From: Poseidonia sp.
GTDB taxonomy: Archaea; Thermoplasmatota; Poseidoniia; Poseidoniales; Poseidoniaceae
Length of the DNA: 64,000 bases
Assembly (NCBI GenBank): GCA_040261535.1
Contig: JBDQNU010000008.1
Coordinates: 8,322 to 72,321, forward strand
Direction of reading: 5' to 3'
Shown here: positions 1-64,000 of the stretch, piece after piece
How the letters are laid out: every line of letters starts with the position of its first letter
Numbering within the stretch: position 1 is the first letter of the stretch
Notes under the pieces: generated by a model
Told to the model about the DNA's origin: nothing
Databases searched by the model: none
The model's input: only the letters and a program-made list of their open reading frames with translations
Translations under genes and position numbers: made by a program

Positions 1-123
1 ATCGGTGGACGCATGGGCCGGTCATACGGTGACATCCCCGGAGTTCGCTACAAAGTCATTCAAGTCAACGGCGTCTCGCTTGACGAGATGGTCCGAGGCC
101 GCAAGGAGAAACCTGTCCGCTGA
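1..123 (+). CDS. rps12: 30S ribosomal protein S12 (uS12), C-terminal fragment; 5' end lies outside the window
   Basis: Frame 1 from base 1 reads [40 protein letters not shown], then TGA at 121-123. This is the conserved C-terminus of archaeal-type S12, in the canonical S12-S7-EF2 order. Confidence 0.85.
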
Positions 124-130
124 GGTGTAC

Positions 131-745
131 ATGATGAGCGACGAAGAATCCACTGTTGTTGAAGTCAAGCCCATTGCTGGGATCGGTACCAAGGTTTTCG
201 GAAAGTGGGATGCTTCCGAAGTCACCTGCCGTGATCCCGGACTTGCCCCCTACATCAACCTGACAACGGTCGGTGTGCCCCATACCGGTGGCCGACACGC
301 CAATGCATGGTTTGGAAAGTCCAAGCTCTCTGTGGTTGAGCGCTACATCAACAAACTCATGCGAACCGGTGCTTATACCGGTAAGAAAATGGGCGCTATG
401 AAGGCTTTCGAAGGCGCTTTGGACCACATTGCTGAGCGCTCGGGAAACAACCCTCTCCAAGTCTTTGTCGACGCCATCTGTTCGGCTGCTCCGATGGAAG
501 AAATTACCCGGATCAAGTTCGGTGCCGTCTCCCAGCCAAAGGCCGTTGACTCCTCGCCTTCTCGCCGCCTTGATGTCGCTCTCGCCAATCTAGCAAAAGG
601 CGCTCAGCAAGGAACGCACAAGTCCAAGCGCACCTTGCAGAGTTGCATCATCAACGAACTGACGAAGGCCAGCGAGGGTGACGTCACGTCCTACGCCGTG
701 AGCAAGAAGGAAGAACTTGAGCGCATCGCAGCCTCGGCTCGATGA
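131..745 (+). CDS. rps7: 30S ribosomal protein S7 (uS7)
   Basis: ORF 5..745 trimmed to ATG 131, which lies 8 nt after the S12 stop. The 204-aa product has segments typical of archaeal S7 (PHTGGRHANAWFGKSK, KFGAVSQPKAVDSSPSRRLDVAL, YAVSKKEELERIA). Synteny also fits. Confidence 0.9.
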   Translation: MMSDEESTVVEVKPIAGIGTKVFGKWDASEVTCRDPGLAPYINLTTVGVPHTGGRHANAWFGKSKLSVVERYINKLMRTGAYTGKKMGAMKAFEGALDHIAERSGNNPLQVFVDAICSAAPMEEITRIKFGAVSQPKAVDSSPSRRLDVALANLAKGAQQGTHKSKRTLQSCIINELTKASEGDVTSYAVSKKEELERIAASAR

Positions 746-959
746 AGCATCAGGCCTCGTTTTCTCGACGAAAGGCTTGCCTCGAATTCGTTGCACGTAG
801 CGCTTGCGGTTAGCGCCTGCGTGTTCACAGAGCCGTGAGCCATTTCTGAACGGCTGAGAGGGCCCAGTTCGCCTCCAGCGGAGCCTCTCGCGCATCTCTC
901 CAACGCGGCACTTAAGAACCCGGTTCAGGTGGGCAGAAACAACCGAACCGGTGGTATCC

Positions 960-3167
960 ATGGGACGTAAAGAAGACAACATCAAGAAGGCCACAGAAGT
1001 CATGCACATCCTTCCTCAAATCAGGAACTTGTGTATCGCCGCTCACATTGACCACGGAAAGACCACCCTCTCGGACAACCTCATCGCCGGTGCGGGCATG
1101 ATGTCCAACGAACTTGCAGGAGCCGCCCGTGTCCTTGACTTTGACGAGCAAGAATCCGCTCGTGGAATCACCATCAACGCAGCATCGGCCTCGATGGTCC
1201 ACGCCGTCGAAGGCACGGATTTCCTCATCAATCTCATCGATACGCCAGGTCACGTCGACTTTGGCGGTGACGTGACCCGTGCCATGCGTGCCGTTGACGG
1301 GTGTTTCATTCTTGCTTGCGCTGTTGAAGGACCCATGCCGCAAACCGAGACGGTGGTTCGCCAAGCCTTGAAGGAGAAGGTGAAGCCCGTTTTGTTCATC
1401 AACAAGGTGGACCGCCTCATCAACGAGTTGCAAGTAACTCCCGAAGACATGATGGCCCGGTTTACCGAGACCATCAAAAAGGTCAACAAACTCATCAAGC
1501 AATTCGCTCCTGAGAACAAAAAGAAAGATTGGCAAGTGTCCGTCCAAGACGGAACGGTGGCCTTCGGTTCAGCCTACCACAACTGGGGGATTACGGTCCC
1601 TTACATGGCGAAATCGGGGATTTCCTTCAAGGAAATTTTCGAGTACTGCAACAACGAGGATCAAAAGACGCTTGCTCAGAAAGCACCCGTTCACGAAGTC
1701 CTTCTCGACATGGCCGTGACCAAGCTCCCCGGCCCCACCGAGGCTCAAAAGTACCGCATTCCCAACATTTGGACCGGGGACCTCGATTCCGAAATTGGCC
1801 AAGCCATGATGAATTGCGACCCCAATGCCGAACTCGCCATGATGGTCACGAAGATTTGGATGGACCCGCATGCTGGAGAGGTCGCTGTCGGCCGAGTGTA
1901 CTCGGGTGCCATCAACCAAGGTGAATCGGTGTACGCCATTGGCGCCGCCAAATCCGAGCGTGTTCAGCAAGTTGCCATGATGGTCGGCGGTGACCGAATC
2001 ACTGTCCCGAAGGTGGTTGCTGGAAACATCGCTGCCGTCACCGGTATTCGTTCTGCCGCAGCCGGTGTGACGTTGTCCAGGGACAAGGACTTCACGCCGT
2101 TTGAGGCGATTCGCCACTACTCCGACCCGGTTGTTACCGTTGCTGTTGAACCCAAGAGCATGAAAGACCTCCCCAAGTTCATTGACGCCCTTCGCTCTCT
2201 CGCCAAGGCCGACGCTTCGCTGCAAGTTACCACCAACCAAGAAACGGGTGAGGCTCTGCTCGCAGGCATGGGTGAACTCCACTTGGAAATCACCGTCTAC
2301 CGTATTGAAGAAGAGCAGAACATCAAGGTCAAAGTGAGCCCGCCCATTGTGGTCTATCGAGAAGGAATCCAAGGGTCCAACCGTGGAAACGCCTTCGAAG
2401 GGAAATCTCCAAACCGCCACAACCGATTCTTCTTCGAGATCGAAGCCCTCCCGGTCGAGGTCGTTGATGCCTTGCGGGCTGGCGAACTCGGCGACGGACC
2501 TGTTCGCAACAGCGACTCGAAGGAAGTTGGAAACAAGTTTGGCGAATACGGCATGGACAAGGATGTCATGAGGAAAATCTACGCCATCAACGGTACCAAT
2601 GTTCTTGTCAACGATACCAAGGGTATCCAGAACCTTCACGAAACCCGTGAACTCATCATCGAGGCGTTCAAAGAAGTCTGTGTCAAAGGCCCAATCGCCG
2701 ACGAGCCCGTCCAAGGAATGTTTGTTCGTCTTGTCGATGCGAAGTTGCACGAAGACGCCATTCACCGCGGACCTGCCCAGACCATCCCCGCCGTTCGTAA
2801 CGGCATCAAAGGGGCCATGATGCGGGCTCGCACCGTCCTGCTTGAACCCATGCAGAAGGCCTTCATTTCCGTACCCAACGACTGGCTCGGTCAAGTGACG
2901 CGTGAGGTGACGACCCGTCGTGGCATCATCGAAGACATGCCCTCTGAAGGCAACGTGACCACCGTGGTTGGTGTCATCCCGATCGCCGAGACCTTTGGTT
3001 TCTCCAACGACATTCGAGCAGCCTCTCAAGGTCGTGCCGTTTGGAACACGGAAAACCTTGGATTTGAGATTCTTCCACCGCAACTTTTCGACAAGGTTGT
3101 CGGAGAAATCCGCCAGCGCAAGGGCCTCAAGCCTGAGCCCAACCCCGAATCCTACTACGCCGATTGA
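960..3167 (+). CDS. fusA: translation elongation factor 2 (aEF-2)
   Basis: GTPase motifs AHIDHGKTT, DTPGHVDF and NKVDR are present, with a diphthamide-loop-like HRGPAQ. Length is about 735 aa. ATG 960 is preferred over the in-frame GTG 951. Confidence 0.95.
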   Translation: MGRKEDNIKKATEVMHILPQIRNLCIAAHIDHGKTTLSDNLIAGAGMMSNELAGAARVLDFDEQESARGITINAASASMVHAVEGTDFLINLIDTPGHVDFGGDVTRAMRAVDGCFILACAVEGPMPQTETVVRQALKEKVKPVLFINKVDRLINELQVTPEDMMARFTETIKKVNKLIKQFAPENKKKDWQVSVQDGTVAFGSAYHNWGITVPYMAKSGISFKEIFEYCNNEDQKTLAQKAPVHEVLLDMAVTKLPGPTEAQKYRIPNIWTGDLDSEIGQAMMNCDPNAELAMMVTKIWMDPHAGEVAVGRVYSGAINQGESVYAIGAAKSERVQQVAMMVGGDRITVPKVVAGNIAAVTGIRSAAAGVTLSRDKDFTPFEAIRHYSDPVVTVAVEPKSMKDLPKFIDALRSLAKADASLQVTTNQETGEALLAGMGELHLEITVYRIEEEQNIKVKVSPPIVVYREGIQGSNRGNAFEGKSPNRHNRFFFEIEALPVEVVDALRAGELGDGPVRNSDSKEVGNKFGEYGMDKDVMRKIYAINGTNVLVNDTKGIQNLHETRELIIEAFKEVCVKGPIADEPVQGMFVRLVDAKLHEDAIHRGPAQTIPAVRNGIKGAMMRARTVLLEPMQKAFISVPNDWLGQVTREVTTRRGIIEDMPSEGNVTTVVGVIPIAETFGFSNDIRAASQGRAVWNTENLGFEILPPQLFDKVVGEIRQRKGLKPEPNPESYYAD

Positions 3168-3177
3168 GGTCTCCAAC

Positions 3178-3639
3178 ATGGTGGCGAAGGCGGTTGGCCT
3201 TCATGTCAATCCGCAAGGTGGTGTGCCCAAGTACCCTGTTGATTATCTCGTCGTGCAGGTGAACGGTTGTGCCGGTGATAAACAACGTGACACGCGCCAC
3301 CATGGCGGACCGGACCGAGCCGTTTGCCTTCTTCTGACTTCGGTGATGGAACAGCTTCAAGCCGACGGCCATCCCATTGAGGCAGGCTCGACCGGAGAGA
3401 ACCTCCTCATCGACGGACTCCCGCCGGAATCTTTGCACGTTGGTCGGCGTTTACGCATCGGGGACGTTGTTTTGGAACTCACCAGCGACGCACCGCCTTG
3501 CAAAACCATTGTTTCATCGTTTGAAAACGGCATGTTTCGAGCGTTAAGTCACAAGCAGATCCCCGGACAAACTCGGTGGTACGCACGGGTTCTGGTTGAA
3601 GGGACCGTTCGCTTGGACGACGCTGTGCACCTTCAGTGA
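3178..3639 (+). CDS. MOSC domain-containing protein
   Basis: ORF 2968..3639 trimmed to ATG 3178, just after the EF-2 stop. The 153-aa product has MOSC-like elements (HGGPDRAVCLL, GENLLIDGL, PCKTI). Confidence 0.6.
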   Translation: MVAKAVGLHVNPQGGVPKYPVDYLVVQVNGCAGDKQRDTRHHGGPDRAVCLLLTSVMEQLQADGHPIEAGSTGENLLIDGLPPESLHVGRRLRIGDVVLELTSDAPPCKTIVSSFENGMFRALSHKQIPGQTRWYARVLVEGTVRLDDAVHLQ

Positions 3640-5384
3640 AGTCTTGCGAGTTGGAAGTCGGTCAACTCCCGCAGGGCAACCAAAGCAGGCCCGTCGTCGA
3701 TTCGGTCAAGACATGCATGCGCTTGCGTGTGGAAGGCCTCCGCCATTTCCCGAGCGTATTTGACGGAACCCAATTCCTGAAGGGCTTGCAGGCCGTCGCT
3801 CAGGGCTTCTTGTCCAACCGCCTCGCCTTTTCCAAGGACGGCCAGAAGCCGGTCTTTGACCGGTCCTTCGGGCTGACGAAGAGCGTGAATGACCATCAGT
3901 GTGCGTTTTCCTTGAGCAATGTCGGAGCCTGCAGGCTTGCCCAAGGTTTCCGAATCCGAGAGAACATCGATGATATCGTCCATCAGTTGGAAGCAGAGGC
4001 CGACGGCTTTCCCCCAATCGGCCATCAATTGGACGGTTTCCTCATCAGCGCCCGAAATACGGGCTCCGATTTCAGCACAAATCAAGAACATGACCGCGGT
4101 TTTTCCTTCGATCATTTCCAAGTATTCATCTTCGGATACGCCAATCCGGTCTTCAAATTCAATGTCCAATTGCTGGCCTTCGCTCACTCGTCGGACCATC
4201 CATGCGATGCGGTTCACCAGCGGTGCGACATCGGTTGGCTCAAGATTCTCCGCCTGGACGAGCCGTTCAAAGGCAATCGCGAGCATGGCGTCACCCGCAT
4301 TGATCGCCGTGGGCATGCCGTATTCCACGTGAACGGCGTTTCTTCCACGCCGAACTTCGTCGTCGTCCATGATGTCATCGTGGACCAGCGTGAAATTATG
4401 AACGGTTTCAATGGCCGCTCCAATGTCGAGAAGACCTGAATGGGCTTCACCAACAGCCTTTGCAATGAGCCAAGGTAGCGTGGCCCGCATGCGTTTACCA
4501 CCGCCCTCGATGAGGTGCATCATGGCGTTGCCCAACCGTTCATGGCGCGACGCCCGTAAGCTTGATTCAATCCTCGCTTCAATGAGCGGCTTGACCTCCA
4601 TGATGGAGGTGAGCAAATCAGCCCCTTCAGCGCCGGGGAGCATGTGGCTGATGTCGCCCATGTCGTGGATTTTGTCATCGGCCAGTTCGGCAAGTTTGGT
4701 GGAATCGGCGTGATGACGCCACCAATCTTTGGTCATGATGCGGGCTGCGATGGAACGGAACCACGGGGCTACGGCGTTTTCGGGTTGGCGTTCTTCAATG
4801 AGCATGGCTTCCAGTGCTTCGTGGTCAACCCACATCACCTCCGCCACCTCGTTTGGATTGGGGTTCAATTCAACATCGGCCGTCATGACCATGATGTGAT
4901 CGATTTCTCGTTCAATCCATTCGGCATTCATCCGGGATGCATACCGCATTTTGGTCATGAAGGTCATGTCGTCTTCGGAGACTTGGGAGGGAGGAATTCC
5001 CAGTTCTTGTTCCAATTTTCGAACGGCGGCCCGCTTCACGCCCATGGCATTTTCCTCGTCCAATTCGGCCTCTGCGTGGAGCGGATGGGAGCAGCATGCA
5101 TTGGCCCAAACACCGGGGAACGTGACTTTGTCCATCGAGCGACGTTGCAACAACATTTCGCCTTTTGAGTTGAACAACAGCAAACTGAACGCACGATGGA
5201 ATGCACCGGGCCCTCGGTGCGCTTCCAATTTCGACAGCGATCCAAGAACCTCATCCCGTTCATTCACCTGAATGACCGCTTCGGCCATGAGTGCAACCTG
5301 GGCTTCATCCTGGCTTACGAGCGACGAGCGCTCGGCATCGGACAATTCAACACGCGGAACATCCTCAATGCTGTATCCCGCCAT
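3633..5384 (-). CDS. fusion protein: type-1 isopentenyl-diphosphate delta-isomerase (Nudix) plus geranylgeranyl/polyprenyl diphosphate synthase
   Basis: The N-terminal ~230 aa carry IDI-1 signatures (WANACCSHPL, EWIEREIDHIMV). The C-terminal ~340 aa carry trans-prenyltransferase motifs: first Asp-rich LVHDDIMDDDEVRRGR, second Asp-rich FQLMDDIIDV, and GKPAGSDIAQGKRT. It is one uninterrupted 583-aa ORF. Confidence 0.85.
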   Translation of the reverse strand: MAGYSIEDVPRVELSDAERSSLVSQDEAQVALMAEAVIQVNERDEVLGSLSKLEAHRGPGAFHRAFSLLLFNSKGEMLLQRRSMDKVTFPGVWANACCSHPLHAEAELDEENAMGVKRAAVRKLEQELGIPPSQVSEDDMTFMTKMRYASRMNAEWIEREIDHIMVMTADVELNPNPNEVAEVMWVDHEALEAMLIEERQPENAVAPWFRSIAARIMTKDWWRHHADSTKLAELADDKIHDMGDISHMLPGAEGADLLTSIMEVKPLIEARIESSLRASRHERLGNAMMHLIEGGGKRMRATLPWLIAKAVGEAHSGLLDIGAAIETVHNFTLVHDDIMDDDEVRRGRNAVHVEYGMPTAINAGDAMLAIAFERLVQAENLEPTDVAPLVNRIAWMVRRVSEGQQLDIEFEDRIGVSEDEYLEMIEGKTAVMFLICAEIGARISGADEETVQLMADWGKAVGLCFQLMDDIIDVLSDSETLGKPAGSDIAQGKRTLMVIHALRQPEGPVKDRLLAVLGKGEAVGQEALSDGLQALQELGSVKYAREMAEAFHTQAHACLDRIDDGPALVALRELTDFQLARLH

Positions 5385-5438
5385 TGTTTCACCGACCGGA
5401 CGTGGTCGCGGAGGATAAATGAAGAGTTCTCCTTCATT

Positions 5439-6248
5439 TCATGCTACCAATGTCGTGCCTCGGACCGGATGTCCAAGACAAGCACCAGCAACCCGCTCCT
5501 CGGTCTCACCGCTTACCAAGACGACTTGCACACCGTGATCGAGCACGCGGAATCCTCGTTCAACCTTCAACCCGATGCCGCCGGTAACGTCGATTTCTGA
5601 AGCATGGTCGCCTTCGAAGACTTGTTTTTTGTTCAGGGTTTTCAAGAGGTTTTGTTCCTTATCCGGTTGAGGGGGCTCCGCCAAAACGCCATCAACTCCG
5701 CCCATTGCGAAGACGAGGCGTTTCACTCGTGGTAATTCTATGGCGAGCCGAACGACCAGGTCGTCCCCGGAGAGAATACCAAACTCCGAGTCGCCATCGC
5801 ACTCAACAACATCCCCGTACGTCACGAGAACGATCCCCGGAGGGGCACCCTCGAACAACGAGAGATCACCGTCAAAATTGGGTCCCGTGTTGCGTGCCCA
5901 TTGATGGGGTGGAAGCGTCACGGCACTGATGTCTCGCTTGGTGAGGGCCTTCATCACGTGCTCGTTGAGGTCGAGCATATCTTGGCGCACTTCTTCGACG
6001 GCTTCGTCTTGGGTCAGTTCGCCTTCGATGCCCTGAGCATCGACACGCCCCTCCGCAAGGCGGTATTGTTTTGCTTTCAGATGGCCGAACGAACCTGCCC
6101 CGTGAACGAGGATCACGTCCATTTCATTGTCCAAGCACGCCTCGAGTTGTTCAGCAAGGTTGTCAAGAACGTCGGTACGGACCGTCTTCAACGCTGCCTT
6201 GTCGGTGATGAGGCCACCGCCCCACTTGATGACGACGCGTTCCCGCAT
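5439..6248 (-). CDS. ipk: isopentenyl phosphate kinase (amino-acid-kinase fold)
   Basis: ORF 5439..6365 trimmed to the Met giving MRERVVIKWGGGLITDK. The HGAGSFGH motif and an ILSGDD segment are present. Length is 269 aa. It sits next to the IDI-GGPPS gene. Confidence 0.8.
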   Translation of the reverse strand: MRERVVIKWGGGLITDKAALKTVRTDVLDNLAEQLEACLDNEMDVILVHGAGSFGHLKAKQYRLAEGRVDAQGIEGELTQDEAVEEVRQDMLDLNEHVMKALTKRDISAVTLPPHQWARNTGPNFDGDLSLFEGAPPGIVLVTYGDVVECDGDSEFGILSGDDLVVRLAIELPRVKRLVFAMGGVDGVLAEPPQPDKEQNLLKTLNKKQVFEGDHASEIDVTGGIGLKVERGFRVLDHGVQVVLVSGETEERVAGACLGHPVRGTTLVA

Positions 6249-6333
6249 GACCTTGCGAAGGAATCGGGCATGATGAGGATGCCGTTTTTTTGTGGAGCAA
6301 GGATTCATGAGGCATCGTGGTTCAGCGAGATGC

Positions 6334-6669
6334 ATGAGCGAAGAGCCAACCGTAGACGCTTTCATGCGTCATTTGCAAGTTTGCCTTGAAGAGGCACGAA
6401 CCATTGCAGACGGGAAAGAGCGACAGGAACGTTGCTGGCAGTTGGAATCCGCGCTTCAAGAAGCCATCATTTACAAAAATCGAATCGAGGAACTGCAACG
6501 TCATGGTCTCGATCCCGTTCGGCTTGTGGAGGCAGACGGTGTCAATACACCTGCGCCGGCTCCGAAAAAAGTAGAGGCTCTCATGTCCGGTCATGCCCAT
6601 TGCGGAACCTGCAGGGCTGTTTTGGAGCCCGATTTGGCGTTCTGCCCCGCTTGCGGTGCAGAAAAGTAA
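6334..6669 (+). CDS. hypothetical protein with C-terminal zinc ribbon
   Basis: The ORF ends HCGTCRAVLEPDLAFCPACGAEK (CxxC-x11-CxxC). A coiled-coil-like segment lies in the middle. The start (ATG 6334 versus 6292) is uncertain. No family recognised. Confidence 0.45.
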   Translation: MSEEPTVDAFMRHLQVCLEEARTIADGKERQERCWQLESALQEAIIYKNRIEELQRHGLDPVRLVEADGVNTPAPAPKKVEALMSGHAHCGTCRAVLEPDLAFCPACGAEK

Positions 6670-6675
6670 GGGGCT

Positions 6676-7374
6676 TCACTCTTCTTCTTCACGAATCCAC
6701 TCCTCGATGACCTCGAGGATGAGTGGGTCTTCAGCATCGACTTGGTAGAGGTACTCTCCGGGGACTTCGTCGGTCAAGAAAACCGTCGTTCCAGCGCGAT
6801 AAATGGTGTGGCCGTCGGCGATGGCCCGAACGGTGTCGACTTCCAGAATAGCCGGGCGGTCAATACGAACGTGGCCGGCTTCCATGGCGTTTTGGATTGA
6901 ACGGGAAAGATGGACGTTCTTTCGGTCGCCCGAAGTGATGCCGTATTCGAGCATGGTGGGAACCTCCTCCGGTTCACACGGATAGAACAGGGCTTCGGGA
7001 ATGTCGTCCGTGGGCAAATCGAGGTCCAACTCAATGGAATGCCCGTAGGTTGCACGAATCATGCCGTTTTCAACCTGGTATCGTCCTTTCTCATCGGCAT
7101 TCGCAATTGCCTCGAAGTGCCATCCGCGCAGCCAGTGGTAGTGGCGGCGTTGGTTGCCGATAGCCTCCGAGAGTTCACGGGTGTTGACCCAGCCGTTGAT
7201 GTCCATGTCAACGTTGAATTTCTCTGGGGCGTGGCGCAGAACCAAGGCCAGCATACGACCAAGCGAGTTAGCTTCACGGTCGCTCATGATGAATTTCCCT
7301 TCATCGTTGCAAACCGCACAGTTGGTTCCTGAAAAGTGTCCATGGCTTCGGCATTGGCGTAGCATGTTGTCCAT
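6676..7374 (-). CDS. kptA: RNA 2'-phosphotransferase (Tpt1/KptA family)
   Basis: LGRMLALVLRHAPEKFNVDMDINGWV, RYQVENGMIRATYGHS, NVHLS and TIYRAG segments match the Tpt1/KptA HxS and HLS architecture. There is an extra Cys/His-rich N-terminus (CRSHGHFSGTNCAVC). Confidence 0.8.
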   Translation of the reverse strand: MDNMLRQCRSHGHFSGTNCAVCNDEGKFIMSDREANSLGRMLALVLRHAPEKFNVDMDINGWVNTRELSEAIGNQRRHYHWLRGWHFEAIANADEKGRYQVENGMIRATYGHSIELDLDLPTDDIPEALFYPCEPEEVPTMLEYGITSGDRKNVHLSRSIQNAMEAGHVRIDRPAILEVDTVRAIADGHTIYRAGTTVFLTDEVPGEYLYQVDAEDPLILEVIEEWIREEEE

Positions 7375-7481
7375 GCGGGCGAGGCCTGTTCAAGAACCCT
7401 GCGGGTTGGAAGTCCGTTGAACATGATGAGCGTGGTCTTCTTCGCCGTGGGTATGAAATGCTGCCGATGGTTGCGTTGGTC

Positions 7482-8654
7482 ATGGTGGATGTTGCCGTTG
7501 TCGGCGCAGGTCAAACACGGTACGGTAACCACGACTTGGGCCTGAAGGGGATGTGGGCGGAAGCCGCACGAAGTGCCTTTGCCAGCGTTGACGGCGACTT
7601 CGATGCGAAGATGGTCGACGAGGCATACATCGGCAGTTTGGCTTTCGGCGGTGCCCAACTCGGCAACACTGCGGCCCTGTTGACAGAACATTCTGACATG
7701 GAGGGTCTCCCCGTTCGAAGAGTCGAAAATGCCTGCGCGTCTTCGGGTTTTGCATTTCGGGATGCGTGGATGGCGATCAAAAGCGGTCAGGCCGATGTCG
7801 TGGTCGCCGGTGGTATCGAAAAAATGAATGATCTGACTCCTGAGAGGAGGCGGTATTGGCTGGGCGTTTCCGGAGACACGGAATGGGAGCGACTTGCTGG
7901 GCTCACGTTTCCGGGTACATATGCCCTCATGGCCCGTCGTTATTTCCATGAATTTGACGCAACCCACGACGATTTGGTCCATGTGAGCGTCAAAAACCAT
8001 CTTCACGGTTCGCTCAACCCACTCGCCCACATCCAAAAGGAGGTGGCGTTTGAAAAAGCGGCTTCTGGCTTCATGGTTGCTGACCCGCTCACGCTCTACG
8101 ATTGTTGTCCAACATCGGACGGAGCCTCATGCGTTGTCTTGGCTGCAGACCATGTCGCAAAGCGGATGACGGACACACCCGTTTGGGTTCGGGGGTCCGG
8201 TGCTGCCTCCGACCATCTGGCTCTTCACGACCGTCCATCCATCACCCAACTCAAAGCCACCCAAACGGCAGGACGAAAAGCCTACGAAATGGCGAACTTG
8301 ACACCCCGAGACATTGATCTTGCCGAAGTTCATGACTGCTTTACCATCGCTGAAGTTCTCGCAACCGAAGACCTCGGATTCGCTCAACGAGGAGAAGGAG
8401 GGCGCTTCGCTCGCGAAGGCCAAGGCATCATCAATCAAGGAAGCGTGGCGGTGAACGCCAGCGGGGGGCTCAAGTCCAAAGGCCATCCACTCGGAGCAAC
8501 CGGAACCGGCCAAGTGGTTGAGGTTTTCAAACAACTGCGAGGCCAAGTGGAATCTCAACGACAGGTGAAAGGTGCTGAAGTCGGATTGACCCACAACGTT
8601 GGGGGCTCGGGTGCCACGTGTGCCGTCCATGTGTTCGGGAGGGATCGGACATGA
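7482..8654 (+). CDS. acetyl-CoA C-acetyltransferase (archaeal thiolase, SCP-x-like)
   Basis: VAVVGAGQTRYG, the active-site Cys context VENACASSG, GHPLGATG and NVGGSG are all present. Start trimmed to MVDVAVVG. It lies in the mevalonate context. Confidence 0.85.
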   Translation: MVDVAVVGAGQTRYGNHDLGLKGMWAEAARSAFASVDGDFDAKMVDEAYIGSLAFGGAQLGNTAALLTEHSDMEGLPVRRVENACASSGFAFRDAWMAIKSGQADVVVAGGIEKMNDLTPERRRYWLGVSGDTEWERLAGLTFPGTYALMARRYFHEFDATHDDLVHVSVKNHLHGSLNPLAHIQKEVAFEKAASGFMVADPLTLYDCCPTSDGASCVVLAADHVAKRMTDTPVWVRGSGAASDHLALHDRPSITQLKATQTAGRKAYEMANLTPRDIDLAEVHDCFTIAEVLATEDLGFAQRGEGGRFAREGQGIINQGSVAVNASGGLKSKGHPLGATGTGQVVEVFKQLRGQVESQRQVKGAEVGLTHNVGGSGATCAVHVFGRDRT

Positions 8655-9481
8655 CCGCAGAGGTTTGGATGGGCTATCTCGTGGACCATTGTCCGGATTT
8701 TACGGTGGTTCAATCTCCCTTTGTCCTTGGCGATGAACGCGTCTTTGGTGCTGATAGCGACGCCACCACCCTCTCGATTGCTGCGGTTCTTCATCGACTT
8801 CAACACGAGAACGTTGCCTCGGTGGCCGTGCCCGAAGGGATTGATGCAGATGCCCTATCCACGGCTTGCAACATTCAAGTTTGGGACAAAGAATCCGAGA
8901 GCGAACCGGATTGGGATTTGTTGTTGAGCGAAGAAGCCATTCTCGTTCTTGCACGGCCGGGTGCGGAGGTTGAGATTTCCGTCATGGATGTCGCCGTTGA
9001 GGTGGACCAAGCGTTCCACGAAGCCATCGTTGCTGCTTGGGAGATGGAGTTGAACGTGCTCCATGTCAGTCAGGGCGCTTACGTATCCCAAGCCCAATAT
9101 GTTGAAGCCGCCAGCCCGAGGCTATCGCTTTCGGGACAAATGGGGCGCAACGGAGCCGTTTGGCCTCCACGATATTCAGCCAACACGAGTCAGAAGGAAA
9201 ACGGCGTTCACCGCTTAACGCCCAGTGGACGTGTTCTCTCGTGGACCACGCTTTCTGCCGCAGGTGCACCATCTGAATTTTCGCTACGAGCGCCGTTGCT
9301 TGGCGGTGTCAGCACCGTCTTGCTCGAACTCGTCGATGGACCAAACGGGGTGTTTTTGGTCGTTGACGATGAAGAACCTGAACTCTCCATGGATGCTCCC
9401 ATGGAATTGGTCGTTCGACGGATTTACGCTCAAGAGGGATTCATCCGCTACGGCTTGAAGGCCCGAGCCATGCCGGCCTGA
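8651..9481 (+). CDS. DUF35/OB-fold-like protein with a Cys-less zinc-ribbon remnant and an unassigned ~160-aa N-terminal domain
   Basis: The ATG overlaps the thiolase stop (ATGA at 8651-8654). The C-terminal GRVLSWTTL...VSTVLLELVDGPNGVFLVVDD...MELVVRRIY...YGLKA looks like the DUF35 OB fold. The preceding GQMGRNGAVWPPRYSANTS resembles the DUF35 ribbon (C..CG..fPPR..C..C) with all Cys replaced. Confidence 0.5.
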   Translation: MTAEVWMGYLVDHCPDFTVVQSPFVLGDERVFGADSDATTLSIAAVLHRLQHENVASVAVPEGIDADALSTACNIQVWDKESESEPDWDLLLSEEAILVLARPGAEVEISVMDVAVEVDQAFHEAIVAAWEMELNVLHVSQGAYVSQAQYVEAASPRLSLSGQMGRNGAVWPPRYSANTSQKENGVHRLTPSGRVLSWTTLSAAGAPSEFSLRAPLLGGVSTVLLELVDGPNGVFLVVDDEEPELSMDAPMELVVRRIYAQEGFIRYGLKARAMPA

Positions 9482-9518
9482 CAAAGGATTCATACAACGC
9501 AAAGTCTACCGCAAAAGC

Positions 9519-10535
9519 ATGGCGGGATTTGGCGGTATGCGCAAAGGTCGTGAAGAGGCCAAAGACAACCTCGGTTATACCGAAGGCGGGGATTGTCCTC
9601 GTTGCGGTGGAAGTTCACAAGATTCGACGATGGCGGGATACCTTCAATGCGGCTCGTGCGGACACGAGTGGGCCGATCCCAATCATGTTGAACAGAAGAA
9701 GCGGCCTGCGCCACCAACCCATCAACGGGATGCCGAGCTCATTGAACAATTCAAACAAGAGATGGCCTCGGGAGAATTGGCGAATGTTCTCGGTGTGAAC
9801 AAGAACCTCTCCGGCGAACAGGAACAATCGCTCAAGCGGTTGGAGGAGAAGTGGATGAGCGGTATGCAGGGCCATTACAACGCTGCTGCAGAAGAACGCA
9901 AACCGCTTATGATCAGTTTTGACGACGACGACAACATCGTTTCCACGGAAGTCGCTGCCATCACCATTGTTTCAAACGGTTTTGACGGTGGCGAAGAAAT
10001 CCGGTTGGAGTACCCCGGGCTGGGTACGGAGTTTTACGCCTACAACGAGCGCAGCCCTACCGGTTGGAAGCGTGGACCAAACGCCGAGACGACCGCTAGG
10101 TCCATCACGAACGTCATCAACCGGTCGTCCAAACTGGTTTATGCAACCTTGGAAGGGGTACGAATCTCCTTCGAGTTGCGTGATGAGAACCTCAATGCGT
10201 CGTCGTTTGTCATCTTCGTCGATGACCCTGGTGGGACCGATATCGTTGCAGAAAAGGGTGGCGTCGTGTTGGATCACCGTGATTTCTCGACCATACAGGA
10301 TTACAGGACCGTCGTTGAGATGGTTCTCGAAGACGGCATTATTTCACCAAGTGAGGATCAACTCCTCTGGGCCATGCGGCAACAATTGAACATCGATGAT
10401 GCCTATCACATTCAGGTGGTCATGCAACTTTGTGGTGAAAACACCCTCAAAGAATGCACCTCATGCGGTGGTATGGCTGAGTTGTATCCCGAACACGCTG
10501 CATGGTACTGTCATCCCTGCGATTCGTGGTGCTGA
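9519..10535 (+). CDS. hypothetical protein with N- and C-terminal zinc ribbons
   Basis: The N-terminus has CPRCGG-x15-CGSCGH and the C-terminus has CTSCGG-x13-CHPCDSWC. About 230 aa of unrecognised sequence lie between them. It is 128 nt upstream of the actin-like gene on the same strand. Confidence 0.6.
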   Translation: MAGFGGMRKGREEAKDNLGYTEGGDCPRCGGSSQDSTMAGYLQCGSCGHEWADPNHVEQKKRPAPPTHQRDAELIEQFKQEMASGELANVLGVNKNLSGEQEQSLKRLEEKWMSGMQGHYNAAAEERKPLMISFDDDDNIVSTEVAAITIVSNGFDGGEEIRLEYPGLGTEFYAYNERSPTGWKRGPNAETTARSITNVINRSSKLVYATLEGVRISFELRDENLNASSFVIFVDDPGGTDIVAEKGGVVLDHRDFSTIQDYRTVVEMVLEDGIISPSEDQLLWAMRQQLNIDDAYHIQVVMQLCGENTLKECTSCGGMAELYPEHAAWYCHPCDSWC

Positions 10536-10663
10536 TTCCAGCGTCGTAAAGCGTTCTATAGGGAGGCGGATGGCCATCGGTCTCATGCTTCTGAGTTCAT
10601 CGGCCGTATTTCGTTTGGGGACTCTTCATAAACTCAAGTGATGTCCCAAACTACGGTGAGCCT

Positions 10664-11689
10664 ATGGCGAAAGATGTGTTGTATATCGGAATTGACTTGG
10701 GAACCTTCCGTTCAGTGATGGTTTCTTCTGACAGCCACGAAGTGGAAGAATTGACCGTGATTGGAACGCCCAAGGACCCCATCGCACGGAACTTTTTGAA
10801 GCGCGATGTTCTCTTTGGGAACGAGGCGCTCAAAAACCGACTTGCTCTCAACCTTTTCCGGCCCTTGGAGCTCGGTGTCATCAAGGACACGCCAGAAGAC
10901 CGTGAATTCATTGCTCACTTCATCACCCATCTCATCGGTCTATCCGATCCTGAAGACTACGACCGCGTGGTCGCTGTTATCGGTGCGCCTGCCGAAGCAA
11001 GCCACGTTGACAAAACCGCCATCTTTGATGCAGCAGCGGGCTCTGTGAACTCCGCTATGATCATCTCCGAACCGTTTGCCGTCGCTTACGCTCTCGACAT
11101 GATCAACCATACGCTGGTCATTGACATCGGTGCAGGAACGACTGACCTTTGCCGCGTTTACGGTACCATCCCAGGACCCGGTGACCAAATGCACACCGGT
11201 CACGCCGGTGACTACGTCGACAACCAACTCATCAAAGAAATCCAATCCAAGTACAACGGCGCACAAATCACCAAGGACATGGCTCGACGCTGGAAGGAAG
11301 CCTACTCGTTCGTATCGACGGCAACTCCCGATGAACCTGTTCTCGTGGACTTTTCCATAGAAGGAAAGGCCATGACGCTCGACATCACGGATTGCATGCA
11401 GCGTGCATGTGAATCCATCGTCGACCCCATTGTGGAGAACGTCAAGAAACTCATTGCTGGTTCCAACCCCGAATACCACGATGAGTTCCGCAAGAACATG
11501 GTTCTCGCTGGTGGCGGTTCTTCCATCAAGGGCCTCGGTGCCCTCATCGAGCGCCGTCTCTCGGACATGGGCGACGTCAACGTTCACGTTGTCGACGATC
11601 CTGTTCGCTTGGGCGCCATGGGCGGTCTTCGCCTCGCCATGGAAGTTCCCGAAGAGATGTGGAAGAACCTCACTCTCGCTTCCCGTTGA
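10664..11689 (+). CDS. actin-like ATPase (MreB/MamK/Ta0583-like)
   Basis: Actin-fold motifs are present: phosphate-1 IGIDLGTFRS, connect SEPFAVAYAL, phosphate-2 LVIDIGAGTTDL, adenosine LAGGGSSIKGL. Length is 341 aa. Confidence 0.8.
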   Translation: MAKDVLYIGIDLGTFRSVMVSSDSHEVEELTVIGTPKDPIARNFLKRDVLFGNEALKNRLALNLFRPLELGVIKDTPEDREFIAHFITHLIGLSDPEDYDRVVAVIGAPAEASHVDKTAIFDAAAGSVNSAMIISEPFAVAYALDMINHTLVIDIGAGTTDLCRVYGTIPGPGDQMHTGHAGDYVDNQLIKEIQSKYNGAQITKDMARRWKEAYSFVSTATPDEPVLVDFSIEGKAMTLDITDCMQRACESIVDPIVENVKKLIAGSNPEYHDEFRKNMVLAGGGSSIKGLGALIERRLSDMGDVNVHVVDDPVRLGAMGGLRLAMEVPEEMWKNLTLASR

Positions 11690-11783
11690 TTTCAACGGTT
11701 GCTTCCTCGTCAGCCCCGGGAATTCAACCCGCTTGCTCGGCCAGCATGAGAGATGATTCTAGCCGTTAGCGGACACAAACCGT

Positions 11784-11810
11784 AGGTGGAAGCCTCTCCA
11801 CCTGCTTTTT
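11784..11810 (+). terminator. hairpin plus T5 tract downstream of the actin-like gene
   Basis: aggtgga-agcctc-tccacct forms a 7-bp stem and is followed by gcttttt. It lies 95 nt after the stop in a convergent intergenic region. Confidence 0.4.
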
Positions 11811-11828
11811 GACCCGTCAAGCTTGATT

Positions 11829-12488
11829 TCAAGCGTTTCCGGCTTTTTCAACTTCGGCCCAGTCTCGCATAAAGCCCTCAAGGCCCTTGTCGGTGAGGGG
11901 GTGGCTCATGAGTTGACGGAAGGTCTTTGCAGGCATGGTTGCCGTGTGAGCGCCGAGTTGGATGCACTGCAAGACATGCGTGGGGTGTCGTATAGATGCT
12001 GCGAGCACCTTGGTGTCTAAGTTGTAATTTGCCCACGTGTTCATGATTTCGGCAATGAGTTCCATGCCGTCGTGTCCGGTGTCGTCGATGCGTCCGATGA
12101 ACGGGGAGACATAGGTGGCGCCTGCCTTCGCAGCCATGAGGGCTTGGGAGGCGGAAAAGATGAGCGTGACGTTGGTGTCAATGCCCTCTTCGGTGAGAAT
12201 CTTCGTGGCGGCCAAGCCTTCGGGCGTGCACGGGATCTTGATAATTACGTTTTCCGGCAGGTCAGCTTTGAGTGCACGACCTTGTTCCACCATTCCGGCC
12301 GTATCCATGGCCGTTACTTCAGCGGAAATCGGGCCTGAGCAAATGCCGGCGATTTCTCGGACGACTTCTTTGAAATCGCGCCCCGATTTTTTGATCAGCG
12401 AGGGGTTGGTTGTCACGCCGTCGAGGATTCCCCATGCGGCGATTTCTCGAATTTCATCCACGTCTGCAGTATCAAGGAAGAACTCCAT
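11829..12488 (-). CDS. tal: transaldolase / fructose-6-phosphate aldolase family (short type)
   Basis: [28 protein letters not shown] and YVSPFIGR are present. Length is 219 aa after trimming to the Met at 12488. It lies downstream of the split tkt. Confidence 0.85.
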
Positions 12489-12547
12489 GGTCCTCGTTCC
12501 TACAAGGGATTCTATGAACTCTCCCCTGCGATCTGAACCACCGATTT

Positions 12548-13483
12548 TCACTTGCGTGTGATGGCTCGCTTGGCTGCTTCGGCGATGTATGGTGCCGAAA
12601 TTTCCATGACTTCCAGCATTTCATCGGATTGTCCCGACTCTCCGAATCGGTCTTTGACGCCAACGCGCTCAAGCGGTGCGTAGGTGTTAGCGGTGAGATG
12701 TTCCGCTACGGCCCCGCCTAAGCCCCCGATGACGCTGTGGTCTTCGGCCGTCACCAAGGCACCGCACGTTGAGACAAGATTGTCAATCAACTGGCCGTCC
12801 AGTGGCTTGAGGGTGTGCATGTCGACCACGCTGGCTTGGATGCCTTCCCCTTCGAGGGCTTCAGCGGCCTTGAGGGCTTCCGAGACCATCACACCGCAAG
12901 CGACGATGGCTACATCGCTTCCTTCTTTGAGCACGATTCCCTTCCCGATTTTGATTTCGTTTTCGCGTCCCTCGTAGAGAACGGGGGTTTTGTTACGAGC
13001 TGTTCTCATGTACGAAGGTGAAGATTCGCCAGCGAGTTGAATCGTGAGTTCCTTGGTCGAAACGACGTCGCTTGGATGCATGACGATGACGTTTGGAAGG
13101 GTCCGGAAAATCGCTAGATCTTCGATAGATTGCGCCGAAGACCCGTCCGTGCCCGTATGCGTACCGCCGTGGCTTCCACAAACGTGGACGGCAAGATTTG
13201 GTCGTGCAACACCATTTCTCATTTGTTCAAAGGCACGTTCGGTAAAAATCGCGAAGGTGCTTGCAAAGGGAATGTATCCCGAGGCTGCAAGGCCTGCACC
13301 AACCAGCAACATGTTTTGCTCGCCGATACCGCAGGAAACGGTCCTTTCCGGGTGGGCCTTTCGAAAGTGGAGTGATTTCGTGGATTTTCCAAGGTCGGCT
13401 TCGAGAACGACGACTTTCGGGTTGTTGGCCAGTTCGAGGAGAGCATCGCCGTACCCGTCTCGGGTCGCTGCCATCTTGGTCAT
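12548..13483 (-). CDS. tkt: transketolase, C-terminal (pyrimidine-binding) subunit
   Basis: [19 protein letters not shown] and [16 protein letters not shown] are present. The start overlaps the stop of the N-terminal subunit (ATGA). Confidence 0.9.
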
Positions 13484-14304
13484 GCACTCACCTCGCCAAG
13501 TTCTTGCATGGCCAATGCGTATTGCTCGTCGTTCGGCGCTGCACCGTGGAAGGCGGGGTTGTCCGCCATGAACGAAACCCCATGACCTTTCACGGTGTGG
13601 GCAATCAAAATCGAAGGGCCATCGTTCGTTGAGGAGAGGAACTGCATTCCATCCATGATCTCCTCCATGTTGTGGCCGTCAATTTCCTTCACGTTCCAAC
13701 CAAACGCCTTCCATTTTGCTGGAATGTCAAACATGCGCATTTGGGCTTCACAAAAGTCGTCGTTTTGGATTCGGTTCCGGTCCAAAATGACATTGAGGTT
13801 TCCGAGTTCGTGGTGTGCTGCCGCCATGGCCGCTTCCCAAACGCTGCCCTCTTGGATTTCTCCGTCACCGAGCATAACATAGACTTGGCGTTCACTTTGT
13901 TCAAGACGTCCAGCGATGGCGGAACCCAATCCAAAGGACAGTCCCATGCCGAGCGATCCTGCTGAAAAATCGACACCGGGACACCATTTCATGTCGACGT
14001 GACCTTGACAAACGCCGCCGAGGACTCGATAGGACGACAAGTCTTCTTCGGATATGAATCCCATTTCGGCGAGAATGGCGTACATGCCCGGGGAAGCATG
14101 CCCTTTCGAGAGGATGAAGCGGTCTCGGTCTTCCCAACGGGGTTCCGATGGGCGAACGCGGAGGGTCGTTTTGTAGAGGGCAACGAGCAAATCGATTTCA
14201 GATAGGGAGCCCCCGGGATGGCCGGCTTGTGCCCGATGCACCATGTTCACGATGTGGACGCGACAACGTCGAGCAAGTTCTCGTAATTCATCTGCACTCG
14301 CCAT
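13480..14304 (-). CDS. tkt: transketolase, N-terminal (TPP-binding) subunit
   Basis: AGHPGGSLS, ILSKGHA and the GDGEIQEGSVWEA TPP-binding motif are present. Confidence 0.9.
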   Translation of the reverse strand: MASADELRELARRCRVHIVNMVHRAQAGHPGGSLSEIDLLVALYKTTLRVRPSEPRWEDRDRFILSKGHASPGMYAILAEMGFISEEDLSSYRVLGGVCQGHVDMKWCPGVDFSAGSLGMGLSFGLGSAIAGRLEQSERQVYVMLGDGEIQEGSVWEAAMAAAHHELGNLNVILDRNRIQNDDFCEAQMRMFDIPAKWKAFGWNVKEIDGHNMEEIMDGMQFLSSTNDGPSILIAHTVKGHGVSFMADNPAFHGAAPNDEQYALAMQELGEVSA

Positions 14305-14379
14305 TGGACCACTTGTCCCCGTGCTTCCGTGGATGGCCTTTGATGGTTGTGCCTGTGGTCGTTCGCCCTCCTCGATGCA

Positions 14380-16425
14380 TCAGCGTCGTTTTGGCTGCAA
14401 GGCATCGATGAGGTTCCGCACTGCGTCGGCCGTCACCATCACGGCATCACCTGCCAGGGTGCCGCCTTTGGGCAACGCCCTTGAGGCGAGCCAGATAAAG
14501 ACGGCAACAAACCAAGCAAAGAAAGCAAGCGAGAAGACATTGTTGAGGGTTACAATGCCAAATATCTCCGGAAGGTCAATTTTTGCGACGATCAAAACGG
14601 CGATGAGGACGCCCATGATCGACTCGCCGGCGATGAATCCGGCGCCGATGAGGACGCCTCTACTCTCCACTTCCTTCGCAGCTTCAAGAGCACGGGGTGA
14701 AGGTTCAGCCCTCAATACCCCGTCAACCCGAAGATGAGCGCTTCTCAAAAGCACATGCGAGATGATGCCACCGGCCATGATGGGGACGGAGAGGCCGAGT
14801 GGGAGGTAGATTCCAATGGCAACGCTCATCACCGGCATGTTGAGGCGAATCAGAGCCACAGCGATAGCAGCACCGAGGACGACCATTTGGATGTTGAGGT
14901 CGCCTCCAAAAGCGCCTTGGACGATGGCGCCAATCAATTCAGCCTGTGGAGCAAAGAGGGCCTTGGAACACGTAGGATCTCCGGGGAGTGGGTTCATTTG
15001 ACACGCTGTTTGTGAAATCCGGAAGGCATCGTGGAGCAGGGACAAGACGGGTCCAATCACCACGGCCCCGGTGAGGACCCCAATGATTTCCGCCGTCTGC
15101 TGCCGTTTTGGGGTCGCTCCAAGCATGTGGCCGGTTTTCAGGTCTTGCATAACATCGCCAGCGATGGCAGCACTTGAAGCGACGATAGCAGCGATCAGCA
15201 AGGTGGCGTACATCAAGTCTTGACGAGCCATCCCCAACATCAGGTCGCCAACGATATAGACCAAGCCGACGGTGAAGAGTAGGGTTGCGATGGTCATACC
15301 GGACACCGGTGAATTGGAGGAGCCGACAACCCCGGCGATGTATCCTGCAACCGCTGCGAAAAAGAAGGCGACAAAAGCGAGGAAGAGAGCGCCAGCAAGG
15401 GCGAGGACAAAGGATTCGGTTGCCCACCAATAGAAGAAGAACGTGAGGACGACCAACGCCGCACAGACCATGAACACGATGTTCATCGAAATGTCTTGCT
15501 CGGTTCGTGGGAGTGCAGCCTCGCTCTCTTCACTTTTTACGAAGGCCTTTGACAGACCGGTAATGATCGTTTTCCTCATCGACCAAAGGGTGTAGACGCC
15601 TCCGACCACCATGGCTCCCACGCCGACATACCGGATTTGCGTTGACCAAATGCTGTAAAATCCATCAACGAGAGAATCGGTTGCAGGCCAGCCATAGATG
15701 AGGCCGTACATGGGCACGAGAAGCCCAAACCCAAGCACACCACCAAAGAAGATGAACGATGCGATACGAATCCCTACGATGTAGCCGACGGAGAGGAGGG
15801 CGATGGAAAGATCCATTCCCGCATAGAGTCGGGTTGAAACAAACGAGAAGGCGCCTTCTACGGTGTGGTGCGTGACTTCAAAGCCCTTGACCATCAGACC
15901 GTACACGCCTCCAATAGCAAGTGCATAGAGAATGGCGAGTGCGCCTTCGCCCCCTTCTTCTCCGGCGACCAGGACCTCTCGGCAGGCGACGCCTTCGGGA
16001 TACGGGAGCGCTTCTTCTACGATGAAGAGACGACGCAGTGCGATGGTGAACATGGTGCCGAGCAACCCACCGAGGGTGGCGATGATCAGCGTCTCCATCC
16101 ACTGGATGCTCGTCCAAAGGCTCATGACCAGCAGGGCGGGAACCGTGAAAATCACGCCAGCAGCGAGGGATTCACCAGCAGAAGCCATGGTTTGAACGGC
16201 GTTGTTCTCGAGGATGGAGACGTCTTTGAACATCGAACGAAGAATGATCATCGACATGACCGCTGCCGGAATGCTGGCTGAAACCGTCATGCCCGCATAG
16301 AGTCCAAGGTAGGCATTTGCTGCCGTCATCAAAACGCCAAGGACGATTCCTACCCCGATGACTCGGCCCGTCAGTTCGAGCGGTGATTCATCCGCAGGGA
16401 TGTAAGGCTGGTGCGCACCGCTCAT
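14380..16425 (-). CDS. OPT-family oligopeptide transporter
   Basis: A 681-aa polytopic membrane protein. The N-terminus LTGRVIGVGIVLGVLMTAANAYLGLYAGMTVSASIPAAV and the later DLKTGHMLGATP are typical of the OPT superfamily. Confidence 0.85.
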   Translation of the reverse strand: MSGAHQPYIPADESPLELTGRVIGVGIVLGVLMTAANAYLGLYAGMTVSASIPAAVMSMIILRSMFKDVSILENNAVQTMASAGESLAAGVIFTVPALLVMSLWTSIQWMETLIIATLGGLLGTMFTIALRRLFIVEEALPYPEGVACREVLVAGEEGGEGALAILYALAIGGVYGLMVKGFEVTHHTVEGAFSFVSTRLYAGMDLSIALLSVGYIVGIRIASFIFFGGVLGFGLLVPMYGLIYGWPATDSLVDGFYSIWSTQIRYVGVGAMVVGGVYTLWSMRKTIITGLSKAFVKSEESEAALPRTEQDISMNIVFMVCAALVVLTFFFYWWATESFVLALAGALFLAFVAFFFAAVAGYIAGVVGSSNSPVSGMTIATLLFTVGLVYIVGDLMLGMARQDLMYATLLIAAIVASSAAIAGDVMQDLKTGHMLGATPKRQQTAEIIGVLTGAVVIGPVLSLLHDAFRISQTACQMNPLPGDPTCSKALFAPQAELIGAIVQGAFGGDLNIQMVVLGAAIAVALIRLNMPVMSVAIGIYLPLGLSVPIMAGGIISHVLLRSAHLRVDGVLRAEPSPRALEAAKEVESRGVLIGAGFIAGESIMGVLIAVLIVAKIDLPEIFGIVTLNNVFSLAFFAWFVAVFIWLASRALPKGGTLAGDAVMVTADAVRNLIDALQPKRR

Positions 16426-16578
16426 GTCCGGGCCAAGTCGAAGAAGTAGGTATAGCCTGCGATTATCGCCTCATGAAAATATAGAGTCTTTGGTGGGTGT
16501 CCCATCCTTCCATATAATAGAGGGGCCGAGCGAGGAGAAAGTGGTTTTGGTGCATGCCATGGCCGCAGGTGAGCGTTT

Positions 16579-19467
16579 ATGACGACGGAATGGCACAACC
16601 TTTCTCCGGAAGACAGCATCGTTCAGCAAGACAGTTCCATGGAAGGAATATCCATGCAGGAAGTCCTCGCTCGAACGCAACGGTACGGCTTGAACAAACT
16701 CGCTGAACCGGAGAAAACGCCAGCGTTTCTGCGGTTTATATCCCAATACAACGACCCGTTAAATTACCTCCTTATCGGGGCGGCTTTGGTGGCTTTGGCC
16801 ATCCACCCTGATCAGCCCGGAGATGCGATTTTCATATTTATCGTGCTCACCGCCAATGCGTTTTTTGGTTTCTGGCAAGAAGGACAAGCGGAGCAAGCAA
16901 TGGATTCCTTGAAACAAATGTCCGTCTCAACATGCGTGGTCATTCGCGGAACGTTCGAAAGCGAAATTGCAACTTCTGAATTGGTTCCAGGCGATATCGT
17001 TTGTTTGGAGCAAGGCCTTAATGTCCCAGCAGACGTACGCATGATTCGCTCACTGCAGTGCAAAATCGACGAATCAGCACTGACCGGCGAGTCCCTTACG
17101 GTTCGCAAAACGATTGAGTCCTTGCCTCCGGAAACGGTCCTTGCGGAACGAACCAACATGGCGTACATGGGCACGACCGTATCGTCCGGTCGAGGTTTAG
17201 GTTTGGTGATCGGCACAGGAATGAACACGGAATTGGGAAAAATCGCTCAAAATCTTGCCGAAAGCACCACGCCGAAAACTCCGCTTGAACTGAAACTTGA
17301 GAGCCTCGGTCGTTTTCTGGGTTTCATCGCCCTTGTCGTCGCCGTTCTGTTGGTCAGTCTGAACTTGATCGTTTCTTACGGTCGGCCCGGTGTTGACCTC
17401 AAGGAGGTCGCCGTGCAGCAATTCATTGTCGCCATCGCTATCTTTGTCGCGATTGTACCCGAAGGCCTTCCGATCATCTTGGTCATCACGCTCTCCCTTG
17501 GAATGCGCAACATGGCCCGTCACAAAGCCATCATCCGTCGCATGAAAGCGGTTGAAACGCTCGGCTCAACCACCGTTATCTGCTCCGACAAAACGGGAAC
17601 ACTGACGAAGAACCAGATGACGGTTCGCCAAATTTTCACCCTCGACGAAGACTTTGGCGTCTCAGGCGAGGGCTTCAAACCCGATGGAAATTTGGTTCGT
17701 CACGGCGTCGAACTCTCTGATGACGATCTTCAAGCCCACCAGTCCGATATGGGTTTTCGCTTGCTCAGTGCTTGTTTGTCACTCTGCCACAATTCAACCA
17801 TTGCCAAAACAGATGGGCTCTGGCAAGCCATCGGTGACCCCACGGATTCGGCCTGCGCCGTTGCTGGTTGGAAAATCAACGGAGATGTGAAGAAATTCGC
17901 GCATCGCCACCCGAGGATCAATGAATTCTTTTTCGATTCAAACCGGAAACGCATGAGCGTTCTCCATGAATACCAAGGAAACCGTTGGGTGTTCTCCAAG
18001 GGCAGCGTAGAAGGCTACGATGAGTTGATGACCTCGAAAATCGTCAACAACGAAGTGGTGCCCTTGACCGATGACGACCGTGCCTCGATTCGGCAAATGA
18101 ACCAATCCATGGGCGGGAAAGCCATGCGTGTCATCGGTTTGTTTGCTCGTCCTTTCGGTAAAGACGAAGATACGAACGACGTGAAAACGGTTGAATCGAA
18201 TTTGGCTTTCCTTGGGTTGATCGGCATCATGGACCCGCCTCGCCCTGAAGTGAAAGACGCGATTGCAACCTGTCAACGAGCCGGCATCAAGGTGAAAATG
18301 ATCACCGGTGACCAGCAAATGACGGCTGCCGCTATCGGCAAAGAATTGGATATTGAATCCGGCACACTGGGTGCACTCGACGGGCAAAGCCTTACCGACA
18401 TGTCGGACGAAGAGCTGGTCAATGTATCGGCCAACGTTTCAATTTACGCTCGCGTAACCCCGGACCAAAAAATGCGCATTGTTTCATCGCTTCAAGAGCA
18501 AGGCGAAATCGTTGCCATGACCGGTGACGGTGTGAACGATGCACCTGCACTTTCAGGCGCAAACATTGGTATCGCCATGGGCATATCCGGTACGGACGTT
18601 GCGAAAGACGCTGCTGACATGGTTTTGCAGGATGATAATTTTGCAAACATTGTTCATGCCGTGGAGGAAGGTCGCAAAATCTACCAGAACATTCGCAATT
18701 TTGTTCGCTACCAGGTCTCTACCAACGTGGCCGCCGTCTTGCTCCTGATCTTGGCCACCATTCTTTTCGGGCCCGAATCCATCCCGTTAACAGCAACCCA
18801 GATTCTTGTGATCAACATCTTGATGGACGGCCCTCCAGCGGTTGCGTTGGGGGTTGAAAAGAAACACGGGAACGTCATGAACCGACCGCCGAGACCGGTT
18901 GACGAAAATCTACCAAACGGAAGAGACATCTCCTTGATTTTCTACCTCGGCATCGTCATGGTCACGGGCACCCTCGCCATCTTTTACCTCGCTGGCGGAG
19001 GTTTGGCAGAATGCGAGATTCTGCCGACAGAAACCGCTACCACCGCCTTTGATGTCGCTGCCTGCAACGCAGGGGATGTTGAGGAATTGAACAAATGGCA
19101 GGTTTACGCGGACGGTCATTTTGCTCATGCGCAAACGATGACCTTCTCGGTGTTCATCGTCTTCCAATTGTTCAACGTTCTCAATTGCCGATCAAACGAC
19201 CAATCCGTTTTCGAGTTGGGTTTGTTTTCAAACCGAGCCATTAACCTCGCCTTGCTGATTTCAGGTGGCTTGTTGTTCTTCTTCGTCCAACTGGCGGATG
19301 CTTCCATCCCGCTTGTTGGTATTCAGGTGGGCAACTTGCTCTCGACGACCACCCTTTCTTCTAGCGATTGGACCGTCGTGGTGCTCGTCGCCTCCGCCGT
19401 CTTCATCATCGAGGAATTTCGAAAACTGCTCGTAAAATCGAAATTTTTTGCCGTTCGAACCTCATGA
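16579..19467 (+). CDS. cation-transporting P-type ATPase, type IIA-like (probably Ca2+)
   Basis: TGES, VPEGLP, CSDKTGTLT, MITGD and TGDGVNDAPAL motifs are present. Length is 962 aa. Confidence 0.85.
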   Translation: MTTEWHNLSPEDSIVQQDSSMEGISMQEVLARTQRYGLNKLAEPEKTPAFLRFISQYNDPLNYLLIGAALVALAIHPDQPGDAIFIFIVLTANAFFGFWQEGQAEQAMDSLKQMSVSTCVVIRGTFESEIATSELVPGDIVCLEQGLNVPADVRMIRSLQCKIDESALTGESLTVRKTIESLPPETVLAERTNMAYMGTTVSSGRGLGLVIGTGMNTELGKIAQNLAESTTPKTPLELKLESLGRFLGFIALVVAVLLVSLNLIVSYGRPGVDLKEVAVQQFIVAIAIFVAIVPEGLPIILVITLSLGMRNMARHKAIIRRMKAVETLGSTTVICSDKTGTLTKNQMTVRQIFTLDEDFGVSGEGFKPDGNLVRHGVELSDDDLQAHQSDMGFRLLSACLSLCHNSTIAKTDGLWQAIGDPTDSACAVAGWKINGDVKKFAHRHPRINEFFFDSNRKRMSVLHEYQGNRWVFSKGSVEGYDELMTSKIVNNEVVPLTDDDRASIRQMNQSMGGKAMRVIGLFARPFGKDEDTNDVKTVESNLAFLGLIGIMDPPRPEVKDAIATCQRAGIKVKMITGDQQMTAAAIGKELDIESGTLGALDGQSLTDMSDEELVNVSANVSIYARVTPDQKMRIVSSLQEQGEIVAMTGDGVNDAPALSGANIGIAMGISGTDVAKDAADMVLQDDNFANIVHAVEEGRKIYQNIRNFVRYQVSTNVAAVLLLILATILFGPESIPLTATQILVINILMDGPPAVALGVEKKHGNVMNRPPRPVDENLPNGRDISLIFYLGIVMVTGTLAIFYLAGGGLAECEILPTETATTAFDVAACNAGDVEELNKWQVYADGHFAHAQTMTFSVFIVFQLFNVLNCRSNDQSVFELGLFSNRAINLALLISGGLLFFFVQLADASIPLVGIQVGNLLSTTTLSSSDWTVVVLVASAVFIIEEFRKLLVKSKFFAVRTS

Positions 19468-19512
19468 TGGTTCTAAGCACATCTTCATGAACACCGGCTT
19501 GCTCAGAAAGCC

Positions 19513-20721
19513 ATGGAAGCCTTGAGGGTGCCTCAACCGCTCGCAGGGGAATCCCCTGAGTGGTTGTCAAACCTTGATGCCCTCCTGGAGAGACAGGGTG
19601 GCTGGTCAACGGCGTTGCATGGCATCATCACCAAACTCAAATTCAACACTCCCCTTACGGTTGAGGATGGTCTGACACTTTACCACCATCCGAACCTCTC
19701 CGAGGTTGGTGCCCTCGCCAATGCGGTTCGCACAGCGCGATTCGGACGGCAAGCCTTCTTCAATTCAAACGTGCACATCAATCAGACCAACGTGTGTGTG
19801 CTGGCGTGCCGATTTTGCGCTTTTCGTCGTGGGCCAAAGGCCAAGGATGCGTACGCAATGAGCGTGACTGAATATGTAGAGGACCTGGGGAAATATGCCC
19901 ACGCCGTGGATGAAGTGCATTCCGTGGGCGGACTTCACCCGGAGTGGGATGTTTCTCACTACGAACAGATGTTTCGTGAAACCCGTTCCGCCTATCCTCA
20001 TGTATCGATCAAAGCCCTCACGGCGGTTGAGATCAAACATCTTGGCCAACGCTCCCAAATCACCACCAAAACCGTTCTCCAGCGGCTAAAAGATGCAGGC
20101 CTCACATCGTTGCCTGGTGGAGGAGCAGAAATCCTCGATGACGATGTGCGAGCGATCATCTGCAACGGGAAGGAAAGCTCGGAAGAATACCTTCGCATTC
20201 ATCAAGAAGCCCACGAGGTTGGTCTGCCGTCGAACTGCACGATGCTCTTTGGGACCGTTGAAACGCTTGAACAGCGTCTTCAGCACATGATTTCGCTTCG
20301 GGAACTTCAAGCAAAAACGTCTGGATTCCAATGCTTTGTGCCCTACCCTTTCCTGCCCGATCACACCCGTCTCCCCGAAGCCCAACTCGCATCCGGGACC
20401 GAAATCCTGCGAACGATCGCCGTTTCTCGTCTTCTCCTCAACAACATTCCCCACATCAAAGCCTACCGAATGAACATCGGCGATCACGTTGCGGAACTCG
20501 CCCTACAATACGGAGCGGATGATATCGACGGCACCGTGCAAAAAGAGTCGATCATGCATCTTGCCGGTTCTACTGCACCGCTCGACCATGACCGTTCCCG
20601 TCTTGCACGCCTCATCCGTGATGCAGGTTGTGAACCTGTGCAACGGAACACCGTTTACTCAACCTTCACGCCTTACACGGCACCTGAACCAACCCACCGC
20701 CGCCTTCGGATGGCACAATGA
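19513..20721 (+). CDS. radical SAM enzyme of the futalosine pathway (MqnC/MqnE family; the two cannot be distinguished by eye)
   Basis: The NQTNVCVLACRFCAF Cys cluster is present, with CofH/MqnC/MqnE-like length and layout. It lies directly upstream of mqnA and mqnD. Confidence 0.75.
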   Translation: MEALRVPQPLAGESPEWLSNLDALLERQGGWSTALHGIITKLKFNTPLTVEDGLTLYHHPNLSEVGALANAVRTARFGRQAFFNSNVHINQTNVCVLACRFCAFRRGPKAKDAYAMSVTEYVEDLGKYAHAVDEVHSVGGLHPEWDVSHYEQMFRETRSAYPHVSIKALTAVEIKHLGQRSQITTKTVLQRLKDAGLTSLPGGGAEILDDDVRAIICNGKESSEEYLRIHQEAHEVGLPSNCTMLFGTVETLEQRLQHMISLRELQAKTSGFQCFVPYPFLPDHTRLPEAQLASGTEILRTIAVSRLLLNNIPHIKAYRMNIGDHVAELALQYGADDIDGTVQKESIMHLAGSTAPLDHDRSRLARLIRDAGCEPVQRNTVYSTFTPYTAPEPTHRRLRMAQ

Positions 20722-20730
20722 GGTGGTACG

Positions 20731-21531
20731 ATGGAACAACCCACTTGGCTCTCGACCATCGGACGGGTGGCGTTCATCAACTGCGACCCCCTTTTCCACG
20801 GGTTGTCCCCCCGGTGGAATGTCCTTGCAGCTCCACCGTCTTGGTTGACCGGGCACGTGCTGCGAAAGGATTGCATTCTGGCGCCCATTCCCGCCGCTGA
20901 TTACGCAAAACATGCCGATGAACTCCTGTTGTTGCCGGACATCGGCATCGGAAGTCAAGGTGAGGTCGGGAGCGTCCTTTTGTTTGGAGCCATTTCCCTC
21001 GATGCGATGAAAACGATTGCTTTACCCTCCGATTCAGCAACGTCCGTGGCCTTGTTGAAGCACCTCGTTTCAAAACGCGAAATGGACATGAATTACGTTG
21101 ATACGGGTCCCGATTACGAGGCCATGATGTCCCTTGCTGACGGCGCTCTCTTGATCGGCGACCGAGCATTGGAAGCAGCGAGGGAGTTTCCTGAAATGGT
21201 CCAATTGGACCTCGGAAAGGCCTGGATGGAACTGGAGGGTCTGCCGATGATTTTCGGTGTCTTCGTCGCTCGCAGAGATACCCCTGTTGAGGCCCTCCAA
21301 CAGGCCCATCTTGCCTTGGTTGAGAATTTGGCTGCGTTTGAGAACGGTGGTCAACGACGAGAGGAGGTTATCGCCGGGTCAATGGAAAAATCCGGTCTTG
21401 CTTACGAACGTCTCAACCAATACTACGGCGAGGTATTCAATCGGCTTGACGACCATCATTTGGAAGGATTGTTTCGGTTTCTTTCGGAAGCCTGTAAGAT
21501 GGGGACATCCCCAGAGTTTGCACCGATTTGA
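20731..21531 (+). CDS. mqnA: chorismate dehydratase MqnA-like (periplasmic-binding-protein fold)
   Basis: IGRVAFINCDPLFHGL...IPAADY...ALLIGDRAL matches my recollection of the MqnA (DUF178) pattern. The operon context is mqnC/E and mqnD. Confidence 0.7.
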   Translation: MEQPTWLSTIGRVAFINCDPLFHGLSPRWNVLAAPPSWLTGHVLRKDCILAPIPAADYAKHADELLLLPDIGIGSQGEVGSVLLFGAISLDAMKTIALPSDSATSVALLKHLVSKREMDMNYVDTGPDYEAMMSLADGALLIGDRALEAAREFPEMVQLDLGKAWMELEGLPMIFGVFVARRDTPVEALQQAHLALVENLAAFENGGQRREEVIAGSMEKSGLAYERLNQYYGEVFNRLDDHHLEGLFRFLSEACKMGTSPEFAPI

Positions 21532-21590
21532 CCGGGCTTGTTTCAATTTTACAACGGTTGGTTCTTGAAGGGGCTGCGTTTGGAAGAGGC

Positions 21591-22469
21591 ATGGTGGTTG
21601 AACTCCCTCTTGACCTGGAAGGCAACAAAATCGTACGAATTGGCCACAGTCCCGACCCGGATGACGCGTTCATGTTTCACGCCATGACCACCGGCGCCTT
21701 CCCGACGCCCGGGTACACCTTCGTTCACGAACTGCAAGATATCGAAACCCTCAATCATCGAGCGATGAATCAGGATCTCGAGGTTTCTGCTGTTTCCATT
21801 CACGCCTATCCGGACATCGCCGAACATTACGCATTGATGAACTGCGGAGCTTCAATGGGCGAGGGCTACGGCCCCATGGTGGTGTGCAAGCAAGGGGTCA
21901 CTGAGGCCGAGGCAAAGGCGGGTGTCATCGCTGTCCCGGGCTTGAAAACCAGCGCCTACCTCGGACTCCGGTTGGCGTGGGGAGACGTTAACGTGGCCGT
22001 TGTCCCCTTTGACGAAATCATCCCACGAATCCTCGACGGAACCTACATGAGCGGACTCATCATTCACGAAGGTCAACTCACCTATGTGGACCACGACTTG
22101 GATGTTCTGGTCGATCTCGGAAAGTGGTGGAACGGCAGAACAGAAAATTGGCCGATGCCACTTGGTGGAAACGTGGTTCGCCGGGATTTGGGTGAGGACG
22201 TAATGCAGGACATCACCAAATACACCAAAATGAGCATCGAATATGCTCTCAAATCCCCCGACGAAGCACTCGAGTTCGCCAAAGCCTGGGGAAGGGGTAT
22301 TGATGATGAAACCAATCAAGCCTTTGTCAGCATGTACGTCAACGACCGGACCATTGACTACCGAGATGAAGGGCGGAAATCCATCCAGCTCTTCATCAAG
22401 GAAGGCCAACAGATTGGCCTCATCCGAGAGGATTTTGACACGGATTCCATGGTCTTCATTGGCGCTTGA
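21591..22469 (+). CDS. mqnD: 1,4-dihydroxy-6-naphthoate synthase MqnD
   Basis: IGHSPDPDDAFMFHAM, LQDIETLN and VSAVSIHAY are signatures. The start was trimmed from 21528 to the Met at 21591, and either is possible. Confidence 0.8.
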   Translation: MVVELPLDLEGNKIVRIGHSPDPDDAFMFHAMTTGAFPTPGYTFVHELQDIETLNHRAMNQDLEVSAVSIHAYPDIAEHYALMNCGASMGEGYGPMVVCKQGVTEAEAKAGVIAVPGLKTSAYLGLRLAWGDVNVAVVPFDEIIPRILDGTYMSGLIIHEGQLTYVDHDLDVLVDLGKWWNGRTENWPMPLGGNVVRRDLGEDVMQDITKYTKMSIEYALKSPDEALEFAKAWGRGIDDETNQAFVSMYVNDRTIDYRDEGRKSIQLFIKEGQQIGLIREDFDTDSMVFIGA

Positions 22470-22478
22470 GGGATTTTC

Positions 22479-22967
22479 GTGGACGGTGACTCACCTCGCC
22501 CCCAAGTCAGTCAATACGGGTCGGTTGACCCGGCCCCTCCTGAACAAAGCGGCGAACTCCAGTCTTGGACCGGAACCCTGTGCGATGAACAACAACCGAT
22601 GTTCCAACGCATGCGCGCCGTGTTTGCATTACGCAATCACAGCAGCGATGAAGCCTGTCTTGCCCTTTGCAAGGGCTTTAACAGCGAGAGCGCCCTGCTT
22701 CGCCATGAAATTGCCTATGTTCTTGGTCAAATGCAAAACCCGGTTGCCCTTCCAACGTTGATTCAACGCCTCGAGGACGAACACGAACACGTCATGGTGC
22801 GCCATGAAGCGGCCGAGGCGATGGGTGCCATCGGTGATCGTTCGGTGATTCCTGTTCTCCAACGTTTCACCTCCGACTCCCTCCCCGAGGTTGCAGAATC
22901 GTGCGTTGTTGCACTCGATCTGCTGGCTTGGGTGCAGCGAGCGGAATTTGCTGAAACCGAGTGGTAA
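22479..22967 (+). CDS. HEAT-repeat protein resembling one lobe (half) of deoxyhypusine hydroxylase
   Basis: There are two His-Glu HEAT motifs, ALLRHEIAYVLGQMQ and VMVRHEAAEAMGAIG, plus MFQRMRAVFALRN and an N-terminal YGSVDPAPP. GTG start lies 9 nt after the mqnD stop. Length is 162 aa. Confidence 0.6.
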   Translation: MDGDSPRPQVSQYGSVDPAPPEQSGELQSWTGTLCDEQQPMFQRMRAVFALRNHSSDEACLALCKGFNSESALLRHEIAYVLGQMQNPVALPTLIQRLEDEHEHVMVRHEAAEAMGAIGDRSVIPVLQRFTSDSLPEVAESCVVALDLLAWVQRAEFAETEW

Positions 22968-23014
22968 GCGACCTCAAGTTCAAAGACTAGGATGGATTGC
23001 CAAGAGATGGAAGG

Positions 23015-23230
23015 ATGTCCATGCCTCACGACCACATTCAACTTGCCCAAGCTCCAAACGGCGAACTTGGCCCACGCTGCCACAATTGCGGCGTGAGATT
23101 GACGTTTGGCAACGCCATGGTCGTTGACAAGTACTACATGTGCTGGGAGCACTATGTTGAAGCGACCGGAGCTGACACCTCCACCGAAGTCGCTCAAGCC
23201 GACGAACGCTTCTGGATGAAGCAGGAATAG
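23015..23230 (+). CDS. hypothetical small protein with a putative zinc finger
   Basis: The 71-aa product contains CHNCG-x19-CWEH. It ends 53 nt upstream of priS on the same strand. An alternative TTG start is at 22997. Confidence 0.35.
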   Translation: MSMPHDHIQLAQAPNGELGPRCHNCGVRLTFGNAMVVDKYYMCWEHYVEATGADTSTEVAQADERFWMKQE

Positions 23231-23283
23231 AACGGTCGCCTTCAAGAACCCTCAACCATCAGTTACGGTCGGGGACGACGGCC

Positions 23284-24480
23284 GTGAGTGGATGGGCGAA
23301 GGTAGCGCACCGGTTTGGCCAATATTATCGGCACGCCTCGTTGTGGTCACCCCCTCGCATTCGAACGCGAGAATGGATGTTCATCCCGTTTGGTGGCGCT
23401 CCTCCTCTCCGACACAAGTCGTTTTCTGATGTTGGGCAGGTACAGCGCTTTCTTTCTGAAAGGGCCATGCACTCGTGTTTCTACTCAACGGCATATTGGC
23501 GGCGTCCGCATGAGTTGAAAATGGCTGATAAACTCTGGCAGGGAGCCGATTTGATTTTTGATTTGGACGGCGACCACCTCCCCGGCGTGACGGACAAAGA
23601 TTTCCCTGGTATGCTTGAGGTCATTCAGGACCAAGCATGGACGCTTTGGAACGATTTCTTGGAGCCCGAGTTCGGCTTTCAAGAAAAGCACCTCCAGGTG
23701 ACGTTTTCTGGACATCGAGGATTCCATTTACATTACCGAGACCCGCGCCTGTTTCACTTGGATTCGGAGGCCCGCAGAGAACTGGTATCGCACATTCGTG
23801 GCGAAGGCGTTGATGTGCAAGGCGGTTTGGCCCGGTACCACGATGCTGATGCACGAGGTTGGACCGAGCGCATTCGGAACGGCATGGACGACATGATCGT
23901 CACATTGCGCAACATTCACCGAGGTACCGAAGACGGACACGGTCAACTGGCACGTCTCGAATCGGCGCTTCAATCCCTCCAAGACCGCGAAGGCGTCACT
24001 TCACAACGCTCGGCGTCCGCCATCAAACGTCTTGCAGAATTGACCGACCACGATGGGCGAATACAACGCCTGAAAGACGGGCGTTTTGATGTCCTCGGGA
24101 ACTACCAAGGCTTGTTTCTGAACCTCTTGAAGGCGGATGCTTCGGTCGTTCTCGGCAATGCAGGGGAAACCGATGAAGTGGTCACCATCGATGTCCGCCG
24201 TCAAATCCGGTGGCCAACGTCCCTCCACGGCAAATCGGGTATGCGCGTGAGTGAATTCCCCCTCGCAAGACTCGACCCCGATGGAGGCCAAGCCTACAAT
24301 CCGCTGCAGGAGGCCTTCGTCCTCGGTATGGACGACGCACACGAGATGGAATGGACGGTCGATGATGCGATTGCACAATTTGGAGAACACCGGCTTGAGA
24401 GCCAAAAAGGAGAGCGATTTTCCATCCATGAATCCGGTGCAACCTTCCTCGTTCTGAAGGGATGGGCGGCCTTCGTCTGA
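23284..24480 (+). CDS. priS: DNA primase small (catalytic) subunit PriS
   Basis: REWMFIPFGG...RHKSF, FYSTAYW, GADLIFDLDGDH and SGHRGFHL are AEP primase motifs. Apparent GTG start. Confidence 0.85.
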   Translation: MSGWAKVAHRFGQYYRHASLWSPPRIRTREWMFIPFGGAPPLRHKSFSDVGQVQRFLSERAMHSCFYSTAYWRRPHELKMADKLWQGADLIFDLDGDHLPGVTDKDFPGMLEVIQDQAWTLWNDFLEPEFGFQEKHLQVTFSGHRGFHLHYRDPRLFHLDSEARRELVSHIRGEGVDVQGGLARYHDADARGWTERIRNGMDDMIVTLRNIHRGTEDGHGQLARLESALQSLQDREGVTSQRSASAIKRLAELTDHDGRIQRLKDGRFDVLGNYQGLFLNLLKADASVVLGNAGETDEVVTIDVRRQIRWPTSLHGKSGMRVSEFPLARLDPDGGQAYNPLQEAFVLGMDDAHEMEWTVDDAIAQFGEHRLESQKGERFSIHESGATFLVLKGWAAFV

Positions 24481-24495
24481 GGCCGTCCGCAGTGC

Positions 24496-24525
24496 ATGCA
24501 ATACCCTTTCCATCAATTGCATTTT
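24496..24525 (+). terminator. hairpin plus T-run after priS
   Basis: atgcaat-(13 nt)-attgcat is followed by ttt. It begins 16 nt after the priS stop. Confidence 0.3.
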
Positions 24526-24575
24526 GAGGTAAGGTTCAAGGGTGGTTTCTTCCCCCTTGGGACGAGGTGAGGGTC

Positions 24576-25571
24576 ATGGGTCTGCGACGAGGGAAGAAAA
24601 GCAAGGCCGCAGACACCCCTCTCCCGATGCCGAATCTACCCCCTCCCGGGGACCTACCGGCACCTCTCCCACTTCCGCCAGGTGGTGCCCTTCCTCCATT
24701 GCCCGGTGCTCTGCCCGCTCCCGTTCCTGCCCCAGTTCCTGCACCGCTGCCAGCACCCGTTGAGGCCAATCCTCTCCCTCCCGCACCGCTTCCAGAGGCC
24801 CCCGTGCCCGTTAACGACCCAAACACCACGCTCTCCGGGCTGGCTGAAGAGAAAGGGTACAACGAACTCTGGGCCAAACGCTCCGAAAAACCGTTGCAAC
24901 AAATCTACGGACACATCGACCGAATCAGCAACAAGGAAGCCGGCTCGTTGTTGGACCGGTATGCAGACCGCTTTGGACACTCGCTTGACCGAGAGATCAT
25001 CGTTATGCGGAAAGCAGCGGTTGAAGAAAAAGTTGCTGAGATACGTGATGCCCCGACGGTTGAACTCATTGAGGATGAACCTGGCGAAGGCATAACGGAA
25101 CTTGAGCGGGTTGAAAATGAACTCCGTGCACTCAAACCGCTTTACCAGGAGGCCAAAGCTCTCGGCGACAAAGAGACGCTCGCCGAACTCACCCCGGCTC
25201 TCCAAACCCTCATGGCTCAACGGAAGGCGCTGAAGTCTCAGGGCGAAAGCGGTCCCGCCGAGCCAACAACGGCCGTTGCTGCTTCGGACGAAGATGACAT
25301 GTTCGTTCAGTTCGTCGCCATCGTTGATGATTTGCTGGGTGAGCATCTGCCCGAAGAGATCGTCAATGCATTCGTCGCTAGCCCTGAATTTGACACCTAC
25401 AGAGAGGTGCTCGCAAACCCAGCTGGTGTTGACGAATCTACTCGTTCGACCTTTTGCAACATGGTCGATGACCAACTTGGAAACATGTTCCCTGAATCCA
25501 TTGAGGCGTTTATCGCTTCACCTGAATTTGAGATTTATCGCCAAGTAGGCGAGCAGTACAAGGATGCGTGA
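24576..25571 (+). CDS. hypothetical protein: Pro-rich N-terminus, coiled-coil centre, duplicated C-terminal SPEF motif
   Basis: The N-terminus is MGLRRGKKSK followed by about 80 aa of (L/V)P(A/P) repeats. The C-terminus has two copies of VDDxLGxxxPExIxAFxASPEFxxYRxV. No family recognised. Confidence 0.6.
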   Translation: MGLRRGKKSKAADTPLPMPNLPPPGDLPAPLPLPPGGALPPLPGALPAPVPAPVPAPLPAPVEANPLPPAPLPEAPVPVNDPNTTLSGLAEEKGYNELWAKRSEKPLQQIYGHIDRISNKEAGSLLDRYADRFGHSLDREIIVMRKAAVEEKVAEIRDAPTVELIEDEPGEGITELERVENELRALKPLYQEAKALGDKETLAELTPALQTLMAQRKALKSQGESGPAEPTTAVAASDEDDMFVQFVAIVDDLLGEHLPEEIVNAFVASPEFDTYREVLANPAGVDESTRSTFCNMVDDQLGNMFPESIEAFIASPEFEIYRQVGEQYKDA

Positions 25572-25576
25572 AAACC

Positions 25577-26395
25577 ATGGGACTACTTGACAAAGCCGGT
25601 ACCACCACCGAAGAAAAAAAGAAACCCGCACCAAAGGCGGTGGCTGTCGCTGCTAAACCAGCAGAACCAGCAAAGGCGAAACCCGTGAAGGTGGCCAAAG
25701 CCGCAAAAGCGACCAAAGCGAAGGCGCCGAAAGCCCGGCCAATGGGTCTTGCCGACGACTATGAACTCGCTTCAAACATGAACCGGCGTATTTCTTGGCT
25801 TGTCAATTTTGCAATCAACTTCGGCGTCTTGTTCGCAGCCCTCTTCATCGCGGCCTCTGACACGGGCATCATCACCACGATTCTCTTTGGCGCTAGCTTT
25901 GCGATCATCATCCTCAACGCCATCTTCATCCCGATGAAGTTTAGCCGAAATCTCGGACAATTTGTTTCGCGGACCAAATTTATTCGAGGAGACGGGTCAA
26001 ACCCCCTCTTTTTGCACGGCATCATGGCCAACACTTCTGGATTGTTGGCTCTTATCGGTTTGATTTTCGTCGGCACCGAATTCCAAAACTTGTCTGAAAA
26101 ACAGACCTCTTCCATCGTTTTCTTTTCGATGGGCACCGTTTTCATCATCGTTTGGTTCATCGATCGGTTTCTGCGAAACGGTAGCGAAATGGGTCAAGGC
26201 ATGTACGATTTGATGTTCCGAGCCTACCTCGTCAAATACATCCCGCCTGAGGATGAGAAGGCGACGGGAATTTGGGCACGTCTCGAGAACATGGGTAATT
26301 TCGGCGACCAAATGATGAAGCGTCAAGAAGAGCGAAAAGCCAAGAAGGAACAAGCCAAGGCCGAAAAGGAAGAAACAACGCCTCAAGAAGACTGA
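25577..26395 (+). CDS. hypothetical membrane protein with a Lys/Ala/Pro-rich N-terminal tail and a Lys/Glu-rich C-terminal tail
   Basis: The N-terminus is MGLLDKAG followed by KKKPAPKAVAVAAKPAEPAKAKPVKVAKAAKATKAKAPKA. About 4 hydrophobic helices follow, then a charged tail. It abuts the previous gene (an alternative GTG 25568 overlaps that gene's stop). Confidence 0.6.
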   Translation: MGLLDKAGTTTEEKKKPAPKAVAVAAKPAEPAKAKPVKVAKAAKATKAKAPKARPMGLADDYELASNMNRRISWLVNFAINFGVLFAALFIAASDTGIITTILFGASFAIIILNAIFIPMKFSRNLGQFVSRTKFIRGDGSNPLFLHGIMANTSGLLALIGLIFVGTEFQNLSEKQTSSIVFFSMGTVFIIVWFIDRFLRNGSEMGQGMYDLMFRAYLVKYIPPEDEKATGIWARLENMGNFGDQMMKRQEERKAKKEQAKAEKEETTPQED

Positions 26396-26411
26396 GCCCA
26401 ACCAATCCCCC

Positions 26412-27422
26412 GTGGTCATTGAGTTGTTGGCGTTTTTGAGGAGACACAACCACATATTACCTGTCCTCGTAGCCTTCGCAGGCATTCTTCTCACAATGTT
26501 TGCCTGGCGCATTTCGCCCAACCTGTCAATCATTGTCGCCGCAGGCGCCCTCTATGCGGTTTACATGGAAGTCATGACACAATGGGCCTTCCGTGCACCG
26601 ATGGCACGAAAACCGAAACTCATTGAAGAGGAATGGAATCCATTGGCCTACGATGTCGCAGGCATTCAGATGTTCACCAATCATGCAGTCGGTGAGCAAG
26701 GTCGCCCGACCGTTTGGATTTGTCACGGGTGGACCTCCGGCTCTCAGCGCATGGTGGGAAGAGCGGAGTCTTTTCGAGCAAAGGGTTGGAACGTGGTCAT
26801 GGTTGATCTTCCCAGTCACGGGGGTTCGCAACGCTTGAGAAAATGGACCGCTGAGGAATCAACAACGTTGGTCATCGGCTCCATAAATCGGCTCGCAGAT
26901 GAATTTCCATCGTTGTTCGAAGGACCCGTCTATTATTACGGGCACTCCATGGGCGCTTTCATCGGTCTTCGAATCAGCAAGCGGCGAGATGAAGTGGCCT
27001 TCGGAGAAAAGCTGGCCGGATGGGTGTTTGAATCTCCGATGACGGGTTATACAGAAATTTTCGAGGAAACGTGTCGTCTGCTCCGCGTACCTCGCTTCCT
27101 TCGCCCCGTATTGCTTCGCAAAACCATCCGCCACGTGAACGCTATCAACCAACGGCCTCAACCGCTGTACCAACTCCTCGAAGCCGATATGCCCCTTTGG
27201 GGGATGCCTCGGGAACCGCTTCTCTTGGTTCAGGCACAACCCGACGAGCGTTTGGGGAATGCTCACCACCAGCGACTTGAAAGCACCATGCAAGAGGCTG
27301 GAGTAGAGCATTTGCTCTCGGCTTACTATCTCGAATCTTTGAGACATTCCGGCGCTGCCGTACACGATGAGCGAGACCGATTGGTCTCACAATGGATTGA
27401 CGTTCACTCGTCTTCTGAGTGA
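26412..27422 (+). CDS. alpha/beta-hydrolase fold protein, membrane-anchored
   Basis: There are two N-terminal hydrophobic helices, HGWTS, the nucleophile elbow GHSMGA, and a late His. Confidence 0.7.
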   Translation: MVIELLAFLRRHNHILPVLVAFAGILLTMFAWRISPNLSIIVAAGALYAVYMEVMTQWAFRAPMARKPKLIEEEWNPLAYDVAGIQMFTNHAVGEQGRPTVWICHGWTSGSQRMVGRAESFRAKGWNVVMVDLPSHGGSQRLRKWTAEESTTLVIGSINRLADEFPSLFEGPVYYYGHSMGAFIGLRISKRRDEVAFGEKLAGWVFESPMTGYTEIFEETCRLLRVPRFLRPVLLRKTIRHVNAINQRPQPLYQLLEADMPLWGMPREPLLLVQAQPDERLGNAHHQRLESTMQEAGVEHLLSAYYLESLRHSGAAVHDERDRLVSQWIDVHSSSE

Positions 27423-28489
27423 GCAGCTTGCTCCCGAGCAAGTTCTCGCATGTCTTCAACTTCGTCGAGTTCATCAACGATTTCTTTTCCAAGCAGGGTT
27501 TCCATGATGTCCTCCATGGTCAAAATACCCGAGGTTCCACCAAACTCGTCTTTGACAAGAGCAAATTGCTGGCGGTTCGTTAACAAGACGTCCAGTGCGT
27601 CCTCGATGGTGGACCCTAACTCAAGCGTAAGAATGGGCTTCATCAGGCTCTTGAGAGTGGTGTCCCATTCATCACGACTTGCGGCCATCAGAATCTCGGA
27701 GCGAATCACCAGGCCCTGAACATTATCGATGTTTTCTTCGTAGACTGGAATCCGTGAGAATCGAAGGATGGTGTTTTCGTCAAGAATTTCTTTGATGGTA
27801 GAACTCATGTCAAATGCACTGAGGACGACGCGCGGTGTCATTTCGTCTTCAACCATAATTTCCCGCAAGCGAAGAAGGTTGTGAATGACGGTTTCCTCGT
27901 TTGTCTCGAGGGCGCCTCCAATTTCTCCCAAATCAGCCATTGCGGCGACATCATCACGGGTAACCACAGAATGGCTGGAGGAAGGCAAGATGGACTTCAG
28001 AAGTTGGATGGGGCCGATCAGAACAAACAGCAATTTGGTCATCCATGTCAGAACGTAGGCCGAGGGCGTGGATAATCTCTTCCAGTAGGCTGCACCCAAC
28101 GTTTTGGGAATGATCTCCGACAAAAAGAGGACGGCAAGCGTAAGCACCGCCGAGGCAAACGTCAAAACTTCAACGCCCCATATTTGCTGTACTTGCGAAC
28201 CAACGCCGGCAGCTCCCATGGTGTGAGCGACTGTGTTGAGCGTCAAGATGGCCGTCAAGGGCCGTACAGAATCGTCATCTTTGAGGTGCTCCCACATTTG
28301 AGCGGTCCTCTTGCCTTCATTTTTGAGGATGTTAACATGGGTTTGTGGGGTGGAGAGCACGACGGCCTCGAGAATTGAACAGAGGAACGAAACACCGAGT
28401 GCTAACGTGATGTAGAAAATCAGGAGACGAATGTCGCCCTCGCCTGTTGCCTGTGCAGTTGTAACTGCGCTAAATGCGTCGATGAGCAT
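27404..28489 (-). CDS. CNNM/DUF21 transmembrane domain plus CBS-pair protein (CorB/HlyC-like divalent-cation transporter)
   Basis: The DUF21 N-terminus has SFLCSILEAVVLS...EIIPKTLG. Then come MTPRVVLSAF...RIPVY and FALVKDEFGGTSGILTMEDI, which are CBS motifs. Confidence 0.8.
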   Translation of the reverse strand: MLIDAFSAVTTAQATGEGDIRLLIFYITLALGVSFLCSILEAVVLSTPQTHVNILKNEGKRTAQMWEHLKDDDSVRPLTAILTLNTVAHTMGAAGVGSQVQQIWGVEVLTFASAVLTLAVLFLSEIIPKTLGAAYWKRLSTPSAYVLTWMTKLLFVLIGPIQLLKSILPSSSHSVVTRDDVAAMADLGEIGGALETNEETVIHNLLRLREIMVEDEMTPRVVLSAFDMSSTIKEILDENTILRFSRIPVYEENIDNVQGLVIRSEILMAASRDEWDTTLKSLMKPILTLELGSTIEDALDVLLTNRQQFALVKDEFGGTSGILTMEDIMETLLGKEIVDELDEVEDMRELAREQAAHSEDE

Positions 28490-28646
28490 GGCTTGTCCAA
28501 GACCCCTGTCCGATTGGGAGTATACCTCTCCACGAGAGATGGGTTCTTCAAAATGACGCCTCTTTCACTCAACAGCATCGGTGTTGAACTCGTGGGGGGT
28601 GAACCTCAAGAAGCGGGTGCAACTCCCCGTTCTTAGGGGGGTTGGA

Positions 28647-30899
28647 ATGACGGGCGAACACGTGTTGATTTGTGTCGCTTGGCCCTATGCGAACGGCCCC
28701 CTCCATCTGGGCCACGTGGCTGGATGTTACCTTCCCCCCGATATTCAATTTCGGTTTGAACGCGCTCTTGGTAATCGGGTCCTGATGGTGTCGGGGTCCG
28801 ATGAACACGGTACGCCGATCACGGTGACCGCAGAACAGGAGGGTGTCGATCCCCAAGAGGTCGTTGACCGATTTCACGCCATCAACGCCAAGGCATTGGA
28901 CGACCTTGGTTGCGCTTGGTCCACCCACACGGACACAAGAGGTGTTGAATTCGGTGGCGCCCTCTTCAACCGGACGAGCGACCCTGAACACAAACGAATC
29001 GTTCAGGAGAACTTTGTCGCACTGGAAAAAGCCGGGCTGTTTGAACGGAAAGCCACCGAACAATATTTCGAACTGGATGGAGAGGGCGGGGGGCGTTTTC
29101 TACCCGATAGGTACGTGGAAGGCTCGTGTCCCGTCTGTGAAACCGATGGTGCTCGGGGAGACCAATGCGATGCCTGTGGAGCCACGTATGAGGCCGTGGA
29201 ATTGCGGAATCCAATTTCCAAAATGAGACCCGATGCCAAGGTCGAGATTCGCGAGACTGAGCACCTCTTCTATCGCCTCGACCTCTTTCAAGATGCGCTT
29301 GAGGGTCATGCAAACGACCGCCATGCCGTATGGAAATCAAACGTGCGAGCCATGACCAAACAATGGCTTGACATGGGCCTGCGTCCGCGTGCCGTTACCC
29401 GTGATTTGGAGTGGGGAATTTCCGTCCCCCTCCAAGGTGAAGCGTGGGATGGCAAGTGCGTATACGTCTGGTTCGAAGCGGTGCAAGGATACTACACGTG
29501 TGCACAAATTTGGGCGTCCCGCTTTGCTCAAGTCCATCCCGATGGAGACGAAGCATGGAAGCGGTGGTGGACGCTCGATGAAGACGGACATGCTCCTCGA
29601 CATTTGTATTTCTTGGGCAAGGACAACATTCCGTTCCACACGGTGATCTGGCCCGCTCTTATTCTGGGACTCAATCATGCGAAAAACGGGAAGACCTTCG
29701 CCGATCCAATCGGCCTTCCTGGGCCGATGGATTACGCACTCGCCACGAACGTCCCCGCCATGGAATACTTGATGCTCGCAGGAGGACAGTTTTCGAAATC
29801 AAGAAAACACGCTGTTTGGCTACCTTCGTTTTTGGAACGGTACGACCCCGATACGCTGCGTTACTACCTTTCCATCAACATGCCTGAGCAACACGACACG
29901 GACTTCAATTGGCCCGACTTTGTCGAGAAAGTCAACAGTGAATTGATTGCAGCCTACGGTAACTTCGTCCATAGGGTTCTCACGCTCGGCGAGCGGCTCC
30001 CCCTACTGGAAAACGCATCCCCCTTCACCCCATACGACGGACATGCCTGCATTCACGAGCATCAGCATCATTTGGAGGCCGCACTTGATGAGATTACGGA
30101 TTCCCTAAAGCGTCACCGATTCAAGGAGGCTCTCCGCGGGATCATGAACGTCGCTCAATACGGGAACCAGACCCTGCAAGCGGCAGCACCGTGGAAACAC
30201 CTCAAAGAGCCACAAGACGGACACGAAGAAAGTCTAGCCAACTTGGCCTTTTGTTGGCGCATCGCACGTTTCCTTGCCATCACGACGCACCCCTTCATGC
30301 CTCTGAGCGCTCAGCGGCTCTGGAACAGTCTGGGGTTGGAAGGTCAAGTTGAGGACGTTCTTTGGGGCGAGGCCGTGAACTGGGATGCCCCTCTCGGCTG
30401 GTCAAGCCAGCGACCGGAACCTCTGTTCAAACGCCTGGACCTTGAGGAAATTCTTGAGGTAGAGCAGGGATTGGTTGAGGAAACGGTCGAAGAAACGCCC
30501 ACGATTCATGGTGTAAAGGGCGGTAAAAAGACAGGAGGAAAAAAAATGAGCAACGAAGACGAAGGCATCCAGTATGTGGATTTTGAGACATTTATGAAAG
30601 TAAACCTACGTGTAGGCCGCATCCTTCGCGTGGAAGACCATCCCAATGCAGACAAACTCTATGTCGTTAAACTGGACGACGGAAGTGGAACCGAGCGAAC
30701 CATTTGTGCCGGCCTGAAGGCCTATTACGCTGCATCAGACATGGAAGGGAAGCTTGTCGTGTTTGTTGAAAACCTTGCACCTCGCCCCTTACGGGGCGTG
30801 ACCTCGGAAGGCATGATGCTCGCTGCTGACGACGGCTCCGGTACAGTTCGCCTCATCACCGTTGACGGGGAAATGCCAACCGGTTCAACGGTTCGGTGA
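28647..30899 (+). CDS. metG: methionine--tRNA ligase with C-terminal tRNA-binding (EMAP/Trbp111-like) domain
   Basis: WPYANGPLHLGHVAG (HIGH), a CPVC...CDAC knuckle, QFSKSRKH (KMSKS) and the C-terminal KLYVVKLDDGSG...ICAGL are present. Start trimmed to ATG 28647. Confidence 0.9.
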   Translation: MTGEHVLICVAWPYANGPLHLGHVAGCYLPPDIQFRFERALGNRVLMVSGSDEHGTPITVTAEQEGVDPQEVVDRFHAINAKALDDLGCAWSTHTDTRGVEFGGALFNRTSDPEHKRIVQENFVALEKAGLFERKATEQYFELDGEGGGRFLPDRYVEGSCPVCETDGARGDQCDACGATYEAVELRNPISKMRPDAKVEIRETEHLFYRLDLFQDALEGHANDRHAVWKSNVRAMTKQWLDMGLRPRAVTRDLEWGISVPLQGEAWDGKCVYVWFEAVQGYYTCAQIWASRFAQVHPDGDEAWKRWWTLDEDGHAPRHLYFLGKDNIPFHTVIWPALILGLNHAKNGKTFADPIGLPGPMDYALATNVPAMEYLMLAGGQFSKSRKHAVWLPSFLERYDPDTLRYYLSINMPEQHDTDFNWPDFVEKVNSELIAAYGNFVHRVLTLGERLPLLENASPFTPYDGHACIHEHQHHLEAALDEITDSLKRHRFKEALRGIMNVAQYGNQTLQAAAPWKHLKEPQDGHEESLANLAFCWRIARFLAITTHPFMPLSAQRLWNSLGLEGQVEDVLWGEAVNWDAPLGWSSQRPEPLFKRLDLEEILEVEQGLVEETVEETPTIHGVKGGKKTGGKKMSNEDEGIQYVDFETFMKVNLRVGRILRVEDHPNADKLYVVKLDDGSGTERTICAGLKAYYAASDMEGKLVVFVENLAPRPLRGVTSEGMMLAADDGSGTVRLITVDGEMPTGSTVR

Positions 30900-30901
30900 G
30901 G

Positions 30902-31531
30902 TCATTCCTCGAGACGGTCCCGCACGGCTTGCATGATTTCTCGTGAAATCACCTTCACTTCGTTCTTCAGCGTCAACAAGTCTGACCTGAGTTCACTCCC
31001 CAATTCTTTGGGAAGGGAGCCGAGGTTGATTTCGACATTGAAAACGGCGCCTTTTGCTGCAGCGCTGGCGAGGAGACCGGCCACTCCGACATCGGAGACA
31101 GCGTTGCCGTTTCCTCGTTTTGCGAGTTCAGGGAGGTGTTTCATCAACGCCAACGCCGACCGTGCGGTTTCGTAGGGAATTTCCGCAGCCACCAAAGTGG
31201 CTTTCCGAATGGCATCTCGGCGTTCTGTTTTTTCTGCATCGGTGGACTTCGGCAGTTTGAAACTGCCCATAACGCCGTCAAAGGCATCGCTGTCGGCTTG
31301 CGCCAATTCACCAGCTCTGTTCAAGAGTGGAATGGCTACCGTTTGGGCCGCTTCAGCAACGGCCCACCCGTCGGCCCATTTTTCGTTTCCAAGGGTCAAA
31401 TCGCAGACCATAACCGTCAGGGATGCGGCTTGTCCGAGCGCAACGGCAGCAGCGGTTCCTCCACCTGGTGTGGGCGAGGAGGAGGCCAACGCTGATTGGA
31501 AGTCACGCAATGTCATGTCCATCCAATTCAA
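30902..31531 (-). CDS. formimidoyltetrahydrofolate cyclodeaminase
   Basis: FQSALASSSPTPGGGTAAAVALGQAASL is the typical FTCD C-domain N-terminus. Length is about 209 aa. The start overlaps the stop of the formimidoyltransferase gene. Confidence 0.85.
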   Translation of the reverse strand: MNWMDMTLRDFQSALASSSPTPGGGTAAAVALGQAASLTVMVCDLTLGNEKWADGWAVAEAAQTVAIPLLNRAGELAQADSDAFDGVMGSFKLPKSTDAEKTERRDAIRKATLVAAEIPYETARSALALMKHLPELAKRGNGNAVSDVGVAGLLASAAAKGAVFNVEINLGSLPKELGSELRSDLLTLKNEVKVISREIMQAVRDRLEE

Positions 31532-32574
31532 TTGCCCACCTCCGATTCAATGGCCCATTCAATAATATGTTCACGCGGTGAAAACCGGTGATGAGCGTTC
31601 AGACCAAGTCCGATGACAGCTGCATTAACGAGCGCCTCGTCGTTTTCCGCTTGAGGTTCAAAGAATCGCCCTGCCTCAAGCATGGCTTGGAGTGGCACCA
31701 ATCCAACGATTTCGCTCCCGCACAAGGCAACGCCATGATCGCCGGCGATGCTTTCGCATGTTTTGAAGGCAAGATGAAGGGGGCAAGCATCCACATCGAG
31801 CAGATTCATGGATACTTGAGATATGCCCAATTCCTCAAGAGGGACGCCCATGCCTTGGACGTTTGGCAGCATGCCCTTTGCTCGGATTTTTTCCCCGTTT
31901 TCACTTTTCAAGAGGCGGCCGCTGCTGCGAACCAATGACCCCACCATCTTGGCGACCGTCGCATCACGCTCCTCAACGTTGACGTTGTAGGCAACAAGAA
32001 TCGGTCGTGCTCCGACGGTAATGGCTCCCGAACGCCTTGTCGCTTCGTTCCATTTCTGGCCCCCAGCATCGGGGAATCGTGTCGATGAACCATGTACGGT
32101 TTCTCCTCCCGACAACCTTGCCTCCAAACCTTCGTACTCCCCTTTCCGCAAGGTCGAGAGCAATGTTCGCTCATCGCCCGCCGCAGCCTTGCCGTAAAGG
32201 AACAAGGGGATGTCATGGAGGGCAGCAATCCTGTCTGCCGTTTGTCTGGCGAGGTCTGCACACGCATCGAGACCAATGCCACGAAGAGGTACAAACGGGC
32301 ACACATCAACAGCTCCCATTCGTGGATGTTCACCGGTGTGTTGGGACATGTCGATAAGGTCAATGCTTGCGTTGATGAGCGCCACGGCTCCTTCCACTAC
32401 AGCATCGGGGGCGCCAGCAAACGTGATGACCGTTCGATGGTAATCGTGGTCGGGTTCAACTCCTAAAACCGTGCAACCCGGTACAGCGCGGACCGCATCG
32501 ACGATTTGCTCAATCTTGTCGAGGTCCCGACCCTCCGAGATGTTTGGGACGCATTCAACCAGGGGGGAATTCAT
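31528..32574 (-). CDS. glutamate formimidoyltransferase
   Basis: LVECVPNISEGRD, DYHRTVITF and HPRMGAVDVCPFVPL are signatures of the FTCD N-terminal domain. Confidence 0.85.
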   Translation of the reverse strand: MNSPLVECVPNISEGRDLDKIEQIVDAVRAVPGCTVLGVEPDHDYHRTVITFAGAPDAVVEGAVALINASIDLIDMSQHTGEHPRMGAVDVCPFVPLRGIGLDACADLARQTADRIAALHDIPLFLYGKAAAGDERTLLSTLRKGEYEGLEARLSGGETVHGSSTRFPDAGGQKWNEATRRSGAITVGARPILVAYNVNVEERDATVAKMVGSLVRSSGRLLKSENGEKIRAKGMLPNVQGMGVPLEELGISQVSMNLLDVDACPLHLAFKTCESIAGDHGVALCGSEIVGLVPLQAMLEAGRFFEPQAENDEALVNAAVIGLGLNAHHRFSPREHIIEWAIESEVGN

Positions 32575-32619
32575 GGTTCGCGTCTCGTGAATCGGTCTTT
32601 CAATGTTCGTTGATTGAGT

Positions 32620-33852
32620 TCACGAGTAAAGAGCCTCGGGGGACCTCATGGTGGAACCTTGACTTCGCTTCTTGTCCAACCGCGCTACGGCGTCCATCAA
32701 ATCGGATTGACGAACCGAGGAGCGTCCGTCCCGAATAGCGATCATTCCCGCTTCAACACAGGTCGCCTTCAACTCAGCACCGGAATAGCCGTTTGTGCGC
32801 TCAACAACCCGTGCAATGCTAACTTTTGTGGTGTTCATTGCTCCGAGATGGACGCTAAGAATCGCTTTTCTCGAAGATTCATCGGGAATTGGGATTTCAA
32901 TGACTCGATCAAACCGGCCCGGGCGAAGGAGCGCATCGTCGAGAATGTCCGGGCGGTTCGTGGCCGCAATAATTTTCACATCGTGAAGGGCATCAAATCC
33001 ATCAAGTTCAGCTAGAAGTTGCATGAGTGTACGCTGAACCTCTCGATCCCCACTGGTTGATCCGTCTAGGCGTTTAGCCCCAATAGCGTCAATTTCATCC
33101 AAGAAAATGACACTTGGTGCTTTTTCTTTGGCGAGCGAAAACAACTCTCGAACCATGCGCCCGCCTTCACCGATGTATTTCTGAGCCAACTCACTTCCAA
33201 CCATTCGAATAAACGTCGCCTCGGTGTGGTTTGCAACGGCCTTTGCGAGCAGGGTTTTTCCGCAGCCCGGAGGCCCAACCAAAAGAACACCTTTTGGAGG
33301 TACGATGCCGACTTTTTCGAACAATTCGGGTTTAACGAGGGGGAGTTCTATCGCCTCACGAACCGATTCAACTTGGTCGTCAAGGCCGGCGACGTCATCG
33401 TAGGTGATGGTGGGTTTTTCGACCATTTCGGCGCCGCTTACCATCGGGTCCCATGCCTCGTGGAGAACTTCGATCACGGATAGGCTGTCTTGGTTAAGCG
33501 CTACACGCGTACCGGGTTTGAGCAGTTCCGGTTCAAGACGTTGGTTTAACGAGACCTGGAAAACCGTTCCGTTTGAAGAACGAACGATGGCCCGCTCGTG
33601 GTCGAGGATGTCTTGAATGTGCCCGATGATCAGCGGGGGCATCTTGAGCAGGTTGACGTTCTCTTCCAAGCGGTCTATTTTTTTCCTTAACTGGCGAACA
33701 TCGGCTTCAAGCGTGTTTCGTTCGTTGATGAGTTGTTGCGATTCATCCCGAAGTGCAGCGTAGGATTCTTCGAGTTGGCGCAGGTCTTCCTCTGCCGTGT
33801 TGGGCATGGCGGATTCGTTTCGTTCAACATCTGTACCCATGTGTATCAACAT
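32620..33852 (-). CDS. pan: proteasome-activating nucleotidase (PAN, AAA+ ATPase)
   Basis: It has an N-terminal coiled coil and an OB segment (IVRSSNGTVFQV), Walker A GPPGCGKT, Walker B IFLDEID, and a C-terminal HbYX-like LYS. Confidence 0.9.
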   Translation of the reverse strand: MLIHMGTDVERNESAMPNTAEEDLRQLEESYAALRDESQQLINERNTLEADVRQLRKKIDRLEENVNLLKMPPLIIGHIQDILDHERAIVRSSNGTVFQVSLNQRLEPELLKPGTRVALNQDSLSVIEVLHEAWDPMVSGAEMVEKPTITYDDVAGLDDQVESVREAIELPLVKPELFEKVGIVPPKGVLLVGPPGCGKTLLAKAVANHTEATFIRMVGSELAQKYIGEGGRMVRELFSLAKEKAPSVIFLDEIDAIGAKRLDGSTSGDREVQRTLMQLLAELDGFDALHDVKIIAATNRPDILDDALLRPGRFDRVIEIPIPDESSRKAILSVHLGAMNTTKVSIARVVERTNGYSGAELKATCVEAGMIAIRDGRSSVRQSDLMDAVARLDKKRSQGSTMRSPEALYS

Positions 33853-33947
33853 GAATGCCGAGTCAACAGTCCTTAAAGGCTCCTTGGGCAGTTTCCATAC
33901 AACTGGAAATGGAAGAGTTGAAAGGGCGTCGCGAGGGGTAGGTCTTC

Positions 33948-34427
33948 ATGGGCGAATGTGAACTGTGCGGTGCGGTCAAGGTCAGCGTTCGTCAGGTTCG
34001 GACGGGAAAAACCGAAGTTCTCGCATGTTCAAGATGTACAGAGAAACTCAACCTCGGACCGAAAGGCGAAGCTCCTGGCCTCCAGCAATCTCGCCACCGC
34101 ACCGGAGGAGGGGCACCTCGGAAGCGAAACGATCTTATGGCCCGGGGGCAAAAGGAACTCGCTCCTGATTTTCACAAGCGCATCGCCCGAGGACGAAACG
34201 CTCGAGGTTTGTCGCAGGTCCAACTTGCAAAGGAAATGGCAGAAACCGTCAACGTCATCAAAAGTGCGGAGTCGGGGAAGCGACCAACGGATGCTGTTAT
34301 CAAGAAATTTGAGTCTGCGTTGGGCATTGAGTTGATGGTTGAACGGGAAGCGGAAGAGACCCGTTTTGTCAATTCAGGGAATTCACGCGGCATGACTTTT
34401 GGAGATTATTTCAACAACATGGGGTGA
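33948..34427 (+). CDS. mbf1: archaeal multiprotein-bridging factor 1 (zinc ribbon plus HTH)
   Basis: CELCG...CSRC forms an N-terminal ribbon. The HTH_3-like segment is IARGRNARGLSQVQLAKEMAETVNVIKSAESGKR. Confidence 0.8.
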   Translation: MGECELCGAVKVSVRQVRTGKTEVLACSRCTEKLNLGPKGEAPGLQQSRHRTGGGAPRKRNDLMARGQKELAPDFHKRIARGRNARGLSQVQLAKEMAETVNVIKSAESGKRPTDAVIKKFESALGIELMVEREAEETRFVNSGNSRGMTFGDYFNNMG

Positions 34428-34986
34428 ACTTCTGAAGGTTCCCGTCCATGCATTGTGGCTTGCACAGGACGACCCCCGGAAAAACACGGCGGTTCTCGCC
34501 AGCAAGCGGGGAAACCTGAAGCTGCACAAATCGGTGCGCACGCTCCCAAAAAAGGGCATAATCCTCGAACCGCTTTGCGGCAAGGTGTTTGGTCCGGAAG
34601 ACCACGAACTTTTGCTCAATCAACGAGGCTCACTGGTGGGGTTGGATTGCAGTTGGGCCCACATTGAAGCCTCGGTTGAGGCCGTGATGAAGCAAACACG
34701 CCTTCAAGCGCGAACGCTGCCCCTTCTTCTCGCTGCCAATCCTGTCAATTGGGGAAAACCCAGCCGATTAACAACGGCGGAAGCCCTTGCAACCGTCCTC
34801 TCGTTGATCGGTGAAGATGACCAGGCCCGGGATGTCTTGGGAGCGTTTCGTTGGGGGGAACGGTTTTTCGAATTGAACAGGGAACCGTTGGAGGCCTATG
34901 CCGGTGCAAAAAACAGCCAAGAACTCGTCGACTTGCAGTTTGAATTCTTTGATGTCCACCTTGATGATGAGGGGGAACCTGCATGA
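34399..34986 (+). CDS. tsr3: 16S rRNA aminocarboxypropyltransferase Tsr3 (DUF367)
   Basis: QDDPRKNTA, GLDCSW and LLAANPVNWGKPSRLTTAEALA are present. An ATG start at 34399 would overlap mbf1 by 29 nt, so the true start is uncertain. Confidence 0.75.
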   Translation: MEIISTTWGELLKVPVHALWLAQDDPRKNTAVLASKRGNLKLHKSVRTLPKKGIILEPLCGKVFGPEDHELLLNQRGSLVGLDCSWAHIEASVEAVMKQTRLQARTLPLLLAANPVNWGKPSRLTTAEALATVLSLIGEDDQARDVLGAFRWGERFFELNREPLEAYAGAKNSQELVDLQFEFFDVHLDDEGEPA

Positions 34987-35786
34987 ACGATGGTGGTGCC
35001 CATCGTCATGCCGTTCAGCGTTGGAACGGGTCTCGATTTAAATTGGACGAAGATTACCTCGCTGATGAAAGCGTGGTTCAATTGGCGCTCAACGGATCCG
35101 TTGTGGCGACGGTTTTGGCTACGAATGCAGATTTGGAAGCACTAGCCATCGGGCATTTTGCATGCGAGCACGGCTGTGCAGAAGCGCTCCGTCATGCCCC
35201 TGTCCATCGTAACACATCGCAAGGCGTCCACAGAGTTGAAGTCACGGCCGACAAGGCATTCAACGTCGCAGAAAGGCAGGGATTGGTCACCACGTCTTGC
35301 GGTGCTTGTACGGCAGACGACCAATCTGCATTGGTGCAGGTGGCCGGACGAGTTGATGAACCGTTGAATTCAATTGATCTCGCAGAACTTCTTGACGCAC
35401 TGCCTCTCCTGAATCAAAATCAACCGCTCTTCGCAAAAACAGGAGGTGTGCATGCTGCAGGTTTGCTGTATTCGTTGGAACCGGGCGATTTGTTGGTAAG
35501 GGAGGACATTGGACGTCACAATGCCGTTGACAAGGTGGTTGGAGCCCATCTCATGTCAGGGTTGGCACAGCGACCCATAGCGCTCACGCTTTCGGGACGT
35601 TGCGGTTGGGACATCGTTGCGAAAGCCGCACGAATGAACATCCCTGTCATCGCATCAATCGGTGCCGCCTCTTCGCTTGCAGCCGAAACGGCAAGAGCAT
35701 GCGGCATAACGCTGGTCACCTTTGGCCGAGAAGGAAAAGGGACCGTAATTGGCGCCGTTCAAGGCCGCTTTCAGGGGAAGGATTGA
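34983..35786 (+). CDS. fdhD: formate dehydrogenase accessory sulfurtransferase FdhD
   Basis: TSCGACT, GGVHAAGL and DIGRHNAVDK motifs are present. ATGA overlap with tsr3. Confidence 0.85.
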   Translation: MNDGGAHRHAVQRWNGSRFKLDEDYLADESVVQLALNGSVVATVLATNADLEALAIGHFACEHGCAEALRHAPVHRNTSQGVHRVEVTADKAFNVAERQGLVTTSCGACTADDQSALVQVAGRVDEPLNSIDLAELLDALPLLNQNQPLFAKTGGVHAAGLLYSLEPGDLLVREDIGRHNAVDKVVGAHLMSGLAQRPIALTLSGRCGWDIVAKAARMNIPVIASIGAASSLAAETARACGITLVTFGREGKGTVIGAVQGRFQGKD

Positions 35787-35821
35787 GAAGGGCAGGCACG
35801 AGCCGTGAACGAGGCGATGCC

Positions 35822-38116
35822 ATGCGACCAGCACCAAGCGCACGGACGCCACCCGACAATCACAAACTTCGGCTGAAAAAAGCCAAATCTCAGGCCGCTG
35901 GTCTTCCCGCTGTCCTTTCCTCAAGTCTTCACGGCATCAGCAAGATGGGCATTTCTAAGACCGTCAAAACCTTGAGCATGGTCAATCAAAAGGACGGTTT
36001 TGATTGCCCTGGTTGCGCTTGGCCCGACCCGGAACACAGAACGAGCTTCGAGTTCTGCGAAAACGGTGCAAAAGCCGTCGCTGACGAAGCGATGAAAGCC
36101 AAGGTTACACCAGAATTTTTCAGCGGCAACAGCGTTGGTGATTTGGCGAGGCTAAGTGACTACGAACTCAACCGACTGGGGCGCCTCTCTCATCCAGTTT
36201 ATCTGGCCGAGGGTGCGAGCCACTACGCCATGATCTCGTGGGAGGATGCTTTTTCAAAAATCGCTGCAAAATTGAACGCTTCCAAACCCGATCGTTCGGT
36301 ATTCTATACCTCTGGGAGAACAAGCAACGAGGCTGCGTTCCTCTACCAAGCCTTTGTGAGGTCACACGGCACCAACAATCTTCCCGATTGTTCAAACATG
36401 TGTCACGAATCCAGCGGCAAGGGTCTCGGGCAAACCATCGGTATTGGCAAAGGAACCGTTACGTTGGACGACTTCAATCATGCTGATGTCATTCTCGTGA
36501 TCGGTCAAAACCCCGGGACAAACCATCCGCGGATGCTTACGGCTTTGCGGGATGCCAAACGAAACGGAGCGAAAATCATCCATGTCAACCCGCTTCCCGA
36601 GGCCGGACTTGCCAAATTCAAACATCCTCAAGACTACATGAAACTGGACTTTGATGCAACGACCCTTGCAGATGTTCATCTCCAAGTTCGAATCGGCTCC
36701 GATGCTGCGCTCATGAAGGGCCTGATCAAAACCCAGTTGGAACACGACGCCGTTGATACCGACTTTATTGAAACCAAAACATCCCACTATGCCTCAATGG
36801 TAGAAGCCGCAGACAACGTGCCATGGGAGCGCATATCTCAAGACACTGGACTGGGGAGGGCGACCATTGAACACGCCGGAACAATGCTTGCAAATTCAAA
36901 AGCAACCATCGCTTGTTGGGCCATGGGACTTACCCAACATCGAAACGGTGTCGCCGTTATTCAAGAAGTCGTCAACTTGTTGTTGATGAACGGGCACGTC
37001 GGACGAAGAGGGGCTGGTTTTTGCCCGGTTCGCGGGCATTCAAACGTTCAGGGCGACCGAACCGTAGGCATTTGGGAAGCACCATCAAAGGCCTTTCTTG
37101 ATGACCTTGAGGCAGGCCTTGGCATCCCCATGCCTCAAGACCATGGCTACGACGTCGTCAACGCGATACAAGCCATGGCTGACGGGGCAGTGGATGTCTT
37201 TTTTTGCATGGGAGGAAACTTCCTCTCCGCAACGCCAGATACCGATTTCACGGCGAAGGCCATCTCAAACGTTGAGTTGACGGTTCAAGTATCGACGAAA
37301 CTGAACAGATCTCATTTGGTCACGGGAAACGAGGCTCTTATCTTGCCGTGCTTAGGCCGCACGGAGTTGGATGTCCAAGCAACTGGTGAACAATTTGTGA
37401 CGGTCGAAAACTCGATGGGCATCGTTCATCGTTCCCGAGGAAAATTGAAACCCGCCTCCCCCCATTTGCGAAGCGAACCTTGGATTGTTGCCTCCCTTGC
37501 AGAAGCCACGCTCCAGCAATCACCCCTGAAGTGGATGGACCTTGCTTCCGATTACGACGCCATCCGGGAGTTGATGCAAGCATCCTTAGCGGGCTTTGAA
37601 GACTACAACGAAAGGGTTCGAGGCGAAGTTGGCTTTGCCCTCCCCAATCCACCTCGGGATGAACAACGCTTCGCTACGCTCGACGGAAAAGCCAATTTTA
37701 CCGCCCACGCTCTTCCAAACATCGACGTCCCACCAAAACACTACGTGATGATGACGTTGCGAAGCCACGACCAGTACAACACCACCATCTACGGTTTGCA
37801 TGACCGATACAGAGGGATTCACGGTCACCGACGTGTATTGCTCATGAACGCCGAAGACATGGTAGAACGTGGATGGAAAGCGCATCAATCCGTCGATATC
37901 ACCAGTCATTTCAACGGCGAGACCCGATTTGCCGAAACTTGGAAACTCGTCCCTTATGACATCCCGAGGGGGAATCTAGCAAGCTATTTCCCCGAAGCGA
38001 ATGCGCTTGTTCCGCTCCATTCAACCGCCGATGTCTCGAACACACCAACCTCAAAATGGATCGTCTGCACCTTAACCGCCTCCGGGTCTGCGCATGACTT
38101 GGGGGAAGAGGAATGA
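35822..38116 (+). CDS. molybdopterin oxidoreductase, YdeP/FdhF-like alpha subunit
   Basis: GFDCPGCAWPDP, SGRTSNEAAFLYQ and NMCHESSG are typical of the YdeP-type group. ORF 35600..38116 was trimmed to ATG 35822, after the fdhD stop. Confidence 0.8.
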   Translation: MRPAPSARTPPDNHKLRLKKAKSQAAGLPAVLSSSLHGISKMGISKTVKTLSMVNQKDGFDCPGCAWPDPEHRTSFEFCENGAKAVADEAMKAKVTPEFFSGNSVGDLARLSDYELNRLGRLSHPVYLAEGASHYAMISWEDAFSKIAAKLNASKPDRSVFYTSGRTSNEAAFLYQAFVRSHGTNNLPDCSNMCHESSGKGLGQTIGIGKGTVTLDDFNHADVILVIGQNPGTNHPRMLTALRDAKRNGAKIIHVNPLPEAGLAKFKHPQDYMKLDFDATTLADVHLQVRIGSDAALMKGLIKTQLEHDAVDTDFIETKTSHYASMVEAADNVPWERISQDTGLGRATIEHAGTMLANSKATIACWAMGLTQHRNGVAVIQEVVNLLLMNGHVGRRGAGFCPVRGHSNVQGDRTVGIWEAPSKAFLDDLEAGLGIPMPQDHGYDVVNAIQAMADGAVDVFFCMGGNFLSATPDTDFTAKAISNVELTVQVSTKLNRSHLVTGNEALILPCLGRTELDVQATGEQFVTVENSMGIVHRSRGKLKPASPHLRSEPWIVASLAEATLQQSPLKWMDLASDYDAIRELMQASLAGFEDYNERVRGEVGFALPNPPRDEQRFATLDGKANFTAHALPNIDVPPKHYVMMTLRSHDQYNTTIYGLHDRYRGIHGHRRVLLMNAEDMVERGWKAHQSVDITSHFNGETRFAETWKLVPYDIPRGNLASYFPEANALVPLHSTADVSNTPTSKWIVCTLTASGSAHDLGEEE

Positions 38117-39363
38117 GTTCTCGTGGATACGTTCAACTTGTCCGTGAGAATCGGGACTTTCGGAAATTATGGATTGCCGCCGTCATCTCCATGATGGGAG
38201 AATGGTTCAACACCATCGCTCTGTTCTTCCTCATCTTGGAATACACCGGCAGCGAATTTCTTCTCGGCTTGCTGTTCACGGTGCGAATGGCCGGTTTTGC
38301 CCTCCTTCAACCCGTCATCGGATTGATGGCCGACCGATTAAACCGGAAGGGGCTCATGATATGGTCGAACTTGGCTCAAGCCGTTCTTGCGTTGTGTTTC
38401 TTATTGGTCAACGACAGCAGCGATATTGTTTGGATGATCGGTCTTTCAGGCCTCATGATGGTTCTTCACGGCGTTTACATGACGGCTGAGCGAGCCGCTT
38501 TGCCCAACGTTGTTGACCCGGATGATCTTTCGACGGCGAACGCTCTTGATGCAGCCTCCTGGTCCACCGCCTTGTGCATTGGGGCCATGCTCGGGGGAGT
38601 CGTGGTGTCGATATGGGGCACCGACGCAGCCTTCATCATCGATTCAGTCACCTTTCTTATCGGAACGATTTTCTTGGTGACCCTCAAACTCCCTCAGACC
38701 ATTGACCCCTCGTTGAAAGGACCTTGGATTTCAACGGCGGTGGGCAACATTCGAAACGGTTGGATGAGAATTCGAAGTCAACCTCCGTTGTTCCGTATCG
38801 TGTTTGCCAAAGCCTCGTGGAACGTCGCCGGTGGAGGATTGGCAGGCGTCTACTTGGTCCTCCTGGGGGCAAACGTAGAAGGGTTCGGAGCAGCATTTGG
38901 TTTTGGCCTCTTTTTCTTTGCACGAGGCGTGGGCACCGGTTTGGGACCCGTCATTGCACGGTCGCTGTTCACAAACGAAGACCACTGGCCCGGCTTGGTT
39001 GGAAAACTCATTGTGGTTTCAGGCATGTTCTACTTGATCGTCGGTGCCACATTGGACATTTCCCTATGGCTCACCGTTCTCCTCGTCATCCTCGCACACA
39101 GTGCCAGCGGTGCGAATTGGGTTCTCTCGACCATCATGATGCAACGTTGGGTTGAGGATGAGGTTCGTGGCCGAGTGTTTTCAGCAGATATGCTCATTTT
39201 GTCGGTTGCGTTCTCATGCTCGACCAGTGCAGCGGGCTACCTGATGGAAAACACAGCGTTGACCATACAACAAGGAATGCTCATCTTTTCGTCCATCATG
39301 GTGGTATCCGGCATCGGATTTTCAGCTTGGAAACCAAGCAACGAGCCTTTACTCGACGGATAA
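38113..39363 (+). CDS. MFS transporter
   Basis: A 416-aa protein with about 12 hydrophobic segments. The motif-A-like GLMADRLNRKG is present. ATGA overlap with the upstream gene. Confidence 0.75.
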   Translation: MSSRGYVQLVRENRDFRKLWIAAVISMMGEWFNTIALFFLILEYTGSEFLLGLLFTVRMAGFALLQPVIGLMADRLNRKGLMIWSNLAQAVLALCFLLVNDSSDIVWMIGLSGLMMVLHGVYMTAERAALPNVVDPDDLSTANALDAASWSTALCIGAMLGGVVVSIWGTDAAFIIDSVTFLIGTIFLVTLKLPQTIDPSLKGPWISTAVGNIRNGWMRIRSQPPLFRIVFAKASWNVAGGGLAGVYLVLLGANVEGFGAAFGFGLFFFARGVGTGLGPVIARSLFTNEDHWPGLVGKLIVVSGMFYLIVGATLDISLWLTVLLVILAHSASGANWVLSTIMMQRWVEDEVRGRVFSADMLILSVAFSCSTSAAGYLMENTALTIQQGMLIFSSIMVVSGIGFSAWKPSNEPLLDG

Positions 39364-41220
39364 ACAGCGTTCATGCGTGCATGCCGGGGGCGTGAAGTAC
39401 CTGCGGTCCGCGGGTTCAAAGACATCAAGTTGGAGGGTTGAACCCTGGCCTTCTTGGATAAACACGACCGTTGACGTGCTGGCAGGCAAGTAGTCCTCTC
39501 CTGTCGACGCAAGGCTGAGGCGGAGGGTGTGATCGGCAGCAACTTCTGCATCCATGGCAAAGAATTCCATTTTGGCGGTGATCGTCTCGGCAACCGGCAA
39601 CCAGGTCTGTACTTCATCTCCACCTTCGTGGTAGCGCAGATCCATGATGGCGTGGGCGAGGTGGATGCAATTGTTTTGTTCGTCACAATCTTCGAGCAAC
39701 GCATAGAGTTGGCCGCCTACGGAGGCCGTGGTCACCTCAACGTGGAGTCGAGGCAATCCGCTGATGTGCAACGACGTCTGGAGAGGTTCCGTTTCATAGA
39801 CCGGCCCGGATGAGGCATCAGGCAACACCGTTGTTGAGCCGTCGACAAGGGAGAGGTTACCTCCTAAGTCAAACAGGAGTTCGGTTGTGTCCGAAGGAGG
39901 ATACCGGTCTTCAATTCTCCAAGAACCCTGATTTGATTGAATTTCGATCCATTGACCCGGTTGGGGGCCGATGCCCTTGAGGTAATAGTCAAACCATTCA
40001 AGCATGTCTTGCATCCAGTCGAAGCGTATCATTTCAGGAAATGCCTCACCGCCTCGGCCACCGAGGTCTGAACGGTCGTCAAGTTGGACGGGGCGGTCGG
40101 GGTAATCGTGATCCCATTGGCCGAACAAACCTCGTGCCTCAATCCCTGCATCAATCAGTTTGTTGATGGTTGGGATGGCCATGTGCGGGTCAACATTCCA
40201 ATCGTGCATGCCTTGAATTAAGTAGACACTTCCCTTGTAATTTTCAAGAACTCTGTCAAGGAAATACCGTTCAGCCCAATAGTCGCCTGCGGCTTCGCCC
40301 CCCCAAGCCCATGCACCGACGCCGGTTCCCGGGCCGATGATGTAATCCGGGCAGAGGTTCTGGTAGTCCTCTTCGTCGCCGTCAATACCGTACGAGCCGT
40401 AGACGCCGTTGTGCATGATGGGTGCTCTGGCTTCCGAGGAACCGTTTTTCCACATGAGTTCCTTGACGCCGATAAGTCCGGAAATCGGAACGATGGTTTT
40501 CAGATAATCGTGTTCCGAACCGAACATAGCAGCTTGCCACGGTGTGCTTCCATCGTATGATTTTCCAATGAGCGCCACCGCACCGCTCGACCACGACTGT
40601 TCCGCCAACCAACGAACGGCTGCATCGTTGCCAAGTTGCTCAGCCGTCCCCATCAAATCCATGCAATGGTTTGATCGCCCGGTGCCTGAAACCGATATCT
40701 GGGCAAAGGCATACCCGTGGGGCAGGATCTGGTCAATGAACATTTGACCGAGCCAGCTACCGGGAACTTCGATGGTCGGCGTCTGAACACTTGGTTCTTG
40801 GAAATACGGTCCACTTTCTGCTATCACGGGTACCTTCACGCCCTCCGGGACGTTTGGGCGCCAAACAGCGAGGCTGATGAGGCCGTTGGGGGCTGCCCCG
40901 CCCTCCTCGATTGGGAGAGTATATTCAACAAAATGATGGGTCGAATTCCATTCGTTTTCCGTGGGCAGGATTTCGTATGGACCAACTTCCAGTGCAACGC
41001 CAAACTCCCCATCGGTTTTGTAAGGCAACGTGGAGCGTTCCCAAACGGGAACGCGTACGTCCGATGATTCATCATCGTCCACCAACAGGTCAACGAGTGC
41101 CTCGCCAAAAACGGCAGACAAGAAGAGGAAGACGAGGGAAACGGCCATTGTGGCGCCCAACACGATGTTGAATTCCCGGGCGGTGTGGTGTTGGGAATCC
41201 ACAAATTGTCCATCATCCAT
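39349..41220 (-). CDS. Xaa-Pro dipeptidyl-peptidase-like serine hydrolase (S15 / CocE-NonD family), N-terminally membrane-anchored
   Basis: One N-terminal TM helix is present, with the nucleophile context GKSYDG, the later GMHDWNV, and a long C-terminal beta-type domain. Confidence 0.7.
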   Translation of the reverse strand: MDDGQFVDSQHHTAREFNIVLGATMAVSLVFLFLSAVFGEALVDLLVDDDESSDVRVPVWERSTLPYKTDGEFGVALEVGPYEILPTENEWNSTHHFVEYTLPIEEGGAAPNGLISLAVWRPNVPEGVKVPVIAESGPYFQEPSVQTPTIEVPGSWLGQMFIDQILPHGYAFAQISVSGTGRSNHCMDLMGTAEQLGNDAAVRWLAEQSWSSGAVALIGKSYDGSTPWQAAMFGSEHDYLKTIVPISGLIGVKELMWKNGSSEARAPIMHNGVYGSYGIDGDEEDYQNLCPDYIIGPGTGVGAWAWGGEAAGDYWAERYFLDRVLENYKGSVYLIQGMHDWNVDPHMAIPTINKLIDAGIEARGLFGQWDHDYPDRPVQLDDRSDLGGRGGEAFPEMIRFDWMQDMLEWFDYYLKGIGPQPGQWIEIQSNQGSWRIEDRYPPSDTTELLFDLGGNLSLVDGSTTVLPDASSGPVYETEPLQTSLHISGLPRLHVEVTTASVGGQLYALLEDCDEQNNCIHLAHAIMDLRYHEGGDEVQTWLPVAETITAKMEFFAMDAEVAADHTLRLSLASTGEDYLPASTSTVVFIQEGQGSTLQLDVFEPADRRYFTPPACTHERCLSVE

Positions 41221-41336
41221 GGCACACGCCTCCAGCGTTTATGGGTCGCATGGGATGTTCTTGAGCCTATGCACGAACGGTCCTTGAGCAAATGAAGAGA
41301 ACAAGCCTCAAAGACATCCAACCATGACCTTTCAAC

Positions 41337-43370
41337 ATGGAGGACCTCGTTGCGCTCTTGCGCCAGGATATTCGCGAAGGCATGCCCGAAGTCCTGCCTC
41401 CTCCCCAACCATTGGACGAGACGGTGGACCATGCGCCAAGTCGAAGGCAGATTCTCACTCCAAGCGAAAAGAAACTCTCCTTGATGAATGCCCTGCGCTA
41501 CATTCCTGAACAATTCCATGAAACCCTCCTTCCCGAATTTTTGGAGGAGTTGAACACCTTCGGAAGGGTCCTCATGCGTCGGTTCCGACCCACTTCATTA
41601 CCGATGCGCGCTTATCCCCTTGAAGCGTATCCTGCGAAATCCAAACAAGCTGCAGCCATTATGTTGATGATCCAAAACAACCTCGATCCTGCCGTTGCAC
41701 AATTTCCCCACGAACTCATCACCTACGGTGGAAACGGCTCTGTTTTCCAAAACTGGGTCCAATACCGACTGACGATGAAATACCTCTCCGAGATGACCGA
41801 CGAACAAACCTTGGTGATGTATTCGGGCCACCCGATGGGGCTCTTTCCGTCCAACAAAGATGCACCTCGTGTGGTGGTCACGAACGGGATGGTGATCCCC
41901 AATTCTTCCAAGCCCGAGGATTACGAGCGCATGAACGCCCTCGGCGTTACCCAATACGGGCAGATGACGGCAGGTTCGTACATGTACATCGGTCCACAAG
42001 GCATCGTTCACGGAACCACAATCACCTTGCTCAACGCAGCGCGCTTGCATCTTGACCTTCCCGAAGGCGATGACTTAGCGGGCGTCACGTTTGTGACGAG
42101 CGGCTTGGGAGGCATGTCCGGTGCTCAGGCCAAAGCCGCAACGATTGCCGGGGCAGCATGCATCATTGCAGAGTCAAATGCACACGCGGCACACAAACGC
42201 CACGAACAAGGTTGGTTGACAGATGTAACGGATGACGTGGATGCTGCCATCGACATGATGTTGAACGCATCTCGCGAGGGCGATGCTATTTCCATTGGCT
42301 TCATCGGAAACATCGTGGATCTTTGGGAACGCTTGGTGCATCGTGACGTCAAGGTTGACCTCGGTAGCGACCAAACCAGCCTCCACAATCCGTATCAGGG
42401 TGGCTATTTTCCAGTTGGGAGAACCTACGACGAGTGTGTCGCCATGATGTCATCGGACCCTGAAACCTTCAAATCTGAAATTCAGTCCACCCTCCGACGC
42501 CATGCGGAAGCGGTCAACTTCATGGTTGCGAAAGGAATGTACTTTTGGGATTACGGTAACGCATTCTTGCTCGAAGCCTCTCGTGCAGGTGCCGATGTTG
42601 TGAACCACGATGGAAGCTTCCGCTACCCCTCGTATGTTGAGGATATTATGGGCCCGATCTGCTTTGACTACGGATTTGGCCCGTACCGTTGGGTCTGCAC
42701 AAGCGGCAAACCTGAGGACCTCACCCGCACGGATGCCATTGCAGCTGAGGTTCTGAAGCGCATGCTCGCCAAGGCAACTCCGGACGTGAAGCAGCAAATT
42801 CGTGACAATCTGCAATGGATTGAACGGGCTGGAGACAACAACTTGGTCGTCGGCAGCCAAGCGAGAATCCTGTACGCCGATGATGTCGGAAGGCGAGAGA
42901 TTGCGCTTGCCATGAACCGGGCGATTGCACGTGGGGAGATTGGGCCCGTGGTGTTGGGGCGTGACCATCACGATGTATCGGGTACCGACAGCCCCTACAG
43001 GGAAACAGCGAATATCCGAGACGGTTCAATGTTCACAGCGGATATGGCCGTGCAGAACGTCATTGGTGATGCGTTTCGCGGGGCCACATGGGTCAGCCTC
43101 CACAACGGTGGAGGTGTCGGATGGGGTGAAGTCATCAACGGTGGATTCGGCATGCTGCTTGACGGGAGTGATGAAGCCGAGCAACGTTTGCAGAGCATGC
43201 TTCATTGGGACGTCAACAACGGCGTTGCCCGAAGAGCATGGGCTCGTAATTCCGGGGCTCGTTCAGCAAGTATTCGGGCCATGGAACTTGAAACGAACCT
43301 GAAAATCACCTTGCCCCATATCGTTGAGGAAAGTCTGTTGCAACATTATTTTGGAGGTGGCCAACCATGA
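41337..43370 (+). CDS. hutU: urocanate hydratase (long, ~677-aa form)
   Basis: ALRYIP, ITYGGNGSVFQNW, SGLGGMSGAQ and GRDHHD are present. ATGA overlap with hutH. Confidence 0.9.
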   Translation: MEDLVALLRQDIREGMPEVLPPPQPLDETVDHAPSRRQILTPSEKKLSLMNALRYIPEQFHETLLPEFLEELNTFGRVLMRRFRPTSLPMRAYPLEAYPAKSKQAAAIMLMIQNNLDPAVAQFPHELITYGGNGSVFQNWVQYRLTMKYLSEMTDEQTLVMYSGHPMGLFPSNKDAPRVVVTNGMVIPNSSKPEDYERMNALGVTQYGQMTAGSYMYIGPQGIVHGTTITLLNAARLHLDLPEGDDLAGVTFVTSGLGGMSGAQAKAATIAGAACIIAESNAHAAHKRHEQGWLTDVTDDVDAAIDMMLNASREGDAISIGFIGNIVDLWERLVHRDVKVDLGSDQTSLHNPYQGGYFPVGRTYDECVAMMSSDPETFKSEIQSTLRRHAEAVNFMVAKGMYFWDYGNAFLLEASRAGADVVNHDGSFRYPSYVEDIMGPICFDYGFGPYRWVCTSGKPEDLTRTDAIAAEVLKRMLAKATPDVKQQIRDNLQWIERAGDNNLVVGSQARILYADDVGRREIALAMNRAIARGEIGPVVLGRDHHDVSGTDSPYRETANIRDGSMFTADMAVQNVIGDAFRGATWVSLHNGGGVGWGEVINGGFGMLLDGSDEAEQRLQSMLHWDVNNGVARRAWARNSGARSASIRAMELETNLKITLPHIVEESLLQHYFGGGQP

Positions 43371-44917
43371 CTGAATCCGTGGTCGTCCTCGACGGCACGA
43401 CGCTTTCGCTCCCGGAGGTCTTGTCTGTTGCCGATGGAAAAGCGACCGTGACGGTATCCGAAAGTGCTTGGGCCGGCATCAACGCTGCGCGAGCCGTGGT
43501 TGACCGTATTGTTACTTCTGGAGAAACGGTTTACGGCATCAACACCGGGTTTGGCGCCCTCGTACGCGAACGAATATCGCCTGAAGATCTTGCTCAACTC
43601 CAAGTCAATCTCATCCGTTCCCACGCCACGGCCCTCGGAGAGCCAATGGATGCACGTTCGGTCCGAGCGATGATGGTCGTCCGTTTGAATTCCCTGTGCA
43701 AAGGGCACTCTGGAATATCGCCCGTATGCATTCAACAACTCGCGGCCTTCCTCAATCAGAACATTCACCCATTCATTCCAAGAATCGGTAGCTTGGGTGC
43801 AAGCGGGGATTTGGCCCCGTTGTCCCACCTCGCCCTAGCCTTGATGGGCGAGGGGTACATTTTGTCCGATGGAGGGAGGGTTCCGACGCGAGAAGTGTTG
43901 CTCCAAAAAGGATTGATTCCAGTTGAATTCACGGCAAAAGACGGGCTTTCCCTCATCAATGGCACCAGTCAGATGACGGCGTTTGCAACACTCGCCCAAC
44001 AACAATTGGCCAACGTGTTGGTGTTCGCGGACCTCATCTTATCGGCCTCCATGGACGCACGAATGTGCAGTCTCACCCCTTCCGACCCGCTCATCCATCA
44101 GGCTCGCCCACACCCTGGCCAAGTCTTGGTTGCTGAACGGTTACGGGCCATTCTCCACGGCTCTGAAATTCTAACCGGGCATGCAGATTGCGACCGAGTC
44201 CAAGATCCGTACTCGTTCCGTTGTGCACCTCAAGTCCACGGGGCGGTGTACGAAGCCTACCAGCGGCTCACCGAGATGCTCAACATCGAATTGAACAGCG
44301 CAACGGACAATCCGCTTATCTTCCCCAATCCGACCAATCCAGGTCCACATGAAGTCAAATCGCAGGGCAATTTCCACGGTGAAATCGTGGCGTTGGCCTG
44401 TGACGGCATGAGCCTGGCCATGTTTGAGTTGGGCTCAATCTCGGAACGCAGGATCGATCAAATGTTGGACGCCTCGAGAAGCGAATTGCCGGCCTTCCTT
44501 GCCTTGAACAGCGGTCTCGAATCGGGTTTGATGATCGTCCAGTACGTAGCCGGTGCCGCTCTCGCTGAACTCCACGGGCAAGCCAGTCCCCGTTCGGCAT
44601 TCTCGACATCAACCTCCGCAGGCCAAGAAGACCACGTGAGCATGGGGGCAACGGCAGCGTGGAACTTGCTTTCGGGCGTCAGAAGGCTGGCCGAAGTGCT
44701 CGCATGCGAACTCTTAGTTGCCTGCGAGGCGTTGGAGCATGCCTCTTTCCCCTCGTCCCCTCATATCGAAGGGTTGCGACGTCTCGTCCGAACCGTGGCA
44801 CCTGCTCTCCATGGCGACCGTTCGACATCGGATGAGCTGATGAAACTCGCTGAAGAATTGCTTGCAGGTCGGTGGCTCTCTCGGTTGGAAGCGGAGCATG
44901 GGCGTCTACCGCGTTGA
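43367..44917 (+). CDS. hutH: histidine ammonia-lyase
   Basis: YGINTGFG, the MIO-forming GSLGASGDLAPLSH, NGTSQM and FHGE motifs are present. Confidence 0.9.
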   Translation: MTESVVVLDGTTLSLPEVLSVADGKATVTVSESAWAGINAARAVVDRIVTSGETVYGINTGFGALVRERISPEDLAQLQVNLIRSHATALGEPMDARSVRAMMVVRLNSLCKGHSGISPVCIQQLAAFLNQNIHPFIPRIGSLGASGDLAPLSHLALALMGEGYILSDGGRVPTREVLLQKGLIPVEFTAKDGLSLINGTSQMTAFATLAQQQLANVLVFADLILSASMDARMCSLTPSDPLIHQARPHPGQVLVAERLRAILHGSEILTGHADCDRVQDPYSFRCAPQVHGAVYEAYQRLTEMLNIELNSATDNPLIFPNPTNPGPHEVKSQGNFHGEIVALACDGMSLAMFELGSISERRIDQMLDASRSELPAFLALNSGLESGLMIVQYVAGAALAELHGQASPRSAFSTSTSAGQEDHVSMGATAAWNLLSGVRRLAEVLACELLVACEALEHASFPSSPHIEGLRRLVRTVAPALHGDRSTSDELMKLAEELLAGRWLSRLEAEHGRLPR

Positions 44918-45805
44918 TATTGCGTGCTCCACGAATTCTTTCGTCGCTTCGAGGTCAATCAAGTTCATCAGCCTGTATCCGTGGAGTTCGCGTTCCGTGA
45001 CCGTAAAGGAGGATTCGTGTGCTTCAAGACGCCGCAAGACATCGATTGCACCGGTAATTCGCTGTTCGGTCTGAGCATACAATGCATGCGCTCTATCCAA
45101 GTCCTCGAAGGCGAGTGCAGGCTCAAGTTCACTCAAATCGAAGCCCATGCGCTTCCACTGAAGCATCCGTTTTTGCAACAGGCTTACCGAGAACCCCTTC
45201 CGAGGGAGCGAGACGAGATGAACAACGGTTGGAGGATGGGGCTCGGGCGAGGCGATTTCATCAGAGGTTGTGGCATCCATCGTTGATGGTTCCTCTTCAC
45301 CATCACTTGCTGGCGTAGCCTCAGGCGCCTCCTTGTCCAATACTCCGTTTTGATCAGGTTGCTTGGTGTTCGGCAAAAGCGGCGCTAGCGTGCGAATTCG
45401 TGCCCACAATCGATGCTCAAAAGCAAGGGGTTCAACCGGGAAAACAACGGCAAAACCAATCCTTCTTGAAAAGGAATCCAGCCGCTGCAATGCATCGAGA
45501 ACGTTCCGTTCGCCGCTGTTTTGAAGCATCCATTGGAGTGCATCGATCACGACGATGTCGCCTTCAAGAGGCGAATGGCGATGGAGATGGGCAAGCACTT
45601 CAGCGGCATCGGGACGTACGGCAGTTTCCTCTTCCTGCTCAGAAATCCACCACAATCCTCCTCGGTTGGTCGAGACATGTCGAAGCAGTTGGCGCATCGG
45701 CAGGCGACTGTAACAATGCAGCGAACCGTCTTGACCGTCTTGAGATTCTATGGCGGGATACACGATGTTCGGGTCCACTGAATCAACCGTGAACAACCCC
45801 CGCAT
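44906..45805 (-). CDS. DUF835-like domain protein with acidic linker and unassigned C-terminal helical domain
   Basis: The N-terminal half (CYSRLPMRQL...LWWIS...AVRPD...VVIDALQWML...VLDALQRLDS...AVVFPVEP) fits my recollection of the archaeal DUF835 pattern. The 3' end overlaps hutH by 12 nt, convergently. Confidence 0.5.
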   Translation of the reverse strand: MRGLFTVDSVDPNIVYPAIESQDGQDGSLHCYSRLPMRQLLRHVSTNRGGLWWISEQEEETAVRPDAAEVLAHLHRHSPLEGDIVVIDALQWMLQNSGERNVLDALQRLDSFSRRIGFAVVFPVEPLAFEHRLWARIRTLAPLLPNTKQPDQNGVLDKEAPEATPASDGEEEPSTMDATTSDEIASPEPHPPTVVHLVSLPRKGFSVSLLQKRMLQWKRMGFDLSELEPALAFEDLDRAHALYAQTEQRITGAIDVLRRLEAHESSFTVTERELHGYRLMNLIDLEATKEFVEHAISTR

Positions 45806-45881
45806 CCCGTCTCCCCGTTCATTGGTGAACCATGGCGACCTATGGAATTACTCCTCAAGAACAGGCGATAATCCATCAAGC

Positions 45882-45889
45882 ATTATATT
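45882..45889 (+). promoter_or_regulatory. TATA-like box upstream of the EF-hand protein gene
   Basis: attatatt is centred about 35 nt upstream of ATG 45921, which would give a very short leader. Assigned by position only. Confidence 0.3.
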
Positions 45890-45920
45890 GTCCGTCGTCC
45901 TGCAAGTTAACGGTGGAAGC

Positions 45921-47750
45921 ATGGCAGACGACGAAAACGAAAACGTGCCCATGGCAGAGTGCGGTGCATGTCGGACGGTAATTCCCCTCGATTCTGCCGA
46001 GTGTCCCGAGTGTAAAACCAAATTTTCCGGCGTCTCTGACGAGGCTCTGGGGGAGTGCGGTGCTTGTCAAAAACTCGTCCCCCTTGATTCAACGCGATGT
46101 CCCGAATGCGGTGTCGTCTTTGTTGCTGACGACGTCGTGGACATTCTGCGGACATGGATTCACACCACCGGCGTTAACATTCGTAAATTGTTCGAAAAAT
46201 TCGATGAAAACGGCGATGGGACCATTGATTCAGAGGAATTGCGCAAGGGCCTTCTTGGATTGAATCTCGCCGACTTACCTCCCTCGCAAGTTGACCGATT
46301 GGTTGCCGAAATCGATGCAGACGGCAACGGCGTCATCGATCTCAACGAATTTGACTCAATTTTAATGGGGGATTCTGAGGCAGAGCACGAGCCGGAACAT
46401 GATGACGAGGGGGCCGAAGATTCAACCGTCCAGGAGGTGGAAGATAGCTCCGACGATGATATTGGAGAAGAGGATCACGTATCCGATGAATCCGAAGATG
46501 TCGCCGAAGACGAAGAAGACGAATCACGCGAGGAAGAGGCGTTGGCTGCTGAAAGTGACGAAGAAGATGCATCCTCAGAGGATGATGACGTTGATTCGGA
46601 GGTTGAAGAGCAGGATGCCGAGACGGATGACTCCCCAATGGACGACGCCGATGAAGTCGAGGAAGACGAGGTTGCGCCCGTACACCCGCTCCAGGCGCTT
46701 GCTGACATGATGGACGAACATGAGATTTCAGCGCAACGGATGTTCAACGAACTTGATGCAGACGGAAACGGCTTGATTTCGCTCAGCGAGCTCGAGAGTT
46801 CTCTCGTGGAAAAATACGGTGACGTGTTGGCAATAGAGAATCTTCAGGAACTTTTGGAAGGCGTTGACTCCGATGGCGATGGTATGATCGATATCACCGA
46901 ATTCATTGAATCCATGGAGAATCTCGACGATCATGAAGAGGTTGTCAAAGAAGAGAAGCCGCCGAAACAATTCCCCACTGTCTGGCAGAAACGCATGATG
47001 TCCAAGACTTGGAACGACAACGTGTGGCCTATTGTGCACGTGGGCTTTGGAATTCTCATCGTATTGGTTTTGGTCAACGCCCTCGTTGGACCGGTTGACG
47101 GTTCTGGAGGGAGGGTCGTCTTCCAAGAGATGGAAAGTCCCATAAGGCCTACACCGGAAAATTTCGTTGATGGAAAAACCCTTTACCCCTGCGATAATGA
47201 ATATCAAGACGGTGGTTGCAAAAACTCACTCACTCCCCTTGCTGGTGAAAACGGAGCATCATCGATGCCGAAGGGCTTCTACTGGGACGGAATTTTGTTC
47301 CTTCTGCTATCCGTTGCAGGATTGTGTGCCTCGTTATTTGTACACCTCGTGAAGGCGCCTGGCTGGCGTGAGCGGGTCAAAGCCATGAAGGAAGTTGCTG
47401 ACGATAAAGCAGATGCTGCTGACAGCGACGATGGGCACGATTCAGACGATGAAGACAACGGCGCGGACGAGGATGAAGACCTTGGTGAGACGGAAGAGGA
47501 AGTCGACGACGATGGTGAAGAATACAACGAAGGCGACGTGGAAGAAAACGGTGACGATGAAGAAGTTGATGAATCTCAAGGCGAAGGAGACAGCATCGAT
47601 ATCGGCTCCCATGTAGGGTTGGTCCTTGAAGATGAAGAGGTCTACGGAACCATCCTTGAGTTTGACGACGAAGAAGGAACGGTCACCATTGAAGAGGACG
47701 GAACCGGAGATCTCGTAACGGGATACCAGGAAGACATGTTCATTGAGTGA
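45921..47750 (+). CDS. membrane protein with two zinc ribbons, four EF-hands, poly-acidic linkers, two TM helices and an acidic C-terminal tail
   Basis: The ribbons are CGACRTVIPLDSAECPEC and CGACQKLVPLDSTRCPEC. The canonical 12-residue EF loops are DENGDGTIDSEE, DADGNGVIDLNE, DADGNGLISLSE and DSDGDGMIDITE. The TM helices are VWPIVHVGFGILIVLVLVNALVG and ILFLLLSVAGLCASLFVHLV. Start trimmed to ATG 45921, outside the divergent gene. Confidence 0.75.
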   Translation: MADDENENVPMAECGACRTVIPLDSAECPECKTKFSGVSDEALGECGACQKLVPLDSTRCPECGVVFVADDVVDILRTWIHTTGVNIRKLFEKFDENGDGTIDSEELRKGLLGLNLADLPPSQVDRLVAEIDADGNGVIDLNEFDSILMGDSEAEHEPEHDDEGAEDSTVQEVEDSSDDDIGEEDHVSDESEDVAEDEEDESREEEALAAESDEEDASSEDDDVDSEVEEQDAETDDSPMDDADEVEEDEVAPVHPLQALADMMDEHEISAQRMFNELDADGNGLISLSELESSLVEKYGDVLAIENLQELLEGVDSDGDGMIDITEFIESMENLDDHEEVVKEEKPPKQFPTVWQKRMMSKTWNDNVWPIVHVGFGILIVLVLVNALVGPVDGSGGRVVFQEMESPIRPTPENFVDGKTLYPCDNEYQDGGCKNSLTPLAGENGASSMPKGFYWDGILFLLLSVAGLCASLFVHLVKAPGWRERVKAMKEVADDKADAADSDDGHDSDDEDNGADEDEDLGETEEEVDDDGEEYNEGDVEENGDDEEVDESQGEGDSIDIGSHVGLVLEDEEVYGTILEFDDEEGTVTIEEDGTGDLVTGYQEDMFIE

Positions 47751-47754
47751 GTCC

Positions 47755-48120
47755 ATGACCGAGGCTGACCCGATTCAACGCTTCTCCGGCATCGCCACCT
47801 GCCCCGTGTGCGGTTGCCTTGACAGGAAAGGTGTTTATCGCTGTCCGGAATGCGGTACGTTCCATTCAGGGGCAATTTTGGATGAACGAGAGGCGCCCCC
47901 GCCTGCACCCGTAGAGGTGGAACCCGATGCTCCAATCGACCCGAGTATCTACTCGTTAGGCCCAAACGCCGCCATCCCGGAGGAGACGTTTGACGAATCG
48001 GATCATGTTCGGTCGTGGGATGGGGGCAGCACCGATTTTTCGTTTGATGAAGAGGATGAGCCCCCGGTTCACAAAGAGGAACCTGCCATGCCTGAACCCG
48101 AAACCGGCAATGAAGGTTAA
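47755..48120 (+). CDS. hypothetical acidic protein with N-terminal zinc ribbon
   Basis: CPVCGC-x9-CPECG is followed by a Pro/Glu/Asp-rich tail. It begins 5 nt after the stop of the EF-hand gene. Confidence 0.5.
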   Translation: MTEADPIQRFSGIATCPVCGCLDRKGVYRCPECGTFHSGAILDEREAPPPAPVEVEPDAPIDPSIYSLGPNAAIPEETFDESDHVRSWDGGSTDFSFDEEDEPPVHKEEPAMPEPETGNEG

Positions 48121-48198
48121 TTATCTTGAATTGGAATAGCAATTATTTGAATCACTATTCTCGAAAAATAATCCGCGACTTCAGCACAAGTGAAACAC

Positions 48199-48275
48199 TG
48201 GTGGGCTCGGAGAGAATCGAACTCTCGATCTTTGCCATGTCAAGGCAACGTCATAAACCCCTAGACCACGAGCCC
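48199..48275 (-). tRNA. tRNA-Val (anticodon GAC), CCA encoded
   Basis: The reverse complement reads GGGCTCGTGGTCTAGGGGTTTATGACGTTGCCTTGACATGGCAAAGATCGAGAGTTCGATTCTCTCCGAGCCCACCA. Hand folding gives a 7-bp acceptor stem (GGGCTCG/CGAGCCC), a 5-bp anticodon stem (TTGCC/GGCAA) with loop TTGACAT, and a T arm GAGAG-TTCGATT-CTCTC. Confidence 0.9.
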
Positions 48276-48302
48276 CTAGGTGATTCGTCCACCGGACCTC
48301 TG

Positions 48303-48309
48303 TATTAAA
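48303..48309 (-). promoter_or_regulatory. TATA box (TTTAATA) for tRNA-Val
   Basis: On the minus strand TTTAATA lies 28-34 nt upstream of the tRNA 5' end. This is the expected archaeal spacing. Confidence 0.4.
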
Positions 48310-48335
48310 CGGATTCGGTGGAGGATTTGGAAATT

Positions 48336-48485
48336 TCATCCAATGATTTTCGAGATCTTACCGGTGCATCCAGCTTGGGAGCAGAATCCGCCCATGCGCG
48401 TCCTACCGTTGGCCATGGTAAATTGTTGACCATCGCGAATAGGACCGTACGTTTTGCACTTCATGCAATAACCTTCGACCGCCAT
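48336..48485 (-). CDS. small zinc-ribbon protein (DUF5679-like), 49 aa; below the ORF-track size cut-off
   Basis: My own translation of the minus strand gives MAVEGYCMKCKTYGPIRDGQQFTMANGRTRMGGFCSQAGCTGKISKIIG*. The CxxC...NGR...G.C..GC pattern matches my recollection of DUF5679. An in-frame alternative ATG is at 48494. Confidence 0.55.
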   Translation of the reverse strand: MAVEGYCMKCKTYGPIRDGQQFTMANGRTRMGGFCSQAGCTGKISKIIG

Positions 48486-48694
48486 ATGCCTCATCCTTGC
48501 CAGAAGGTTCCCATTTTGAAGACTTCGGAAATCAATTCCTCAAGAGATGGTGTTTTCCTGCTCCAAGGAGGGGGTAGAAGAGGAAAATTGTCAAAAGTTT
48601 GCGCTTAGACTCATGAAATGTCGAGAAAAAGAGGGTGCTGCGAGCCATTTTCCATATTAGCCAAGGCCGGTGGACGCTCTCTTCACGAATCCGT

Positions 48695-48718
48695 GTCGCA
48701 TAACTCACATTATGCGAC
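48695..48718 (-). terminator. perfect 9-bp hairpin downstream of the ABM-like gene
   Basis: gtcgcataa-ctcaca-ttatgcgac lies 30 nt past the stop at 48748. No adjacent T-tract is present, so a terminator role is only a guess. Confidence 0.25.
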
Positions 48719-48747
48719 TCTACGGTGCACGGAAATTTGGCCATTTA

Positions 48748-49068
48748 CTAGACTTGTCCAATTTTCTCAGAAAAATCGCCAACGTCGAACATACCAACAA
48801 GCGGAGGGCCTAGCAAAAACCGTTCAATGCCACCATCAACTTCGTCAAGCTCCTGGCGAATCTTCTCCGATATGGTTTTCCAATCTTGGGCCGTGGCGTA
48901 CACCGATTGAACGAGGATCATCGTGTCGTTGTCGAGTGCCGTCCCCATCCAAGCGGCGATGCATCCGTTTTGTCGACGTTTGAATTCTTGCCGTGCAAGG
49001 ACAAGTCGGCGGAGCTTTGCACTGCTGCCGTCTTTCGCGGAACACACCACCGTCTCAATCACGTTCAT
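48748..49068 (-). CDS. ABM/Dabb-fold-like small protein (putative monooxygenase-like)
   Basis: The 106-aa product has a pattern (MNVIETVV...ILVQSVYATAQDWKTI) reminiscent of antibiotic-biosynthesis-monooxygenase domains. It lies downstream of hutI on the same strand. Confidence 0.4.
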   Translation of the reverse strand: MNVIETVVCSAKDGSSAKLRRLVLARQEFKRRQNGCIAAWMGTALDNDTMILVQSVYATAQDWKTISEKIRQELDEVDGGIERFLLGPPLVGMFDVGDFSEKIGQV

Positions 49069-49137
49069 GAATATCACTTATTTGTTTTTGAACCGAAACA
49101 CCTTATTCTAATTTTTTCAAAAGATAAAAGTTGTAGT

Positions 49138-50385
49138 TCAATGGGCGATGAATTGGCCGTTCAAGACCGTCGCTGAAAAGGGACTCCCGGTTGGCCTCAA
49201 ACAAACGGACTCCCAATGCTCCGTTTGAAGAATGTTGAGATTCGCAACCGCTCCTTCTTTGATTTGCCCGTGAACCAAACCCGTTGGATGTGGACTTGTT
49301 TTAGCAGCATTGACCGTGACCGCTCGAAGGGCATCAAGCGGATGAACGCCGCACCGTTGAACCATAAGAGACATCATGAAGGGCAGGCTCAACGTCTGGC
49401 AGTTTGGGTTGAAATCGGTTGCCAGCGTAAAGGGTACGTTTTCGCTCTGAATCTCGTTCATGTTGGGCCATTGGTCGCCCATTCCGTAGGGTGTCCCCGG
49501 TAGAAAGCCGGTCATGACGCCCCGGTCCCTCATGGTACGCCTCACCTCAAGCGGCGTGCAGTACGCGTGATCTGCCGACTCAACGCCTAGATCAGCTGCG
49601 AGGGCTCCGCCACCTCCGTCTTTGAACTCATCAACATGCATTCGTAAGGACATGCCCTGGTTCCGCGCCTCGGTTAAAATGCGCTCTGAAGACTCAACAT
49701 CAAACCAACCCGGTTCACAGAACACATCGGCGGACCGAGCAATGTTTTGTTCAACAACGGCGGGTAGTTGTTCAGACACCAGTTCGTCAACGTATCCAAC
49801 CATGGTTGCTCCAACGGGTACATCGTGAGCTCCCATCCACGTTGGGTCGATTGTTGGTACATGGGCAACGTCCCCGAGCGTTTTCATGACATCAAGCAGT
49901 CGAAGTTCGGTTTCAGTATCCAGTCCGTATCCACTCTTTGCCTCGACGTGGGTGGTCCCTGTTGACAATGCTTCACGAAGGCGAACATAACCGACCTGGA
50001 ACAAGGATTCGTTGCTCGATGCGCGTGTAGCCCGGACGGTGGACTGGATGCCTCCCCCGTTTCTGGCGATGTCGGCATAGGTCATGCCTTCCCGTCGCAA
50101 GCGAACTTCAGGTGATCGGTCGCCCGCCCACAAAAGATGGGTATGCGCGTCGATGAGGCCCGGTATGACGGCGGCTCCGCCAAGATCGTGTATTTTCAAC
50201 GTTGAGTCTGCATCGCTTTCGGCTCCACTGTATTCGTCAAGCAGGTCTGATGAATCTTGGATTGAAACAATCTGATTGCCTTCTATGATAATTCCCATTC
50301 CAACAGGATAAATCTGGTCTTCATAGAGTGGGGTTCGAGCATCAAAGTGGACAATAGGGCCAGCATTCAACAAGACCCGCCGCAC
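49138..50385 (-). CDS. hutI: imidazolonepropionase
   Basis: GLIDAHTHL, EAKSGYGL and DHAY motifs of the amidohydrolase HutI are present. ORF 49138..50673 was trimmed to GTG 50385 (MRRVLLNAGPIV...), giving 415 aa and removing the overlap with kae1. Confidence 0.85.
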   Translation of the reverse strand: MRRVLLNAGPIVHFDARTPLYEDQIYPVGMGIIIEGNQIVSIQDSSDLLDEYSGAESDADSTLKIHDLGGAAVIPGLIDAHTHLLWAGDRSPEVRLRREGMTYADIARNGGGIQSTVRATRASSNESLFQVGYVRLREALSTGTTHVEAKSGYGLDTETELRLLDVMKTLGDVAHVPTIDPTWMGAHDVPVGATMVGYVDELVSEQLPAVVEQNIARSADVFCEPGWFDVESSERILTEARNQGMSLRMHVDEFKDGGGGALAADLGVESADHAYCTPLEVRRTMRDRGVMTGFLPGTPYGMGDQWPNMNEIQSENVPFTLATDFNPNCQTLSLPFMMSLMVQRCGVHPLDALRAVTVNAAKTSPHPTGLVHGQIKEGAVANLNILQTEHWESVCLRPTGSPFSATVLNGQFIAH

Positions 50386-50436
50386 AACTACGGGTGTGAC
50401 AAGAGGGTTGAAGAACAATCGCTCGTACCCGCCACC

Positions 50437-51444
50437 ATGCCTCAGTGGACGCTTGGCATTGAAACAACTGCGCACACGCTCTCGTTTGGGCTGGTTGATG
50501 CCGATGGTACGCCTTATCCTGCCGCATCGGACACGCTCCGACCTGATGAAGGTGGAATTCATCCGAGGGAGGCAGCCGATCATCACAAAGACGTTGCATC
50601 CGAATTGTTTGCAAAGGTCCTGGATACGAACAATCTCACTCCATCCGATATCGGTGCAGTCGCTTATTCGCAAGGACCCGGACTTGGCCCTTGTTTGAGG
50701 GTTGGCGCTGCAATCGCACGCGGTCTAGCAACCAAGATGGACGTCCCCCTCATTGGTGTCAATCATTGCGTGGCCCACATTGAAATCGGACGCCAGCAAT
50801 GCGGATGCGACGACCCCATTCTCCTGTATGTCTCTGGAGGAAACACCCAAGTTATCGCTCGGTTGCAAGGCCGCTATCGCGTACTTGGGGAAACGCTGGA
50901 TATCGGCATCGGCAACATGCTTGATAAATTTGCACGGAATCAAGGCATTCCCTTCCCCGGAGGGCCCAAAATTGAGCAACTTGCGAATCAATACTTGGAA
51001 CGAACGCCTGAACCAAGCATGGAAGGATTGCAACTTCCGTACGCTGTTCGAGGAATGGATCTTGCTTTTTCTGGCTTGTTGACTGCAGCACAACGCCTCG
51101 TTGACAACGGAGCACCCTTGGACGCCGTGTGCTGGTCCCTTCAGGAGCATGCTTTTGCTTCCTGCGTGGAAGTCGCCGAGCGGGCGATGGCGCACACGGG
51201 GAAAGCCGAGCTGTTGCTTGGCGGCGGTGTTGCTTGCAACCAGCGGATTCGCACGATGTGTGAGGAAATGGCCACGGATAGAGAGGGAGCCTCGTTTGCC
51301 CCACCGCGGATGTATTGCATCGACAACGGATCGATGATCGCCCTCCTCGGGTACATTGAACTCAACCATCGAACCACGGAACTTCAGGGAAGCGCCATCG
51401 ACCAGTACCTTCGTACGGACCAGACGCCCATCGTGTGGTCTTGA
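50437..51444 (+). CDS. kae1: tRNA N6-adenosine threonylcarbamoyltransferase Kae1
   Basis: LGIETTAHT, GIHPREAADHH, GPGLGPCLRVG, VNHCVAHI and YVSGGNTQ are present. Start trimmed to ATG 50437. There is no fused Bud32 domain. Confidence 0.9.
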   Translation: MPQWTLGIETTAHTLSFGLVDADGTPYPAASDTLRPDEGGIHPREAADHHKDVASELFAKVLDTNNLTPSDIGAVAYSQGPGLGPCLRVGAAIARGLATKMDVPLIGVNHCVAHIEIGRQQCGCDDPILLYVSGGNTQVIARLQGRYRVLGETLDIGIGNMLDKFARNQGIPFPGGPKIEQLANQYLERTPEPSMEGLQLPYAVRGMDLAFSGLLTAAQRLVDNGAPLDAVCWSLQEHAFASCVEVAERAMAHTGKAELLLGGGVACNQRIRTMCEEMATDREGASFAPPRMYCIDNGSMIALLGYIELNHRTTELQGSAIDQYLRTDQTPIVWS

Positions 51445-51924
51445 TGTCATTCGAAGGCATACGGTTTTAACATGTCGTGGGTCCCTTAAGGGTAGGGGGT
51501 CTTACCAATCAACGGACGACGGCGCAGGGAAGAGTTCAATCCTTTTGCAAAGGATGCATCCCAGCAACACCGTCGACGACGTGATGAACGGGATCGTCAG
51601 GCGACTCGACGCGCACCCACACCCGTTGATGACACCCCCACTCAACCAAAAGACATCCAGGCAGATCTTGAGCGAAAACAGCGGGAAGCCATCGAAAAAC
51701 TTGAACAAAAGGGAGACGTCGTTGCACCGACCGTTGCTCCCGCACCCGTCCCACAACACCTTCCTGAAACACCGAAGGAAGAGGCACCTCGGACCTTCTC
51801 CAGAGAAGATCGACTTGCCGAACTTCGTCGCAAATCAGAAGCTCTCAAAAAGGCCGCACCAAGCCTACAAGCCGAACCCCCCGTTGAGGCCGAAGCGGTT
51901 GCTGAAACCGTTGAACCGGAAACC

Positions 51925-52341
51925 ATGGTCGACGATGATGAGGAAGCCGAAGACGATGATGCCGTCGTGGTCAAGGCTAAGAACAAGCGTGTGAAAAACG
52001 TGTTCAAGGAAATTGAAACGAAGGTGGAAAACAAGCAGGACCGCCGACGTGGTCGCCGTCGAATGGACAAAAAAGGCGGCGGCCGCCAGAAGCAACAGAA
52101 GAAGTTGAACCGCCAAAAATACCTGGAGTACAAATACGCGGCTAAGGCTGTCCTTGACCATCCAAGCGTCCCAGAGGAACATCGCTCGAACGTCCTTGGT
52201 CAAATTTGGGCCAAGGGTGAACGTCAAGGCGTCGACGATAGCTTAGAATTCATCGAACAAAAAGAAGCAGAACTCATTTTGCCTGCCGATGTGGCGGATG
52301 AATTGAGAAAACTCGTCAAACAAATGACAACCAGGAGATGA
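51925..52341 (+). CDS. hypothetical charged protein (minimal model; the frame stays open and coding-like for 143 codons upstream without a start codon)
   Basis: The first ATG in frame is at 51925. The stop overlaps the FKBP gene start (ATGA). See the corresponding finding. Confidence 0.45.
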   Translation: MVDDDEEAEDDDAVVVKAKNKRVKNVFKEIETKVENKQDRRRGRRRMDKKGGGRQKQQKKLNRQKYLEYKYAAKAVLDHPSVPEEHRSNVLGQIWAKGERQGVDDSLEFIEQKEAELILPADVADELRKLVKQMTTRR

Positions 52342-52823
52342 AGAACATGACCGATACTCTAGCAGAAAATACCGTAGCCAGCGTCCATTATACTGGAAAA
52401 CTTCCGGAAAGTGGTGAAATTTTTGATACCAGCGAGGGACGCGATCCCCTTACGTTCCTTGTTGGCCACAAACAAATGATTCCTGGATTTGAGGAGGAAA
52501 TGATGGGTGCTAAGGTTGGCGAACGCCGCACCTTTACCCTTGAACCAGAACGCGCCTACGGGCAGCGTATGGAAGATGCCGTCCAGCAGATCGAGCGAGC
52601 TCAATTCGGCGATATCGAACCAGAGGTCGGCATGATGTTGATGTCGGACATTGGTCCATTTACCATAACGGCCGTTGCCGATGACTTGGTAACCGTTGAC
52701 TTCAATCACAAACTCGCAGGTGAAACCCTTGAATTTTCGGTGGAAGTTGTCGAAGTTCGGGTGGCAACCGAGGAAGAATTGGCTCACGGTCACGCTCACG
52801 GCCCCGGTGGCCATCACCACTGA
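52338..52823 (+). CDS. FKBP-type peptidyl-prolyl cis-trans isomerase (SlyD-like, with insert-in-flap and His-rich tail)
   Basis: VHYTGKL..GEIFDTS, LVGHKQMIPGFEEEMMGAKVGE and DFNHKLAGETLEF are present, with a C-terminal HGHAHGPGGHHH. Confidence 0.85.
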   Translation: MKNMTDTLAENTVASVHYTGKLPESGEIFDTSEGRDPLTFLVGHKQMIPGFEEEMMGAKVGERRTFTLEPERAYGQRMEDAVQQIERAQFGDIEPEVGMMLMSDIGPFTITAVADDLVTVDFNHKLAGETLEFSVEVVEVRVATEEELAHGHAHGPGGHHH

Positions 52824-52867
52824 TTCGCGAAGCGAGTCTTGATGAAGTGCCTCGCCGTGAGGAAACC

Positions 52868-54448
52868 ATGGCGAACCAGCGTAAGCCGGACTGGAAAACG
52901 CTGAGCGGGATTGAACTTCCCCTTACCGCAACACCCGATTCGGTCAACGAACTTGCAGATGCAGGTCAACCTCCGTACACCCGTGGCATTCACGATACGA
53001 TGTACCGGTCTCGCCTCTGGACCATGAGGCAATACGCGGGATTTTCCAGTGCGGAAGCCACCAACGAACGATTCAAGTTGCTTCTGGACCGAGGCCAAAT
53101 GGGTCTCTCGGTCGCTTTTGACCTCCCGACCCAATTGGGCATGGATGCAGACGACGAACTCTCGTTCGGCGAGGTGGGGAAGGTCGGTGTTTCCATCTCT
53201 TCAGTGGAAGATATGAAACTCCTGTTCAACGGCATACCTTTGGGAGACGTGAGTACATCGATGACCATCAATGCCCCTGCCATGGTTCTCCTCGCCATGT
53301 ACATGGTCGCTGGAGAAGAACAGGGTGTGTCGTTGGACAAGCTCAAGGGGACGATTCAAAACGACATTCTCAAGGAATACATCGCTCGAGGGACGTACGT
53401 CTTCCCTCCAAAAGAAAGCATGCGTCTCATTACCGACATCTTCGATTTCTGTGCCAGAGAAGTGCCCAAGTGGAACACGATTTCAATCTCGGGATACCAC
53501 ATCCGTGAGGCAGGCTCAACCGCTGTTCAAGAACTCGCCTTTACGCTTGCAAACGCCTTGGCTTATGTTGATGCTGCGATCGCCACGGGTCAAGACATCG
53601 ATGCATTTGCGCCCCGTCTCTCGTTTTTCTTTAACTGCCACAACGACTTTTTTGAGGAGATTGCAAAATTTCGAGCCGCACGGACGTTGTGGCACGATTT
53701 GATGACCGAACGCTACCAACCTCAAAATCCAAAATCGAAGATGCTCCGGTTCCACACGCAAGTCGCAGGGGTCAGCCTCACTGCCCAACAACCGTTGAAC
53801 AACGTCGCCCGTGTCACGGTACAAGCGTTGGCTGCGGTTCTGGGTGGAACACAAAGTTTGCACACCAACTCGTACGACGAAGCCTTGGGGCTCCCCACGG
53901 AAACCTCTGCCACGGTTGCTCTTCGAACGCAACAAATCATCGCAGAAGAATCTGGTGTTGCAGATACTGTGGACCCGATGGCCGGCTCATGGCATGTTGA
54001 GCGCCTCACCCAAGAGATCTATGACCGGTCTCGCTCCATCATCGACACGATTGAATCCAAAGGAGGGGCCCTCAACGCCATTGAGGAAGGGTGGCAACAA
54101 CATGAAATCCATCTTTCAGCCTACGCCTACCTGAATGAAATCGAAAGAGGTGAGCGACGAATCGTTGGCCTCAATCACGGCGTCATGGAAGAAAACGAGA
54201 AAATTCCAATTCTGAAAACCGACGCCTCCTTGGGAGAGACCCAAGCCTCTCGATTGAGGGTGCTTCGAGAAACACGGGACAACATGCGGGTGGAGCGCGC
54301 ACTCCAATCCGTTCAAACGGCGGCTCAATCCGACGACAATCTGTTTCCGCATGTGCTAGAAGCGGTTCGTGCGAGAGCGACCCTTGGCGAGATCATGGCC
54401 GAATTGAAGTCGGTTTTTGGCACATACACCGCTCCCAGTGGATTTTGA
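52868..54448 (+). CDS. methylmalonyl-CoA mutase, large (catalytic, CoA-binding) subunit without B12-binding domain
   Basis: PPYTRGIH, TMRQYAGF, GLSVAFDLPTQ and ISGYHIREAG are present. Length is about 526 aa. Confidence 0.9.
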   Translation: MANQRKPDWKTLSGIELPLTATPDSVNELADAGQPPYTRGIHDTMYRSRLWTMRQYAGFSSAEATNERFKLLLDRGQMGLSVAFDLPTQLGMDADDELSFGEVGKVGVSISSVEDMKLLFNGIPLGDVSTSMTINAPAMVLLAMYMVAGEEQGVSLDKLKGTIQNDILKEYIARGTYVFPPKESMRLITDIFDFCAREVPKWNTISISGYHIREAGSTAVQELAFTLANALAYVDAAIATGQDIDAFAPRLSFFFNCHNDFFEEIAKFRAARTLWHDLMTERYQPQNPKSKMLRFHTQVAGVSLTAQQPLNNVARVTVQALAAVLGGTQSLHTNSYDEALGLPTETSATVALRTQQIIAEESGVADTVDPMAGSWHVERLTQEIYDRSRSIIDTIESKGGALNAIEEGWQQHEIHLSAYAYLNEIERGERRIVGLNHGVMEENEKIPILKTDASLGETQASRLRVLRETRDNMRVERALQSVQTAAQSDDNLFPHVLEAVRARATLGEIMAELKSVFGTYTAPSGF

Positions 54449-54451
54449 GGG

Positions 54452-54889
54452 ATGGCTATGGAATTTGGACCAATTTACATCGACCACATCGGCATTGCTA
54501 CGGATAACCTCGAAGCAGGCAGCCACTTTTGGAGATTGATTGGACTTGTCCAAGCACACGAGGACGAAACCGTGGAAGATCAAGGCGTGACAACACGATT
54601 TTTCGCCACATCACCCGGAGATGACGGTACGAAACCCAGCATGATTGAACTCTTGGAGCCGACACACGAAGACACGCCGGTGGGAAGGTTTCTCACAAAA
54701 CGTGGAAAAGGAATCCAACAACTCTGTTTCAGCGTTGGAGATCTCCAAGGCCTTCTGGACCATTTGGACGCGAACGGTATCCGGCTCATCAACCGAGAGC
54801 CGACGATAGGTGCGGGTGGAAAGCTGATTGCATTCGTTCACCCGGCTTCAACCGGGGGCGTACTGGTTGAATTGACGCAAAGAAAGTGA
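54452..54889 (+). CDS. mce: methylmalonyl-CoA epimerase (VOC/glyoxalase fold)
   Basis: IDHIGIAT, ELLEP, GKGIQQLCF and FVHPASTGGVLVEL are present. Confidence 0.85.
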   Translation: MAMEFGPIYIDHIGIATDNLEAGSHFWRLIGLVQAHEDETVEDQGVTTRFFATSPGDDGTKPSMIELLEPTHEDTPVGRFLTKRGKGIQQLCFSVGDLQGLLDHLDANGIRLINREPTIGAGGKLIAFVHPASTGGVLVELTQRK

Positions 54890-54898
54890 ACCCTCCAA

Positions 54899-55243
54899 AT
54901 GCGAATACCTATAATCGTCCTGCACAAATTAAGATCGATGCGAAGTTGTATTGACCAACTCTTGGCCCTCCCCCATATCGACGCACCTCGCTTGAAAGGT
55001 GAAGTGCATTACCTTGCAGGCCGTCTTGAGGAACTGCGTTCTCGACGTGCAATTTCAAACGAGGCGTTCTTGGACGCAGGTGCCATTCAGGGCGCTATTG
55101 AACTGGTTGCCAACATGATCGACATGGGCGTGCCACAATCTGAGATTCAGGACCATCTGAAGTCAACGCTTTCTCGTGCGAACCGAATTGAAACCAAACA
55201 TCCCGGTCTGAATTGGGCCGTTGAATCTGGACGTGCGAGTTGA
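54899..55243 (+). CDS. hypothetical protein
   Basis: A 114-aa, predicted helical protein. No family recognised. It lies immediately upstream of the ABC-2 transporter genes. Confidence 0.35.
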   Translation: MRIPIIVLHKLRSMRSCIDQLLALPHIDAPRLKGEVHYLAGRLEELRSRRAISNEAFLDAGAIQGAIELVANMIDMGVPQSEIQDHLKSTLSRANRIETKHPGLNWAVESGRAS

Positions 55244-55250
55244 AACTGGA

Positions 55251-56075
55251 ATGTCCGCGCCACTGCTCGTCGTCGACGAGGTTTCCAAATCCTTTGCAGA
55301 AGTTCACGCACTCCACGAAGTGAGCCTCACGATTCACCAAGGCGATATCGTGGGTTTGGTCGGCTCAAACGGTGCTGGGAAAACAACGCTTCTTCGCCTC
55401 CTTTCCGGCGTCTACCGGCCAAGTTCAGGCTCCGTCCATCTCGGTGATGGAAAGAGCATCTCCACAGCACGACACGCCATCGGCGTCGTCCCGGAAAACA
55501 CCGGACTCTATTCTCGCTTAACGGCCTGGGAAAACATCCGATACCACGCACGAATGCAAGGCATTGATGACGATGAAGCGTGGAAGAGAACGCTGTATTT
55601 CTCTCGGTACTTGGGAATGGAGGACAGTCTCCAGCGGCACACCAAGGGATTTTCGCGGGGCATGCGCCAAAAGACTGCCCTGCTCAGGGCGCTTGCCCAT
55701 GCCCCGAAGGTGTTGCTGCTTGACGAGCCCACCGCAGGCCTCGATGTGACGAGTGCCCGGACCGTTCGGGAATTGGTGAAGCAACTCGGGGAAGAAGGTG
55801 GAACCGTGATTTATTCAACGCACCAACTTGCTGAAGCCGAACGCGTTTGCAACCGGATCATCATCATCCATAACGGGGAGGTACGCGCAGACGGCACCCC
55901 TCAAGAACTCCTGAACATCACGGGTCAGCCCAACCTTGAGGAAGCTTACGTCGCCCTCACCAGCGATGTCGCGCGAGAACGAATGGAAGACAGCAAACCG
56001 CTCAAAGGCGTTGCGAAATGGTGGCGTTCCTTCTTCACGCCGAGATTGCCCAAGGGAGTGGACGAAGATGAGTGA
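55251..56075 (+). CDS. ABC transporter ATP-binding protein (ABC-2/NatA-like)
   Basis: Walker A GSNGAGKTT, Q-loop, signature FSRGMRQK and Walker B LLLDEP are present. Confidence 0.9.
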   Translation: MSAPLLVVDEVSKSFAEVHALHEVSLTIHQGDIVGLVGSNGAGKTTLLRLLSGVYRPSSGSVHLGDGKSISTARHAIGVVPENTGLYSRLTAWENIRYHARMQGIDDDEAWKRTLYFSRYLGMEDSLQRHTKGFSRGMRQKTALLRALAHAPKVLLLDEPTAGLDVTSARTVRELVKQLGEEGGTVIYSTHQLAEAERVCNRIIIIHNGEVRADGTPQELLNITGQPNLEEAYVALTSDVARERMEDSKPLKGVAKWWRSFFTPRLPKGVDEDE

Positions 56076-57285
56076 TCGTCTTCATCGCGTCCGTGTTATT
56101 GCGAAGAAAGAACTCGTTGAATTCGTGAGAGATTGGCGCACCATTGTTGCGATTCTGGTGATACCTCTGTTGATGTTCCCTGTGTTGTTCATTCTCTTCC
56201 CGTTGTTGCTGGCTTCGGAGGCAGCAGAACTGGATGCGTTGATGCTCGACGTTGTTGTGCAAAGCGAAAATGCGACCTCGGAGATGGGCTTGAATTTCAA
56301 CGATTCCAAGATGAACGTAACCTACGAACCGCTCCCTGTGATTGAAGAACTTTCAGCACCGGGGATTGATGATGCACGCTTGAGAAACGGTTCAATCGAC
56401 CTTTTGATTCGTCTGAGAGCAAATGGAAGCGTCACCGAATATGCCCTCATCTACATGTCCACCTCCGAGCAAAGTTTGGAAGCAAGAAGTCGTGCCCTCG
56501 CCACCTTGTCGCAATGGGAAGAAAACGAAACCATCCAGCGCATCACCGATGCAGGTCTCGACCCTGATGAGACGCTCGACCCGTTACGTTGGAACGGCGA
56601 TGTTGCCTCAAGCGATGTCGCAACGCAAGGTGAACAAGCAGGGATGGCGCTCTCGTTGTTCATCCCACTCGTCTTAGCGGTGTGGACGTTTTCATCGGCC
56701 ATCCAACCGTCCATTGACATGACGGCCGGGGAGCGTGAGCGCGGAACCCTCGAGGCTTTGCTTGCTTTACCTGCATCCCGGATGGAGTTGCTGATGGGCA
56801 AATGGCTTGCTGTAGCAACCATTACTGGAATCGGCGTGTTGCTTCAGGTTGCAGGCTTGTTGTTTGCGATTGGTTACCTCGCTTCATCAAATTTCATCTC
56901 TTTGCCCGAAATATCGCTCGCCGCCCTCGGACTTCTTGTACTTGCCGTGCTTCTTTTCGCCGTCATGGTCGTGGCGTTTGAATTGGCCTTGGCCATGCGG
57001 TCCCACAGCGTCAAGGAAGCGGGCTCGATCTTGGGGCCTGCCGTTTTGCTCATCCTTTTCCCGGCACTGTTCACCCAGGTGATCAACTTGGACGGCATCG
57101 AGACCTATTGGTTCGCCATTCCCGTCGTGAACGTTCTCCTCGCCATGCGGGAGTTGTTGATGAATCGTATCGTTGGCCTGCACATCATCACATGGTTGGC
57201 CTCATCACTCCTTTACGCGATAGGAGCAGCATGGTACGCCGCTCGTCAGTTTAAGCGAGAGGACATCGTCACGAGTCTCTCGTAG
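56068..57285 (+). CDS. ABC-2 type transporter permease (NatB-like, with a large extracytoplasmic loop)
   Basis: The start overlaps the ATPase stop. There is an N-terminal TM helix, a ~170-aa loop, then about 5 TM helices (ERERGTLEALLALP motif). Confidence 0.75.
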   Translation: MSDRLHRVRVIAKKELVEFVRDWRTIVAILVIPLLMFPVLFILFPLLLASEAAELDALMLDVVVQSENATSEMGLNFNDSKMNVTYEPLPVIEELSAPGIDDARLRNGSIDLLIRLRANGSVTEYALIYMSTSEQSLEARSRALATLSQWEENETIQRITDAGLDPDETLDPLRWNGDVASSDVATQGEQAGMALSLFIPLVLAVWTFSSAIQPSIDMTAGERERGTLEALLALPASRMELLMGKWLAVATITGIGVLLQVAGLLFAIGYLASSNFISLPEISLAALGLLVLAVLLFAVMVVAFELALAMRSHSVKEAGSILGPAVLLILFPALFTQVINLDGIETYWFAIPVVNVLLAMRELLMNRIVGLHIITWLASSLLYAIGAAWYAARQFKREDIVTSLS

Positions 57286-58840
57286 TGCTGAATGCAACAA
57301 TAGCTTCCCTGACGATACCGACGATGAGATCGATTTCTTCCGATGTGATGTTGAAGTGCGGTGTGAATCGAAGTGCGTTGACGCCACCGTGAATGACCCC
57401 TAAGCCTCGACGACGGCACCATGGCTCAACAGCCTCCATCCCAACGACCGGGAAGTGGTTGGGCTCAAGTTCTGCGCTGCACAAGAGGCCGGTCCCTTGG
57501 ACTTTCGTGATAACGTCAGGGAATTCAGATTGCAATCGAGTGAACTTTTCGACAAATTCGTTGCCGCGTTCCCGAATGTTTGCGCGAAGTTCTGGGGTGA
57601 TGGAATCGAGGACATTGACGGCGGTTTCCAAGGCCCTGGGATTCGTGGTCATCGTGTTTCCATAAATGCCAGTGACGTACAATTCTGCGGCCCGTCCGTT
57701 CATGCCGAGGACAGAGAGCGGGTATTGGCCTGCGTTCAACGCCTTTGACCAGGTTTCGAGGTCGGGCGCCTCAGCGGTTTGGAATCCCTCGTAATCGATC
57801 ACAGAAAGCGTACCTTGGCCCCGAATACCCGCTTGGATGGAATCAACGAGAAGCAGGCTACCGTGCTCCTTTGTCAATCGGCGTGCCTCGTCGTAAAAAG
57901 CCCGGTCCACGCATTGACCGGGATTGCCTTCGCCTTGAACCGGTTCAATCGCCATGAGTTCAATGAATACATTGTTGGCTTCTGCATGAGCGAAGGCTTC
58001 CTGAAGGGCCGCTACATCATTCGCTGGTACGAGAATGAGGTTGTTCCTGTTCTGAAAGCTCGCCAAGACTTTGTCGTATTTGCCTTTGCATGAATGGGAC
58101 ATTTGGGCCGGTCGGTCGGTTCTGCCGTGGAAGCCTTGCTCTACGGCCATGATTTTGATTTCTGCACCTGCGTAGCGGCCGCCGTCTTGCGTCATGTTCT
58201 TCGCATTGACGTCGGCAATTCGCATGCTCACCGTGACGGATTCCGAGCCGCTGTTCATGCAGATGAACTTCTCAAAAGGGCACGAGCCGCGGGTGTGGCC
58301 CAGTTCCGTTCTCAGGCGTTGTTCAAGCCTCTTCTGAGAAAACGAGGGCGTCATGACGTTGGCCATGACCCAATTTTTCGACATCGCATTGATGACCTCC
58401 CGAGGGCCGTGTCCGCCACCAAGCATGCCGTAACCGCCGTTATCATGGACAACGGCTCCGTGCGACGTGATGACCCATGGGCCTCGAGCAGCAAGAGCAA
58501 CGTAGGGATTGACCGTCGCAGGGTTGTAAAAATTCACGAAACCATCTTGCAAGTATTCAATCAAGGTCAATTCATTAGAGCCCTCGTACCTTGCGCCGAA
58601 CTCACGTTTGAACCAAGAAAACATGTGGTTGGCTTCGTCAATAGCCTCACCAAGCAACGGGTCAAGATCGCAGAACGTGTTGATTTCTTCATCGTTCAGG
58701 CCCGGGGTGGTGATCTGCCCCACATACGACCGAATCGTCTTGAGAACATCCAAGGGACCTGCAAGCGTGGGTTTCTGCATGGTAAAGAATTCACCGAGGA
58801 ATCCTTTGAAGGTTGGGTTTAGGAGGGTTTTATTTTCCAA
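57269..58840 (-). CDS. class-III (fold type I) PLP-dependent aminotransferase with a long N-terminal extension
   Basis: GSESV, GFHGRT, LLVDSIQAG (equivalent to DEVQTG) and SKALNAGQYP (the PLP-Lys context) are present. Substrate unknown. Confidence 0.75.
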   Translation of the reverse strand: MENKTLLNPTFKGFLGEFFTMQKPTLAGPLDVLKTIRSYVGQITTPGLNDEEINTFCDLDPLLGEAIDEANHMFSWFKREFGARYEGSNELTLIEYLQDGFVNFYNPATVNPYVALAARGPWVITSHGAVVHDNGGYGMLGGGHGPREVINAMSKNWVMANVMTPSFSQKRLEQRLRTELGHTRGSCPFEKFICMNSGSESVTVSMRIADVNAKNMTQDGGRYAGAEIKIMAVEQGFHGRTDRPAQMSHSCKGKYDKVLASFQNRNNLILVPANDVAALQEAFAHAEANNVFIELMAIEPVQGEGNPGQCVDRAFYDEARRLTKEHGSLLLVDSIQAGIRGQGTLSVIDYEGFQTAEAPDLETWSKALNAGQYPLSVLGMNGRAAELYVTGIYGNTMTTNPRALETAVNVLDSITPELRANIRERGNEFVEKFTRLQSEFPDVITKVQGTGLLCSAELEPNHFPVVGMEAVEPWCRRRGLGVIHGGVNALRFTPHFNITSEEIDLIVGIVREAIVAFSTTRDS

Positions 58841-58878
58841 GAATCGCTACTTTTGTATTCTTCTGGTAATCGCCTACG

Positions 58879-58888
58879 AATATATATA
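58879..58888. promoter_or_regulatory. strong TATA element in the divergent intergenic region (aminotransferase <-> RHH-folE operon)
   Basis: aatatatata is centred about 26 nt upstream of ATG 58910, which predicts a leaderless or near-leaderless mRNA for the preQ0 operon. It could also serve the minus-strand gene. Confidence 0.45.
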
Positions 58889-58909
58889 CTGGTTTTGGGA
58901 GGCCCACTC

Positions 58910-59080
58910 ATGCCCAAGGTCTCCCTTGACATGCCGGCTGAGTTGGTGGACGACCTCAAATTGCATGTTGGCGATGATGGTAAATTTGTGAGCTTGGCCG
59001 ATGCCATCCGTACGGCTTGCCGAAAATTGCTCGACCAACTGGACGCGATTGACGCCTTGCACGGGAGGAGATCATCATGA
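58910..59080 (+). CDS. ribbon-helix-helix (CopG/MetJ-like) protein
   Basis: The 56-aa MPKVSLDMPAELVDDLKLHV...FVSLADAIRTACRKLL fits the RHH strand-helix-helix pattern. The stop overlaps the folE start (ATGA). Confidence 0.6.
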   Translation: MPKVSLDMPAELVDDLKLHVGDDGKFVSLADAIRTACRKLLDQLDAIDALHGRRSS

Positions 59081-59655
59081 CGCCAACAAGAAACGATGCT
59101 GAACAAGCGGTGAGGACCCTTCTCAATTATCTCGAAGGTACCGAGAATGCCGACCGTGAGGGACTGGACAAGACCCCTGCAAGGGTCATTGATGCGTGGG
59201 ATGAAATTTTTGCAGGTTATGGCATGAACGCTGGAGACATCTTGGAAGCGACGTTCAACGCCGAAGGATACAACGGAATTGTTTTGCTGAGGGACATTGA
59301 GTTCACATCCACCTGTGAACACCACCTCCTCCCGTTCCGTGGCCGTGCCCATGTTGCCTACATCCCTGTTGAGCGCATCGTCGGCATCAGTAAACTCGCC
59401 CGTATTGTTGAGTTGCATGCGAGGAAATTGCAAAACCAAGAGAGAATCACGAAGGGCGTTGCTGACGATCTTGAACGTGAACTCCGTCCGCTGGGCGCTG
59501 CTGTCATCTTCGAAGCATCCCATGGTTGCATGCAGTGCCGAGGGGTGGCCAAGCAGCAAGCGGTCATGACCACTTCGGCGATGCGTGGGGTCTTCTTCGA
59601 TAAGCAAGAAGCCCGAGCGGAACTCATGCAACTCATCCAACAACCCCCCCTTTGA
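59077..59655 (+). CDS. folE: GTP cyclohydrolase I (FolE type IA)
   Basis: GLDKTPARV, STCEHHLLPF, ISKLARIV, QERIT and HGCMQCRGV are present. Confidence 0.9.
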   Translation: MTPTRNDAEQAVRTLLNYLEGTENADREGLDKTPARVIDAWDEIFAGYGMNAGDILEATFNAEGYNGIVLLRDIEFTSTCEHHLLPFRGRAHVAYIPVERIVGISKLARIVELHARKLQNQERITKGVADDLERELRPLGAAVIFEASHGCMQCRGVAKQQAVMTTSAMRGVFFDKQEARAELMQLIQQPPL

Positions 59656-59664
59656 GGTGCGAGG

Positions 59665-60324
59665 ATGACATACGGTGCTTGCGAACGGGCTGGAAATGCT
59701 CAGACGGATGACCCGGCTGACCTTGCAGCGGAATACAACATCGTCGAAATCTTCCATTCGGTTCAGGGTGAGGGTTTCCACAACGGGATCCCCCACGTGT
59801 TCATTCGTTTTGGCCGGTGCAATTTGCGCTGCGAATGGTGCGACACCAATTTTGATGAATACACGAGCATGAATGCCCTGGATATCTTGGGTGAGGTGAT
59901 GAAGTATCCAGCAAAGAGAATCATCTTTACCGGAGGAGAGCCGATGTTGAACGACCTTTGGCCCTTGTCGAGGTTGCTTAAGCGAAGAGGGTACCACCTG
60001 TCCATTGAGTCCAACGGCACGGTTGAGATTCCCGAGGGAATGTTGGATTGGATTTGCATTTCACCGAAGGACCAAGTCTACCCAAACGTGGCGGTCAAGC
60101 AACGAACAGGTGATGAACTCAAATGCGTCTATGTTGGTCAACCGCTTTCCCTGTACGACGAATTGGCTTCAGGATTCAAGCACCTGTTCCTGCAACCCTG
60201 CTACGATGAAGGTGCAAGTGTGGAAGACAACGGGCGATCCTTTGCCATGACCGAGGCCGTTGTGAAGGAAAACACGGACTGGCGGTTGTCCCTGCAAACG
60301 CACAAATGGATGGGCATTCTCTGA
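59665..60324 (+). CDS. queE: 7-carboxy-7-deazaguanine synthase (radical SAM)
   Basis: EIFHSVQGEG, FIRFGRCNLRCEWCDT and FTGGEP are present. Confidence 0.85.
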   Translation: MTYGACERAGNAQTDDPADLAAEYNIVEIFHSVQGEGFHNGIPHVFIRFGRCNLRCEWCDTNFDEYTSMNALDILGEVMKYPAKRIIFTGGEPMLNDLWPLSRLLKRRGYHLSIESNGTVEIPEGMLDWICISPKDQVYPNVAVKQRTGDELKCVYVGQPLSLYDELASGFKHLFLQPCYDEGASVEDNGRSFAMTEAVVKENTDWRLSLQTHKWMGIL

Positions 60325-60336
60325 GGTGAACCTTGC

Positions 60337-61491
60337 ATGAATCACGCAGTCATGGCTTTGAGTGGGGGAATGGATTCCTCATCCCTTCTGTTGCATCTCT
60401 TGCGAAAAGGAATCGCCGTAACGGCCGTCTCCTTCAATTATGGACAAAAGCACACCGTGGAATTGGAACGGGCTGCATCCCTTGTGGCTTACCTCCGAGA
60501 AAACGGGCATGCAATCAACCATCAAGAAGCCGATTTAAGGAGCGCCATGGCGTTGTTTCGAAGCGACCTGCTGCTCTCCGGAGGCGAGGTACCTCAAGGC
60601 CATTACGAGGAGGACAACATGAAAGCGACCGTCGTTCCGAACCGTAACGCCATTTTTTCCTCCCTGCTCTACGGCATTGCCCTTTCGCTCTCCGAGGAAA
60701 CCGATGGTTCCGTGAGCGTTGTCCTTGGCGTACATAGCGGAGATCACGCCATCTATCCAGATTGTCGACCAGAGTTCTATCGTGCCCTTGAGCATGCCTT
60801 CCAATTAGGGAATTGGGACAGCGAGCGTGTTGGATTTGAGCTCCCTTTTCTCTTGAAAGACAAGACATCAATCCTCAAAGATGCCTTGGAATCCGTGAAT
60901 CACCTCGGCCTGGATTTTGATGAGGTTTTTCGCAGAACCATCACCTCATACGACCCCGATGACGACGGTCGTAGTCACGGAAAAACGGGTTCTGATGTTG
61001 AGCGAATCTTGGCTTTTCACGCCATCGGAAAAACGGACCCCGTCGAGTACATCCAACCGTGGGAGGTTGTCCTGGAAGACGCTCTCACCATCGAACGTAA
61101 GCACAAGGACCAACACTACCGAGAAACCCTCACGCCTCTTCAATACCACGTCACGCGGGAAAGCGGGACCGAACGGGCGTTCACCGGGGATACATGGGAC
61201 GAAAAACGCACTGGAATGTACACCTGCATTTGTTGCAACACCTTGTTGTTCACCTCATCAATGAAATTCGATTCAGGGTGCGGATGGCCTTCGTTCCATA
61301 CTGAACACGAGGAAGCAAACATCGTGAGAATCGAGGATTTCACCCACGGCATGGTGCGAACAGAGGTCCGATGCAGCGTTTGCGATGCGCATCTCGGGCA
61401 TGTTTTCAACGACGGGCCGAAAGCCTACGGTGGCGAGCGATACTGCATCAATTCGGCTTCCATGACCTTTACCGTTGAGGGGGATGAATGA
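60337..61491 (+). CDS. queC: fusion: QueC-like 7-cyano-7-deazaguanine synthase (Zn-Cys cluster absent) plus methionine-R-sulfoxide reductase MsrB
   Basis: The N-terminus has the PP-loop ALSGGMDSS, NYGQKH, VPNRN and YPDCRPEF. The C-terminal ~135 aa have LTPLQYHVTRESGTERAF, CICC, GWPSF, CSVCDAHLGHVFNDGP and RYCINS. It is one continuous 384-aa ORF. Confidence 0.8.
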   Translation: MNHAVMALSGGMDSSSLLLHLLRKGIAVTAVSFNYGQKHTVELERAASLVAYLRENGHAINHQEADLRSAMALFRSDLLLSGGEVPQGHYEEDNMKATVVPNRNAIFSSLLYGIALSLSEETDGSVSVVLGVHSGDHAIYPDCRPEFYRALEHAFQLGNWDSERVGFELPFLLKDKTSILKDALESVNHLGLDFDEVFRRTITSYDPDDDGRSHGKTGSDVERILAFHAIGKTDPVEYIQPWEVVLEDALTIERKHKDQHYRETLTPLQYHVTRESGTERAFTGDTWDEKRTGMYTCICCNTLLFTSSMKFDSGCGWPSFHTEHEEANIVRIEDFTHGMVRTEVRCSVCDAHLGHVFNDGPKAYGGERYCINSASMTFTVEGDE

Positions 61492-61946
61492 TGACGACAA
61501 CCATACGAAGATACATCGAAACCGACACAGGTCACCGAGTTCCAAACCACAAGTCGAAATGCAGGCACTTGCACGGCCATCGGTACCGATTTGAAGCCGA
61601 AATTGAAGGTGATGTCGTCCAAACCAGTGGCGTATCTGATGAGGGAATGCTGATGGATTTTTCAGACATCAGTGCAATACTGACCGAACATGTGCACGAT
61701 GTGGTCGACCACGCCTTCGTCGTCTACGAAGGCGACAAAGAAGGTCGTGAAGCATGCAAAGCGATGGGCTCAGAACATCGGACCGTGGTGGTCCCGTTCA
61801 TCCCGACCGCTGAAAACCTCGCTAAGTGGGCATTTGAAGCGGTCCATCCCCACATCCAATCGGTCTATGGGAATCGATTGCAACTTGTTGCGATGCATTG
61901 CCGGGAAACGCCCAAATCGGTCGCCACATGGCGGCCTTCAACGTAA
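61488..61946 (+). CDS. queD: 6-carboxy-5,6,7,8-tetrahydropterin synthase (PTPS family)
   Basis: TGHRVPNHKSKCRHLHGHRY (CxxxHGH) is present. Length is 152 aa. ATGA overlap with queC. Confidence 0.85.
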   Translation: MMTTTIRRYIETDTGHRVPNHKSKCRHLHGHRYRFEAEIEGDVVQTSGVSDEGMLMDFSDISAILTEHVHDVVDHAFVVYEGDKEGREACKAMGSEHRTVVVPFIPTAENLAKWAFEAVHPHIQSVYGNRLQLVAMHCRETPKSVATWRPST

Positions 61947-62765
61947 ACGGCGACGATGTTCCTTCATCCAATGGGGGTCATTGTTGCTGAATTCAAGAGC
62001 CGAGGTGGCTTCGACAAATGCCCCGATGAGCCGGGTGGTTTCCTCATTGGAGGGTGTGCCCTTGAGGAGCGTCCGCTTGAGCGTGAGTTCAATGGATTCA
62101 AGCCGTTCATCCGGTCCACTCATGCTTGATGCAAATTGATGAATCGCCTGAAGAAGGGTTTGTCTGACGTTCGGTTCCAGGACTTGGGCAAGGGGCACGA
62201 TGTCGGGCATCGCGGGATCCGTACCTTGGCCTGCGAGAACCCTCGAGCGATGGGCTTCGTAGATCATGGCGTTCACCGCGTGTGAGAGGTTGGCGATGGG
62301 GTATCCTTCCCAAGTAGGTAACGTTACGAAGTAATCGCAGGAAGCGAGGTCCTCACGAGAGAGACCTTTTCCTTCTTCTCCAAAAACCAGAGCTACCTTT
62401 CCTCCAGCCCTTTCTTCTCGTTGAACCATGTCCCAAGGATACAAATAATGCCGGAACAGCGTTTTGTCACCCACCTCCCGTTTTCCTGAGGTCCCCACCA
62501 CGGCTCTGCAATCTGCAACGGCTTCGGCAAGGGTCGTGTGCACCTTTGCTTCATCCAGAACGTGCTGGGCATGTTTGGCCCGTGCTCGGGTTTCGTCTTC
62601 GTCAACCGAACATTTGGGGTTCACTAGACGCAAGTCGGCGTAGCCATAATTCAGCATGCTTCTGCAAATGGCGCCAAGATTACCCGGGTGAGAAACCCCC
62701 ACCAGAACGACGACAAATTCGACCTTGCCTTCCGGAAGGCCAAGGGGTAACCGATCGCCCATCAT
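61938..62765 (-). CDS. SpoU/TrmH-class RNA 2'-O-methyltransferase (TrmJ-like) with C-terminal extension
   Basis: VVLVGVSHPGNLGAICRSMLNYG, ALVFGEEGKGLS and ANLSHAVNAMIYE are SPOUT motifs. Confidence 0.75.
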   Translation of the reverse strand: MMGDRLPLGLPEGKVEFVVVLVGVSHPGNLGAICRSMLNYGYADLRLVNPKCSVDEDETRARAKHAQHVLDEAKVHTTLAEAVADCRAVVGTSGKREVGDKTLFRHYLYPWDMVQREERAGGKVALVFGEEGKGLSREDLASCDYFVTLPTWEGYPIANLSHAVNAMIYEAHRSRVLAGQGTDPAMPDIVPLAQVLEPNVRQTLLQAIHQFASSMSGPDERLESIELTLKRTLLKGTPSNEETTRLIGAFVEATSALEFSNNDPHWMKEHRRRLR

Positions 62766-63001
62766 TCATCCGCTCCCTCGCGATTCTCAAAGAAGGAGGC
62801 GATCCACCTGGGGTCACAGACCTGATAGATGAAGAAGAGATACCCGTCGTTTTCACGGTCCGGCATGACAATCGATCGTTTTCGCACGTTGTGCCGATTC
62901 CGTAGATGGAGAATCAACTGTTCAAGAATCTCCGTCTCGGCTGCGTGGACGCTGACGGGTTGACGATCCCAGTCAACCCAAAGCGACACTTGGAACACCA
63001 T
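62762..63001 (-). CDS. hypothetical small protein inside the ribosomal-protein operon (weak resemblance to archaeal LX/eL20)
   Basis: A 79-aa ORF whose ATG shares a base with the S17e stop and whose stop overlaps the methyltransferase start. LILHLRNRHNVRKRSIVM vaguely recalls the LX ...GS(R/K)H(K/R)VKRxxI segment. Confidence 0.4.
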   Translation of the reverse strand: MVFQVSLWVDWDRQPVSVHAAETEILEQLILHLRNRHNVRKRSIVMPDRENDGYLFFIYQVCDPRWIASFFENREGADE

Positions 63002-63195
63002 CAATCGGTTCGACGGCTCCGATAGCGGGTCACGTATCCTGCAATCCAATTTCGGAGTTTCTTGTTCGAACCCACATCGGTGAGTTGCTCAACCATGTGC
63101 TTGTTGTGATCGAAATCATCGGTGAATTTCTCACCGTGTTCCTCACAAAGGCGAATGGCTCGGATTTTGATAAAACTTGGACGAATATTTCCCAT
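63001..63195 (-). CDS. rps17e: 30S ribosomal protein S17e
   Basis: [13 protein letters not shown]...FTDDFDHNK...[14 protein letters not shown] matches conserved S17e. An alternative start MKEM is at 63204. Confidence 0.85.
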
Positions 63196-63200
63196 CTCTT

Positions 63201-63476
63201 TCACTCCTTCATCAATTTGACTTCAACAGGGAAGTCGGGTTCATCGTGGCGAATCACCATGAGGCGCACTTTGCGAGGAGGGTTTTCAATGCCTCGCTTC
63301 CAAATGAATTCGTTAACCTCGGGGTCAATGTAGAGTTCTTCATCCTCCTTGACTTTGAGGTGGCGGATGACTTGTTCGCGGATGATCTGCATGGCTCTTG
63401 GGGCCCGCTTGTAACGGGTGATGTTCCATGCGTTCCGGAGGGGGACAATAAGCTCGGATTCGTTGGGTCGTGCCAT
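63201..63476 (-). CDS. rpl31e: 50S ribosomal protein L31e
   Basis: LIVPLRNAW...[18 protein letters not shown]...[23 protein letters not shown] matches L31e. Confidence 0.9.
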
Positions 63477-63487
63477 GCTCCGTCACC

Positions 63488-63643
63488 TCATCGTTGCAAC
63501 TTGCTTCGTCGCCATTGGTGGCGCTTTGGGTGCGACACCGTGTTTCGGTCGGTTTTGAGCATGACCCAGACGGGGACACGCCGATTCTGCTTTCCTGCCT
63601 TCAAAAGGCGAATTTTCTTTGCTGCTGGCTTATTTTTTGACAT
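63488..63643 (-). CDS. rpl39e: 50S ribosomal protein L39e
   Basis: ORF 63488..63826 trimmed to [51 protein letters not shown] (51 aa), a classic L39e. Confidence 0.9.
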
Positions 63644-63656
63644 TTCGAGCACCTTC

Positions 63657-64000
63657 TCAGATTCTTCGGATTGACGCATTGCTGCGGCTCTTTGATTGTT
63701 GGCTGAGCATCGACTTGAGCGATGCATCGGATACGGGGGCGGAAAGGTCACCGGATTGACAAAGCGTGACGATGTTTTCTTTGATGGATTGAGCCCGTGA
63801 GGGATCCACCATGGCGATTCGAGCAAGTCTTGACCGCGCTTCAGGCGTCAAGAACTTTCGAAGCAACCCATCGAGGTTTGCAGCGTGGGCTGCTTGTTGT
63901 TGAGCGTGTTCTTCTGCAGCGAGTTGCGTTTGGGCCTGGTTCGCAAGTTGCTCTTGCATGGATTGAAGTCGCTGAGCACGGAGAATGGCCAATTCGTCTT
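63657..64000 (-). CDS. PDCD5/TFAR19-family dsDNA-binding protein; 5' end outside the window
   Basis: ..[17 protein letters not shown]...[41 protein letters not shown] matches the archaeal PDCD5-like family, which commonly precedes L39e-L31e. The frame is open to the window edge. Confidence 0.8.

Follow-up and report, generated by a model that had tools for sequence, protein, structure and literature searches.

Poseidoniales (Marine Group II, MGII) archaea carry a gene for a MamK-family actin-like ATPase directly downstream from a gene for a double zinc-ribbon protein, which is highly conserved, was found in this order only, and adjoins the actin gene in every locus that could be judged. The zinc-ribbon protein is most likely a dedicated adaptor or regulator of the filament that the ATPase is predicted to form. 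On the basis of synteny and shared lineage, we infer that the two proteins interact physically and that they act on a cargo.

Among the archaea of the surface ocean, Poseidoniales rank with the most abundant. They are uncultured, and to our knowledge their cell biology is essentially unknown. A literature search found no paper tying MamK, MreB, or actin to MGII or Poseidoniales, nor any paper on a module of this type, and the combination of actin and zinc-ribbon protein has apparently not been described before.

The DNA analyzed here, a stretch of 64,000 nucleotides hereafter designated the window, originates from a Poseidoniales archaeon. The zinc-ribbon gene (9519..10535, + strand) encodes an acidic, Poseidoniales-specific protein of 338 residues (pI 4.65), and the actin gene (10664..11689, + strand) encodes a protein of 341 residues. 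Both coordinates and the 128-nt spacer between the genes (10536..10663), as reported in the initial annotation, were borne out by the list of open reading frames. The neighbors of the pair encode Tpt1, thiolase, an OB protein, transaldolase, transketolase, and isoprenoid enzymes, the latter comprising an isopentenyl-phosphate-kinase-like protein, a NUDIX-polyprenyl synthase, and the thiolase.

Assignment of the actin-like ATPase

Among NCBIfam families, MamK (NF040964) gave the best score for the ATPase (363.4 bits, profile positions 1-331 of 335), with a lead of approximately 150 bits over the other families (212 bits for BeeR and 92 bits for MreB). Since this score falls below the curated cut-off of the MamK model (400 bits), the protein is, to judge by its sequence, a close outlier of the MamK family and not a curated member. 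In a search of solved structures, positions 2-336 were aligned to positions 8-341 of MamK 5ljw (E = 7.5e-76), and the identity to crystallised MamK was 40%.

The five ATPase motifs, for which we used published definitions of the actin ATP-binding motifs (PMC10653835), are intact: IGIDLGT (residues 8-14), SEPF (135-138), VIDIGAGTTD (152-161), LAGGGSSIKGL (281-291), and LGAMGG (316-321). The protein passed the motif test, in which connect-1 (xEPx) and phosphate-2 (DxGxG) are among the five motifs. Residues E136 and D154 align with E143 and D161 of MamK, which we take to be catalytic residues. The best 120 homologues listed, with identities down to 76%, were all Poseidoniales-like. On this evidence the protein is classified as a full-length MamK-family actin that has kept all motifs. 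It very probably forms ATP-dependent cytoplasmic filaments, and the 40% identity to MamK suggests that the ATP-dependent assembly would be two-stranded.

The initial annotation had recognized a complete actin-fold ATPase from three of these motifs, all of which were located (residues 8-14, 152-161, and 281-291), and had considered it closest to MamK, MreB, or Ta0583-type proteins. Proximity to MamK, the best match by far, was upheld, whereas proximity to the Ta0583 type was not, the score with PF21522 being below the cut-off. The accompanying argument, built on the lack of any known partner of the Thermoplasma-type actin, is inapplicable, because the actin found here is not of the Ta0583 type. 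The ATPase did not group with Hsp70 (17.8 bits versus 363 bits for MamK) or with sugar kinases, in agreement with the initial annotation. Identities as Hsp70, sugar kinase, FtsA, PilM, EutJ, or ParM were rejected, since all of these models scored 33 bits or less.

Domain organization of the zinc-ribbon protein

The protein had been described as two cysteine ribbons flanking an unassigned core of approximately 230 residues. The double ribbon is real, as its eight cysteines are invariant in 18 homologues across both Poseidoniales families, although the spacers are x14 in both ribbons (C26-x2-C29-x14-C44-x2-C47 and C313-x2-C316-x14-C331-x2-C334) rather than x15 and x13. The N-terminal ribbon (9585..9674, + strand; residues 23-52) displayed weak Pfam matches to Zn_ribbon_IS1595 and to the TFIIB zinc ribbon and a weak profile match to the ribosomal L37Ae ribbon (E = 0.012). 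Its pLDDT was 65-82. For the C-terminal ribbon (10440..10532, + strand; residues 308-338), the full-length model gave values of 85-90 and the domain model values of 90-94. Both ribbons are acidic, as is the whole protein (pI 4.6-4.8).

The core is present but resolves into three parts, namely a linker that is disordered or helical, an alpha/beta domain of approximately 115 residues (9936..10286, + strand; residues 140-256), and a TerB-like helical hairpin containing a LEDGIISPSEDQLLW motif (10287..10439, + strand; residues 257-307). The most conserved segment of the protein extends from residue 99 to residue 139 (9813..9935, + strand; ...LxRLEDKWMSGMQGHYN...ERKPLMISFDDDDN), with 18 of 41 positions invariant and a mean majority fraction of 0.83. 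The highest conservation coincides there with the lowest pLDDT (28-49). Such a combination is typical of motifs that fold on binding, and residues 99-139 are a candidate partner-binding motif.

Structure prediction gave a pLDDT of 68 for the full-length model, with which Foldseek returned no usable match. The domain model (residues 122-338; pLDDT of 85 and pTM of 0.77) gave weak, non-diagnostic matches in the PDB (TMq of approximately 0.3) to flagellin, phage tail sheath, and T7-like nozzle outer domains. No match to the alpha/beta core was detected in Pfam, NCBIfam, PHROG, or PADLOC, and this domain is without a convincing structural or sequence relative. Weak matches to TerB (PF05099; best E = 1.5e-4) and to ENT were detected in 9 and 10 of the 18 members, respectively; the protein encoded by the window itself had a weak ENT match and no TerB match. 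Distant matches in the search of representative proteins were confined to residues 233-337. Four of the six full-length distant matches carry TerB and/or ENT matches, and two carry AsnC-type HTH domains.

Conservation and linkage of the two genes

The search for homologues of the zinc-ribbon protein recovered 305 sequences, every named one from Poseidoniales. A single full-length cluster at 50% identity was present among 1.84 × 10^9 (1.84 billion) representative proteins, and the kept genome loci of the gene were all from Poseidoniales (80 of 80). The protein thus appears to be restricted to this order. The dN/dS ratio of its gene (0.03-0.04) indicates strong purifying selection, and the constraint is equally strong on the actin gene. 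Approximately 100 columns are invariant among homologues displaying 52-95% identity, and by these measures the open reading frame is a real, strongly constrained gene. A phage or defence origin was also considered and rejected: searches of PHROG and PADLOC returned no match to the zinc-ribbon protein and only the generic actin fold for the ATPase, and relatives of neither protein were found in 2.9 million viral contigs.

In each of the 88 loci with enough room for a judgement, of which the zinc-ribbon query supplied 78 and the actin query 10, the actin gene was located directly downstream from the zinc-ribbon gene, bearing out the co-conservation envisaged in the initial annotation. Both Poseidoniales families and several rearrangements are represented among these loci, and no fewer than seven different genes follow the pair downstream. 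The pairing holds in Thalassarchaeaceae and in deeper lineages, in which the identity of the zinc-ribbon proteins is 52-63%; synonymous sites are already saturated within Poseidoniaceae. In two loci (L040 and L042), a rearrangement has parted the pair from the thiolase and OB genes and left the pair intact. In two others (L085 and L086), the whole block is inverted and the two genes are still adjacent.

Adjacency of the thiolase and zinc-ribbon genes is nearly as conserved as that of the zinc-ribbon and actin genes, since it is broken only by the insertion of the OB gene in Poseidoniaceae and in L040 and L042. Inherited synteny within one order could therefore explain much of the pattern. Mirror-tree analysis of Tpt1, thiolase, the zinc-ribbon protein, and the actin in 58 loci revealed no pair-specific signal (partial r of 0.47 for zinc-ribbon protein and actin, 0.66 for zinc-ribbon protein and Tpt1, and 0.52 for thiolase and Tpt1).

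Promoter-like boxes and other DNA elements

A TATA-like box, TTCATACA, is located 30 nt upstream from the ATG codon of the zinc-ribbon gene (9489..9496, + strand). In all Poseidoniaceae loci aligned on this start codon, TTCATA(G/C)A occurs at a constant distance, and related boxes (TTGATAT or TTCATAT) precede the gene in some other Poseidoniales loci (L081 and L085). This box may be the promoter of the zinc-ribbon gene. A second TATA-like box, TTCATAAA, lies in the 128-nt spacer, 39 nt upstream from the ATG codon of the actin gene (10625..10632, + strand). It is kept as cTTCATAA in Poseidoniaceae loci, apart from a single TTGATAA variant (L041), and the Thalassarchaeaceae-type loci L081, L084, L087, and L089 have a GGTTGAAATACC-type box at the corresponding position. 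A promoter motif specific to the pair was rejected, because two or more further gene starts in the window are likewise preceded by the TTCATA(R)A box; we read it as a TATA-box variant shared by several genes of the window.

The spacer between the two genes varies from 70 to 227 nt across loci. Together with the conserved TATA-like box of each gene, this length makes a tight operon unlikely, and co-transcription is not indicated. A consensus scan detected no terminator-like site on the + strand between the two genes. Downstream from the actin gene, the same scan, which matches bacterial-type patterns, detected a putative terminator consisting of a hairpin followed by TTTTT (11782..11815, + strand). 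No parC-like or iterated centromere-like repeat was found in or around the locus, and no structured RNA was found at the locus.

Interpretation of the gene pair

We tentatively favor, with chances falling just short of even, a system comprising a MamK-family filament and an order-specific zinc-ribbon adaptor or regulator that would operate in coccoid cells in the manner of MamK and MamJ. The genes mamJ and mg-1g50, each located directly upstream from a mamK gene, lack homologues in other lineages and encode proteins that tether cargo to MamK (PMC10653835). By the same logic, the lineage-specific protein encoded upstream from the Poseidoniales actin may be read as a filament adaptor. It shares three attributes of the MamJ-like class, which is a functional class and not a sequence family: it is acidic (pI 4.65), restricted to Poseidoniales, and encoded immediately upstream from a MamK-type gene (88 of 88 loci). 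In the proposed mechanism, the invariant and intrinsically unstructured segment of residues 99-139 would dock on the filament, and the C-terminal module (alpha/beta core, TerB-like hairpin, and zinc ribbon) and the N-terminal ribbon would hold cargo or modulate filament turnover. As MGII cells are cocci of approximately 0.7 µm (PMC6864105), the pair would participate in intracellular positioning or segregation rather than in the determination of rod shape. In its most extended form, the proposal is that all MGII run an undescribed two-protein cytomotive system, in which a zinc-ribbon adaptor of novel fold docks on a MamK-type filament via residues 99-139 to position or segregate a cargo (chromosome, storage body, or membrane domain) in tiny wall-less cocci. 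We regard this extended form as possible and rather doubtful; if true, it would provide the first archaeal MamK-type actin with a proposed cognate adaptor.

Three other explanations have to be weighed against a filament with its adaptor. The two genes may be neighbors by descent only, the actin filaments acting alone or with partners encoded elsewhere and the zinc-ribbon protein being unrelated to them, for example a zinc-ribbon/TerB-type protein with a regulatory or stress-linked function. We consider this unlikely, while giving it serious weight: separate TATA-like boxes precede the two genes, the spacer is of variable length, the mirror-tree analysis revealed no specific co-evolution signal, and archaeal HTH proteins that have no relation to actins also contain TerB-like modules. 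In addition, a block consisting of Tpt1, thiolase, zinc-ribbon, and actin genes is kept in most loci, from which the adjacency could be inherited. However, the pair survives rearrangements that break every other surrounding adjacency, including that of the zinc-ribbon and thiolase genes (L040 and L042), both genes are equally constrained, and lineage-specific MamK adaptors encoded directly upstream provide a precedent (PMC10653835).

The same two rearranged loci, in which the zinc-ribbon gene is away from the thiolase and OB genes and still with the actin gene, argue against assigning the protein to the upstream thiolase (mevalonate) module as a DUF35-like scaffold for thiolase/HMG-CoA synthase. 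No DUF35 or OB match was detected by Pfam in any of the 18 family members, the OB fold is absent from the Foldseek matches, and homology to the neighboring OB/DUF35-like protein was rejected by comparison with the OB family (hhalign probability of 0.6%). These results render the assignment quite improbable despite the isoprenoid-gene-rich neighborhood, the position of the gene directly after the thiolase gene in all Thalassarchaeaceae-type loci (17-90 nt), and the lack of conserved cysteines, and hence of a cysteine ribbon, in the alignment of the adjoining OB protein of Poseidoniaceae. The remaining explanation is a chromosomal ParMRC-like cassette for DNA segregation, in which the actin would move DNA and the zinc-ribbon protein would be the centromere-binding adaptor. 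Type II partition systems combine an actin and a small adaptor, as proposed here, and salactin has been linked to DNA partitioning. Binding to nucleic acids is possible for zinc ribbons. Salactin is also the nearest characterised archaeal relative, and MamK was found to be its closest actin-fold subfamily (PMC10746226). A cassette of this type is nonetheless improbable, in view of the score obtained with the ParM model (11.8 bits versus a cut-off of 417 bits), the lack of iterated centromere-like repeats in and around the locus, the acidic character of the ribbons and of the whole protein, and the lack of a detectable DNA-binding domain in a Pfam search of the 18 members.

An order-wide, highly constrained MamK-type actin with an invariably linked orphan partner offers a concrete and cheap experimental target, and heterologous expression is feasible as both proteins are small and soluble-looking. 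If the pairing is true, MamK-type filaments would no longer be confined to magnetosomes and would extend to Archaea, the known adaptor folds would be joined by a new one, and a first handle on the intracellular organization of MGII would be available. If the zinc-ribbon protein is unrelated, the actin on its own would still add to the MamK family an archaeal branch not described before.

Comparison with known actin systems

Crenactin and ParM have small dedicated partners, the arcadins and ParR, respectively, which are encoded by adjacent genes and dock via a short peptide. The Poseidoniales pair shares this general principle with them without any sequence relationship, and arcadin and ParR families were not detected in a profile search of the zinc-ribbon protein. 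Ta0583 originates from a host that also belongs to Thermoplasmatota, but the actin families differ. The 'archaeal actin homologue MreB-like' C-terminal model PF21522 (MreB-like_C), which we take to cover Ta0583-type actins, gave 19.9 bits for a cut-off of 27.8 bits, and no Ta0583 entry was present among the solved-structure matches at E <= 1e-3. The name 'Thermoplasmatota archaeon' occurs among the source names of the zinc-ribbon homologues and loci.

MreB belongs to the same actin superfamily and provides the database label of these genes. The permissive gathering score of the Pfam model MreB_Mbl was passed (92 bits), whereas the cut-offs of the NCBIfam MreB models were missed (92.1 versus 293 bits for PRK13927 and 83.5 versus 365.75 bits for TIGR00904), and solved MreB structures matched at only E of approximately 1e-13. 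No mreC, mreD, or rodZ was found among the annotations of called neighbor genes in the examined loci. An MreB-type host would combine rod shape with an mreCD/rodZ context, and MGII cells are cocci (PMC6864105). The designation 'rod shape-determining protein MreB' is a mislabel for this actin.

Salactin and volactin are, like the Poseidoniales actin, archaeal; they originate from haloarchaea. Their models gave 50-60 bits and 33 bits, respectively, versus 363 bits for MamK, and the long charged N-terminal tail of salactin is missing here. BeeR, a three-stranded tubular actin of Verrucomicrobiota (PDB 8r2n), is a relative of MamK found in non-magnetotactic organisms (PMC11929497). It was the second-best match (212 bits, E = 3e-44), far from its cut-off of 530 bits. 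The disordered N-terminal extension of 30-50 residues that defines BeeR (PMC11929497) is absent here, as only 7 residues precede the phosphate-1 motif.

MamK is the closest known system, with an end-to-end alignment, 40% identity, and the same motifs. Unlike MamK hosts, the Poseidoniales host is an archaeon not known as magnetotactic, and no mam gene or magnetosome cluster (mamABIKMQ) was found among the neighbors at the actin locus. As for MamK and MamJ in Magnetospirillum and for MamK-II and Mg-1g50 in Magnetovibrio MV-1, the putative partner gene is lineage-specific and directly upstream. The zinc-ribbon protein is acidic, as is MamJ, but MamJ is an acidic repeat protein as described in PMC10653835, in contrast to the double zinc ribbon and folded alpha/beta core of the putative Poseidoniales partner.

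The two genes and their setting

The upstream frame (9519..10535, + strand) encodes the zinc-ribbon protein of 338 residues and the downstream frame (10664..11689, + strand) an actin-like ATPase of 341 residues, with a spacer of 128 nt, in agreement with the initial annotation, whose three quoted actin motifs were located at residues 8-14, 152-161, and 281-291. The two zinc ribbons that it described are present, but the spacers of 15 and 13 residues assigned to them were incorrect, both containing 14 residues (C26xxC29-x14-C44xxC47 at the N-terminus and C313xxC316-x14-C331xxC334 at the C-terminus). The G+C content is flat over the window (0.50-0.56), as expected of a compositionally native locus. 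For both proteins, the named homologues originate from Candidatus Poseidoniales (Marine Group II, MGII) and span Poseidoniaceae (MGIIa) and Thalassarchaeaceae (MGIIb). Relatives of neither protein were found in viral contigs. The zinc-ribbon protein matched none of the PHROG and PADLOC families, and the actin gave only generic actin-fold matches to them.

The pair is surrounded by housekeeping genes, including those for EF-2 and Tpt1. Isoprenoid/mevalonate genes cluster directly upstream (3633-8654), comprising a NUDIX-polyprenyl synthase fusion (3633-5384, - strand), an amino-acid-kinase-fold gene, probably for isopentenyl phosphate kinase (5439-6365, - strand), and a thiolase gene (7458-8654, + strand). 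The latter is followed by a gene for a 287-residue OB/DUF35-like protein (8618-9481, + strand), whose only match is a weak C-terminal one to OB_ChsH2_C (DUF35-like). Downstream, on the opposite strand, are genes for a transaldolase (11829-12551, - strand), a transketolase split into N-terminal and C-terminal genes (12548-14304, - strand), and an OPT transporter. The likely start codon of the transaldolase is the one at 12488 (MEFFLDTA...) instead of the first GTG, at 12551; the same TATA-like motif as ahead of both genes of the pair, here a TTCATAGA box, lies 30 nt 5' of 12488. Elsewhere in the window, a radical-SAM CofH/MqnC-like gene followed by two VitK2_biosynth genes (19513-22469, + strand) suggests a futalosine route to menaquinone.

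A MamK-family actin by sequence

The actin scored 363.4 bits against the NCBIfam MamK model (cut-off 400), over profile positions 1-331 of 335. Scores were 211.8 bits for NCBIfam BeeR (cut-off 530), 84-92 bits for the NCBIfam MreB models (cut-offs 293-366), 50-60 bits for the salactin models (cut-offs 27.1 for Pfam and 400 for NCBIfam), and 11.8 bits for NCBIfam ParM (cut-off 417). Matches to PDB entries ranked similarly, with E values of about 1e-75 for MamK (5ljw, 5jyg), 3e-44 for BeeR (8r2n), and about 1e-13 for MreB. Residues 2-336 align to MamK with two small gaps and 40% identity (132/333 positions), Glu136 and Asp154 being the counterparts of MamK E143 and D161, which we take to be the catalytic residues. 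All five MamK ATP-binding motifs were found (as listed in PMC10653835). Together, model scores, structure matches, alignment, and motifs identify the protein, at the sequence level, as a MamK-family actin falling slightly under the curated family threshold. A Ta0583-type identity was ruled out by the score of 19.9 bits against Pfam MreB-like_C (cut-off 27.8), the model presumably covering such actins.

Homologues are labeled 'rod shape-determining protein MreB' in public records. A role in rod shape is implausible since MGII cells are cocci of about 0.7 µm (PMC6864105). In every comparison, synonymous divergence of the actin gene was below that of its neighbors (pS of 0.23 versus 0.45-0.55 against the related locus L001), a hint of biased codon usage and strong expression. 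In the literature searched, we found no paper on a MamK-type or other actin in MGII/Poseidoniales, and the publications on BeeR and salactin treat MamK relatives among which Poseidoniales do not figure. The actin forms a new branch, in Archaea, of an already known family.

The zinc-ribbon protein

No Pfam or NCBIfam family covering the zinc-ribbon protein was found, the matches being weak zinc-ribbon ones to the N-terminal ribbon only. A phmmer search of 1.84 billion 50%-identity representatives returned a single full-length cluster, so the full-length family looks confined to Poseidoniales. The other matches were metagenome fragments of the same family or were weak (E = 1e-4 to 1e-6), the latter falling nearly all within residues 233-337. 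Four of the six full-length weak matches had TerB and/or ENT Pfam matches, two of these four also having an AsnC-type HTH. One phmmer match, P0186 (842 residues), aligns six separate stretches to residues 65-99 of the variable linker (E = 2.6e-4), which may reflect a repeated helical motif or low-complexity likeness. The zinc-ribbon protein is a new protein family.

Within Poseidoniales, identity is 52-95%, about 100 alignment columns are invariant, including all eight cysteines, and dN/dS is 0.03-0.04, as for the thiolase and actin genes. The whole protein and each ribbon are acidic (pI 4.6-4.8). AlphaFold predicted confident ribbons at residues 23-55 and 310-338, a low-confidence region at 59-141, an alpha/beta domain at 140-256, and three helices at 257-305; the domain model of residues 122-338 had a pLDDT of 85 and a pTM of 0.77. 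Foldseek searches of the PDB revealed no enzyme or OB fold in the protein, and only a weak likeness (TMq of about 0.3) to flagellin, phage tail sheath, and T7-like nozzle proteins, in each case to outer domains. The most conserved stretch, residues 101-140 (conservation 0.78-0.87; 18 of the 41 positions at 99-139 invariant), also has the lowest pLDDT (28-49), a combination expected of a motif folding upon partner binding.

Conserved adjacency of the pair

A genome scan of a one-genome-per-species collection with the zinc-ribbon protein as query identified 170 relatives, of which 80 were kept, all Poseidoniaceae-type. The actin gene was next downstream in every kept locus with enough downstream sequence. 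Reciprocally, divergent actins (75-80% identity, including one from a Thalassarchaeaceae MAG) had a zinc-ribbon homologue (52-63% identical) directly upstream in 10/10 loci. Over both directions of this co-occurrence and synteny check, the genes are adjacent in 88/88 loci, all within one order (Poseidoniales), with spacers of 70-227 nt (median 122). At least seven kinds of gene lie 3' of the actin gene (transaldolase, p215, p145, p191, p181, ProRS, and p107). In loci L040 and L042, the pair lies apart from the thiolase and OB genes, having been inverted or relocated as one unit; in L085 and L086, the entire Tpt1-thiolase-zinc-ribbon-actin block is inverted. In gene-order strings, the zinc-ribbon-actin adjacency was the only one in the block for which no interruption or separation was seen. 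The isoprenoid cluster has the same order as in the window for most loci, and adjoins the other side of the pair in these four.

Three loci carrying the block (L026, L058, and L079) belong to MAGs with bacterial labels (Verrucomicrobiales, Rhodobiaceae, and Salipiger bermudensis), and are probably mis-binned Poseidoniales contigs. In the MG-II chromosome assembly CM001443.1 (L063, about 7100-8190), the actin match is in two pieces, the best segment covering residues 154-341 only, which suggests a frameshift or an assembly error.

Alternative explanations

The adjacency might be inherited synteny devoid of any functional link, a possibility that we regard as unlikely but deserving weight. Each gene of the pair has its own conserved TATA-like box 25-39 nt 5' of the ATG, a box type that also precedes other genes, so the pair probably forms two transcription units; such separate putative promoters are in keeping with inherited synteny, as is the mirror-tree test, in which no pair-specific signal of co-evolution was found.

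That the zinc-ribbon protein is instead a thiolase/mevalonate scaffold appears quite improbable. The OB gene between the thiolase and zinc-ribbon genes occurs in Poseidoniaceae only and is missing there from all Thalassarchaeaceae-type loci, so that the two genes directly adjoin in MGIIb, as a scaffold would favor. However, the zinc-ribbon protein has no DUF35/OB homology, and the L040/L042 rearrangement also argues against this role. DUF35 proteins are expected to carry a cysteine ribbon. The OB protein itself evolves fast (36-84% identity, dN/dS 0.13), and its alignment contains no conserved Cys positions, hence no ribbon of the DUF35 kind. DNA segregation resembling ParMRC, which would be a cargo-specific form of the adaptor model, is improbable in view of the acidity of both ribbons and the lack of centromere-like repeats at the locus. 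No structured RNA was found at the locus and no magnetosome genes near the pair.

Proposed mechanism and precedent

By homology, the actin would assemble with ATP into MamK-like filaments. The zinc-ribbon protein would be its cognate adaptor or regulator, with residues 99-139 as the putative element for binding the filament, and the ribbons, together with the folded C-terminal module, might engage cargo or tune filament turnover. As a pair, the two proteins would extend the known actin-plus-adaptor scheme by a new variant. The closest precedent is MamK with MamJ or Mg-1g50. The mamK genes are directly preceded by genes for the acidic MamJ or the unrelated Mg-1g50, both lineage-specific, the latter lacking detectable orthologues in all other bacteria (PMC10653835). 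Both proteins have been shown experimentally to tie magnetosomes to MamK and to adjust its dynamics (PMC10653835). In contrast to MamK, which acts in a magnetosome context, the Poseidoniales actin is found outside any such context.

What the first reader, a model, noticed from the sequence alone, without database searches (positions are those of the whole stretch)
22479..22967. Single-lobe deoxyhypusine-hydroxylase (DOHH)-like HEAT protein, placed as the last gene of a futalosine operon
The 162-aa ORF has exactly two His-Glu HEAT motifs (ALLRHEIAYVLGQMQ and VMVRHEAAEAMGAIG). These are preceded by MFQRMRAVFALRN and an N-terminal YGSVDPAPP.

From memory, these are the hallmark elements of eukaryotic DOHH. 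That enzyme is about 300 aa and is built as a dyad of two 4-HEAT lobes. Its four HE motifs ligate a diiron centre. An SVDPAPP-type segment is the inter-lobe linker, so this ORF looks like the linker plus the C-terminal lobe only.

A one-lobe protein could build the metal site only as a homodimer, which would be a pre-duplication form of the enzyme. DOHH is generally described as eukaryote-specific. No hydroxylase has been assigned for the hypusine found in some archaea.

A second oddity is the position. The GTG start is 9 nt after the mqnD stop. So the protein could instead be a diiron hydroxylase acting on a quinone intermediate.
Basis: partly seen in the sequence, partly recalled or inferred. 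Interest (0 to 1): 0.8.

Follow-up and report, generated by a model that had tools for sequence, protein, structure and literature searches.

The report
Half-size deoxyhypusine hydroxylase in marine archaea
Marine Group II archaea (Poseidoniales) carry a conserved 160-aa gene that is a close relative of just one of the two lobes of the eukaryotic enzyme that finishes the hypusine modification of translation factor 5A, an enzyme the literature says archaea lack.

Summary
Window 22479-22967 (+) encodes a 162-aa, four-HEAT-repeat protein. It matches human deoxyhypusine hydroxylase (DOHH, 4d4z) at E=1.3e-66 and aligns to each lobe; the C-lobe alignment includes the SVDPAPP linker. Generic HEAT/PBS-lyase proteins score far lower.

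It is neither a truncation nor a misassembly. Over 100 protein clusters of 159-164 aa and 84 loci from distinct Poseidoniales assemblies encode the same single-lobe protein. No second lobe lies next to it. Both His-Glu pairs, 33 residues apart as in each eukaryotic lobe, are invariant, as are the substrate Gly and nearly all of the tail motif.

The most likely function is a homodimeric, O2-dependent diiron hydroxylase that converts deoxyhypusine to hypusine on aIF5A. This is inferred; dimerisation, iron and activity are untested.

The link to mqnD is mostly conserved gene order. One lineage inverts mqnD and half-DOHH together as a cassette. Another has lost mqnD from the locus but keeps half-DOHH, a small Zn-ribbon-like ORF and PriS.

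Whether the protein is a pre-duplication relic or an ancient truncation is unresolved. Weak rooting leans towards kinship with the C-lobe.

Papers up to 2021 state that archaea have no DOHH; only JGI's automatic annotation names these proteins. This is a new variant of a known kind.

The parts
22479..22967 (+). Single-lobe DOHH homologue ('half-DOHH'): 162 aa, GTG start, four HEAT hairpins preceded by a roughly 27-aa N-terminal tail.
   Evidence: ORF and sequence. Human DOHH 4d4z at E=1.3e-66. hhalign against eukaryotic DOHH at E=4.3e-67. AF2 model with pLDDT 89.8 and 8 helices. Best PDB structural match is 4d4z, TM 0.83.
22521..22541 (+). Tail motif S15-V-D-P-A-P-P21, homologous to the inter-lobe linker of eukaryotic DOHH.
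   Evidence: It aligns to the human linker SVDPAPP. S15, D17, P18, A19 and P20 are invariant in 78 archaeal sequences. YGSVDPAPP occurs in 101 of 116 sequences. pLDDT is 56-65 in the monomer model, against 82-91 for the same motif in a two-lobe control model.
22704..22709 (+). First His-Glu motif, H76-E77. It is equivalent to human H56/E57 and H207/E208 (Fe ligand His plus substrate-binding Glu).
   Evidence: Alignment. Invariant in the family. Residue roles taken from PMC9117371.
22725..22727 (+). G83, equivalent to the human G63/G214 position in the HExxYxLGQ motif (deoxyhypusine side-chain binding).
   Evidence: Alignment. Invariant in the archaeal, N-lobe and C-lobe groups. Role taken from PMC9117371, which prints the N-lobe residue as G65.
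22803..22808 (+). Second His-Glu motif, H109-E110. It is equivalent to human H89/E90 and H240/E241 (both Fe ligands). It lies 33 residues after the first motif.
   Evidence: The 33-residue spacing is found in all 114 single-lobe proteins and in 47 of 49 eukaryotic lobes of each kind. Invariant.
22468..22472 (+). Shine-Dalgarno-like GAGGG, overlapping the mqnD stop codon and 6 nt before the GTG start. This suggests translational coupling to mqnD.
   Evidence: Read directly from the sequence. In the divergent lineage L081 the gap is 2 nt, with GGTGA upstream.
21528..22469 (+). MqnD (1,4-dihydroxy-6-naphthoate synthase), the immediate upstream neighbour.
   Evidence: Pfam VitK2_biosynth at 1.6e-62. 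PDB TTHA1568/3a3u at 171 bits and AF1704 at 220 bits.
20731..21531 (+). MqnA (chorismate dehydratase).
   Evidence: Pfam VitK2_biosynth. PDB chorismate dehydratase 7ahr at E=2.8e-26.
19513..20721 (+). Radical-SAM MqnE/MqnC-type enzyme.
   Evidence: NCBIfam MqnE at 415 bits (cut-off 434) and MqnC at 346 bits. Pfam Radical_SAM plus CofH_C.
22997..23230 (+). Small conserved ORF (77 aa) with a CxxC...CxxH/C pattern, Zn-ribbon-like. It is the immediate downstream neighbour and has no family assignment.
   Evidence: ORF. No significant family match. Present next to half-DOHH or PriS in every locus that extends far enough.
23284..24480 (+). Archaeal/eukaryotic-type DNA primase small subunit (PriS), next on the same strand.
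   Evidence: Pfam DNA_primase_S at 2.7e-15. Syntenic in every locus that extends far enough.

Best explanation
The ORF encodes a genuine relative of deoxyhypusine hydroxylase that consists of one four-HEAT lobe plus an N-terminal tail homologous to the eukaryotic inter-lobe linker.

Each chain carries one 2-His/1-Glu iron-ligand set (H76, H109, E110) together with the substrate-contacting Glu (E77) and Gly (G83). I infer that two chains associate around a true two-fold axis. This would reproduce the pseudo-two-fold dyad of eukaryotic DOHH and assemble a non-haem diiron site at the interface, with each tail packing on the partner subunit.

The dimer would then use O2 to hydroxylate the deoxyhypusine side chain that deoxyhypusine synthase installs on aIF5A. 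These aerobic surface-ocean archaea would therefore carry true hypusine.

Shown here: the homology, the single-lobe architecture, the conservation of catalytic residues and tail, vertical inheritance across Poseidoniales, and the fold.

Inferred: dimerisation, iron binding, the aIF5A substrate and the activity.
For: - Sequence similarity at orthologue level: human DOHH at E=1.3e-66, 110 bits against the N-lobe and 118 bits against the C-lobe. hhalign against a 46-sequence eukaryotic DOHH alignment gives E=4.3e-67. Core identity to eukaryotic lobes is 43-46%, about as high as eukaryotic lobes share with each other (N-N 42%, C-C 49%).
- H76, E77, H109, E110 and G83 are invariant in 78 archaeal sequences. 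The two HE motifs are 33 residues apart in all 114 single-lobe proteins, the same spacing as in eukaryotic lobes. In human DOHH these positions are the Fe ligands and the deoxyhypusine-binding residues (PMC9117371).
- The AF2 model has pLDDT 89.8 and four HEAT hairpins. Its best PDB structural match is 4d4z, with TM 0.83 and 46% identity; the next matches are near 0.66.
- The single-lobe length is conserved in more than 100 clusters and 84 loci. No second lobe lies adjacent, and each of the 80 genome-scan loci comes from a different assembly.
- The protein is conserved at a housekeeping level. Identity to the window in divergent lineages is 55-58%, compared with MetRS 56%, PriS 47-49% and MqnD 60%.
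- The tail motif is nearly invariant although it links nothing here. It is poorly ordered in the monomer model (pLDDT 56-65) but ordered in a two-lobe control model (82-91). This fits packing on a partner lobe.
- The host lineage lives in oxygen-rich surface ocean water (PMC10783094, abstract listed). DHS is reported in all sequenced archaeal genomes (PMC5178350).
Against: - No dimer model could be made.
- Iron binding and activity are untested.
- DHS and aIF5A were not located in this genome. They are absent from the 64-kb window, and their presence rests on the literature statement that DHS is universal in archaea.
- Early amino-acid analyses found mainly deoxyhypusine, not hypusine, in the Euryarchaeota examined, including Thermoplasmales. 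No Poseidoniales member has been examined.
- A divergent second-lobe paralogue elsewhere in the genome, which would give a heterodimer, is not excluded.
- The gene is tightly coupled to mqnD in most lineages.
Confidence: 0.6

Rival explanations
1. The protein is a diiron or iron hydroxylase that works with the futalosine pathway. It would modify a naphthoate or menaquinone intermediate, or a product of MqnD, rather than aIF5A.
For: The gene starts 9 nt after mqnD, with an SD-like sequence overlapping the mqnD stop codon. MqnD lies immediately upstream in every listed Poseidoniales genome locus that extends far enough, except L080 (the printout for L036-L043 was cut). In the divergent L081-L084 lineage, mqnD and half-DOHH (2-nt gap) were inverted together as a two-gene cassette, which separated them from mqnA/rSAM and from PriS.
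Against: - The whole 11-kb block, from the P-type ATPase to the alpha/beta hydrolase, is collinear in these genomes, so adjacency is not specific evidence.
- In L080 mqnD is absent from the locus, but half-DOHH, the small ORF and PriS are kept.
- The established futalosine route to menaquinone (MqnA, E, B, C, D, then prenylation, decarboxylation and methylation) has no O2-dependent hydroxylation step. This is from my own knowledge of the pathway.
- The residues that bind the deoxyhypusine side chain in DOHH are invariant here.
- Identity to eukaryotic DOHH is as high as among the eukaryotic orthologues themselves.
Confidence: 0.08
2. The chemistry is DOHH-like but the assembly differs. Either the single lobe acts as a monomer with a mononuclear 2-His-1-carboxylate iron site, or it pairs with an unrecognised divergent second-lobe paralogue as a heterodimer.
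For: Each lobe alone supplies a 2-His/1-Glu set: H76, H109 and E110. My searches listed only the best 120-150 hits and used query-specific peptide patterns, so a paralogue at about 40% identity would have been missed.
Against: No second DOHH-like lobe exists in the 64-kb window or in any of the 84 loci. Each of the 80 genome-scan loci comes from a different assembly. No cosubstrate-binding features of mononuclear hydroxylases are present; this is an inference from the pure HEAT fold. The archaeal lobe resembles both eukaryotic lobes about equally, as expected if it plays both roles.
Confidence: 0.12
3. The protein is a non-catalytic HEAT-repeat protein. It could be a scaffold, a PBS-lyase-like protein, or a binder of aIF5A or DHS that has lost hydroxylase activity.
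For: Pfam assigns only generic HEAT_2/HEAT_PBS/HEAT families, and NCBI annotates relatives as 'HEAT repeat domain-containing protein'. Half of the canonical enzyme is missing.
Against: All metal-ligand and substrate residues are invariant over a lineage whose housekeeping proteins have diverged to about 50% identity. PBS-lyase family models score 27 bits or less against cut-offs of 300 or more. Generic HEAT arrays have no HE motifs at the corresponding positions in their best-matching segments and score 28 bits or less per four-repeat segment.
Confidence: 0.07

Closest known systems
Eukaryotic deoxyhypusine hydroxylase (human DOHH, PDB 4D4Z; yeast Lia1; EC 1.14.99.29)
   Same: HEAT-hairpin fold. 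HE motifs with 33-residue spacing. Conserved context (LL[RK]HE.AYVLGQ and MVRHEAAEA.GAIG). SVDPAPP segment. 43-54% identity. Best sequence and structure match.
   Different: There is one four-HEAT lobe of about 160 aa instead of a fused dyad of two lobes of about 300 aa. It has two HE motifs per chain instead of four. The linker motif is a free N-terminal tail. The host is an archaeon. Activity and metal content are unknown.
PBS-lyase-type HEAT proteins (CpcE/CpcF, NblB, E. coli YibA, MTH187) and consensus-designed alphaRep proteins
   Same: The same short HEAT_PBS repeat type (Pfam PF03130/PF13646) and a similar solenoid fold, TM about 0.6-0.67.
   Different: They lack the conserved His-Glu metal motifs. 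Scores are much lower: NblB 27 bits, CpcE 23 bits, and about 33 bits or less per stretch for the alphaRep alignments shown. They have no DOHH linker motif.
Archaeal hypusination as currently described (DHS only; the hydroxylase is unknown; Sulfolobus contains hypusine, Haloferax contains deoxyhypusine)
   Same: It concerns the same pathway and the same unanswered question of which enzyme hydroxylates deoxyhypusine in archaea.
   Different: The literature reports no DOHH orthologue in any archaeon. This family was seen here only in Poseidoniales, so it does not explain hypusine in Crenarchaeota.

Membership tests
Deoxyhypusine hydroxylase (DOHH, EC 1.14.99.29) | All-alpha HEAT-repeat fold with four helical hairpins per lobe. 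| tested here: met
   Pfam HEAT_2 at 1.3e-22 and HEAT_PBS at 1.5e-15. The AF2 model has 8 helices and pLDDT 89.8. Foldseek best hit is 4d4z at TM 0.83.
Deoxyhypusine hydroxylase (DOHH, EC 1.14.99.29) | Strictly conserved His-Glu motifs at the Fe-ligand and substrate positions of each lobe (human H56-E57 and H89-E90; H207-E208 and H240-E241) plus the conserved Gly. | tested here: met
   H76-E77, H109-E110 and G83 align to these positions. They are invariant in 78 sequences and the 33-residue spacing holds in all 114. Roles are from PMC9117371.
Deoxyhypusine hydroxylase (DOHH, EC 1.14.99.29) | Eight HEAT repeats and four HE motifs in one polypeptide, arranged as a symmetrical dyad of two lobes. 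| tested here: not met
   The protein is 162 aa with four repeats and two HE motifs. The same holds in more than 100 clusters and 84 loci, with no adjacent second lobe.
Deoxyhypusine hydroxylase (DOHH, EC 1.14.99.29) | Sequence similarity to DOHH clearly above that to other HEAT proteins. | tested here: met
   227 bits to human DOHH, against 27 bits or less to NblB/CpcE models and 28 bits or less per four-repeat segment of generic HEAT arrays. hhalign E=4.3e-67.
Deoxyhypusine hydroxylase (DOHH, EC 1.14.99.29) | Conserved inter-lobe linker segment (SVDPAPP). | tested here: met
   It is present as an N-terminal tail and is nearly invariant in the archaeal family.
Deoxyhypusine hydroxylase (DOHH, EC 1.14.99.29) | Non-haem diiron centre (2 Fe per active unit) that forms a peroxo-diiron(III) species. 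| not testable with these tools
   This needs purified protein, and a homodimer model could not be run.
Deoxyhypusine hydroxylase (DOHH, EC 1.14.99.29) | Hydroxylates deoxyhypusine on a/eIF5A. | not testable with these tools
   A biochemical assay or mass spectrometry is required.
Deoxyhypusine hydroxylase (DOHH, EC 1.14.99.29) | Co-occurs with deoxyhypusine synthase and IF5A in the same genome. | not tested
   Neither gene is in the 64-kb window (motif scan; Pfam annotation). [quoted passage not shown]
PBS-lyase HEAT-like proteins (CpcE/F, NblB) | Reaches the curated family model score. | tested here: not met
   NblB scores 26.9 bits (cut-off 300), CpcE 22.8 (cut-off 330) and CpeY 19.1 (cut-off 600).
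Futalosine (Mqn) pathway component | Gene neighbourhood with mqn genes that persists through rearrangements. | tested here: inconclusive
   MqnD is adjacent in every listed genome locus that extends far enough, except L080, and the two genes are kept together as an inverted two-gene cassette in L081-L084. In L080 mqnD is lost from the locus and half-DOHH stays with the small ORF and PriS. The surrounding block is collinear in any case.
Futalosine (Mqn) pathway component | Catalyses a step that the pathway requires. | not tested
   The described pathway has no O2-dependent hydroxylation step. This is established knowledge, not tested here.

The most novel reading that the evidence does not exclude
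The Poseidoniales protein descends from the single-lobe, homodimeric ancestor of DOHH, that is, the state before the duplication and fusion that produced the eukaryotic enzyme. On this reading the hydroxylation step of hypusine synthesis arose in, or was exchanged with, a Thermoplasmatota-like archaeal lineage before the last eukaryotic common ancestor. The archaeal enzyme would still build its diiron site across a symmetric dimer interface.
Probability: 0.2. Interest if true: 0.85.

Novelty: new variant of a known kind. Interest (0 to 1): 0.72.

Why it matters
Reviews and primary papers state that archaea have deoxyhypusine synthase but no DOHH, so the origin of archaeal hypusine is unexplained. 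This family is a clear DOHH relative in one of the most abundant planktonic archaeal orders.

It makes three things directly testable:

- whether these archaea carry hypusine rather than deoxyhypusine;
- whether a diiron oxygenase site can be built by a symmetric homodimer of four-HEAT lobes, which would be a natural minimal version of the enzyme;
- how the pseudo-symmetric eukaryotic enzyme arose, by duplication and fusion of such a lobe, or whether the archaeal gene is instead an ancient truncation or transfer.

It does not explain hypusine in Crenarchaeota such as Sulfolobus, where no homologue is reported.

Tried and rejected
- Truncation or misassembly. Rejected: the same 159-164-aa protein appears in more than 100 clusters and 84 loci, flanked by intact genes.
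- Eukaryotic contamination. Rejected: the gene is embedded in archaeal synteny (MqnD, PriS, MetRS, aEF-2), and its GC content of 56.6% is close to the window's 54%.
- A generic HEAT/PBS-lyase protein. Rejected on scores and on invariance of the HE motifs.
- A tandem (ORF+ORF) pseudo-dimer for AlphaFold.
- Outgroup rooting with four-repeat segments of giant HEAT arrays. It gave only weak and probably biased results: A+C 33%, N+C 2%, and the N-lobes not monophyletic. The unrooted NJ tree gives three clades with 27-60% bootstrap support.
- An aIF5A/DHS motif scan of the window found nothing. I could not search whole Poseidoniales genomes for these genes or for a paralogue. The single genome-collection scan used query-specific peptide patterns, and the protein searches list only the best 120-150 hits, so distribution outside Poseidoniales is not settled.
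- Park et al. 2006 (PNAS) and Kim et al. 2006 (JBC) are not held in the library.
- An Rfam scan of 19000-26000 found no RNA family.
Full report
**Observation**

Window 22479-22967 (+) is a 162-aa ORF with a GTG start. It begins 9 nt after the TGA stop codon of the upstream gene, and a GAGGG Shine-Dalgarno-like sequence overlaps that stop. A six-frame scan of the 64-kb window finds no other DOHH-type motif in a real gene. Rfam finds no RNA family between 19000 and 26000.

**Is it DOHH-like beyond generic HEAT similarity?**

Yes.

- phmmer against PDB sequences puts human deoxyhypusine hydroxylase (4d4z) first at E=1.3e-66. There are two aligned stretches. Query 28-154 aligns to the N-lobe (110 bits). 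Query 7-149 aligns to the linker plus C-lobe (118 bits), with YGSVDPAPP matching the human linker YLSVDPAPP.
- The next PDB hits are consensus-designed alphaRep proteins. Their totals are summed over many repeats, and the stretches shown score about 33 bits or less each.
- Pfam sees only the generic families HEAT_2, HEAT_PBS and HEAT. NCBIfam gives NblB 27 bits and CpcE 23 bits against cut-offs of 300 or more.
- Four-repeat segments of giant HEAT arrays score 28 bits or less. The best-matching ones carry no His-Glu motif at the DOHH positions.
- Profile-profile comparison of the archaeal family (A1) with 46 eukaryotic DOHHs (A3) gives probability 100% and E=4.3e-67 over 155 columns.
- An AlphaFold2 model has pLDDT 89.8, pTM 0.84 and eight helices, that is four HEAT hairpins. 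Its best structural match in the PDB is 4d4z, with TM 0.83 and 46% identity; all other matches are at or below about 0.67.

**Whose gene is it, and is the single lobe real?**

The large protein search returns 2512 hits at E<=1e-10. The roughly 100 best clusters are almost all 159-164 aa and 64-97% identical to the query. NCBI names them 'HEAT repeat domain-containing protein' from Poseidonia sp., Candidatus Poseidoniales or Thermoplasmatota. JGI's automatic annotation names them 'deoxyhypusine monooxygenase'.

The species-representative genome scan gives 80 loci from 80 different assemblies. All are Poseidoniales/MGII MAGs, including the MG-II chromosome CM001443.1, apart from two evidently mis-binned contigs. 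The window therefore comes from a Poseidonia-like Marine Group II archaeon.

A separate clade has 177 members of 159 aa (the P0244/P0271 cluster) and is 55% identical to the query. It sits in marine contigs whose housekeeping proteins are 48-66% identical to the window's.

In all 84 loci the gene is flanked by intact, unrelated genes, and no second lobe is adjacent. Two-lobe proteins of about 300 aa appear only at 43-54% identity. Every one that carries a name is eukaryotic, for example Catenaria, Trichinella and EukProt transcripts. Among the best 150 representatives at 50% identity, only one is single-lobe. Truncation and misassembly are excluded.

**Conservation**

- All 114 single-lobe proteins have exactly two HE motifs 33 residues apart. 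This is the spacing found in 47 of 49 eukaryotic N-lobes and in 47 of 49 C-lobes.
- In a 78-sequence alignment, H76, E77, H109, E110, G83, R108, E113 and the tail residues S15, D17, P18, A19 and P20 are invariant.
- By alignment, H76/H109/E110 correspond to human H56/H89/E90 and to H207/H240/E241, which anchor the two irons. E77 and G83 correspond to E57/E208 and G63/G214, which bind the deoxyhypusine side chain (roles from PMC9117371).
- Between the window and the two most divergent lineages the protein is 55-58% identical. This is similar to MetRS (56%) and MqnD (60%) and higher than PriS (47-49%). The gene has therefore been inherited vertically under strong constraint since the lineages split.

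**Relationship to the two eukaryotic lobes**

- On the core (residues 28-155) the archaeal lobe is 46% identical to C-lobes and 43% to N-lobes. N- and C-lobes are only 39% identical to each other. N-N identity is 42% and C-C identity is 49%.
- In 96% of 49 eukaryotic proteins the archaeal lobe is closer to the C-lobe than that protein's own N-lobe is. In 80% it is closer to the N-lobe than the protein's own C-lobe is.
- Diagnostic consensus positions split evenly: A=C≠N at 3 positions, A=N≠C at 4, and N=C≠A at 3.
- An unrooted NJ tree gives three clades (archaeal, N, C) with bootstrap support of 60%, 27% and 30%. The archaeal stem is the shortest.
- Rooting with generic HEAT segments recovers A+C in 33% of replicates, against N+C in 2%. 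The N-lobes are then not monophyletic, so long-branch attraction is likely.
- Apart from this weak rooting, the linker motif is the only clear character the archaeal protein shares specifically with the C-lobe.

I conclude that the origin is unresolved. The protein could be a pre-duplication relic or an ancient loss of the N-lobe or transfer. The weak evidence leans towards kinship with the C-lobe.

**Genomic context**

The upstream genes are an MqnE/MqnC-type radical-SAM enzyme, MqnA (chorismate dehydratase) and MqnD. Downstream on the same strand are a 77-aa CxxC...CxxH Zn-ribbon-like ORF (29-nt gap) and PriS (53-nt gap). I saw no T-rich terminator after the half-DOHH stop codon.

The order from the P-type ATPase through rSAM, MqnA, MqnD, half-DOHH, the small ORF and PriS onwards is collinear in every listed locus that spans it (the printout for L036-L043 was cut). 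It reflects general synteny. Three rearrangements are informative.

1. In the CM001443.1-like lineages a 741-aa opposite-strand gene separates mqnA from mqnD.
2. In L081-L084, mqnD and half-DOHH (2-nt gap) are inverted in place as a cassette.
3. In L080, mqnD is absent from the locus, and half-DOHH, the small ORF and PriS follow a divergently oriented gene.

The gene is therefore usually co-transcribed with mqnD, but the link is not universal. The futalosine route also needs no O2-dependent hydroxylation (my own knowledge of the pathway).

**Mechanism proposed**

One lobe supplies only half of the DOHH ligand set. The simplest way to rebuild the known active site is a C2 homodimer that mimics the eukaryotic pseudo-dyad.

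Three observations are consistent with this.

- The lobe resembles both eukaryotic lobes about equally.
- The tail, which is homologous to the linker, is nearly invariant although it connects nothing here.
- The tail is poorly ordered in the monomer model (pLDDT 56-65), while the same motif is ordered (82-91) in a control model of the two-lobe Catenaria DOHH.

The expected substrate is deoxyhypusinated aIF5A. DHS is reported in all sequenced archaeal genomes (PMC5178350), and MGII archaea live in oxygen-rich surface water (PMC10783094, abstract listed). Dimerisation, iron content and activity are inferences.

**Comparison with what is known**

The accessible literature states repeatedly that no DOHH orthologue exists in archaea. 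The sources are PMC5178350 (2016), PMC6105217 (2018), PMC8153317 (2021) and PMC3306375 (2012). Searches that combined DOHH or deoxyhypusine with Poseidoniales, MGII, Asgard, 'archaeal DOHH' or 'DOHH-like' turned up no description of such a protein in the papers listed or read. Only JGI's automatic annotation labels it.

Early analyses found mostly deoxyhypusine in Euryarchaeota and hypusine in Crenarchaeota. This family was seen only in Poseidoniales, so it does not solve the crenarchaeal puzzle.

**Verdict**

This is a real, conserved, single-lobe DOHH homologue. It meets the fold, motif, similarity and linker criteria of DOHH but fails the two-lobe criterion. I therefore file it as a new variant of a known kind, not as a canonical member. 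Confidence that it works as a homodimeric deoxyhypusine hydroxylase is about 0.6.

Noticed in passing
window 22997-23230 (+): A 77-aa ORF with a CxxC...CxxH/C pattern (Zn-ribbon-like) and no Pfam or NCBIfam family. It lies between half-DOHH and PriS in every locus that extends far enough, and stays next to PriS even where mqnD and half-DOHH are inverted. It could be a primase accessory protein or another small Zn protein.
   Followed up: partly
window 24567-25571 (+): A 334-aa ORF with no family match. Its first roughly 90 residues are extremely proline-rich (…PLPMPNLPPPGDLPAPLPLPPGGALPPLPGALPAPVPAPVPAPLPAP…). This is the type of sequence whose translation depends on a/eIF5A, and it lies three genes downstream of half-DOHH. 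The placement is probably coincidental.
   Followed up: no
L027 (NZEQ01000006.1, 'Verrucomicrobiales bacterium ARS100') and L072 (CAXRAI010000015.1, 'Salinimicrobium sp.'): These contigs, filed under bacterial MAGs, carry the complete archaeal block from the P-type ATPase through Mqn, half-DOHH and PriS. They are most likely mis-binned Poseidoniales contigs.
   Followed up: partly
L058 2728-4953 (-); L080 3360-5849 (-): A 741/829-aa opposite-strand gene that by eye looks like a repeat-rich extracellular domain with a membrane anchor and a Lys/Arg-rich tail. It is inserted between mqnA and mqnD in several lineages, and lies directly upstream of half-DOHH in L080, where it replaces mqnD at that position.
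   Followed up: partly
window 10664-11689 (+): An MreB/Salactin/Volactin-like archaeal actin homologue (Pfam MreB_Mbl at 3.9e-26, Salactin at 2e-13).
   Followed up: no
window 3633-5384 (-): A fusion of a NUDIX domain with a polyprenyl synthetase in a single 583-aa ORF. It sits next to an amino-acid-kinase-family gene (5439-6365), which may be an isopentenyl phosphate kinase.
   Followed up: no
window 30902-32574 (-) and 41337-44917 (+): Histidine-degradation genes: formiminotransferase and cyclodeaminase as two separate ORFs, plus urocanase and histidine ammonia-lyase. An X-Pro dipeptidyl peptidase lies between them. This fits a protein- and peptide-degrading lifestyle.
   Followed up: no
window 19513-20721 (+): The radical-SAM Mqn enzyme scores just below the NCBIfam cut-off for MqnE (415 bits against 434) and also matches MqnC (346 bits). 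Only one such gene is in the cluster, so whether it is MqnE or MqnC is ambiguous.
   Followed up: no

Follow-up and report, generated by a model that had tools for sequence, protein, structure and literature searches.

A Poseidoniales-specific, hyper-acidic membrane protein with calmodulin-like EF-hand lobes as a candidate Ca2+ sensor

Few planktonic archaea are as abundant as those of Marine Group II, yet no function has been assigned to many of the genes specific to this lineage. To our knowledge these archaea remain uncultured, and we know of essentially no description of Ca2+ signalling in archaea. Eukaryotes are believed to have acquired calmodulin-like EF-hand dyads from bacteria. In the part of the survey by Schaffer et al. 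2020 (PMC7016017) considered here, bacterial versions of such dyads (from actinobacteria, cyanobacteria, proteobacteria and verrucomicrobia) are fused to membrane-associated signalling modules, i.e., 7TM, Tic110-like, haem-oxygenase, NADPH-oxidase and similar modules, and are read as Ca2+-flux-dependent regulators. For Marine Group II itself, lineage-specific Ca-binding families have been listed (fam02857, fam00852, fam02101 (MGIIa) and fam01838 (MGIIb); Meheust et al. 2022, PMC9258230), in a single sentence that gives no architecture, topology, partners or mechanism. Moreover, DUF835 has been described as a KaiC-like domain that is inactivated and provides signalling output in archaeal response regulators (Galperin et al. 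2018, PMC5847659).

The locus presented here lies within a 64,000-nt stretch of a Poseidonia sp. contig (JBDQNU010000008.1; referred to as the window) and centres on gene B, flanked by genes A and C. Gene B very probably corresponds to one of the families of Meheust et al. (PMC9258230), so that Ca-binding families specific to Marine Group II were already on record. A first-pass annotation of the window had regarded canonical paired EF-hands as uncommon in archaea and had not recognised the architecture. The combination of domains in gene B is new.

Domain make-up and conservation of gene B

From the N-terminus onwards, gene B consists of a double zinc ribbon, EF lobe 1, an acidic linker, EF lobe 2, a TM hairpin, a second acidic linker and a barrel:

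45921..47750 (+), gene B, 609 aa, hyper-acidic and anchored in the membrane, carrying calmodulin-like EF lobes (predicted topology N-in/C-in)
45960..46109 (+), double zinc ribbon, ~aa 14–64, with four CxxC pairs (Pfam DZR)
46134..46364 (+), EF lobe 1, aa 72–148, with loops DENGDGTIDSEE and DADGNGVIDLNE (Pfam EF-hand_7; pLDDT ~80)
46371..46685 (+), acidic disordered linker 1, aa 151–255, 105 aa, 54% Asp/Glu (pLDDT <40)
46686..46931 (+), EF lobe 2, aa 256–337, with loops DADGNGLISLSE and DSDGDGMIDITE (Pfam, AF2 and orthologue conservation)
46971..47021 (+), basic juxtamembrane segment FPTVWQKRMMSKTWNDN, aa 351–367, nearly invariant
47022..47090 (+), TM1, aa 368–390 (hydropathy, alignment, and an AF2 helix at 362–389)
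47091..47276 (+), outward-facing loop, aa 391–452, 62 aa (family alignment)
47277..47426 (+), TM2, aa 453–477, followed by a basic cytoplasmic helix (WRERVKAMKE) up to ~aa 502 (AF2 and alignment)
47427..47588 (+), acidic disordered linker 2, aa 503–556 (pLDDT <50)
47589..47747 (+), C-terminal Tudor/KOW-like small beta-barrel of SH3 fold, aa 557–609 (AF2 and Foldseek)

Pfam, hydropathy and AF2 thus bear out how the first-pass annotation had read the 609-aa ORF, i.e., as two tandem CxxC ribbons, two pairs of 12-residue EF loops, two TM helices around a ~60-aa loop with a Cys pair, and a poly-acidic tail ending in a small beta-rich module. The poly-Asp/Glu linker between the lobes, put at ~120 aa by that annotation, was indeed present with a length of 105 aa. 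A chimeric assembly, against which the same annotation had cautioned, was ruled out, since the same architecture recurs in independent assemblies. Gene B is a real and widely conserved Marine Group II membrane protein, with >120 full-length homologues in 117 Poseidoniales species genomes, and judged from these sequences the family is restricted to the Poseidoniales lineage.

Each of the folded modules is under strong purifying selection, while the linkers hold their composition rather than their sequence. According to the alignments, three elements stay invariant throughout the wider family, namely the zinc ribbons, the barrel, and the TM hairpin together with the loop that faces outwards, hairpin and loop being the most conserved portion. 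AF2 gave no confident packing of the domains of gene B against each other (pTM of 0.23–0.26), and PADLOC defence-system models did not match A, B or C at E-values up to 0.01.

The double zinc ribbon is clear at the level of the family and marginal for the window sequence (25.7 bits against a cut-off of 27.3 for Pfam PF12773; 27.3–33.6 bits in relatives, the divergent members passing the cut-off at 27.6–33.6 bits), with all eight Cys residues (8/8) invariant among 65 gene B orthologues. The EF-hands, in turn, scored well above the Pfam thresholds, both as four single stretches (EF-hand_1, PF00036; 80 bits vs. a cut-off of 25.4) and as two pairs (EF-hand_7, PF13499; 76 bits vs. a cut-off of 30). 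Their loops (46203–46238, 46314–46349, 46755–46790 and 46866–46901), the four that the first-pass annotation had quoted, are the only canonical EF loops among the real genes of the window. They agree with the EF-hand definition, in which loops of 12 residues occur in pairs between helices and place oxygen ligands at positions 1, 3, 5, 9 and 12, a Gly at position 6 and a hydrophobic residue at position 8. AF2 likewise predicted helix-loop-helix pairs (pLDDT ~80), calmodulin/centrin profiles matched both lobes (E-values of 1e-16 to 8e-21), and the calmodulin and centrin matches found with Foldseek also covered both.

Conservation of the ligand positions in orthologues, on which the first-pass annotation had made its calcium reading depend, was observed throughout: positions 1, 3, 5 and 12 are D, N or E in 65/65 orthologues (56–92% identity), and Gly6 and the hydrophobic residue at position 8 are nearly invariant. 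Gene B is therefore predicted to bind Ca2+, very probably on the cytoplasmic side. Across the wider family, however, the number of EF loops varies from 0 to ~7, with single-lobe forms being well supported and one orthologue at the same locus (from a single contig) having none, which makes Ca2+ sensing an add-on rather than the core function.

Membrane hairpin, acidic linkers and C-terminal barrel

The hydrophobic segments of gene B (aa 368–390 and 453–477) enclose the loop in which family-wide invariant residues are densest, with motifs VDGSGG, YPCD..Q..GC.NSLTP and SMP.G and an invariant Cys pair (C424/C433) that probably staples the loop by a disulfide. P370 and N386 of TM1 are invariant family-wide, as is D456 of TM2, and H373 and H475 are invariant in the close clade. 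AF2 modelled TM2 and its cytoplasmic extension as a single helix (aa 451–502), whereas its confidence in the loop was low (below 50). The complete TM-loop-TM module is present twice, in tandem, in two proteins that otherwise look unrelated (P0281 and P0287), suggesting that the modules associate.

These features bear on whether gene B could be an ion channel or pore, in which 2-TM hairpins would oligomerise and either be gated by the tethered calmodulin-like lobes or conduct Ca2+ themselves (free calmodulin gates SK channels). The high conservation of hairpin and loop, the invariant polar residues within the membrane or at its edge, the position of the small and polar residues D456, S464, G467 and H475 on one face of TM2 (read directly from the alignment), the long cytoplasmic helix extending TM2 and the tandem modules would all suit such a function. 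Nevertheless, the TM region matched no channel family by sequence or fold (Pfam, NCBIfam, PDB-sequence and Foldseek searches, including the KcsA-type, CorA, MCU and MscL families), a direct reading of aa 391–452 revealed no GMN, TxGYG or DxxE-type selectivity motif, the loop is not predicted to be re-entrant (pLDDT below 50), and it is quite different in the P0326, P0327, P0329 and P0294 lineages. A channel or pore is accordingly considered unlikely.

The linkers raise a second option, i.e., that gene B is a membrane-proximal polyanionic scaffold, an entropic spacer or a buffer holding Ca2+ or Mg2+ with low affinity and high capacity, for which the folded domains would merely serve as anchors. 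Asp and Glu account for 29.9% of the protein (182 acidic vs. 32 basic residues), compared to 6.5–17% in 23 other window ORFs taken as genes and 23% in gene C; gene C aside, the acidity of gene B is about twice the highest value (17%) among these ORFs. About 160 residues belong to Asp/Glu-rich disordered linker. Linker 1 has 57 Asp/Glu among its 105 aa, and its counterparts in the orthologues (n = 65) measure 94–169 aa with 40–57% Asp/Glu; linker 2 has 33 Asp/Glu in about 56 aa, with orthologous values (n = 65) of 38–66 aa and 49–84%. The composition is thus kept (40–84% Asp/Glu, with almost no Lys/Arg) as sequence and length drift, and the partner protein C is acidic as well. Calsequestrin, for comparison, buffers Ca2+ in this manner, while EF-hands of the canonical kind, such as those of gene B, bind with the high affinity that is typical of sensors. 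In addition, the near-invariance of five folded modules indicates specific interactions, nothing about a gene present in one copy under its own promoter points to the abundance that a buffer would need, and the conserved outward-facing loop would be left unexplained. A buffer or scaffold therefore seems as improbable as a channel.

The C-terminal barrel was predicted with high confidence (4–5 strands, AF2 pLDDT of 86–92). Foldseek matched it to the Tudor domains of SMN, TDRD3 and PHF1 and to the KOW domain of NusG/Spt5 (target-normalised TM-scores of 0.7–0.8, rmsd of 1.1–1.9 Å, E-values of 3e-3 to 3e-2), and the predicted structure has the fold of a five-stranded SH3-type barrel. In sequence, the barrel could not be assigned to a specific family such as Tudor or KOW, and Pfam yielded sub-threshold matches only, i.e., the RimP C-terminal SH3 domain (E-value of 2e-4; 21.8 bits vs. 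26.3), the PTM/DIR17 Tudor domain and LSM12.

Gene neighbourhood and the hut cluster

Gene B is preceded by a divergent gene and followed by a probable operon partner, with the surrounding features being as follows:

44906..45805 (–), gene A, 299 aa, divergent from B across a 115-bp spacer
45840..45851 (strand not assigned), semi-conserved element CTATGGAATTAC, 35–46 nt upstream of the gene A start (spacer alignment, 33 loci)
45873..45887 (+), BRE/TATA-like element CCATCAAGCATTATA, 34–48 nt upstream of the B ATG (spacer alignment)
45912..45916 (+), Shine-Dalgarno-like GGTGG, 5–9 nt upstream of the B ATG (spacer alignment)
47755..48120 (+), gene C, 121 aa, with a zinc ribbon at the N-terminus (CPVCG..YRCPECGTFH) followed by an acidic tail, probably co-transcribed with B
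48199..48275 (–), tRNA-Val (GAC), directly behind gene C and delimiting the B-C unit on its 3′ side in this lineage
16579..19467, P-type ATPase

The putative promoter element CCATCAAGCATTATA is at least 80% conserved among 33 orthologous spacers, and the GGTG core of the Shine-Dalgarno-like sequence is kept in the 33 loci. Conservation of CTATGGAATTAC, which may be a promoter element of gene A, is confined to closer relatives.

The start of gene C lies 4 nt behind the stop of gene B in the window and within 1–7 nt in 44/63 loci, with most other values reflecting mis-picked start codons, which strongly indicates from gene order that B and C form an operon. The acidic tail of gene C carries the conserved motifs ER.APP, DPS.YS and W.GGSTDF.F, and its 293 homologues are all unannotated and lack a Pfam domain. 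Gene A begins with an N-terminal DUF835/inactivated KaiC-like domain (aa ~27–138). An acidic linker joins this to a conserved C-terminal domain, which is helical and bears the motif HLVSLPxxGF..RMLQWKRMGFDLSxLEPA. Although the DUF835 profile (PF05763) stays just below its cut-off in the window gene (31.1 vs. 33.1 bits), 22/22 tested members of the family match it (best E-value of 3e-17), the family profile reaches the archaellum protein FlaH (4yds; E-value of 1e-3), and the alignment lacks a GxxxxGK[ST] motif (Walker A), placing gene A among the DUF835/inactivated KaiC-like proteins at the family level. Together with the TM/Cys-loop module of gene B, protein C and the C-terminal domain of gene A define three unannotated families.

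Gene A was present and divergent in 80/80 loci. Gene C was seen in 64/80, with most of the remaining 16 loci ending at B or shortly behind it. Divergent loci preserve this order as well, i.e., six with upstream flank for A and seven with downstream flank for C, where a gene C homologue follows members only 28–45% identical to B. The first-pass annotation had described a DUF835-type gene divergent across a 115-bp spacer and a 121-aa zinc-ribbon/acidic protein behind gene B, and both descriptions held, as did the synteny of the three genes in relatives on which it had made its reading depend. Its proposal of a compact Ca2+-responsive three-gene module fared less evenly: hutU and hutH are equally syntenic, so that conserved order by itself says little on function and the A-B link may reflect genome collinearity, with only the B-C operon being strongly indicated. 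As the EF count is variable, Ca2+ sensing does not define the module. As for the Ca2+ export that the annotation had considered plausible, the P-type ATPase does score best against type-IIA Ca models, yet it reaches neither of the equivalog cut-offs and is unlinked, lying 26 kb from gene B (29 kb start to start).

The order hutU-hutH-A(–)-B-C recurs in all 80 closer-clade loci and in the divergent clade, in which the downstream neighbours differ and an AlaX-like gene occupies the position of the tRNA-Val. Genes A, B and C might thus belong to the hut cluster, e.g., with B as a membrane sensor and A as a regulator of hutU, hutH and hutI that responds to an external amino-acid or peptide cue; gene A and hutH are moreover convergent with a 12-nt overlap of their 3′ ends, and one A orthologue (P0225) is labelled an ArsR-family regulator in one source. 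However, Pfam and PDB profile searches detected no DNA-binding domain in gene A, nothing resembling an amino-acid-binding domain was seen in B or C, collinearity within one order is a weak argument, and promoters and orientation are separate for A, B and C, making a hut-related role rather improbable.

Topology, proposed role and comparison with known systems

An N-in/C-in topology is favoured for gene B since the flanks before TM1 and after TM2 hold the sole membrane-adjacent basic clusters, since the eight zinc-ribbon Cys residues suit a reducing compartment, and since no signal peptide precedes the highly acidic stretch of 365 aa. Only three patches of gene B carry a net positive charge, the FPTVWQKRMMSKTWNDN segment among them, and with their modest helical amphipathicity (muH of 0.25–0.40) the juxtamembrane basic segments may be mere positive-inside topology signals. 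An extracellular location is common among prokaryotic EF-hand or DxDxDG proteins, and the loop Cys pair could in principle be cytoplasmic. The inverse arrangement, with lobes and linkers serving a structural surface role while permanently Ca2+-loaded in seawater (10 mM Ca2+), is nevertheless highly improbable. It lacks a signal peptide and would require the transfer across the membrane of ~365 residues, more than a third of which are acidic. Moreover, basic residues cluster on the N- and C-terminal sides of the hairpin, the four CxxC zinc-ribbon motifs suit a reducing cytoplasm, and an extracellular disulfide is the better explanation for the two Cys residues of the loop.

The reading we prefer, with a rough probability of 0.45, is that gene B senses or transduces Ca2+ while tethered to the membrane and facing the cytoplasm. 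In this view the Poseidoniales-specific protein is integral to the membrane and both of its termini are cytoplasmic. Its two EF lobes, with a polyanionic disordered linker separating them, form an insertion that follows the zinc ribbons and precedes the hairpin. Binding of cytosolic Ca2+ by these lobes would alter their contacts with the rest of the protein or with partners, candidate targets being the gene C protein, possibly the gene A protein, and the two basic juxtamembrane segments. In this way Ca2+ inside the cell would be coupled to the action of the hairpin and loop, whether that be the sensing of an external cue, ion conduction or coupling in the reverse direction. The analysis thus shows the domain architecture, the conserved Ca2+ ligands, the operon with C, the conserved promoter and the confinement to one lineage, whereas the topology, the binding of Ca2+ and each later step are inferred. 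A more far-reaching form of this proposal, in which hairpins oligomerise into a receptor or channel gated in cis by the lobes, with output to C and A, as a founding archaeal Ca2+ device, is a long shot.

As an order-wide, strongly conserved and membrane-anchored protein with textbook EF lobes, its own operon partner and a KaiC-like signalling protein next to it, gene B offers an entry point for asking if intracellular Ca2+ serves as a messenger in these archaea. If it were a self-contained Ca2+-signalling device, it would provide the first defined Ca2+-signalling pathway in archaea, and this in an abundant ocean group; as only an acidic scaffold, its interest would be modest.

Compared with DUF835 systems, gene A matches DUF835 and, distantly, FlaH, but lacks Walker A and a REC domain and has its own helical C-terminal domain. 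A calsequestrin-type buffer fold was rejected for gene B, as a thioredoxin-like domain is absent and its acidity resides in disordered linkers. The likeness to SK/KCNQ, CorA, MCU and KcsA is conceptual only and concerns a 2-TM unit beside EF lobes and basic juxtamembrane helices; unlike 2-TM channels, to which it shows no homology, gene B has a 62-aa loop with a Cys pair instead of a filter motif. The architecture of zinc ribbon, EF lobes, 2-TM hairpin and Tudor-like barrel does not appear in the part of Schaffer et al. (PMC7016017) considered. Calmodulin proper, a free protein of ~148 aa with a short central helix, was rejected as an identity for gene B, in which the lobes are fused and 105 aa apart. 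With calmodulin and centrin, gene B nevertheless shares two lobes, paired canonical 12-residue loops and the full ligand set, whereas the central helix of calmodulin is replaced by a polyanionic disordered linker of 94–169 aa, and the lobes, in numbers that vary by lineage, are built covalently into a membrane protein, with the double zinc ribbon on one side and the 2-TM hairpin on the other.

Architecture and conservation of gene B

Gene B encodes an EF-hand membrane protein and lies between gene A, a divergently transcribed DUF835 (i.e., inactivated KaiC-like) gene, and gene C, which encodes a zinc-ribbon/acidic protein.

Features of the A–B–C locus
44906..45805, minus strand: gene A, 299 aa
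45873-45887, A–B spacer: conserved BRE/TATA-like element for gene B
45912-45916, A–B spacer: conserved GGTG Shine-Dalgarno-like element for gene B
45921..47750, plus strand: gene B, 609 aa
46203-46238, 46314-46349, 46755-46790 and 46866-46901, plus strand: EF-hand loops of gene B, as cited in the first-pass annotation
47755..48120, plus strand: gene C, 121 aa
48199..48275, minus strand: tRNA-Val(GAC), 3′ of gene C

A longer ORF for B, starting at 45750 and overlapping the 5′ end of A, was rejected since orthologues start with MADDE or MSDEE instead. From N- to C-terminus, B consists of zinc ribbons, EF lobe 1, linker 1, EF lobe 2, a TM1–loop–TM2 hairpin, linker 2 and a barrel. The domain features that the first-pass annotation had read from the sequence were borne out by Pfam, hydropathy and composition with small corrections only. 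Pfam returned four EF-hand_1 matches (80 bits vs. a cut-off of 25.4) and two EF-hand_7 pairs, and the EF lobes genuinely belong to the EF-hand family, although B is not calmodulin. A double zinc ribbon (DZR) at aa 14-64 scored 25.7 bits, just under the cut-off of 27.3, and hydropathy placed TM segments at aa 368-390 and 453-477, bracketing a 62-aa loop. With 182 acidic vs. 32 basic residues, B reaches 29.9% Asp+Glu (gene C, 23%; the 23 other window ORFs taken as genes, 6.5-17%). Linker 1 is indeed acidic between the EF pairs, its length being 105 aa rather than the ~120 aa initially given. No further canonical EF loop turned up in a real gene when the six frames of the window were scanned by regex.

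More than 120 full-length homologues were retrieved in a protein search; their identity is 56-99%, their length 575-669 aa, and they stem from independent JGI, ENA, NCBI and Logan assemblies, one being named 'EF-hand domain-containing protein [Poseidonia sp.]'. Moreover, with each GTDB species represented by one genome, B was found encoded in 117 genomes, all Poseidoniales/Poseidoniaceae or generically labelled archaeal MAGs bar two short contigs in bacterial MAGs. The lineage is Thermoplasmatota; Poseidoniia; Poseidoniales. Since these independent assemblies agree on the architecture, in >120 homologues as well as 117 species genomes, the chimeric assembly that had been raised as a concern is ruled out.

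In an alignment of 65 orthologues, all eight zinc-ribbon Cys were invariant or nearly so, as were the EF loops, both TM helices, the pre-TM1 segment FPxxWQKRMMSKxWND, the post-TM2 segment WRARxKAMKE, the loop Cys pair C424/C433 and the final ~50 residues. The EF ligand positions, whose conservation had been proposed as a check, were kept as D/N/E at positions 1, 3, 5 and 12 in 65/65 orthologues for all four loops, with Gly6 in 62-65/65 and Ile/Val/Leu at position 8. The linkers vary in sequence and in length (94-169 aa for linker 1, 38-66 aa for linker 2), are rich in Asp/Glu (40-57% and 49-84%, respectively) and are nearly devoid of Lys/Arg.

When 1.84 billion representatives were searched exhaustively with HMMER for aa 340-609 of B, only 94 hits were obtained. 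Apart from the two-module proteins P0281 and P0287 and a number of low-complexity matches, all belong to the B family, and no functional lead from distant homologues of the TM/C-terminal half emerged from this set. Divergent members (28-45% identity) retain the two N-terminal zinc ribbons, the acidic linkers, the hairpin and the C-terminal barrel; the conserved core therefore comprises the zinc ribbons, the hairpin with its loop, and the barrel. EF-loop matches per family member range from 0 to 7: lobe 1 is lacking in P0270 (a cluster of 16 members) and lobe 2 in P0265, P0260 and P0327, additional EF pairs occur in P0242 and P0250, and the C-terminal linker of P0245 holds an EF pair. P0294 (L088 3636..4919) has zero EF loops, yet sits in the same hutH–DUF835–B–C locus and keeps the zinc ribbons, hairpin and barrel; its linker is Pro/Glu-rich and its inter-TM loop differs. 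As P0294 comes from a single contig, the EF loss may reflect acidic repeats that collapsed during assembly. Judged from this sequence variation, the EF lobes appear to be a modular regulatory insertion that is usually present. A further family member, P0257 (429 aa), lacks the C-terminal barrel. Its zinc ribbons are replaced by a stretch rich in Gly/Ser/Ala followed by a Lys/Arg-rich helical segment, an N-terminus that does not look archaeal, and the gene may have been mis-called, be chimeric or have been transferred to another organism.

Predicted structure and topology

A full-length AF2 model built on the 65-sequence alignment showed confident EF lobes (pLDDT ~80), moderately confident zinc ribbons, disordered linkers and a C-terminal barrel (pLDDT ~86), with TM1 as helix 362-389 and TM2 as a single long helix (451-502) predicted to extend ~25 residues into the cytoplasm. 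Foldseek with this model returned only calmodulin and centrin, over both lobes, in agreement with a PDB profile search. As calmodulin had dominated this search, aa 345-609 were modelled separately to expose the barrel, which reached pLDDT 88-92, while the outward-facing loop stayed without modelled structure. Foldseek neighbours of the barrel were Tudor (SMN, TDRD3, PHF1), Agenet and KOW (NusG/Spt5) domains, with target-normalised TM-scores of 0.7-0.8 and an rmsd of 1.1-1.9 Å but E-values of only 3e-3 to 3e-2, and the SH3/Tudor/LSM matches in Pfam were all sub-threshold. The module is thus predicted to be a small SH3-fold barrel of no assignable family.

An N-in/C-in topology is favoured, because membrane-proximal basic residues sit N-terminal of TM1 and C-terminal of TM2, no signal peptide is present, the 365-aa N-terminal region is highly acidic and carries four CxxC zinc-ribbon motifs, and the lone invariant Cys pair in the inter-TM loop is best read as a disulfide. 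The EF lobes would then lie on the cytoplasmic side. The outward-facing loop is the main concentration of family-wide invariant residues (VDGxGG, Y422, C424, C433-x-N-S and S-M-P-x-G-x-x-x-D456), and P370 and N386 are likewise invariant in TM1. P0281 (L086 1541..3460) and P0287 (L087 930..2849) are basic, 609-639 aa long and devoid of both zinc ribbons and EF-hands; they carry two tandem TM–loop–TM modules with a loop as in the B family (YPCD..GC.NS.TP..SMP.G.Y.D). These tandem copies suggest an independent hairpin-loop module, perhaps able to pair with a second copy of itself. An unannotated 211-aa gene lies 5 nt behind each of the two genes.

Genes A and C and the hut cluster

The 293 homologues of gene C are all unannotated and none has a Pfam domain, and they share a ribbon (CPxCG..G.YRCPECGTFH) and the motifs ER.APP, DPS.YS and W.GGSTDF.F. 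The B stop and C start are 1-7 nt apart in 44/63 loci (mode 4), and C stays 3′ of B also in divergent loci with a different next gene. Because of this short gap, and because C is kept behind B where the next gene changes, a B–C operon is strongly indicated at the sequence level.

Gene A of the window scored just below the Pfam threshold for DUF835, which was matched by 22/22 gene A members tested (best E 3e-17). Galperin et al. (PMC5847659) class DUF835 as a KaiC-like domain that has become inactivated and acts as an output domain in archaeal response regulators. The single A sequence matched no solved structure; the family profile weakly matched FlaH, a KaiC-like archaellum protein, and no other, and a Walker A motif is absent from the family alignment. 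The best-conserved stretch of A is a C-terminal helical motif. In 80/80 loci, and likewise in all divergent loci whose flank is long enough, gene A was divergent and upstream of B; the shared spacer also holds a semi-conserved element for A at the mirror position.

The trio is located within a histidine-utilisation (hut) cluster.

Histidine-utilisation genes around A–B–C
41337..43370: urocanase (hutU), upstream
43367..44917: histidine ammonia-lyase (hutH), upstream
49138..50673, minus strand: imidazolonepropionase-like amidohydrolase (hutI), downstream of A–B–C–tRNA-Val

This splitting of the hut genes by an A–B–C–tRNA-Val insert is conserved throughout Poseidoniaceae. When synteny was tested by tblastn in 80 loci, followed by the divergent members, hutU, hutH and hutI proved as conserved as A in the 80 loci. 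The divergent clade has FTCD–hutU–hutH–A–B–C and then an AlaX-like gene replacing tRNA-Val and hutI, i.e., downstream synteny is lost straight after C and hutU and hutH are retained. The proposed three-gene synteny therefore stands, but fails as proof of a functional three-gene module, since with hutU and hutH as syntenic as A, gene order cannot tell a functional module from a collinear genome. The A–B link is only suggestive. A defence-island reading of A, B and C was rejected, with no PADLOC matches.

Some further observations concern the locus and its copies. The hutI-like ORF (511 aa, TTG start) has orthologues of 431-432 aa in L084 and L088, and its 5′ end is probably over-extended. Between tRNA-Val and hutI, a small conserved 109-aa gene (48748..49077, minus strand) matches ABM (antibiotic biosynthesis monooxygenase-like) weakly, under the cut-off (E 1.2e-3); L084 and L088 carry a 105-108-aa gene at this position, the L084 product being visibly similar. 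L052 (4.9 kb) and L057 (5.2 kb) hold an archaeal hutH–A–B–C block although the MAGs they were deposited in are labelled as Salipiger bermudensis and Rhodobiaceae bacterium, most likely a binning error. Two different contigs of one MAG (SAT1329), L013 and L020, each carry a copy of the locus in which B is preceded by an A homologue; L020 has hutU and hutH upstream as well, and L013 has C and hutI downstream. This points to a strain mixture in the bin, not paralogy.

Finally, the P-type ATPase at 16579..19467 (plus strand), previously put forward as a Ca2+ exporter, retains type-IIA, PMR1/SERCA-type Ca pumps as its best models but falls under both equivalog cut-offs, so that Ca2+ specificity is tentative. 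It lies 26 kb from B (29 kb start to start), and it adds little support for a Ca2+ module. An OPT-family oligopeptide transporter (14380..16425, minus strand) is its divergent neighbour.

Calcium sensing, alternatives and known systems

The finding on B is at present one of domain architecture as read from sequence, and the best-supported statement is that B would be a calmodulin-like protein that binds Ca2+, is tethered to the membrane on its cytoplasmic side and is expressed together with C. We give an overall role as Ca2+ sensor/transducer a probability of about 0.45, and Ca2+ binding as such a higher one. In such a sensor, Ca2+ would load the EF lobes, the loaded lobes would alter their engagement with partners or with B's own juxtamembrane segments, and the unit of hairpin and loop would thereby be coupled to Ca2+. 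The juxtamembrane WQKRMMSKTW has 1-5-10 hydrophobic spacing but a hydrophobic moment of only 0.25 (0.28-0.40 for the post-TM2 segment), making these segments weak candidates for calmodulin-type targets of the lobes.

Two alternatives are unlikely, to about the same degree: B could be a cis-gated channel formed by its conserved hairpin, or a polyanionic buffer or scaffold built on its acidic linkers, which keep their Asp/Glu content as their sequences vary. Somewhat less likely still is that A, B and C are a hut-linked sensor/regulator set, for which the location within the hut cluster speaks and which meets the same ambiguity of collinear gene order. An inverted B with extracellular EF lobes is highly improbable given the features favouring N-in/C-in. 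B is conserved throughout a globally abundant, uncultured archaeal order, three of its component families lack annotation, and it would open archaeal Ca2+ signalling to testing.

Ca-binding families specific to MGIIa and MGIIb have been mentioned in one sentence (Meheust et al., PMC9258230), and B is probably one of them; in the parts of the literature covered by our search, its architecture, topology, operon partner and variable EF content were not found described. That literature contained only one paper that names EF-hands along with Poseidoniales and only one that names DUF835. The prokaryotic calmodulin-like fusions surveyed earlier (PMC7016017) belong, in the portion of that survey considered here, to bacterial phyla and have partner domains different from those of B, which we classify as a putative EF-hand Ca2+ sensor whose membrane architecture is new.
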